Positions 1 through 35,381 of a stretch of 35,381 bases of DNA are shown piece by piece. Within the stretch, counting starts at the first letter, position 1, and every line of letters begins with the position of its first letter. The stretch is taken from positions 1 to 35,381 of the forward strand of contig NIVC01003220.1 of NCBI GenBank assembly GCA_002269645.1, read 5' to 3'. A program made the translations under genes and the position numbers. The stretch comes from Macrostomum lignano (Eukaryota). The notes under the pieces are model-generated. The model was not told where the DNA came from and did no database searches. It was given only the letters and a program-made list of their open reading frames with translations.

Positions 1-2005
1 GCTGACCAAACAAAAAGAGATGATTGCTGCATCAAAGCTGCCGAATATGCTGCCAGTGAAGGGCCACATTGAAATCGTCAAGTTTCTCGTGCCGACAGTC
101 GCTGACCAAACAAAAGAGATGATTGCTGCATCAAAGCTGCCGATCTGCTGGCAGATGATGGGCCACATTGAAATCGTCAAGTTTCTCGTGCCGACAGTCG
201 CTGACCAAACAAAAAGAGATGATTGCTGCATCAAAGCTGCCATCTGCTGGCAGATATGGCCACATTGAAATCGTCAAGTTTCTCGTGCCGACAGTCGCTG
301 ACCAAACAAAAAGAGATGATTGCTGCATCAAAGCTGCCAAATCTGCTGCAGACGAGGGCCACATTGAAATCGTCAAGTTTCCGTGCCGACAGTCGCTGAC
401 CAAACAAAAAGAGATGATTGCTGCATCAAAGCTGCCGAAATATGCTGCAGTAAGGGCCACATTGAAATCGTCAAGTTTCTCGTGGCGACAGTCGCTGACC
501 AAACAAAAAGAGATGATTGCTGCATCAAAGCTGCCGATCTGCTGCATGAATGGCCACATTGAAATCGTCAAGTTTCTCGTGCCGACAGTCGCGACCAAAC
601 AAAAAGAGATGATTGCCGCATCAAAGCTGCCGAATCTGCTGCTTCAGAATGGTCACTTGAAATCGTCAAGTTTCTCGTGCCGACAGTCGCTGACCAAACA
701 AAAAGAGATGATTGCTGCATCAAAGCTGCCGAATCTGCTGGCAGAAGGTCACTTGAAATCGTCAAGTTTCTCGTGCCGACAGTCGCGGACCAAACAAAAA
801 GAGATGATTGCGCATCAAAGCTGCCGAATCTGCTGGCAGAAATGGTCCACTTTGAAATCGTCAAGTTTCTCGTGCCGACAGTCGCGGACCAAACAAAAAG
901 AGATGATTGCTGCATCAAAGCTGCCGAATCTGCTGCAGCAATGGCACTTTGAAATCGTCAAGTTTCTCGTGCCGACAGTCGCGACCAAACAAAAAGAGAT
1001 GATTGCTGCATCAAAGCTGCCGAATCTGCTGCAGTGAATGGCCACATTGAAATCGTCAAGTTTCTCGTGCCGACAGTCGCGACCAAACAAAAAGAGATGA
1101 TTGCTGCATCAAAGCTGCCGAAATCTGCTGCAGAAGGGCCACATTGAAATCGTCAAGTTTCTCGTGCCGACAGTCGCTGACCAAACAAAAAGAGATGATT
1201 GCTGCATCAAAGCTGCCGAAATCTGCTGGCAGATATGGCCACATTGAAATCGTCAAGTTTCTCTGCGCGACAGTCGCTGACCAAACAAAAAGAGATGATT
1301 GCCGCATCAAAGCTGCCGATATGCTGGCATAATGGCCACATTGAAATCGTCAAGTTTCTCGTGCCGACAGTCGCTGACAAACAAAAAGAGATGATTGCTG
1401 CATCAAAGCTGCCGATCTCTGCTGGCAGATGGCACTTGAAATCGTCAAGTTTCTCGTGCCGACAGTCGCGGACCAAACAAAAAGAGATGATTGCCGCATC
1501 AAAGCTGCCGAATCTGCTGGCAGAAATGGTCACTTTGAAATCGTCAAGTTTCTCGTGCGGTCGACCAAACAAAAAGAGATGATTGCTGCATCAAAGCTGC
1601 CGAATCTGCTGGCAGAATGGCACATTGAAATCGTCAAGTTTCTCGTGCCGACAGTCGCGGACCAAACAAAAAGAGATGATTGCCGCATCAAAGCTGCCGA
1701 ATCTGCTGGCAGAAATGGTCACTTTGAAATCGTCAAGTTTCTCGTGCTGACAGTCGCGACCAAACAAAAAGAGATGATTGCTGCATCAAAGCTGCCGAAT
1801 CTGCTGCAGTAATGGTCACTGAAATCGTCAAGTTTCTCGTGCCGACAGTCGCTGACCAAACAAAAAGAGATGATTGCTGCATCAAAGCTGCCGCATCTGC
1901 TGGCAGATATGCCACATGGAAATCGTCAAGTTTCTTGTGCCGACAGTCGCCGACCAAACAAAAAGAGATGATTGGTGCATCAAAGCTGCCGAATCTGCTG
2001 CAAGC
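1..2005 (+). repeat. 99-bp coding tandem repeat, about 20 units (ankyrin array)
   Basis: Unit GGCCACATTGAAATCGTCAAGTTTCTCGTGCCGACAGTCGCTGACCAAACAAAAAGAGATGATTGCTGCATCAAAGCTGCCGAATCTGCT plus about 9 variable nt recurs every ~97-100 bp. Confidence 0.95.
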
Positions 2006-2651
2006 AATGGTCTGCAGGATGTCGTCGAGTTTCTTATCTCGTTTCTCTCAAGTCCCGATCAGAGAGCGAATCTCCGTTTCCAATGCGCAGTCGCGACTTG
2101 CTCTCGTCTTCACGAAGATGTCGCTGCCTTCCTTGGCCTAGAGCCCGACTGGCTCTTCCAATCCAGCACCATCCTCAGCTTCACTGCAGCAATGGCCATC
2201 GAAGGCAGGAACTCTGTTCTCACCGACACCCTATCTCGAATGCAGCCACCTCACATCACACAGCTGCTCCGTCTCTCCATCTCTCAAAGACACGTCGCTC
2301 TTGCTGTCACAATTGCTGTCACACTGATCAATGATGAGCGAGTCAGCACACAGCATGTCGATCTCCAGAAGACAGCACTGGAGCCACTGCTCTCATGCTG
2401 GCAGCTGATGCAGGTCATCATGAGCTCATTGAGAAACTCATCGATCTCGGTGCGTCAGTGCGTGCTGAAGACAGTCAGGGTCGGACTGCTCTGTCACGAG
2501 CGTGCGAAGCCGGTCATGTGCGAGCACCAAGGCTCTGATGGACAGAGGAGCGGATGCGAGTCATCGAGACGGTCGGGGTCAGACGTGTGCGCAGGTGGCA
2601 CAGCGATTTGAGCAGCAGCAGGTGCTGCGGCTGCTTCATCCAGTGAAGCGG
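1..2651 (+). CDS. Ankyrin-repeat coding exon, 5'-incomplete, with multiple 1-nt frameshifts
   Basis: About 20 copies of a 33-aa unit (GHIEIVKFLVPTVADQTKRDDCCIKAAESAxxx), then a helical segment, then three canonical ankyrin repeats recovered by shifting frame at ~2365 and ~2523 (EDSTGATALMLAADAGHHELIEKLIDLGASVRAEDSQGRTALSRACEAGHVR|STKALMDRGADASHRDGRGQTCAQVA). Ends at a phase-0 donor CGG|GTGAGT (GT 2652-2653). Confidence 0.8.
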
Positions 2652-2911
2652 GTGAGTGAGGCAATGTTATTGCTTGTAAAAATTCTTGCAATAGAAAATG
2701 CAATTGGCAGAAGTAGAAAACAAAGGGAACAAGAAAAGAGGTGAGCCAGAAAAATGGAGAAAAAGAGAAAACAGAAAAAAGACGCAACAAGAACGCCCCA
2801 TCCGCTTTTTGAATTTTTTCTACTTCGAGAGAAACTTCTGGTGCATGACAATCTCCGACTCAACTGCTGTGAGAAGTGAGAACCCTTACTTTCCTTCCTG
2901 CATTGCAGTAG

Positions 2912-2962
2912 CCCAGAGGCCCGGCAGGCAGCCGCTCACCGCTTGGAGTCGGGCCGCCATCG
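2912..2962 (+). CDS. Putative 51-nt linker micro-exon (PRGPAGSRSPLGVGPPS)
   Basis: Preceded by a pyrimidine tract and CATTGCAGTAG, followed by TCG|GTGAGT (GT 2963-2964). It is 17 codons, phase 0/0 and stop-free. Confidence 0.4.
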
Positions 2963-3070
2963 GTGAGTCTGACCGGTTCGGCTTTCACTGCCTCATTGCA
3001 CCTTCCAACAGGCTGGCAGCTTGGGGCAGAAATTGCAGCGAAACTCGGCAGGATGAGATTGGGTTGGACT

Positions 3071-3508
3071 GAGTGCTGCAGCAGCTGCACTCTCAGCTCT
3101 CCTGCTTGAATGCCAGTCTGAGTGCTGCAGCAGCTGCACTCTCAGCTCTCCTGCTTGAGATGCCAGTCTGAGTGCTGCAGCAGCTGCACTCTCAGCTCTC
3201 CTGCTTGAGATGCCAGTCTGAGTGCTGCAGCAGCTGCACTCTCAGCTCTCCTGCTTGAGATGCCAGTCTGAGTGCTGCAGCAGCTGCACTCTCAGCTCTC
3301 CTGCTTGAGATGCCAGTCTGAGTGCTGCAGCAGCTGCACTCTCAGCTCTCCTGCTTGAGATGCCAGTCTGAGTGCTGCAGCAGCTGCACTCTCAGCTCTC
3401 CTGCTTGAGATGCCAGTCTGAGTGCTGCAGCAGCTGCACTCTCAGCTCTCCTGCTTGAGATGCCAGTCTGAGTGCTGCAGCAGCTGCACTCTCAGCTCTC
3501 CTGCTTGT
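3071..3508 (+). repeat. 50-bp tandem repeat, about 8.8 copies, at the 5' end of the cGLR exon
   Basis: Unit GAGTGCTGCAGCAGCTGCACTCTCAGCTCTCCTGCTTGAGATGCCAGTCT starts at 3071 (49-bp variant), 3120, 3170 and onward to 3470 (partial). Confidence 0.97.
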
Positions 3509-3929
3509 TCCGTCCATCCAACTCTGAGCAAATCTCTCACACGCATCTCGAATCGTTCCAGGCTCTCAGATGACTCTCAGCAAGACAGGCGTCTGAGTGA
3601 GGAGCTGCATCGACTGCTCAGCGAGGCGGGATTCACCGAGGAGAGAGCAAAGTGTCAGCAGAGACTGGCTGACTGGCTGGAAGAAGTCGCTCAAGTCCTC
3701 ACACAGGATGACAGGCAGATGACGGGCAGCTACGCAGAGGGCTGGGCCAACAGTCTGGTGCAAGTGAACGGCAGGACAGCTGCAGACTCGGACATTGACT
3801 GGACTGTGCTGGTTGCTGGGCAAGAGTTCCATCTGGAAGGTGGCTGCGACAGAGAGGGATATCGTTCCTGCCGAGACGCCACTCGGCTGCAGGTCATGGA
3901 GGGCCACGCACAGGTGGCAGTGGGAGCAG
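3467..3929 (+). CDS. Mab-21/cGAS-like receptor (cGLR) nucleotidyltransferase, N-terminal exon
   Basis: Encodes TGSYAEGW (GS at 3725-3730) and DSDIDW (acidic pair at 3791-3799), the pol-beta-fold GS...DxD signature. Ends at GCAG|GTGAGT (phase 1, GT 3930-3931). The 5' boundary is uncertain; 3467 is the CCAG|TCT acceptor in the last 50-bp unit. Confidence 0.85.
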
Positions 3930-4769
3930 GTGAGTGAGGCTGGGTTCATCATCAGAATGCTGAGATCCGCATGCAACTGGAGGCCCATTAACTTTGCTCA
4001 ACTTTAAATTTTGCAACCGAGTGGCGCATAGTCTCCAGCAGTTTCTGTGACTGCGAATGTCGGCTTGGGTGCTGAAATAAGCGGCAGGCGAAATTGAAAA
4101 GAAAACTTTGATGCCAACTGGCTGAGCCGGGCCATTGGGTTTTGAATTCACAGGCTCCGATTGCAGCAGAGTGGATGCAGCGGTGCTTGGGTGACCCACG
4201 GTAGGCGGCATGGCTCTGCTGAGGTGCTGCTGCTCTCACTTGGGAAATTTCAAACAAAATAAACCGAAGCCGCCCTGACTGCCTGATTGGTGCCTTGCTG
4301 CGGGGCACTGAGTTCTGATGATGCTTGAGCAGCTGTGCTGAGCTGCAACCTGATGAAGCCAGAGCACCTGAAGCTGAAGCTGGGTGAACTCAGTGGGTGC
4401 AGAGGCTCATGCCTCACAGGTGCACTTATTTGGCTCTTCAAGAAGCGTCGAAATTCTGTGACGTCTCACCGAGCAGCTTGTGCTGTACACTGGGCCAGAC
4501 GGAGAGCATTGCAACCCTCGCCACACAGCGAGAGGCGCCCCCCACTCTCACTGGAGTCTCTAACGCCTTTGCAGGCTAGGCAACGCCGCCCACAATGTAC
4601 ACATTTTTTATTGATATTAAATAAAAATAGCTCGTGTGTATTGATTAGTAAATGAAAATGGAGTTGCAAAAGCAAAATTCCCAACCGGCCAGGAGCAAAT
4701 CTGCAGTTTCAAACCAACCCATTTTTTTCACTCGCCACAAAGCCACTCTCCGCTCACTGCGCTTTGCAG
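3930..4769 (+). other. Phase-1 GT-AG intron of the cGLR gene (840 nt)
   Basis: Donor GTGAGT at 3930 and acceptor TTTGCAG ending at 4769. The junction G|GC rebuilds a Gly codon in frame with ORF 4652-6343. Confidence 0.85.
4198..4616. repeat. Dispersed ~420-bp repeat, copy 1 (inside the cGLR intron)
   Basis: ACGGTAGGCGGCATGGCTCTGCTGAGG...CACAATGTACACATTTT(TT)ATTGATA recurs in the same orientation at 15314-15722. Confidence 0.92.
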
Positions 4770-6343
4770 GCAGCCAACCTGCAGTGACAGCCACGGCGTG
4801 CGGTGTGCGGCCTGCACAGGACACGTGCCATGCAATCGAGTGCTGCAGCAGTTTCTGTGAGGACAGAAGTAGAAAACCGGTTCTATTCAATAACAGAGTT
4901 CACCTCGTGCGGGCGACCAGACCGAGCTCGACCAACGAGCTCAGAGTGAGCTTCAGCTTCCAAGAGAAATACATCATGGGACGGCTGAGCACAGTCCAGG
5001 GCCAGCTGTTCACACTCATCAAGTTCATCTTCAAGAGACACTTGCCGCTCACTCTGGACACACCTGGACTCAAGACCTACCATGCAAAGACACTGCTCTT
5101 TACAATGCTGGAGAAGCATGGCACAGATACCGAAACTGACGCTTGGAAGCTCCACAATCTGATCGCTCTGCTCAAGGAGTCTCTCGACTTGATGCTGAGC
5201 TTCATCGACTCGAGCAGCTCGCCCGATGAGTGCATGCCGCACTTCTTCATGCCCGACGCTCCGCTCTACTTCAAGAACGCTGGAATCGGCGGCGACTTCG
5301 ACAATACGAAGGCGAGGGTTCGAGACGGACTTTTTGAGCTGAGAAGCGACATCGGTGGAGTGGTCGAGCAGCTGAGGAGACTCGTGAGACCTCTGCAGTC
5401 AGAGAAGTTCTACTTTCACCCGTTCACTCTGCTGCCTCTGACAGCGCCGCCTGCTGTCACTGAGATCAGGGAAGGAAGTGGCTACACAGAAATGTACTAC
5501 AATTTCGCAGACGTGTACAGTATGGTGCACCAGTGTGTGAGCGAGCTGCAGTCGGAATCAAGCAAAAGATACACCCTGATGAGGCAGCTCAGTCTCCTGC
5601 ATGAGCTGCAGTGGTGCAAGTGCGCCGCCCTGTGCATGACCGCAATGGCGCATTTGAAGTTCAGAGAATCTGAGGAGGCTGAGAGACTCGCGATGGAGCT
5701 GCAGAGACATCAGGTTCAGTCAGGGTTAAAGCCACAGGGTATTCGAATTTATGAATTGCCAGCAGACTCAGACTGGGCGTGGAGGTTCTGCCTCCCCTGC
5801 GACTCTCCGCCTCGCTTCCCATTCCTTCCCGAGTTCACGCAGACTCTGTTCACAGCCAGACTGTCGCAGCCTCTCTCCTCCCACCTGTACGTGAACTTTC
5901 GCTGCCTGAGCTGGAGTCTCCAAGCTGAGCTGCTCTGCAATCGCGCACCTGCAATTAAACTGGACGATTGGAAGCGAGAGCTGGAAGAAGACCCGGACTT
6001 GGAGGAGCTGCTCACTCTGGCTCACTACAGCGACTGCCGCGAGCACGTGGAGCTCAGCTTGCAGCAGATGGAGATGATCGAGAAAGAGAGACGCGTCGTC
6101 ATGGAGACGCAGGACGAGGAGAAGATCGGCTGGGTCAGGCAGAAGCGGTGGCGAGTTTCGAACCGCAGCGGCAGCGACAGCGGCGCTCACCGCAGCAGGG
6201 AAGATGAGGAGCGGAGGCTGTGGGCGAGGGCGAGGCTGCGGCGAGACGGGGTCGACTTGGGTCGCTTCGTTGCCATGGAAACAGCAGCGGAGCAGAGAGA
6301 CAGCTGGACTCACGTCAAGCTTATTCGAATGAGACTGCAGTGA
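4770..6343 (+). CDS. cGLR/Mab-21 domain C-terminal exon plus long helical extension
   Basis: Uninterrupted frame with Mab-21 motifs QDTCHAIEC (probable third acid, D at 4820-4822), HLVRA, LRVSFSFQEKYIM, LKTYHAKTLLF, a conserved W...L...L helix region and MPHFFMP. Over 300 aa of mostly helical sequence follows. Exons 3467-3929 and 4770-6343 total 2037 nt, or 678 aa plus stop. Confidence 0.9.
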
Positions 6344-6547
6344 CCTGAGGACTTCGTTACTCAGATTTTTTAATTTTTCTGGACTCGAATTTCAGAACCC
6401 ATAATAATGTACTTTTACCGTTTGGCTTCCTTGACTTTCTTCTGTTAAATTCAGTTGAGTCCGTAAGTTTTAGAATTTGTATTTCAACTATTTTTGCTAA
6501 TTTTCTGTGAATTATCTTTAATATCATAATATGCAATGGTTATGAAT

Positions 6548-6855
6548 ATTGTCTGCACATGCTGTTGGATTGTCTGCACATGCTGTTGGATTGTCTGCAC
6601 ATGCTGTTGGATTGACCGCACATGCTGTTGGCTTGTCTGCACATGCTGTTGGATTGACTGCACATGCTGTTGGATTGACCGCACATGCTGTTGGCTTGTC
6701 TGCACATGCTGTTGGATTGTCTGCACATGCTGTTGGCTTGTCTGCACATGCTGTTGGATTGGCTGCACATGCTGTTGGATTGTCTGCACATGCTGTTGGA
6801 TTGTCTGCACATGCTGTTGGATTTTCTGCACAAGTTGTTGGATTGTCTGCACATC
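6548..6855. repeat. 21-bp minisatellite, about 14 copies, with a degenerate tail to ~7070
   Basis: Unit ATTGTCTGCACATGCTGTTGG with variants (ATTGACCG.., CTTGTCTG..). Confidence 0.97.
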
Positions 6856-7455
6856 CTCTTACATTATCTTTACATCCTGTTACATTGTACATCACGTCAC
6901 ATTATCTATACATATACTGTTGAATTTTCTGTACACGCTTTTTTAATGTATGAAAATGCTGTTGAATTATCTCTGCATTCTCTTGGATTATCTATGCAGG
7001 CTTTTGTACATGCTGTTAGATATATGTACATCCTGTTACATTATATGTACATGCTGTTGGATTAACTGTACATGATGTAGGTATGTTGTCCGAAGCATGT
7101 ACTTGTAACTGTACCGCTCATAGACTTTTGGATCAAGTTATGCCGAAGATTTTTCCTGTAGCTGACTTTGCTACTTTTTTAGGAAATGAGCACATCGAGA
7201 GCCATCGAGTGCGAGTAGCCCTCCTGCTATGAACTGCAGTTTTGTACATTCGTGCTGCAATTCAATTCAGCCTGCATTATAAATTATGAATTTCTTTATC
7301 CGTTCAAACTGCGTGTCTGCTTTGATGCGGGCTTTTTTCTGCGATTTTGTTCTGCGGACTTCAATACACAATTGCCAATGCTTTTAATGAAATATATAAG
7401 CCAAATATACAGGTGACAGTAATCTGCATGGAAACCTGGTAATCTGGAAAATCCT

Positions 7456-7479
7456 AAGGTCGGTTGGGTCAGGGAGAAG
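7456..7479 (+). pseudogene. Short remnant similar to the cGLR C-terminal region
   Basis: AAGGTCGGTTGGGTCAGGGAGAAG (KVGWVREK) versus 6122-6145 AAGATCGGCTGGGTCAGGCAGAAG (KIGWVRQK), with a CATGGAAAC/CATGGAGAC motif upstream of both. Confidence 0.4.
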
Positions 7480-7721
7480 CTGGACAGACTTGATGCAGCA
7501 GCTTGAGCTGAACTCAGAAACTGTAAGCCTCTGGCTTTGCCCGTGCAGTTTGAGAAATTTTACTGCACATGTTTCTGATATTTAAAATGTACTTTAATGG
7601 CTTAAAATATTGTGTGTACATGCTCCTGGATTCTTTAAGCAGCTGCTCTCAGAATCACCTCAATCAGTCTGCAAATTGATTTCATCATGTACTTTCATCA
7701 TGTACTCATGTACCCTGCAGA

Positions 7722-8390
7722 GACTGGCAGCCTGACAGCTCCCTAATGAACATTCAGTGACTGACAGCCTGACAGCTCCCTCATGAACATTCAGTGACTG
7801 ACAGCCTGACAGCTCCCTCATGAACATTCAGGGACTGACAGCCTGACAGCTCCCTAATGAACATTCAGTGACTGACAGCCTGACAGCTCCCTCATGAACA
7901 TTCAGTGACTGACAGCCTGACAGCTCCCTCATGAACATTCACTGACTGACAGCCTGACAGCTCCCTCATGAACATTCAGTGACTGACAGCCTGACAGCTC
8001 CCTCATGAACATTCACTGACTGACAGCCTGACAGCTCCCTCATGAACATTCACTGACTGACAGCCTGACAGCTCCCTCATGAACATTCAGTGACTGACAG
8101 CCTGACAGCTCCCTCATGAACATTCAGTGACTGACAGCCTGACAGCTCTCTCATGAACATTCAGTGACTGACAGCCTGACAGCTCCCTCATGAACATTCA
8201 GTGACTGACAGCCTGACAGCTCCCTCATGAACATTCAGTGACTGACAGCCTGACAGCTCCCTCATGAACATTCAGTGACTGACAGCCTGACAGCTCCCTC
8301 ATGAACATTCAGTGACTGACAGCCTGACAACTCCCTTATGAACTTTCAGTGACTTACAGCCTGACAGCTCTCTCATGAACATTCACTGAC
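7722..8390. repeat. 37-bp minisatellite, about 18 copies
   Basis: Unit GACTGACAGCCTGACAGCTCCCTCATGAACATTCAGT. Confidence 0.98.
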
Positions 8391-8772
8391 GGGACTGACC
8401 GGACAGGCAGGTCGCGGCCCCAGTCGCCATTCATTTTTCTGTCCGATCCAAGAGCTCCGCACGCTGCTGATGAACTCAAAACTGCGGCCATTTCTATATT
8501 GCCGTCCATATTTGATGCCTGCTCTGTGCCATAAACCAAATGCACTGCTTCGGTTTCTAAATATAGAATGATGCGACCTGCCACTCGCTCTCAGTGCCAG
8601 CTCTGATGCTCTGCAAGGGTGGCTTGAATGTCATTGAAATGTCAACCAGTGCTTTGCAGATTTGCCTCATAAAATTCACTTGATGGAGATGTGCGTGCGT
8701 TCCAGCAGCCAGGTAGCTTAAATTAAGAAAAATTTGAAATCTAAAACAAATTACAGAAATAAAATAAGTTAA

Positions 8773-8930
8773 GGGCTCGAGTCCGGGACCGAGCAGTGGG
8801 GATGCAGTGAGCATCTGAAGTGGGCTCGAGTCCGGGACCGAGCAGTGGGGATGCAGTGAGCATCTGAAGTGGGCTCGAGTCCGGGACCGAGCAGTGGGGA
8901 TGCAGTGAGCATCTGAAGTGGGCTCGAGTC
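8773..8930. repeat. 49-bp tandem repeat, about 3.2 copies
   Basis: GGGCTCGAGTCCGGGACCGAGCAGTGGGGATGCAGTGAGCATCTGAAGT starts at 8773, 8822, 8871 and 8920 (partial). Confidence 0.97.
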
Positions 8931-9088
8931 CCTGAATGATTAGCGGGGATGCAGTGTGCTTGACCCGCAGGTTCAGTTAATCCCTCAGGAGCTGCACTGG
9001 CTGCTCCCACAGCAACATGCAGACAGGGGGATGCAGAGGAATCTGCGATTGGCCTCCGAGCCCGCAGTGGCAGCGAACGCTTCCCTGC

Positions 9089-9595
9089 GCTGTCTCGCCC
9101 TCCCTCTTTCTCGCCCTCACTCTGTCTCGCCCTCACTCTGTCTCGCCCTCACTCTGTCTCGCCCTCACTCTGTCTCGCCCTCACTCTGTCTCGCCCTCAC
9201 TCTGTCTCGCCCTCACTCTGTCTCGCCCTCACTCTGTCTCGCCCTCACTCTGTCTCGCCCTCGCTCTGTATCGCCCTCCCCCTGTCTCGCCCTCGCTCTG
9301 TCTCGCCCTCACTCTGTCTCGCCCTCACTCTGTCTCGCCCTCACTCTGTCTCGCCCTCACTCTGTCTCGCCCTCACTCTGTCTCGCCCTCACTCTGTCTC
9401 GCCCTCACTCTGTCTCGCCCTCACTCTGTCTCGCCCTCACTCTGTCTCGCCCTCACTCTGTCTCGCCCTCACTCTGTCTCGCCCTCACTCTGTCTCGCCC
9501 TCACTCTGTCTCGCCCTCACTCTGTCTCGCCCTCGCTCTGTATCGCCCTCCCCCTGTCTCGCCCTCACTCTGTCTCGCCCTCACTCTGTATCGCC
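9089..9595. repeat. 16-bp pyrimidine-rich minisatellite, about 30 copies
   Basis: Unit CTGTCTCGCCCTCACT. Confidence 0.97.
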
Positions 9596-11497
9596 ATCAT
9601 TCCGTACTCCTGTCGCGTTTGCAGTCGATGGACTGCGGGACTGGCGTCATCGCCCAGTGAAAATGAGCCTGCACCTACACACAGTCAAACTCCTAAACCA
9701 GATTCTCAATCCGCAATGGCATTATGGGAAACCACTCAGTTCTGGCAAATCCAGTCCCTACTCAGACAATTCATAAGTATTGATTGCAAAAGAAACACGC
9801 CGTACTTATCGGCATGCTGGCCGGTGCCGGAATGTCGCGCAGGTGAAGCCAAGATAATCCAGAGAGACTTTGTGGCCTACTTGATGACGAAGGAGTGATG
9901 ACTGAAGTCTCGAGGCTTTCCAGCTGCCTGTTTGTTATATCAAGCGTTGGGTTTTCTGATTGGACGAGTCCGGGATGACTAGCTCGATTCTGATTGGATG
10001 AGCTCAAAACCCCACAATGCTCTCTATCGAGAGGCCTCTCAGACTCCGTGGGACTTGACAGGTGCGGTCATAAATCATAAAAATGGGGGAAAAGCCAGTC
10101 AAAATCCTTGACTTGTCGGAGCCAAAGAATGACAGCTAGACGATCGCCAATCACAAAAACTGACGAAAACGATGACTAAAAATCACCTTGTTAGAGTGAC
10201 AGGTAGGTGATCATAAATCAAAATCAGTCCAGACCGGCTGAGCTCTGGACAGGTAAACCATTCAACAAAGCAGAAACCACAAAAATTCAGTAAGACCTAG
10301 AAAATTCCAAGAACAAATAGTAGATAAAAATCCTTACCCAGCCTACTTACAGTAACAGAGATGGGAACCAGGCGCGATTCTAAGATTGGAAAAAGTGCGA
10401 CCTCATCAATATTGGTGGCAGATCTGATGCTGAGAAGGACATTGAATGGAATATTGTGTGCCATTCTGGGTGTGCAGCAGCGATGGAGATGGACACATTT
10501 CACCATGCGGAAGTGCTACGGCAATCCGCCAGCCGTTGCACCAAGTCGCCACTGTCGGCATCTCCGCCTCCCATCAGCTCAATTGACCCCAGCTTGAGCA
10601 CACCTGACCCGTCTGTAGTCACCTGCCACTTCTCAGAGTGCTCAATTTCAGCTACAGGTGCCAGAAGCTTTGAAAGTTCTAATAGGAATTCTCCAGCAAG
10701 GTGTCAATGGCAGGGCCTTGGCAACTAAAGACACGGAAGACTGCAGTTTCCATCTGTGACCGTCACAGCTGCTTGAACGGAAACCGCAGACTTGTAATCA
10801 CTCCAGGTACACGCTGATGCTTATTCCTCTGCGATGCCTTCTGCACACACCTGTTCTTGAACCCGTGAGACGCACACGCACCGGATATCTAAATTCATTC
10901 CAGAGGATTTTCCAAGACTTCTGCGTTACCGCAGGGTTCCGCCTGTTGTGGCTGAGGTGTCGAACTCCAGAGTAACATTAAGTATAGTTTAGTGTAACAC
11001 CGAAGAATTCAATATAATTTCAGTATGAAACGCATTATGAAGTGGGCAGTCGGTGGCTGAATAAAGTAGTACAGTCGCATTTTACGCTACTTATTTGAGG
11101 AAAAGCTTGATAAATAAATTTACTTTAATAGCGTAAATATTAAGCATGCTGGAGACAGCACACCGATGCAGACAGTAAAAGTACAAACAGATCAAGGTAG
11201 AAGTGCATCAAAGTGCACTCAGTGCTGTATGGTTACAGTGAGATGTACGATAGAACAGTCAGTACAGTTGGGGTCTGCGAGTGCCTGTCAGTGTGGCTCT
11301 ATGCAGCCTTAGTATGTTGAATAACTGCACACGGCATCGTGTACACACAGATAGCAGACACACACTGACAGGCCGAGAAGACACACACACAGACAGCAGA
11401 CACACAGAGTTGTTGGAGAAAACACACACACACACACAGAGCAGACACATGGACAGACACAAAGGACCACAAAAAATCGATTGCAGTTGATCTGGAA

Positions 11498-11595
11498 GGC
11501 GGATGTCAGGGTGTCAGGCGGACGTCAGGGTCTCAGGCGGATGCCAGGGTGTCAGGCGGATGTCAGGGTGTCAGGCGGATGTCAGGGTGTCAGGC
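11498..11595. repeat. 19-bp tandem repeat, about 5 copies
   Basis: Unit GGCGGATGTCAGGGTGTCA. It is preceded by a CA-rich low-complexity tract at ~11340-11460. Confidence 0.93.
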
Positions 11596-11930
11596 TCCGA
11601 TTTGAGCCCATAGCAACCGCTCTGCTCACATGAGCAGCCCAACCCACATAAACTTGTGCACAGGTCACCAAGACACGCTGAATTTACAAAACAGACTTGA
11701 TAAGAATGATTGCGCATAGCATGCAGCTTCTGATTGGATGAATCTGGCAATGCATTCTGCAGCACAATGCGGCACTCAATGTAAACCAATATGAACAAAA
11801 TCAGTCAGAGTTGCGCACGAGTTGCCCTGTGAGTTCATCTGCACTGATGGCCGAATTGTGGCACCTGAAATTGAAGGTGTGCAGTGGGGGTCTTTGAATT
11901 GACTTTGGTGGGCGATTTTAATGGCATTGG

Positions 11931-12242
11931 GGCGATTCCCAGTGAGATTGGAGGCGAGTCCCAGTGAGATTGGAGGCGATTCCCAGTGAGATTGGAGGCG
12001 ATTTCCAGTGAGATTCCCAGTGAGATTGGAGACGATTTCCAGTGCGATTCCCAGTGAGATTGGAGACGATTCCCAGTGAGATTGGAGGCGATTCCCAGTG
12101 AGATGGGAGGCTATTTCCAGTGAGATTGGAGGCGAGTCGCAGTAAGATTGGAGGCGAGTCGCAGTTAGATTGGAGGCGAGTCGCTGTGAGATTGGAGGCT
12201 ATTCCCAGTGAGATTGGAGGCGATTCCCAGTGAGACGGGAGA
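11931..12242. repeat. 22-bp minisatellite, about 14 copies
   Basis: Unit GGCGATTCCCAGTGAGATTGGA with point variants and two shortened units. Confidence 0.95.
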
Positions 12243-12801
12243 CTAGCAGCTCAAGTATATGGCGGGACAAACAGACAAGATAGAACTGGGCGCTTATGGC
12301 CTCGTATTCACAAGCAAAATACACTAATTAACAAACATTTAAAGAATGACGCGATCAAACAAAAATATTGAGCATCAAAAACTGATCATCCCCACGCCTT
12401 GCCGGTTTTTAGTTGCCAACGCTGAGCTTTCCTACAAGATTGACCAAAGCTGGAACGCTACAAAAATACGCAGTATTTGAGTGAGCTCAAGACAACAGAA
12501 ATGTAGCGAGCACCGCAGTTATGACACGAAAGTCCACAATCGTAGGCAATTTTTAGCAAAGAATTTTATTAGAAACGGCAAGATGATGCTGTGCAGCAAA
12601 GATTCTGCAATATTCTCTGAGTTGAATGAATTCGATCACTTACTCTGTCATCGCTTTTTACAGCTTTTTCCAAGATTTTAAGAGTGTTGCTAGACAGCAA
12701 AGTCTATGCAGAACCTTTGCTACACTGCAATCAATGCTGACAAACCATAATGCGAGTCAGTTTGAAGGAACCACTGTTGGACGTATTTCAGCAGCAAGCG
12801 G

Positions 12802-13177
12802 TTAAACAAAGCTCAAATTTGGACCTTCCTCAGAGTGACTGCCCACCGAGGTGCTTCGGGACGCATGAAACTGTAGAGAATGCGCTACAGGCAGCGGCGG
12901 TGGCACCGGCGGTGTTGGAGTTGACGGCAGCGGAGGTTTCCACAGCTTCCGCCGCTCTGATGCGTCGGTGGTGATTTTTACACAATGTTGTGATATTGTC
13001 GACGGCTGGCGTTGAAAAAGTACTCTGGATTTTGCACCGTCGATGTGTTGTGCGGCACTGCATTCGACTGCGTCTCAGGTGATCTTGGCGCTTCGTCCCG
13101 ACTGTTGCTGGAATCTGCTCGAATCGGTCTCAAGTAGTCATCACCGGATGTACCAGCAGATGACTGGTCTCATTTAG
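12802..13177 (-). CDS. Putative terminal exon encoding a receptor tyrosine kinase (EGFR-like) cytoplasmic tail, one frameshift
   Basis: The minus strand reads SSAGTSGDDYLRPIRADSS...NTSTVQNPEYFF. After a shift at the A5 run (13015-13019) it continues QRQPSTISQH...KLWKPPLPSTPTPPVPPPLP...EEGPNLSFV* (stop 12804-12802). Candidate acceptors are TTTCAG (13178) and ACCAG (13164). I found no kinase exon in the window. Confidence 0.45.
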
Positions 13178-13300
13178 CTGAAAGAGCGGATGTCCCTCTG
13201 CAGAGATTTTGCATGGATCGGAACTGTTGCTAGAAATTCATGCGAAAATTCAATAGTTGAAAATAAATTATAGGATCTCATTTTAGCTCCCAGAGAATCT

Positions 13301-15305
13301 GGATCTGGGAGGATGATGATGAAGCTGAGGATCTGGGCAACGTGGGTGAAGAAGCCGAGGATCTGGGCAGTTGGGTGATGAAGCTGAGAATCTGGGCAGT
13401 TGGGTGATGAAGCTGAGGATCTGGGCAGTTGGGTGATGAAGCTGAGAATCTGGGCAGGTGGGTGATGGAGCTGAGAATCTGGGCAGATGGGTGATGAAGT
13501 TGAGGATCTGGGCAGTTGGGTGATGAAGCTGAGAGTCTGGGCAGTTGGGTGATGAAGCTGAGAATCTGGGCAGGTGGGTGATGGAGCTGAGGATCTGGGC
13601 AGATGGGTGATGAAGTTGAGGATCTGGGCAGTTGGGTGATGAAGCTGAGAGTCTGGGCAGATGGGTGATGAAACTGAGGATCTGGGCAGATGGGTGATGA
13701 AGTTGAGGATCTGGGCAGTTGGGTGATGAAGCTGAGAGTCTGGGAAGGTGGGTGATGGAGCTGATAATCTGGGCAGATGGGTGATGAAGTTGAGGATCTG
13801 GGCAGTTGGGTGATGGAGCTGAGAATCTGGGCAGGTGGGTGATGGAGCTGAGAACCTGGGCAGATGGGTGATGAAGTTGAGGATCTGGGCAGGTGGGTGA
13901 TGAAGTTGAGGATCTGGGCAGGTGGGTGATGAAGTTGAGGATCTGGGCAGGTGGGTGATGAAGTTGAGGATCTGGGCAGATGGGTGATGGAGCTGAGGAT
14001 CTGGGCAGGTGGGTGATGAAGTTGAGGATCTGGGCAGATGGGTGATGAAGTTGAGGTTCTGGGCAGGTGGGTGATGAAGTTGAGGATCTGGGCAGGTGGG
14101 TGATGAAGTTGAGGATCTGGGCAGATGAGTGATGGAGCTGAGGATCTGGGCAGATGGGTGATGGAGCTGAGGATCTGGGCAGGTGGGTGATGGTGCAGAG
14201 GATCTGGGCAGATGGGTGATGAAGCTGAGGATCTGGGCAGATGAGTGATGAAGCTGAGGATCTGGGCAGGTGGGTGATGAAGCTGAGGATCTGGGCAGAT
14301 GGGTGATGAAGTTGAGGATCTGGGCAGATGGGTGATGGAGCTGAGGATCTGGGCAGGTGGATGATGAAGCTGAGGATCTGGGCAGATTGGTGATGAAGCT
14401 GAGGATCTGGGCAGATGGGTGATGGTGCAGAGGATCTGGGCAGATGTGTGATGGTGCAGAGGATCTGGGCAGGTGGGTGATGGTGCAGAGGATCTGGGCA
14501 GATGGGTGATGGAGCTGAGGATCTGGGCAGGTGGATGATGAAGCTGAGGATCTGGGCAGATTGGTGATGAAGCTGAGGATCTGGGCAGATGGGTGATGGT
14601 GCAGAGGATCTGGGCAGATGTGTGATGGTGCAGAGGATCTGGGCAGGTGGGTGATGGTGCAGAGGATCTGGGCAGATGGGTGATGGAGCTGAGGATCTGG
14701 GCAGGTGGGTGATGGTGCAGAGGATCTGGGCAGGTGGGTGATGAAGCTGAGGATCTGGGCAGATGAGTGATGGAGCTGAGGATCTGGGCAGGGGGATGAT
14801 GAAGTTGAGGATCTGGGCAGATGGGTGATGAAGCTGAGGATCTGGGCAGATGGGAGATGAAGCTGAGGATCTGGGCAGGTGGGTGATGAAGTTGAGGATC
14901 TGGGCAGATGGGTGATGGAGCTGAGGATCTGGGCAGATGGATGATGAAGCTGAGGATCTGGGCAGATGGGTGATGAAACTGAGGATCTGGGCAGATGGGT
15001 GATGAAGCTGAGGATCTGGGCAGGTGGGTGATGAAGTTGAGGATCTGGGCAGGTGGGTGATGGAGCTGAGGATCTGGGCAGATGGATGATGAAGCTAAGG
15101 ATCTGGGCAGATGGGTGATGAAGCTGAGGATCTGGGCAGGTGGGTGATGGTGCAGAGGATCTGGGCAGATGGGTGATGAAGCTGAGGATCTGGGCAGATG
15201 AGTGATGGAGCTGAAGATCTGGGCAGGTGGGTTATGGAGCTGAAGATCTGGGCAGGTGGGTTATGGAGCTGAAGATCTGGGCAGATGGGTGATGGAGCTG
15301 AGAAT
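13301..15305. repeat. 29-bp G-rich minisatellite, about 69 copies
   Basis: Unit GGATCTGGGCAG(A/G/T)TGGGTGATG(A/G)AG(C/T)TGA, with a sub-variant ...GATGGTGCAGA concentrated at 14180-14730. Confidence 0.98.
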
Positions 15306-15313
15306 CCGGTAGG

Positions 15314-15722
15314 ACGGTAGGCGGCATGGCTCTGCTGAGGTGCCGCTGCTCTCACTTGGAAAATTTCAAACAAAATGCCGCCCTGACTGCCTGATTGGTG
15401 CCTTGCTGCGGGGCACTGAGTCCTGATGATGCTTGAGCAGTTGTGCTAAGCTGCAACCTGATGAAGCCAGAGCACCTGAAGCTGAAGCTGGGCGAACTCA
15501 GTGGATGCAGAGGCTCATGCCTCACAGGTGCACTTATTTGGCTCTGCAGAGAGCGTCGAAATTCTGTGGCGTCTCACCGAGCAGCTTGGGCTGTAAACTG
15601 GGCCAGACGGAGGGCATTGCAACCCTCGCCACACAGCGAGAGGCGCCCCCACTCTCACTGGAGTCTCTAACGCCCTTCGCAGGCTGGGCAACGTCGCGCA
15701 CAATGTACACATTTTATTGATA
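15314..15722. repeat. Dispersed ~420-bp repeat, copy 2
   Basis: Direct-orientation paralog of 4198-4616, abutting the end of the 29-bp array. Confidence 0.92.
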
Positions 15723-15748
15723 TGTATGATATGTATATGTATTCTTGC

Positions 15749-17655
15749 AAAATCTCCTAAGAAGTCAGGACTCTACAGGTTAATTATTGCCTTTGTTTTC
15801 TCCTTTAAATACGTAACGACGGAGTCGGTAAAGACTTTTGCAACATGTGCAGCTTCTCAGTCTCCAGCATGCACTCCATTCGTTAGAAATATTCATCAAT
15901 AGCTGTCTTACGCGTGCTGAAAGCAGATCTACACATGAAACACGGCTGCAAAAATGAATTGCCATGACAACCGCTGTTCCCAAGCGCAAGACGATTCAGA
16001 AGCTGAGAGAGAGTCTGCTAGATGGACGAAGTTGGCTGCTTTGCTGTGTTTTCAGTCGGCAGACAACTTCAAGAGGAGACAGTCAAAAGCAACTGAACAA
16101 GAATCTTGCGAAGAGTTATTTTTCTTTCTCCAAAGATGAGCACAATCTCATTCATTGCAACTCTTCTAACTTCGTAGTTGTTGGGGAGATCGCATTGAAA
16201 ACACGATCGCCAAGACAAACACCCAAGGCCTGACTGACTGTTTGAGCTACTCACAGTCGATTTTCTACCTGGACACAAGGACCACTGTATATATACAGTG
16301 GTCCTTGCCTGGACTGTACTCGTCAACTCTGAAAAGTCGTTGAGCTCTAAAATTGATAAAATGGTCTTTTCTTAAAATTATTTTCTCTTATAGATTTCTG
16401 ATTCAGCTGCAACTACTTATTACTTTTGCTTTGAACTTTCAATTTTCAGTTCTAACATCGAGGGGCGCCAGCACCAAGGGGCGCCAGCACCAAGGGTCAT
16501 TGCACAGTTTACGAGTACAATGAATTGAAGCTTTTAATAATTCTAGAGAGTAACGAAAAAATTGCCGATATGTATCGAAAAACATCTTTATCACGCGGTA
16601 AATACATACATTGAATAGCTTGAAAAGTGTTAAGGAAAGGCAACAAATAGGCACAATAAAGTAATTACGACTAGATTTATGTGCGGGACATCCATGGATT
16701 CTCAGTTTGGAAAGTGTACATTTAAATTCGTGCAAACACGCATCATGTTGCAAGTGACATGCACATGTACATGCACAGCAAAAAGTGGAGGTATCGAATT
16801 AGCGTGAGGGAAATTGCCGTCTGGTAGCAGAATTAGGAATTGCTTTTGTTTCAACATCGCTTCCCCTCACACCGCGGTCCCACCGGTAGATGTCTGGTTT
16901 ATTCTGCTTAATGTCAAGACTATAACGAATTGTACAATTTTTCTTTTTTCTCATCGCAATATTCTCATCATACTCATGTTGCACTACTGATGAATAAGTA
17001 GAAATCTGGAGCGGAAGTAGAATCGCTAGTCAACTAAAGTTAATTTTCGATATCGATTACCGTATCTTTTAATATCTTTTAAAGCATTTTGTATACACGG
17101 AATTTACATGTGCAAATTCTTCAAACGTAAAACTTTTTACTTTTTCTAAGTAAATGAAATTATATTCAATTTATTATCTACTGAACTAGTTACTCCTAAT
17201 TTTTTGCCGATATGTATCGAAAACAACTATTTAAATGGGTAGAACTACATGTGCACATTGTAAAACTTGGCGGTGTGGCAAAAGTGGGTGTCAAATTAGC
17301 AATGAGGGAATTGCCAGTTCGGACAGTATAATGGACCGCCCGAACTTGGTTGGCAAAGGTTGGAGTTGCTTTTGGCTCAACACCGTTTACCCCTCACGCC
17401 GCGGCCCACCGGTGGAAATAAATGTCTATTCTGCTATTTATGCTGCGCTTCAACACCTATAATAGTGAAATGTTTAATTGTTTTCATTAAAACGTTCTTA
17501 TGGTACGCACATAGCACTACTGAGTTTGTGAGTTGACAGTAGAATGTTATGTTTTGGCGAAATATTTCAAAAATAAATTTCTAGATAAAGCCATAATAAA
17601 TACCGCAGACTCGTACAATACACTGGCCGAACAGCTGTTTGCCTGAGACATTCCT
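15749..17655. repeat. Duplicated block X (paralog of 23022-26450, lacking the lectin CDS)
   Basis: Colinear matches: 15749-16125 with 23022-23450, GATGAGCACAATCTC with GATGAGCATCAATCTC, 16245-16335 with 24400-24455, 16461-16496 with 24825-25401, and 16497-17655 with 25402-26450. Confidence 0.85.
16276..16307. repeat. Perfect 32-bp palindrome flanked by CCTGGAC direct repeats
   Basis: CAAGGACCACTGT-ATATAT-ACAGTGGTCCTTG, with CCTGGAC at 16268-16274 and 16308-16314. Confidence 0.95.
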
Positions 17656-17785
17656 AACACTCCTAGCAACTACACATCACTGCGTACTACTACACTATAC
17701 TTAATTTTAGGCAAGTTATGAAAAATGAATGCAAAAACGGAATATTCGCATGCTTTCATTTTTCTTTTTTTTCAGCTTTTTTATT

Positions 17786-17836
17786 GTTTGCGCGACATGT
17801 TTCGCCGAACCATCAGCATCTTCAGGCAATTGCGCA
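17786..17836 (-). ncRNA. Minimal type I hammerhead ribozyme, Penelope-like retroelement type
   Basis: The minus strand reads UUGC-CUGAAGA-U-GCUGA-UGGU-UCGGC-GAAA-CAU-GUC^GCGCAA. It has the conserved core CUGANGA (17825-17819) and GAAA (17803-17800), a 5-bp stem II with tetraloop, palindromic ACAUGU as stem III and a GUC cleavage triplet (17796-17794). AAUAAA follows about 10 nt downstream. Confidence 0.85.
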
Positions 17837-18360
17837 GAAAGATGATAGAATGAAGTCTAACGAGCTATGGGCAGCAAAATAAGATGGCAAAGTTTGAGAG
17901 GCAAGCACATGGGGTCAGAACTATGGGGTGTTCGGGGGTTCGGAGATGCACAATGCGAACAGTTTATTGTGACCTTCAGATATAATTTAGTTGTATACAT
18001 TACATCCGGGTTAGAAGTAAAAATAGCTAGCAAATAGTATCATACTTGCATTTAAATTTCCTGAAGGTTTGGAATTGAGCTATTTTGTTGATTTATGTAA
18101 AATACAAAAAAACCGCGGTATTATAACCAAAGAGCCTATTGATTGATAAAAATACTGACCAGTTCTGTGTCAGAAGTTCGGCGGCGGGTCGGGCTTTGGT
18201 ACCGGGTTTGCAGGTTCGGGCCAGGTTTGAAGCAATGTTCGGGGTAGGGGTAACGGACTCCGAAAAAATCGCCTTTGGCTTCAGGAGGAGCGCAATCTAT
18301 GTAGAACCAATCATGTCAGTACGAGCATCTCCGCAGGTGGCACGACACCCGGAATTATAG

Positions 18361-18640
18361 GCAATCCCGTGCGGCCTCCCCTGCCCATCTCCTCTCCTGA
18401 GTAGAGCCCTCCTCAGGCTCAACCGCAGAGACCTCAGAGCAGTTAGCATGGCCCTCTCTGGGCATGGCTGCTTCTCTCGCCACCGCTTCCTTCAGGGCCA
18501 AGTACCCGAGGAGCGGTGCCCCTTCTGCCGCTCAGGCAGTGAAAACGCCGAGCATTTTATCTGCCACTGCCCGGTGTTCACCAGGGCCAGGCTCACTCAC
18601 CTCGGGCCAAACCCGGCCCGGTTCTCTCCGACGTTTGCAG
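18361..18640 (+). mobile_element. 3' fragment of a non-LTR retrotransposon ORF2 (R1/Loa/I-group-like C-terminal zinc knuckle), 5'-truncated
   Basis: LLRLNRRDLRAVSMALSGHGCFSRHRF...CPFCRSGSENAEHFICHCPVFTRAR contains the GHG and C-x2-C-x8-H-x4-C motifs of LINE ORF2 C-termini. GC-rich sequence to ~18950 is probably its 3' UTR. Confidence 0.8.
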
Positions 18641-19360
18641 GCCCGAGAGCATCCTGCTGCTCGCCCGGTACCTCAGGGACACGGGACGAGCTGAGTTCTT
18701 CCCCACCGTCGGTGAGGAGGACCGCGCTGCAGGCGAGACCGACGGGTCCCCCTGAGCGACACCACTTCAACGGAAGTCATTGGTCGCCAGGGGCTAGCGG
18801 AATGGGCGGTCTCCTCCGCCTCCTCGCTGCATCCGCGGGACGCCCCCTGCAGCTAATTCAGGTAAGTCAATCATGCCAGTAAGGGACCCATGGCCTCATC
18901 TGCATGCGCCACTGGGGCAGCCCAGACTGCCGAGGAATGGAATTCAAGACTTCTGCTGCTGACTCTTATTCTGAAAGTGTAAAAGATTTAAAATTCCAAA
19001 TTGCTTGTAGTTCCAGCCAAGGAATGAAGATTCACAACTGCTTTCTGGTTTCAGCATCTTGCTGGAGTTCTATGTAAATCCTCATCGGTCATTTGCTCCT
19101 AGTAAATGCAGGCCAGAACTCAAAAATGCTTTTATTGAGCGACAAGACCGATAGCGGAAAATGTCCGTGACAGATTCGGCTAGTTCTGAAAAGCAGATAT
19201 TTTATATTTTATATTTTATAGCATTTTTAAATATTTATGGCTTATTAACACTACATTGATGAATTTTACAGCCTTTTTATTGACCAAGGCAGCAGATTTC
19301 GACTTGGACTTGTATCAAGAGTACGGTTGGTTCCTTTAGAACTACTAGTAAATCTAATGC

Positions 19361-21032
19361 GATTGGGCTTAGCCATGGTGTGTGATTGGGCTTAGCCATG
19401 GTGTGTGATTGGGCTTAGCCATGGTGTTGTGTGATTGGGCTTAGCCATGGTGTGTGATTGGGCTTAGCCATGGTGTGTGATTGGGCTTAGCCATGGTGTG
19501 TGATTGGGCTTAGCCATGGTGTGTGATTGGGCTTAGCCATGGTGTGTGATTGGGCTTAGCCATGGTGTGTGATTGGGCTTAGCCATGGTGTGTGATTGGG
19601 CTTAGCCATGGTGTTGTGTGATTGGGCTTAGCCATGGTGTGTGATTGGGCTTAGTCATGGTGTGTGATTGGGCTTAGCCATGGTGTTGTGTGATTGGGCT
19701 TAGTCATGGTGTGTGATTGGGCTTAGCCATGGTGTGTGATTGGGCTTAGCCATGGTGTGTGATTGGGCTTAGTCATGGTGTGTGATTGGGCTTAGCCATG
19801 GTGTTGTGTGATTGGGCTTAGTCATGGTGTGTGATTGGGCTTAGCCATGGTGTGTGATTGGGCTTAGCCATGGTGTGTGATTGGGCTTAGCCATGGTGTG
19901 TGATTGGGCTTAGCCATGGTGTGTGATTGGGCTTAGCCATGGTGTGTGATTGGGCTTAGCCATGGTGTGTGATTGGGCTTAGCCATGGTGTTGTGTGATT
20001 GGGCTTAGCCATGGTGTGTGATTGGGCTTAGCCATGGTGTGTGATTGGGCTTAGCCATGGTGTTGTGTGATTGGGCTTATCCATGATGTGTGATTGGGCT
20101 TAGCCAGGGTGTGTGATTGGGCTTAGTCATGGTGTGTGATTGGGCTTAGTCATGGTGTTGTGTGATTGGGCTTAGCCATGATGTGTGATTGGGCTTAGCC
20201 ATGGTGTGTGATTGGGCTTAGTCATGGTGTGTGATTGGGCTTAGTCATGGTGTGTGATTGGGCTTAGTCATGGTGTGTGATTGGGCTTAGCCATGATTTT
20301 TTGTGATTGGGCTTAGCCATGGTGTGTGATTGGGCTTAGCCATGGTGTGCGATTGGGCTTAGCCATGGTGTGTGATTGGGCTTAGTCATGGTGTGTGATT
20401 GGGCTCAGTCATGGTGTTTGATTGGGCTTAGTCATGGTGTGTGATTGGGCTTAGCTATGGTGTGTGATTGGGCTTAGCCATGATGTGTGATTGGGCTTAG
20501 CCATGGTGTGTGATTGGGCTTAGCCATGATGTGTGATTGGGCTTAGCCATGGTGTGTGATTGGGCTTAGCCATGGTGTGTGATTGGGCTTAGCCATGGTG
20601 TGTGATTGGGCTTAGCCATGGTGTGTGATTGGGCTTAGCCATGGTGTTGTGTGATTGGGCTTAGCCATGATGTGTGATTGGGCTTAGCCATGGTGTGTGA
20701 TTGGGCTTAGCCATGGTGTGTGATTGGGCTTAGCCATGATGTGTGATTGGGCTTAGCCATGATGTGTGATTGGGCTTAGCCATGGTGTGTGATTGGGCTT
20801 AGCCATGGTGTGTGATTGGGCTTAGCCATGGTGTGTGATTGGGCTTAGCCATGGTGTTGTGTGATTGGGCTTAGCCATGTTGTGTGATTGGGCTTAGCCA
20901 TGGTGTGTGATTGGGCTTAGCCATGGTGTTGTGTGATTGGGCTTAGCCATGGTGTGTGATTGGGCTTAGCCATGGTGTTGTGTGATTGGGCTTAGCCATG
21001 GTGTGTGATTGGGCTTAGCCATGGTGTGTGAT
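19361..21032. repeat. 23-bp satellite array, about 70 copies, with interspersed 26-bp variants
   Basis: Unit GATTGGGCTTAGCCATGGTGTGT. Variants carry a GTT insertion, AGTCATG or CATGATG. Confidence 0.99.
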
Positions 21033-21036
21033 TGCA

Positions 21037-21462
21037 GTCACTCCTGTCACCCCTGTCACCAAAGCCACCCCTGTCACCAAAGTCACCCCTGTCACCAAAG
21101 TCACCCCTGTCACCAAAGTCACCGGCCCTGTCACCAAAGTCACTCCTGTCACCCCAGTCACCCCTGTCACCAAAGTCACTCCTGTCACCAAAGTCACTCC
21201 TGTCACCCCAGTCACCCCTGTCACCAAAGTCACTCCTGTCACCCCAGTCACCCCTGTCACCAAAGTCACTCCTGTCACCAAAGTCACTCCTGTCACCAAA
21301 GTCACCCCTGTCACCAAAGTCACCCCTGTCACCAAAGTCACTTCTGTCACCAAAGTCACCCCTGTCACCAAAGTCACCCCGGTCACCAAAGTCACCCCTG
21401 TCACCAAAGTTACCCCTGTCACCAAAGTCACTCCTGTCACCCCAGTCACTCCTGTCACCAAA
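21037..21462. repeat. 9/18-bp hierarchical minisatellite abutting the 23-bp array
   Basis: 9-mers GTCACCCCT, GTCACCAAA, GTCACTCCT and GTCACCCCA alternate over about 47 subunits. Confidence 0.98.
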
Positions 21463-23605
21463 GAACACGAACTTATTGAGCATCTGATTTAAAACTGCAT
21501 ATAAAAACAAACAAAAGTTTCTAATACACACTTGTAAAGGAGAAAAATGCACGTGAATTTTTATTAACTTTTTTGCTTACTATATTTCTGTCTAATATAA
21601 TATTTCTGTAATATTTATAGATACATTAACAACGTACTATAAATTATTTGGATATTGATGATAAAATCTAGATGTGAAGGGCATCCTCATATGCCAGGAA
21701 AAATCCTTCCGATACATTTTTTGAACGTTTTCCGTCAAAAAATGTAAATTTTGTGAAAAAAATCTGTGGCAAATAGAAGACGAAAAAAATTACGCTAAAA
21801 CAATTTAACAGCCTTTAAGTAGAATATTCGTTACCGAACTCTACGTAAATATACGTAGATAAACCAATCTTTCCGATTGGGTTGTTCGAAATTGTGTCCA
21901 ATTTTCTATTGAAAATATATTCCCAATAAAAAACTAAATTATTCCATTTATAGGTTAGGGCTTTTCAAATCCGCCATATCCTCATACAAAATCATAACAC
22001 TATTGGCGACTCTCGCACGAATCTTAGAAAATGAAAATTAGAAATACACAAGAGCTCAAAAATAGCAGATTTTTTTTATCTTCTTATAGAAGATAATCTT
22101 CTTATCTCTCTTCTTATCTTCTTAATCTCTTCTTATCTTCTTATCTTCTTATAGAAGATTGATGGGATAGAATTCCCCAAAAGCGAGGAAGATCACTGAT
22201 ATCTCGTCTATTTTATGAATCTGCCACAATTTCATCCACACTGCCGCTGGTGGGGCTGTATATACCGCGTACGTGGTTGCAACTAACACGCAAGTTGCTA
22301 CGGGGGCGAAGGGTTAGGCGGTTGAAGTCATCAAAGACACAGAATATTTGGGGGGAGTTACATGTACGTCAGTCCTGAGTTCTTTTTACTGCATGCCCTC
22401 TTGTGTGGGCTGGTCCACGGTTGCTACGCCCCATCAGGGGTTGCCCATCGGTCTTGGGCACGCGGCCGCTGCTCCTCCCTCCAGGAGCGGCCTCCGTGCC
22501 GGGCTCATTTAATTTTCTCCGCATGCCAACCGCCTCGGTCATCTTTGGATGGTGGCTGCTGTGTAGATTTGTCAATGGGCTGCTGCATACCACTGTAGGG
22601 CCCTTACTTGTTTTCTATTGTCTTGGGTTCCTCATATTTTAATTAAGCCTGCTTAAACTTACTCTAGCCTTTCCTCCACTTACGAGGTTCTCGGCTTACT
22701 TTGTTATAGCTATTTTTGGGGATTTCTAGCCCCCTATAGTCCATAGTTTACTTTAAAGAATACTTTTTAGCTATCATATGCACGAGAGTGTGCTGGGTAC
22801 GAAGTTAAATAACTGCGAGCTATAATACATCTTGAAACTGTTTACAGACTTACATATACACAGTTTCCAGCAATTATTAAATATTTTTTACAGAATCGCT
22901 GCTTTGATTCTAATTCTAAATACAAGCTTTTGGCGTAATCGTGAAAAACTATCCATTCGCAGAGGCTTCAGTATGAATGTTGAAGTATTTCCGAAAAAAT
23001 TTGTCTAATTTTTTTTGCAAAAAAATCCCGCTAAGACAGGCGCTCTACAGGTCAATGATTGCCTTTGTATTTACCGTTAAATGCGTAACAATGGGATTTG
23101 GAAAGACTTTTGCAACATGTGCAGTTTCTCAGGCTCCAGCGTGCACTTCATTCGTTAGAAAACTTTCTCAACAGCGTTCTTACTCTCGCCACGTGCTCCA
23201 CGTGCTCTGTAGAAAGCAGATCTACACATGAAACACGCTGCAAAAATGAATTGCCTTGACAACCGGTTCCCAAGGGCAAGACAATTCAGAAGCTGAGAGA
23301 AAATCTGCTAGCTGGCGCAGCGTTATTGGCTGCAGCAGAGGGACGAAGTTGGCCGCTGCACTGCTGCTGTATTTCTAGTCGAAAAACAACTTCAGGAGGA
23401 GACAATCAAAAGCAACTGAGGAAGAATCTTTTGCAAAAAGTTATTTGTCTTAAAATTTCTTTTCGTTAGTTTCTTAGAAAAGAAACAAAGAAAAAGCGCT
23501 CCAGGTAAAAAACGCACTCAAGAAAGCCATAAATTTTGAGCTGCAACTCGCATAAAAGCAGCTGCCTCTGTGAATTTTAGCACCGTAGTTTCTTAAGCAT
23601 TGACG

Positions 23606-24340
23606 ATGAGCATCAATCTCCTGACGATGTTTTTGGCTCTGGGCCTCACGCTCGGCAGTGACAACCAGCAGCTGTATGTTCTCATCAACGGGTATCTCTG
23701 CATCAACGATGAGTTTGTTGAGACCTACTCAAGCGCGCTGAACAAAGTCGGGTGCGCCGCTCTGTGCGCCCAAAACCAGCGCTGTCAGGCGTTCAGCCTG
23801 GCTGACGGTCCGTGCCAGCTGTTCGTGTTCGACAAGTGCAGCAAGTCGGTGAGGAGCTGCGGCTGCTCCAGGAGAGGCCGGGTGTTCGTCAAGCAGCGAC
23901 CGGGACTCGAGGCGGGCGCGCTGTGTCCGTCTGGCTACGGCATGGACCTGTGCGGAGTGAAGTACAGGCTGTACTCTGGCATCGGGACGTGGTGGCCGAG
24001 CAGGCAGAAGTGCGAGTCAGAGAGCGGTCTGGTCATCATGGCCGACGTGACCAGCGCTGAGGAGATGAGCCACGTGGATTCCATCTACTCGAACTACAGC
24101 TCTGGACAGTCGATCTGGCTCGGAGGCTTCCAGCCAGCAGGCAGTGCGGAGCCGGCTGGCGGCTGGTACTGGGTCGGCTGCAACACTACCGTTGACCCAA
24201 CTCTGTGGAATGCTCATCAACCAAGTGCTTCTTCGGATAATGTGATTGCAAGGTTCTGGGATGACGCCGGACTCTCTGACCTGCACGAATCTTTTGCAAC
24301 CGAGACAGTGCTGTGCGAGTGCGTGTCTCCGTTCAACTGA
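23606..24340 (+). CDS. Secreted PAN/apple-like + C-type lectin domain protein, intronless, 244 aa
   Basis: ATG at 23606 and a hydrophobic signal peptide (MSINLLTMFLALGLTLG). PAN-like CAALCAQNQRCQAFSLADGPCQL is followed by a CTLD with CPSG, C at RQKC, IWLGG, EPAGGWYW, W...QPS and a terminal LCEC. Confidence 0.88.
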   Translation: MSINLLTMFLALGLTLGSDNQQLYVLINGYLCINDEFVETYSSALNKVGCAALCAQNQRCQAFSLADGPCQLFVFDKCSKSVRSCGCSRRGRVFVKQRPGLEAGALCPSGYGMDLCGVKYRLYSGIGTWWPSRQKCESESGLVIMADVTSAEEMSHVDSIYSNYSSGQSIWLGGFQPAGSAEPAGGWYWVGCNTTVDPTLWNAHQPSASSDNVIARFWDDAGLSDLHESFATETVLCECVSPFN

Positions 24341-24824
24341 AACTCATCGGATTTCCAACAACATTCGAGAAAGACCGACAACAACCATGCACTGAAGTCG
24401 AGGTTTGAGCTTTACTCAGTCGATTTTCAACCGAGGACTGTCCTCTCAAACTTAAAAGTTTATCATATACTCGTATGCCTGAATACTCCGTTGATTTCCA
24501 TGTAGTTGATGAAATGATATTTTCTCTAAAACATTTTGTGGTCTTTATAGTTTTCGCATACGGCCTACTGTAATTGATAGATCCATTAGGTTTATGTTGT
24601 TGCTGCTTTTTCCTTAAAGTTTTTAAATTTTCGGTTCCAATATCTTTAATCATATTTACATATGGATTTTAGTTGTCTAAGACAGATGCTGACAAAACCG
24701 GAAAAGTTTGTTTTAGGCAGCAAATAATACACATACACTGAAAATAAAACCAAAAGCTCAAATAACTATCAATTTCATTTAAGGCTTTGTTCCCCTCTGG
24801 AAAATTATTGAATGTTTGTTAATT

Positions 24825-25401
24825 GCTTTAGCACCAAGGGGCTTTAGCACCAAGGGGCTTTAGCACCAGGGGCTTTAGCACCAAGGGGCTTTAGCACCAA
24901 GGGGCTCTAGCACCAAGGGGCTCTAGCACCAAGGGGCTTTAGCACCAAGAAGCTTTAGCACCAAGAAGCTTTAGCACCAAGGGGCTTTAGCACCAAGGGG
25001 CTTTAGCACCAAGGGGCTTTAGCACCAAGGGGCTTTAGCACCAAGGGGCTTTAGCACCAAGGGGCTTTAGCACCAAGGGGCTTTAGCACCAAGGGGCTTT
25101 AGCACCAAGGGGCTTTAGCACCAAGGGGCTTTAGCACCAAGGGGCTTTAGCACCAAGGGGCTTTAGCACCAAGGGGCTTTAGCACCAAGGGGCTTTAGCA
25201 CCAAGGGGCTTTAGCACCAAGGGGCTTTAGCACCAAGGGGCTTTAGCACCAAGGGGCTTTAGCACCAAGGGGCTTTAGCACCAAGGGGCTTTAGCACCAA
25301 GGGGCTTTAGCACCAAGGGGCTTTAGCACCATGGGGCTTTAGCACCAAGGGGCTTTAGCACCAAGGGGCTTTAGCACCAAGGGGCGTTAGCACCAAGGGG
25401 C
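24825..25401. repeat. 16-bp minisatellite, about 36 copies
   Basis: Unit GCTTTAGCACCAAGGG, highly homogeneous. Confidence 0.99.
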
Positions 25402-26926
25402 ATGTACAGTTTACAATGAATTGAAACATTTTATAATACTAGAAAGGCCTTTGACACCACTAACACAATTTTTACAGTTTTATGAAAAGTTACCGATATG
25501 TATCGAAAAACATCTTTATCAAGCGGTTAATACATACATTGTATAGCTTGAAAAGTGTTAAAGAAACGCAACCATTAGGCACGATAAAATGATTACGACT
25601 AGATTTATGTGCGGGACATCCATGGATTCTCAGTTTGGAAAGTGTACTTTTAAATTTGTGGAAACACGCATCATGTTGCAAGTGACATGCGCATGTACAT
25701 GCTTGTGCATGTACAGCAAAAAGTTGGATGTCGAAATAGTATGAGGGAAATTGCCGTCTGGTAGCAGAAGTCAGTTGCCGACCAGAATCGTTGGCAAGGG
25801 TAGGAATTGCTTTTGTCTCAACACCGCTGGATCTCCTCACACCGCGGCCCCACCGGTAAAAGTCATTTAAAGCATTTTGTGTACACGGAATTTACATGTG
25901 CAAATTCTTCAAACGTAAAACTTTTTTAATTTTTCTAAGTAAATGAAATTATATTTAGTCTACTTAACTACATGTAGTACTCCTTAATTTTTTGCTGATA
26001 TGTATCGAAAACAAATTTTTCAATGGGTAGAACTACATGTGCACATTGTGCAACATGGCGGCGTGGCAAAAGTGGGTGTCAAATTAGCAATGAGGGAATT
26101 GCCAGTTCGGACAGTATAATGGACCGCCCGAACTTGGTTGGCAAAGGTTGGAGTTGCTTTTGGCTCAACACCGTTTACCCCTCACGCCGCGGCCCACCGG
26201 TGGAAACAAATGTCTATTCTGCTATTTATGTTGCGCTTCAACACCCATAAAATAGTGAAATGTTCAATTGTTTCCATTAAAATGTTCTTATGGTACGCAT
26301 ATAGCACTACTGAGTTTGTGAGTTGACAGTAAAATGTTATGTTTTGGCAAAATATTTTATAAGAAATTTCTAGATAATGCCATAATAAATAGGCTTTATA
26401 CAATACAATGTTCTGACCGAACAGCTGTTTCGCCTGAGACAACCTGAGACATGTACCACTACCATACTATACTTTTAGGAAAGTAATGAAAATGAATGCA
26501 AAAATGAATAGTCGCATGTTTATTATTTCTGGACAATGCTCTGGACAAAAGTGTGTGGGTCGAGTCCGCTGCACCATGCGGTGACCACGGGACATCAGGA
26601 TGTGGTGTCTCTTCTCCTGAATTCCGGAAGCAATCCAAGTCAACGCAACGTACGTATTTGGCTTTACACCGGTCGTGTTTCTAGCAGTATTTTTTGGCCT
26701 CACAAAAAGCTTGGCCCAATTGTTGTCCTATTACGGAGCCTGTCCTGGTGTTGTCCTATTTGGGTACGGAAGCTGTCATTTTATAGCATTGTGTAATACG
26801 TATGTCTCATTAACACCACTTTGATAAACTTAGTGCCTTTTTACTGACCAAAGCAACATGCTTTGGGACCATGGTCCCAAGAGTACGTTTGCGATTCTTT
26901 TTAGAATTACTGGTACATCTTAATAC

Positions 26927-27445
26927 GATTGTGCTTAGCCATGTTGTGTATAATTAAGCTTAGCCATGTGTATAATTGTGCTAAGCCATGTTGTGTATAA
27001 TTGTGCTAACCCATGTGTATAATTGGGCTTAGCCATGATGAGTGTTTGGGCTTAGCCATGTGTATTTTTTGGATTAGCCATGTGTATAATTGGGCTTAGC
27101 CATGTGCATAATTGGGCTTAGCCATGTGTATAACTGCTGCCATGTGCATAAGTGGGCTTAGCCATGTGTATAACTGGGCTTTGCCATGTGCATAAGTGGG
27201 CTTAGCCATGTGTATAATTGGGCTTAGCCATGTGTATAATTGTGCTTAGCCATGATGTGTATGATTGGGCTTAGCCATGTGTATAGTTGGGCTTAGCCAT
27301 GTGTATAATTGGGCTTAGCCATGTGTATAATTGTGCTTAGCCATGTTGTGTATAATTGGGCTTAGCCATGTGTATTTTTGGGATTAGCCATATGTATAAC
27401 TGGGCTTAGCCATGTGTATAGTTGGGCTTAGCCATATGTGTAATT
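26927..27445. repeat. Degenerate ~22-bp satellite related to the 23-bp array
   Basis: Units such as AATTGGGCTTAGCCATGTGTAT share the core TTGGGCTTAGCCATG with 19361-21032. Confidence 0.92.
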
Positions 27446-27799
27446 GGTGTGTGATCGGATGCTTTTGAGGGCTTTTGATATTACTTCTGGGCTTTGGTTC
27501 GCGGGCTCCTCTCCCTCCTCTCCCTGTCACTGGTTTATTCTGGTTTGTCCCCTCCGTCTAAAGCTGCCATTCATTATATTTTTTCTCATTTTCATTTACC
27601 CACATTTTCATTGGCTGGCGTCTTTTAATCTCTCTCTCGCGTGGGCTAGTCCAATCATGTGTCTCGCCGCGGAGGCACCTGATTGGCTAGCCTTCCCTTT
27701 CTTCTCTCTCGCCCTTTAACTCTGATAGTTTTGCCCCCACCCCCCACCCTAGCCCTGCGTGGCTAAGCCCACCCAGTCCCCTGCTCAGTGCTCACCCAG

Positions 27800-29430
27800 T
27801 ATTTATGTGCGTGCGCGGCCCCCACCCGGTTCTCGCCCTCCCTGCTTTCTATCTACCGCTACGAACTTTGTGCTTGTGAAACTACAACATTGGTCGAGCA
27901 TTGGTCATGCTACAAGTGGTTCAGCGAGTCGAACTACTGGTTTCAGGCCGAGCAGACGTGTCTGTCTCACCGGGCTCACCTCGCGTCTATCCAAAGTGAG
28001 CAAGAGAACCGACTGGTAGGCCGACTGTCTCACTGCAGAGACGCCTGGATCGATTTGTTCGCCACCGACCTCGATCGTCTGGCCGACCCTATAAGCTACA
28101 GGTGGACGGACAGCGGCAGCGTAGGGAGCTTCGAGAGACACAACTTCTCTCAGCTGGACAGCGTTCACAAGCCTTTGATCCGAAGTGACGGTGAGTGGTG
28201 GCTGAATCACGAGCGGCACCTGTTTTTTGCAAGTTGAGCGCCGACTCCAGCATTCTCGTCGACTGGTGGAGGTCGAGCGGCCGATGTCCTAGCGGCTGGT
28301 GGCTGCACGACAAGCAGTGCTACGTGATGCCGCAGTTTGAGGCCAACTTCCACGAGGCCAACTTCTACTGCCAGCGAAACTCGTCGCAGCTGGCGTCGGT
28401 GCTCACCCAGTCTGAGCTGGACTTTCTGAACAAGCTCAGCTTCGAAATCGACAGCTGTGAGTCGCTAGAGCTGCTCGACTCGGTGTGGCTCGGCCTCATC
28501 AAGCTGAACCCCTGCTTCCCTGACAGTGCGGGTCGCGAGCTCTGCTACCAATGGACGGACTTCTCAGAGAAACACGAAAACAAGCTGCCCGCATGGGAGA
28601 CTGGACACCCGGAAAGCGCGGACTGGACTGTGAACTGCGTCACGCTGCCAGCTGGTCGACTGCGCAGTGACAGGTGCCACAGCAGGCACAGGTTCGTGTG
28701 CAAGACGGAGGCGTCGGACAGCACCTCCCCACCACCACCACAGGTGGACGGCCTCGTGGCTGCGTTCGACTTCAGGAGGGGCCTCGACAACCTGGTGGAC
28801 CCGCACACCTTCGCCATCGAGGACCAGTTCGGGGTGGAGAGATCAGCAGAGGACGGGGCCTGATTTAGACGAAACGCAAGCGATTTTATTTATTCTAGAG
28901 AGTTTTAAAACGTCGGAGCTCCCGCGGCATTCAATGAGTCGATTTGGAACGCTGACGAATGGACCATGTTCTTGCGCATAAATCGTGGGAACAGTAGCGG
29001 AGTTGAATTACTTGCAGCGCTGTATAACAGTTCGAATCCGTGGCAGGAGCGCAGCTTCTCTGTTTACCTACATCCTTCCTCTTTGAATTTGAGTCAATTC
29101 TACTTGTCAGTTTACCAGCTCACGCCAGGAAACGGTTCTCACCTGAATCACCATCAGACTTACATCTATAATATTGGAACTGTTTGCATTGAGGCCTGGT
29201 GTGATATTCATCTGGCCATGAAGAATTTTTTATTGGATCCCGCGTTAGTTGGAGCATCGCGCGAATTTCGCTATTATAACACCAGCTGGGATGCTCCCGA
29301 GCCCGAACTGCAGCAGCTGCAACTTGGCTTTGGAATGTCATTCTATCCCGGAGTTCAACGGCACTGCGCGAGGTGCTTCGGAGTCGCCCGAAGGCAGTTG
29401 AGTGTTGACGAGGTTTGGCAGGCGATGTAG
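27800..29430 (+). pseudogene. CTLD-CTLD-LamG/ConA-like multidomain lectin gene, disrupted (1 frameshift, 2 in-frame stops, no visible 5' end)
   Basis: CTLD1 reads SCYKWF...AEQTCLSHRAHLASIQSEQEN...AWI...RWTD. A frameshift at the T6 run (28223-28228) leads to CTLD2 (CPSGW...CY...EANFYC...LASV...VWLGL...W...HPE...NCV...DRC...FVCK). The same frame continues LVAAFDF...EDGA*FRRNASDFIYSREF*NVG...DEWTMFLRIN...LQLGFG...ARRQLSVDEVWQAM*, a LamG/pentraxin-like pattern. Confidence 0.75.
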
Positions 29431-29432
29431 GC

Positions 29433-29625
29433 CTTCTGTCCCTGAGCATAAGGCTATAATTTGCGTCACTGTGCTCACACAAGTACTGCGATAACAGCAT
29501 CCGGTTGAACAGCTTCACAGCGCAGGACTGAAGACAGATGCCTCTGTGCTCCTCCAGCCTTGTGGTGCCCGGCTTCTTTGAGATAATGACGACCCAACCC
29601 GATTGGAAACTTATGGGTTTAGACA
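29433..29625 (-). mobile_element. Non-LTR retrotransposon reverse transcriptase fragment
   Basis: GWVVIISKKPGTTRLEEHRGICLQSCAVKLFNRMLL matches the non-LTR RT N-terminal subdomain pattern (ivpipKK...yRgIsL....KlfnrmL). Confidence 0.8.
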
Positions 29626-29797
29626 CTCTACAGCTGCATACAGACCTGTAACCTACGAGAATCAGTGTTGGCATAATTTTTAAATAAACGTTTGGATTCT
29701 AATGAAAAAGAGTTAATAAGAGAGTTTACATGCTTGACAACTGGATGGTCAGGGTCGCTGTACACTGTACACCCTGTGTGAGCATGTGTATGAGTAC

Positions 29798-30055
29798 GGG
29801 GGTTCTAGCCTAGTGGTTTGAGAGTCGGACTCGCGACTGAAAAGGTCGGGGGTTCGAATCTCGACCCACCCGGAATAATTTATGTCCTTGAGCAAGACAC
29901 TTAAACTCTACATTGCTTCAGTTCACCCAGCTGTAAAATGGGTGCCAGCATTAGCTGGGGTAATTGAGGGTAACTTAAAGCAGGCGGTTTACCAGAGGCT
30001 GAGTAAATGAGTCCTATGGTTGCATTCTTGCAAACGACGCTACAAAAATTGTTCT
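29798..30055 (+). mobile_element. tRNA-derived SINE with a CORE-like central domain
   Basis: A-box TAGCCTAGTGG (29806-29816) and B-box GGTTCGAATC (29851-29860), then TGTCCTTGAGCAAGACACTTAAACTCT...CTTCAGTTCACCCAGCTGTAAAATGGG (29883-29942), which closely parallels the MIR CORE consensus as recalled. The 3' end is approximate. Confidence 0.8.
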
Positions 30056-30412
30056 CGGGTAGTAAAGTTTCTGTCTGGCATTGGACAGCTCGCTCATAGC
30101 TGCCAGTCTCTAATATTGGCAGGACTGGAAGCTCTCAGGTGCTTTGCAGCATGTTGCAGAAGAGAAACTGGTAGATATTTCAAAGTGTTGTTTGAATTGA
30201 TTTGAAGGCATTTGAACAATATTATTTTTTTAATTTCAAATTTGCTCGAAAATTCGAAGTCGTGTATTTTCATTACCAGTCTTTGTACACAGCAGCAAAA
30301 TATTTCAGTTTGCACAAATTTCAGGAAATTTCAAAGTTTCTTCAAAGCCGATTGAACTCTCGAATTTGCCGGTTGCAGCAGCGGCAGCTTCCATGCCATC
30401 ACACTGCTCCTG

Positions 30413-31424
30413 CTACAGAAGCAGCATCTCGATCTCCTTCAGCGAGTAGGAGTAGCCAAAGTTGCAACTCCAAATAACTCCCATTGCTTCAGCGCCTCCG
30501 ATGGCAGAAGATGAGTCTTTGTACTCTCCGTTCGGGTGGGTGTGGTGACAGTTGACGAACCACCAGGCTCCATTACGAATGTTTTCGCAGTTGCCAGAGC
30601 CCTTGGTGTCATGATCGGCGTCCTTCGTGCTGAACTGCATGCCGCTGTGACCCGTGAGGCTGTCGCCGATGCCGGCGCTGCCGGAGAAGCCGGACACGCT
30701 CAGCCGGTAGTTGCCGGACTCGGGACCCACGGAGAAGCTGGAGTACTCGGCCCAGTGCTCAGAGTCGTTCCACGCCTTCATCAGGATCCTCAGCTTACGA
30801 GGACCAGAAGCAGTGAGAGCGTGGAGAGAGTTCAGGCCTGGGAAGATGCGGACGTCATGGCGGTGTTTGTCATTGAAATCCGAACTGGAAAAGCAAGCGA
30901 ATGAACCAGATCTGGGATTCACTCACCGATCCAGTAGTTTCCGTCGGGTCCCTCGCCGAACTCGCTCTGGTACTGAGTCCAGATGCGGTAAAAGTCCACT
31001 GAGCCGGACACTGTGCACTGCCTGCTGTCTGCAAGGTGACAGGTGCACAGGTGTGCCAGCTTTTCTACTCTGCGTTAGCACTGACATATGTAACTGAGTG
31101 ACCTACCCACACTCTCTGAGCTCCCTTGTTCGCATTATGGCACTTCCTGCAGTGGCTCAGGCCCAGGCGACACCTGTAGTGAGCGCACAGGCCAGAGCTG
31201 GCGTTGAACGACACCAGCTGCACTGCGGAGTCGCTGCTGGCAGCATACGAGCATTCAGAGTCGCTTCAGGCTGGCAGCGACCTCACAGCCACGTAGTCGG
31301 AGAGGCTCTCGCGGCTCGACTGCCACATCTGCCCAGAGTCGGCGGCAGCTTCGGTCACGTGATGCAGCACTGCAGCCAACAGCAGCAGCAGCAGAGCGGC
31401 TTGACGAGCGGTTTAGAGCTGCAT
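30413..31424 (-). pseudogene. Signal peptide + PAN-like + N-terminally truncated fibrinogen-related domain (FReD) gene, 3 exons, two premature stops
   Basis: Exon 1 (31424-31107) reads MQL*TARQAALLLLLLAAV...LPA*SDSECSYAASSDSAVQLVSFNASSGLC...QRVW, with TAA at 31415-31413 and TGA at 31268-31266. Exon 2 (31017-30927) reads [30 protein letters not shown]. Exon 3 (30837-30413) reads GLNSLHALT...FSTKDADHD...NC...GAWWFVNCHHTHPNG...SLKEIEMLLL*. GT-AG sites and phases (0, 1) are consistent. Confidence 0.82.
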
Positions 31425-32003
31425 TTGCTCTGAGTGTGGAATGTCGGGTTGGAGTTGCATTTGGTCTAAGTGTGGAATGTCGGGTTGGAGCTGCATTTGC
31501 TCTGAGTGTGGAATGTCGGGTTGGAGTTGCATTTGGTCTAAGTGTGGAATGTCGGGTTGGAGCTGCATTTGCTCTGAATGTGGAATGTCGGGTTGGAGCT
31601 GCATTTGGTCTGAGTGTGGAATATCGGGTTGGAGCTGCATTTGGTCTGAGTGTGGAATGTCGGGTTGGAGCTGCATTTGGTCTGAGTGTGGAATGTCGGG
31701 TTGGAGCTGCATTTGGTCTGAGTGTGGAATGTCGGGTTGGAGCTGCATTTGGTCTGAGTGTGGAATGTCGGGTTGGAGCTGCATTTGGTCTGAGTGTGGA
31801 ATGTCGGGTTGGAGCTGCATTTGGTCTGAGTGTGGAATGTCGGGTTGGAGCTGCATTTGGTCTGAGTGTGGAATGTCGGGTTGGAGCTGCATTTGGTCTG
31901 AGTGTGGAATGTCGGGTTGGAGCTGCATTTGGTCTGAATGTGGAATGTCGGGTTGGAGCTGCATTTGGTCTGAATGTGGAATGTCGGGTTGGAGCTGCAT
32001 TTG
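31416..32003 (-). repeat. 36-bp minisatellite, about 16 copies, each containing the ATG of the FReD gene
   Basis: Minus-strand unit ATGCAGCTCCAACCCGACATTCCACACTCAGACCAA (MQLQPDIPHSDQ). Confidence 0.98.
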
Positions 32004-32899
32004 CGTCGGAAGATGGCAAGGAGGAGAGGAAAGAGCGAGGAGGCGGAGAGAGAGGGCGGAAGGAGAGGGAGCTGGGAGAGGGCAGATGTAGAGAGCGGAA
32101 TCTCAGCTCATTCCCCGCGCTCAACAAACTTACCAGTTAAGCTGAGTCTTCCGTGATTTCTCAGAGTTTCCAGAATTCAGTCCGCAGTCACTCTCTCAGA
32201 GGCGGTGGGGAGGCCTTGCAGCTGACTGCAGCTCACTGCATGCACAGCGGGGCTGCATTCGAAGGCTCTGCTGGGCCCGGCTTGGAGGCGGAGGCGCAGC
32301 TGATGGCGGCAGAGCCGCTGCAGTTGCTGCGGGCGGCCCACGGCCTCCCTGCCTGACTTTGCATGCGGGCTGCGGGAGCGCTGGCTGCGCCACCCAAGCC
32401 AGGGAGCGCTGGAGATGTGGAAGAGTGACGTCAAAGAGTGGGGCGCAGGCTGACCAGCTCAGGCTGGAGAAACGTTTAAGATATGCGGAGTCTCGGTGCT
32501 TTTCGAATAGAAACCAGCAATCTGCGACTTCTCCCCTGTTATTGAGGCAACAAAGAAAGGAATAAAACATTTTGAATTATCTACAAGTAGCTTTTCACAG
32601 AATTTCTTCAAAAAGATTATGTTAAAAGCAAGAAGCATCAGCCCTGAAAGCCAGCCATCTGGCGTCAGATGTCAGCATCTCCTGTGAGCTTTGGCATCAA
32701 AGCCTCCCTTTAGGGCTTGACTTAACCCTAAGTCTGCCTTTGATACCTGGCCAACAAAAAACTCCCAATTGACCTTTGAGATCTCAGCAGCCCCATACGA
32801 GCGTATGCCACAGAATTCCTCAGAGACAGACATCTCAGGAATGCATCAGAGTTGACCACATGTACTTCAGGCTGACTCGAAGCAGTAGCAGCGAATTCC

Positions 32900-33195
32900 A
32901 GTTCCAGCTACCACACGTACCATTGGACCGGACTGAGCCCTAATTGCAGCTGGTGCGACATTCGGCTGGCAATGAGGAACCACCGCGTTTTGGACTCCCC
33001 TTCCATTGCAGAGCCTCAGCAAGTTGGGCATTGCAACGTGACTTATGGAATTGTGAGCTGTTCCCTCGAATGGCTTTCCAGCAGCTAAAGAGTTTTCAAA
33101 GTGATATTGAATCCCAGCGACTCTACATGAGGTGCTCCGGAGTTTCCCGCAGCAGCTGAGCTGAGCGCCGATGAGGTGCGGCAGGCGATGTTATG
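32900..33195 (+). pseudogene. Degraded paralogous fragment of the LamG-like domain at 29150-29430
   Basis: SWCDIRLAMRN corresponds to AWCDIHLAMKN, and MRCSGVSR..LSADEVRQAM corresponds to ARCFGVARRQLSVDEVWQAM. The copy is frameshifted and contains stops. Confidence 0.7.
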
Positions 33196-34099
33196 CCCGA
33201 CACTTTATTGATACTTCATCATTGTGAGACAGACTCCAGACCATCGGAGGTCCTCTTCATGGGTTGATGGTGTGCGCAATAAACAACTACGAGTACCCCA
33301 AAAAAGTTTGACAAATTCTCATGCTGTACGCTGGTGCATGTACCTTAACGTTACTTCCTAAATGAGTCCTCGATTCAGCTACAAGGACCTCTTGGGCTGG
33401 ACACTGGTTTGAGTCGTTCAGAACATCGTAGAGAAAAAGGGGGTTGGCTATTTGACTTCTGATGAGGACGGCCTTTTACTTCTTCTTTCCTTCCCTCTCC
33501 CCATCTTCCCCATTCTTTCCTTCCCTATTCTATTCTCTCATCCAATCTCAGCCTTAGCTGGTTCACTGCTGCCAGCAGTCTCAGGCATTAACAGTACAGC
33601 AAGTTGTCAGGGTGTTTAGCAAGCTCTGAATCGACAATATCTCACCACATGGCCGACTCCAGACTCGCAGATGAAGCAAGTTTGTGTTGGTATTTGAGGA
33701 AAGAAAGTTGTGTTTACCGCAATGCTAAGAAGCTACTGTTGTGCGGAATCAGTTGAGAAAAGATCAGGATGACTCTGCTTATGAATTGACGAAGTCCCAG
33801 CGGAGAAGAAGGCACATGCCACAAAGCACATGATGTACATGCATTGGAGAATAAATCATCAAAAACAATTGATTATTATTAACTGATCAAATAATTTAAA
33901 TTTAAATACTGATAATCTAAAAATATTGAAAGCAATTCGACACCGTGAGAATTAGTTTAAAGAACAAAAATTTAGTAGCTCTGGACTCGATAATTTTTCG
34001 TATGCAGTCACTGATAAATTATACCGTTAATATCATTACCATTTATAATACCAATTCGATCGAAAAAGCGATTATAACAACGGCTTTATCGTGTGTGCA

Positions 34100-35100
34100 A
34101 AAGTAAACCATTTTTTTCATATTTTTGAAAGTGTACATGTGTAATTTGTTTAACTTGCTTTAACATACATAATTCAGGTGTCGAATTAGAAGGAGGAAAT
34201 CAGTCAGCTGTCCAGACTTGTTGGCAAGGGTAGGAGTTGCTTTTGTCTCAACCACCGCATCCCTCACACCGCGGCCTCACCAGAGGAAATATGTGCCTAT
34301 CTGCTACTTATGTTTACTAACACTAAAAATGTGTTATTTTTTTCCTTTTTCATCGCGATATTCTCATCATACTCATGTTGCACTACTGATGACAGTAGAA
34401 ATGAAACACGAGGATAGGATTTATGACTTATCAAGTACGAATACATGTAAATGAAAATTATACGTAGTACGAGATACACATGCAGGCTCTCATAAAGGTT
34501 TGCATGTGTGGGCGTGCTTTCCTTCGGCAGAAGGGGCGCATGCAAAGCTTAAAATCATGTTTCTTTTATTCACTTCGATTGTAAGTATTCTACTGATATT
34601 AAATATTGTTGTACCGATATGTACCGAAGACAACATATTAAAACTTGGATTGAGCCTTAAAGAGATAGACGGTAAATTATTTAAAAATTTGTGCAACGTG
34701 GCCGTGTGGCAAAAGTGGGTGTCAAATTAGCAATGAGGGGCTGCCAGTCCGGACAGTATGGACCGCCCGGAAGAAGGCAAAGGAAAAAGTCGATCAACAC
34801 CGGTTTCCCTCATGCCGCGGCCCACCTGGGGAAATTAAATGTCTATTCTGCTATTTATGTTGCAATTCTTCCCAAAAAAGGATTGCGAAATGTTTATTGC
34901 TTTTCATTTGAAACGTTCTCATCGTACGCTATAGCGCTACTGAGTTGTGAGTTGACAGTAGAAAGTTATGTTTTGGCGAACCATTTTAATAGCAATTTCG
35001 AGAAGCCTAGACATGCACTAATGATCGCTTTACTGAACTATTAAACAACCCAAATTAATAGACTCTACACGTGATTGCTGGCCGAACAGGCTGTTTTACT
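34100..35100. repeat. Third, more diverged copy of the ~1.1-kb AT-rich segment at 16497-17655 and 25402-26450
   Basis: Shared motifs include GGAGTTGCTTTTG..CTCAAC..CCCTCACACCGCGG, ATATTCTCATCATACTCATGTTGCACTACTGATGA, GTGTGGCAAAAGTGGGTGTCAAATTAGCAATGAGGG, GTGAGTTGACAGTAGAA and GGCCGAACAG. Confidence 0.85.
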
Positions 35101-35381
35101 TCAGCAAATCCTATGCTACTGCTACTGCTACTTCTGCTATTACCGCCCGGGGGCATCATCGCCCTGGATTTTACGGTGGGGTTTCTTAGTTTCAAAGCTA
35201 AGAATTCTACATTTACATGCACATGTACATCCCAATCTCTGCTCACGCGCGTATTACGTGTGTATTATATAGCTCGTACGTGCGCGGCAATCACGTGCGT
35301 AAGTCACACGTAATTGACGCACGTAGAACACACGTTGTTGTGTCACCTTTTAACGCGAATCTACGTGTGTAAGGATACGCC

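Follow-up and report, generated by a model that had tools for sequence, protein, structure and literature searches.

A Macrostomum ankyrin-repeat/cGAS-like-receptor family gene with an intact enzyme half and a frame-broken repeat array

Gene content and exon map

The window is a 35,381-nucleotide stretch of Macrostomum lignano DNA (contig NIVC01003220.1), and positions 1-6343 of its plus strand hold the 3′ part of one Macrostomum gene of the ankyrin-repeat/cGAS-like-receptor (ANK-cGLR) family. The exons listed in Table 1 were mapped by homology to annotated paralog proteins using tblastn. The ANK and cGLR exons lie on one strand, and their order, the donor, the micro-exon, and the acceptors match those of the paralog loci L001 and L003; L001 has the same four-exon layout, with an ANK exon that is open in a single frame. 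At the family level, sequence homology supports the assignment of the ankyrin repeats and the cGAS-like nucleotidyltransferase (NTase) to one gene.

Table 1. Features of the ANK-cGLR locus
Feature	Position	Strand	Evidence
ANK-exon tandem array, at least 20 ankyrin-type units	1..2017	+	TRF, unit alignment, stop counts
ANK-exon non-repetitive end (unique segment): degenerate helical repeats, then 2-3 canonical ankyrin repeats	2018..2651	+	tblastn, DNA alignments to L001/L002/L003, Pfam
Intron 1 (GTGAGT...CAG)	2652..2908	+	Sequence; homologous intron in L001
Micro-exon, 54 nt, phase 2/2, (G)SPEARQAAAHRLESGRH(R)	2909..2962	+	Paralog linker match
Intron 2, with 50-bp tandem repeat	2963..3561	+	TRF; paralog intron repeat; acceptor ttccag
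cGLR exon A: N-terminal spine helices, GS motif, metal-binding acidic pair; phase 1 end	3562..3929	+	tblastn
Intron 3 (GTGAGT...TGCAG)	3930..4769	+	Sequence and paralog junction
cGLR exon B: third Asp to stop	4770..6343	+	Open frame, tblastn, Pfam, AlphaFold, Foldseek

The GT of the ANK-exon donor occurs at 2652-2653, and the intron that it opens has a counterpart of 72 nt in L001. The original prediction had placed a phase-0 donor at 2651; a GT does follow this position and the phase is 0 in the local frame, but the homologous micro-exon requires phase 2, and phase 2 is also that of the homologous donor in L003 (GCG GG^GTGAGT). The micro-exon is the linker joining the ANK and cGLR parts, with GTGAGT directly after 2962. 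It had been predicted at 2912-2962 with phase 0/0; the exon exists and ends at 2962, but homology gives the start and phases listed in Table 1. Its translation matches the linkers of the paralogs P0003 (SPEARQAAAHRLDFGLHR) and P0043 (SPEARQAAAHPLDSGLHR), whereas no homolog was found for the phase 0/0 frame, PRGPAGS. Similarly, the homologous cGLR acceptor is 3562 (ttccag^G CTC TCA GAT = R-LSDD) and not the proposed 3467 or 3020, the former lying inside the intronic tandem repeat, which TRF resolved at 3069-3507 as 8.8 copies of 50 bp (99% identical, 0 indels) and which occurs also in the paralog intron (L001 6815-7154). The predicted split of the NTase at 3929^4770 (GAG^SQPAVT, as in P0004 on L001) and its stop codon at 6341-6343 agree with the paralog proteins, and the exons from the micro-exon through the stop codon join in frame.

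Positions 1-2651 had been regarded as a long ankyrin exon, but stops interrupt this region 31, 16, and 23 times in frames 1, 2, and 3, respectively (70 in total), and its longest open stretch is 292 aa. Because the ANK exon is frame-broken, the micro-exon frame was wrong, and the acceptors are unsupported, the claimed in-frame join into a protein of over 1500 aa is false for the sequence as written. The segments after 2502 do chain in frame through 2651^2912, 2962^3467 (or ^3020), and 3929^4770, and both the donor 2651 and the last junction are real; nevertheless, the sequence itself refutes the model for the ANK exon, the micro-exon frame of that chain has no homolog, position 3467 falls within an intronic repeat, and paralogs use the acceptor 3562. 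We see virtually no chance that an intact protein is produced in this way.

As predicted, the NTase has no usable in-frame ATG before the catalytic core, the first Met of its exon directly preceding the GS motif. This observation bears on whether the locus gives two products, an ANK-less cGLR that starts in intron 1 or arises by trans-splicing, and an ANK array that is independent or dead. The paralog P0002 (659 aa) lacks ANK repeats, and its N terminus is weakly similar to what intron 1 would encode if read through (window 2643-2699). Intron 1 also holds an ATG, at 2664, that begins a short ORF, and M. lignano commonly uses SL trans-splicing (PMC5730564). However, that ORF ends after 27 codons, no homologous donor was found, neither the micro-exon nor exon A supplies an in-frame ATG upstream of the core, almost all paralog models are ANK-fused, and P0002 is possibly an annotation artefact. 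Two separate products are very improbable.

The cGAS-like receptor half

No stop or frameshift interrupts the 1942 nt of the cGLR half (3562-3929 plus 4770-6343), which is intact. Exon A is 83-87% identical to P0001 (PAA68676.1), P0003, and P0004 in a single frame (tblastn), and exon B is one open frame of 563 aa, 87.6% identical to P0001 over 534 aa. The active site of cGLRs and CD-NTases has the signature h[QT]GS - X8-20 - [DE]h[DE]h - X50-90 - h[DE]h. In the window copy, sequence and predicted secondary structure indicate this signature as M54-T-G-S57, 20 residues, D78-I-D80-W, 58 residues, and Q-D141-T; the GS motif MTGS (codons from 3719) and the acidic pair DSDIDW (codons from 3785) are in exon A, and the third catalytic Asp, in AQDTC (codons from 4814), is in exon B. 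Conservation of the MTGS, DSDIDW, and AQD141T columns extends across the window copy and P0001-P0024. Exon B further encodes a Cys/His cluster (CHAIECCSSFC), the helical lobe Mab-21_C, a ~270-aa C-terminal domain specific to the family, and a tail of low confidence. Among 582 positions that are otherwise invariant, the cGLR part shows 3 private changes, a lower count than in most annotated paralogs, and it is conserved to the same degree as these relatives.

The Mab-21 HMM search proposed in the original prediction matched one of two Pfam models, below its cut-off. In Pfam, Mab-21_C (PF20266) scored 22.6 bits for the window copy against a cut-off of 24.1, and 27.6 bits for P0001, but the Mab-21 NTase core (PF03281) gave no match to the window copy; hhalign against human cGAS aligned the C-lobe alone, with a probability of 28%. 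Despite this weak Pfam evidence, the Mab-21 assignment was rescued by the fold search. The suggested structure prediction yielded an AlphaFold model of the cGLR part (pLDDT 80.4, pTM 0.81), and all Foldseek matches at E<=1e-3 were MAB21L1, cGAS, MB21D2, or MiD51, with CD-NTases also among the top (E from 4e-5; target TM 0.47-0.54). The cGLR half is therefore predicted to fold like cGAS/MAB21L1; no structural match to the modelled ~270-aa C-terminal domain was found.

In the model, the window cGLR shares the Mab21 bilobal fold of human cGAS, MAB21L1, and MB21D2 (PDB 9c8n, 5eog, and 7lt1), and these proteins have in common the GS, [DE]h[DE], and third-Asp motifs, an (L/V)VP-like strand, W/LRxSFS, and YHxKT, although they are only 13-18% identical. 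The human proteins are without an ANK N terminus and a long C-terminal extension, whereas the window cGLR has no cGAS-type Zn-thumb at the equivalent position and carries the CHAIECCSSFC cluster after the third Asp instead.

Given that MAB21L1 was the top structural match and that the Pfam NTase-core model found no match, the domain might serve as a scaffold without enzyme activity, in the manner of MAB21L1 or MiD51, rather than synthesise a second messenger. The acidic residues are degenerate in the paralogs P0025 and P0035, and the recombinant M. lignano domains, cloned as entries 89-93, are absent from the 15 active enzymes (cGLR-01 to -15) of Li et al. 2023 (PMC9980059). Nevertheless, the GS, D-I-D, and third-Asp motifs are kept at canonical spacing in the window copy and in all close paralogs, and Li et al. 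included the M. lignano domains as predicted active-site-containing cGLRs (PMC9980059). We consider a scaffold role unlikely.

Frame breaks in the ankyrin exon

Ankyrin repeats were found on the plus strand, as predicted, both at 1-2017 (TRF, Pfam) and at ~2380-2640 (Pfam). TRF described the former array with a period of 98/99, 20.5 copies, 92% matches, and 4% indels. Its unit is nominally 99 bp, or 33 aa (EIVKFLVPTVADQTKRDDCCIKAAESAxxNGH[IF]), and the array extends past the 5′ end of the window. An idealised array, a short sequence put together by hand from in-frame units, matched Ank_4 at 63 bits and Ank_2 at 54 bits in Pfam. Tandem repeats of ~33 residues that match Ank HMMs are present, but not in one continuous frame. 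Successive unit lengths are 99, 97, 99, 98, 97, 98, 96, 99, 97, 98, 97, 100, 97, 95, 99, 90, 99, 95, 98, and 99; in about 13 of the 20 the length is not a multiple of 3, and the EIVKFL anchor shifts frame repeatedly. The array has 42 deleted nt and 9 inserted nt, and after frame correction it comprises 624 complete codons and 0 stops; in-frame arrays built of the same unit type are present in P0043, P0001, and P0008. Over their first 72 nt the units are nearly identical to one another, and between-unit variation is clustered in AAExAxxNGH, the segment equivalent to the target-binding positions of ankyrin repeats.

In the unique segment, the frame-corrected translation of the canonical repeats matched Ank_2 (65.8 bits) and Ank (60.4 bits) in Pfam, and tblastn required a passage from frame 2 to 1 to 3. 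DNA alignments to L001, L002, and L003 located four frame-disrupting 1-nt deletions relative to the paralogs, after 2366, 2526, and 2641 and in the G-run 2650-2652.

We lean to the reading, with about an even chance of being right, that the ankyrin lesions are consensus or polishing errors and that the animal would carry an intact ANK-cGLR resembling P0043. Somewhat short of even, we rate the possibility that the frameshifts are real and the locus is a recently disabled ANK-cGLR duplicate, in which the 5′ repeat exon is free of coding constraint and has undergone satellite-like expansion, while the cGLR exons have so far escaped damage or still serve some transcript that lacks ANK.

The kind of lesion speaks against a disabled duplicate. 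The ANK half carries about 45 single-base deletions, most units of the array being 1-4 nt short of 99 and the unique segment having four more deletions, one at the donor; almost all ANK-half lesions are of this kind, and there are 0 nonsense substitutions in about 830 frame-corrected codons. By comparison, a C-type lectin pseudogene that lies in the window at a distance of 22 kb has lesions of both kinds, two nonsense substitutions and one frameshift. Neutral decay would be expected in the 1.9-kb cGLR exons too, but there are four indels within 290 nt and zero over the 1942 nt of the cGLR (probability about 3e-4 if uniform), relaxed constraint was not seen in the cGLR, and private substitutions there are not in excess. 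The focusing of unit variation in one segment is likewise expected of selection and not of drift. The bias of the array towards deleted over inserted nt is error-like too. Columns variable between units make up 15% of the array's columns but hold 52% of its deleted nt, and all four deletions in the unique segment lie at places where paralogs differ among themselves. Consensus errors would be in keeping with a tandemly repeated region of a multi-copy family at the very start of the window; assemblies published for M. lignano rest on PacBio CLR data and contain 15% tandem repeats and much duplication (PMC5730564), which may apply to the window as well. Against error, the indel noise does not form a smooth end-of-contig gradient, because the 50-bp array 400 nt downstream and positions 2018-2365 are both without indels.

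Other observations favour a disabled duplicate. All three frames of the ANK exon are closed, the four deletions in the unique segment are independent and set against three paralogs, and the phase-2 donor context is lost. One deletion, GC-GACC, is common to four units of one sub-type and, from its sequence, looks inherited rather than random, which counts against error. The near-identity of the first 72 nt resembles that of a young satellite, and no protein of the locus itself is present in the searched protein collection, where the top match is 87% identical. In addition, the M. lignano genome is neopolyploid and massively redundant (PMC5730564), with many decaying duplicates, one of which is the bona fide lectin pseudogene.

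Family context and proposed function

The gene belongs to a Macrostomum-specific, highly expanded family of Mab21-fold nucleotidyltransferases with an N-terminal ankyrin-type array. More than 40 M. lignano paralogs, up to 87% identical, match the gene: in the paralog search proposed in the original prediction, the NTase part gave 42 hits, nearly all of them M. lignano proteins and most with Ank Pfam domains plus Mab-21_C in a single protein. The NTase part also matched 132 clusters at 50% identity.

The closest paralog, P0001 (BOX15_Mlig016402g1), is 87-88% identical to the window copy across the complete cGLR part with its unusual C-terminal tail, and shares the 33-aa CCIKAAE-type repeats, the unique ANK segment, and the exon order. 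It differs in its linker and in having only 3-4 repeat units, all in frame, against at least 20 units in the window copy that are near-identical and frame-broken. The best full-architecture match is P0043, a cluster representative of 1217 aa with ~10 in-frame 33-aa units, the unique ANK segment, the linker GAGSPEARQAAAHPLDSGLHR, and a cGLR that is 87% identical to the window copy over all 647 residues. Its units are far more divergent from one another, and it has an intact ORF with a Met start; the window copy lacks such a start because its array runs off the 5′ end.

The original prediction left open whether this architecture was catalogued. ANK- and TPR-fused cGLRs were described by Li et al. 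2023, who gave Ank_2 matches for PAA68676.1 in their curated cGLR set (Table S2) and whose screen includes its cloned NTase domain as entry 93 (Table S3; PMC9980059). The ANK-cGLR architecture is thus real but known. The same study presented cGLRs from corals and other invertebrates that are fused to ANK, TPR, or death domains (Fig. 1C/S2A; S. pistillata), with the repeats proposed to be ligand- or protein-interacting (PMC9980059). Like the flatworm family, these proteins combine a cGLR NTase core with repeat-type interaction domains, but they come from other lineages and are not close in sequence, and the flatworm family adds the ~270-aa C-terminal domain. Since its enzyme half is intact and its ankyrin half is unreadable as one protein, the window copy counts as a normal member of the family rather than a new type of sensor. 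For ANK-cGLRs, we infer a sensor or autoinhibition logic in which the ANK array would serve to recognise a protein or ligand or to autoinhibit, and the cGLR domain may synthesise a nucleotide second messenger that acts on a receptor downstream, such as STING.

Exon structure of the locus

The exon map was obtained by transferring to the window the layout of P0004, a family protein encoded at paralog locus L001 of the M. lignano Mlig_3_7 assembly, which consists of an ANK exon that is a single open frame, a 72-nt intron, a micro-exon, an intron, cGLR exon 1, an intron and cGLR exon 2. This layout indicated that the donor ending the ankyrin half is real and bore out the junction between the two cGLR exons. 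The micro-exon of the original prediction exists and ends where proposed, but its start (2912) and its phase 0/0 frame did not hold; the paralog-based exon encodes (G)SPEARQAAAHRLESGRH(R), in agreement with the linkers of family proteins P0003 and P0043, and the earlier frame (PRGPAGS...) was discarded, having no homolog. The acceptors proposed at 3467 and 3020 were rejected in favour of the paralog-based one, and the 50-bp repeat in this region is intronic, as in the paralog intron (L001 6815-7154). From the micro-exon through the confirmed stop codon, all parts joined in frame. The donor of the ANK exon, however, is phase 0 in its local frame versus phase 2 in the family, and the ANK exon is thus out of frame with the rest.

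Features of the window. The four lesions within 2018-2651 were localised by DNA alignment to paralog loci L001, L002 and L003, all from Mlig_3_7.
Feature	Position (strand)	Remarks
Ankyrin repeat array	1-2017 (+)	period 98/99 nt, 20.5 copies, 92% matches, 4% indels; cut by the 5' end of the window
Non-repetitive ANK segment	2018-2651 (+)	donor after 2651
1-nt deletion	after 2366	relative to L002 only; relative to L001 and L003 a 2-nt insertion, with equal frame shift
1-nt deletion	after 2526	
1-nt deletion	after 2641	
G4 to G3 at donor	2650-2652	G-run
Micro-exon	2909-2962 (+)	phase 2/2
50-bp tandem repeat	3069-3507	8.8 copies
cGLR exon 1 acceptor	3562 (+)	R|LSDDSQQDRR
cGLR exon junction	3929^4770 (+)	phase 1, GAG|SQPAVT
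C-terminal domain motifs	5735-6300 (+)	exon B
Stop codon	6341-6343 (+)	
Tandem repeat arrays	6548-6854, 7718-8390	
144-aa ORF	18448-18882 (+)	Cys/His motif
C-type lectin gene copy	27905-29442 (+)	Pfam Lectin_C
1-nt deletion in lectin copy	near 28222	frameshift
TGC to TGA in lectin copy	28861-28863	in-frame nonsense
TAC to TAA in lectin copy	28906-28908	in-frame nonsense
Fibrinogen_C ORF	30413-30922 (-)	E=2.4e-32

An independent ATG for the NTase was considered and rejected, in line with the original prediction. The N terminus of P0002, an ANK-less paralog model, was weakly similar to the read-through of intron 1 (2643-2699), in which an ATG at 2664 starts a 27-codon ORF; this resemblance hints at either ANK-less transcripts or an annotation artefact.

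The 50-bp intronic repeat is shared with L001, and the 37-bp repeat lying downstream of the gene also occurs 3' of its L002 paralog (27164-27308); the duplication is thus larger than the gene. In L002, the closest paralog, P0001, is modelled (7581-24684) with its two cGLR exons separated by about 17 kb of intron, which is flanked by 84-bp repeat arrays in apparently inverse orientation (7914-8132 and 24331-24549). This arrangement hints at the insertion of a large element or at a chimeric gene model.

Frame breaks in the ankyrin half

The array unit translates as EIVKFLVPTVADQTKRDDCCIKAAESAxxNGH(I/F), and Pfam Ank models matched a short array sequence that was hand-idealised from in-frame units. 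Successive units measured 99, 97, 99, 98, 97, 98, 96, 99, 97, 98, 97, 100, 97, 95, 99, 90, 99, 95, 98 and 99 nt, and the conserved EIVKFL anchor shifted among all three frames along the array. Over 1-2651, frames 1, 2 and 3 carry 31, 16 and 23 stop codons, respectively, and no stretch stays open for more than 292 aa. Hence the array lacks the open frame of an exon, and the predicted long ankyrin exon is no open exon in the given sequence. In the non-repetitive segment, paralog proteins were contiguous only via frame changes from 2 to 1 to 3. Between-unit substitutions numbered 73 in the last 27 nt of the unit versus 19 in its first 72 nt; the former correspond to the AAExAxxNGH stretch, which, from designed ankyrin repeats, we take to hold the target-binding positions.

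We give about even chances to consensus or assembly error as the source of these breaks. The array lesions were nearly all 1-nt deletions (42 nt deleted versus 9 nt inserted), and once the frame was corrected, 624 complete codons contained no stop. Furthermore, 52% of the deleted nt fell at between-unit variable columns, which make up 15% of columns, and the four deletions of the non-repetitive segment likewise lie at positions differing among paralogs. The damage lies in the opening 2.65 kb of the window, beginning within the array. The cGLR half is pristine: its exons contain no frameshift or stop, and at 582 sites that do not otherwise vary in a set of 13 close family members it carries only three changes of its own, a smaller number than most annotated paralogs have. 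An apparent lectin pseudogene in the same window was damaged differently, by two nonsense substitutions and one frameshift. The type of the published assemblies, which may also be that of the window, would likewise fit error: they were built for M. lignano from PacBio CLR reads and polished with Pilon, and the genome has 15% tandem repeats and extensive duplication (PMC5730564). A smooth error gradient toward the contig end was ruled out as the sole cause, because the 50-bp array is free of indels, as is 2018-2365.

These clean neighbouring stretches are also consistent with real decay of a disabled copy, a serious contender to which we assign somewhat less than an even chance. A GC-GACC deletion variant was common to four units of one sub-type, the genome is neopolyploid with many decaying duplicates, and the searched collection contained no protein from the window locus itself (best match 87% identical). 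Under either error or decay, the given sequence does not encode the in-frame protein of more than 1500 aa originally predicted.

The nucleotidyltransferase half and its C-terminal domain

The HMM check of the predicted Mab-21 domain came out only in part: Mab-21_C scored 22.6 bits, below its cut-off (24.1), and no match was obtained with the NTase core model. With the full alignment as profile, ankyrin matches swamped the search, and a sequence-only search of PDB with the NTase part found no match. Using hhalign against human cGAS, only the C-terminal lobe aligned (probability 28%), with VHLVRA opposite FYLVPK and ELRVSFSFQEK opposite ETWRLSFSHIEK; the assignment was instead based on a fold search. 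The AlphaFold model of the cGLR part, built from 26 family sequences, was confident (pLDDT 80.4, pTM 0.81), and its structural neighbours below E=1e-3 were all MAB21L1, cGAS, MB21D2 or MiD51, followed by bacterial CD-NTases. The motifs M-T-G-S57, D78-I-D80-W and Q-D141-T are kept at canonical spacing in the window copy and in every close paralog. Replacement of the third catalytic Asp by His in VHLVRA was discarded: the cGAS counterpart of this strand is FYLVPK, and D141, within AQDTC, is the third Asp.

The Mab21 fold is succeeded by a conserved, family-specific and mostly helical domain, some 270 aa long (roughly residues 322-600 of the cGLR part), with the motifs FYFHPFTLLPL, DWAWRFCLPC, LYVNFRCLSWSLQAELL and DPDLEELLTLAHYSD. 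Its separate model was confident (pLDDT 77.5), and a structural search of PDB gave no significant neighbour, the best being TPR-like helical proteins at an E-value of 0.1.

Family, neighbourhood and meaning

The window is eukaryotic DNA, almost certainly that of a Macrostomum flatworm. With the conceptual protein spliced from 3467-3929 and 4770-6343 as query, 42 database proteins matched, nearly all from M. lignano and up to 87% identical, and most combine ankyrin Pfam domains with Mab-21_C. An exhaustive search gave 132 clusters (50% identity), of which 99 had E-values under 1e-10; the ANK-cGLR family is therefore large and diverged. Li et al. 2023 (PMC9980059) described TPR or ankyrin-repeat modules on some cGLRs and listed PAA68676.1 (P0001) with Ank_2 hits in Table S2; in Table S3, its gene BOX15_Mlig016402g1 is screen construct #93, accompanied by four further M. 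lignano cGLRs, and these constructs are absent from the 15 active enzymes characterised there. A search for flatworm or Macrostomum cGLR/STING literature found nothing besides that study. Thus, the architecture is already catalogued, including the flatworm family and the closest paralog, and the window locus is an additional, possibly damaged, member. Outside the window, P0025 (BOX15_Mlig012150g1) joins, in this order, a cGLR-like domain, ankyrin repeats and a caspase (Peptidase_C14, 89.9 bits). In P0025 the acidic catalytic residues have degenerated (DCDMNW, AESFC), and the protein could be a non-enzymatic sensor-protease fusion.

Elsewhere in the window, the lectin copy is 87-90% identical to M. 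lignano P0163, relative to which it looks like a true pseudogene. Together with the Fibrinogen_C ORF and the cGLR, the lectin genes make the window look like a neighbourhood of immune-type recognition genes. The 144-aa ORF, whose Cys/His motif (CPFCRSGSENAEHFICHCPVF) resembles the C-terminal end of a retrotransposon ORF, had no Pfam match. Tandem repeats of 16-118 bp crowd the window, with more than 12 arrays besides the three tabulated, up to 32003.

Overall, the original observation was partly confirmed and its interpretation partly supported. If it works as characterised cGLRs do, the NTase would produce a nucleotide second messenger, and the ANK array would provide recognition or autoinhibition. 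As a discovery the locus carries little weight. ANK-fused cGLRs, including the flatworm family, were described in 2023; the useful outcome is the corrected exon map and the demonstration that the ankyrin half is not open in the given sequence. In repeat-rich, multi-copy regions of the M. lignano genome, single-base deletions can mimic or mask gene decay. Should the array be coding, the locus would be the longest known flatworm-specific ANK-cGLR, with at least 20 near-identical repeats differing almost only at ankyrin target-binding positions, in a family of at least 100 diverged clusters and in a phylum otherwise reported to be without immune cGLRs. Such a locus, which we consider unlikely, would be a sign of fast diversification in a repertoire of repeat-based recognition that is linked directly to second-messenger synthesis, in a family that also has a C-terminal domain lacking a known fold and caspase-fused relatives.
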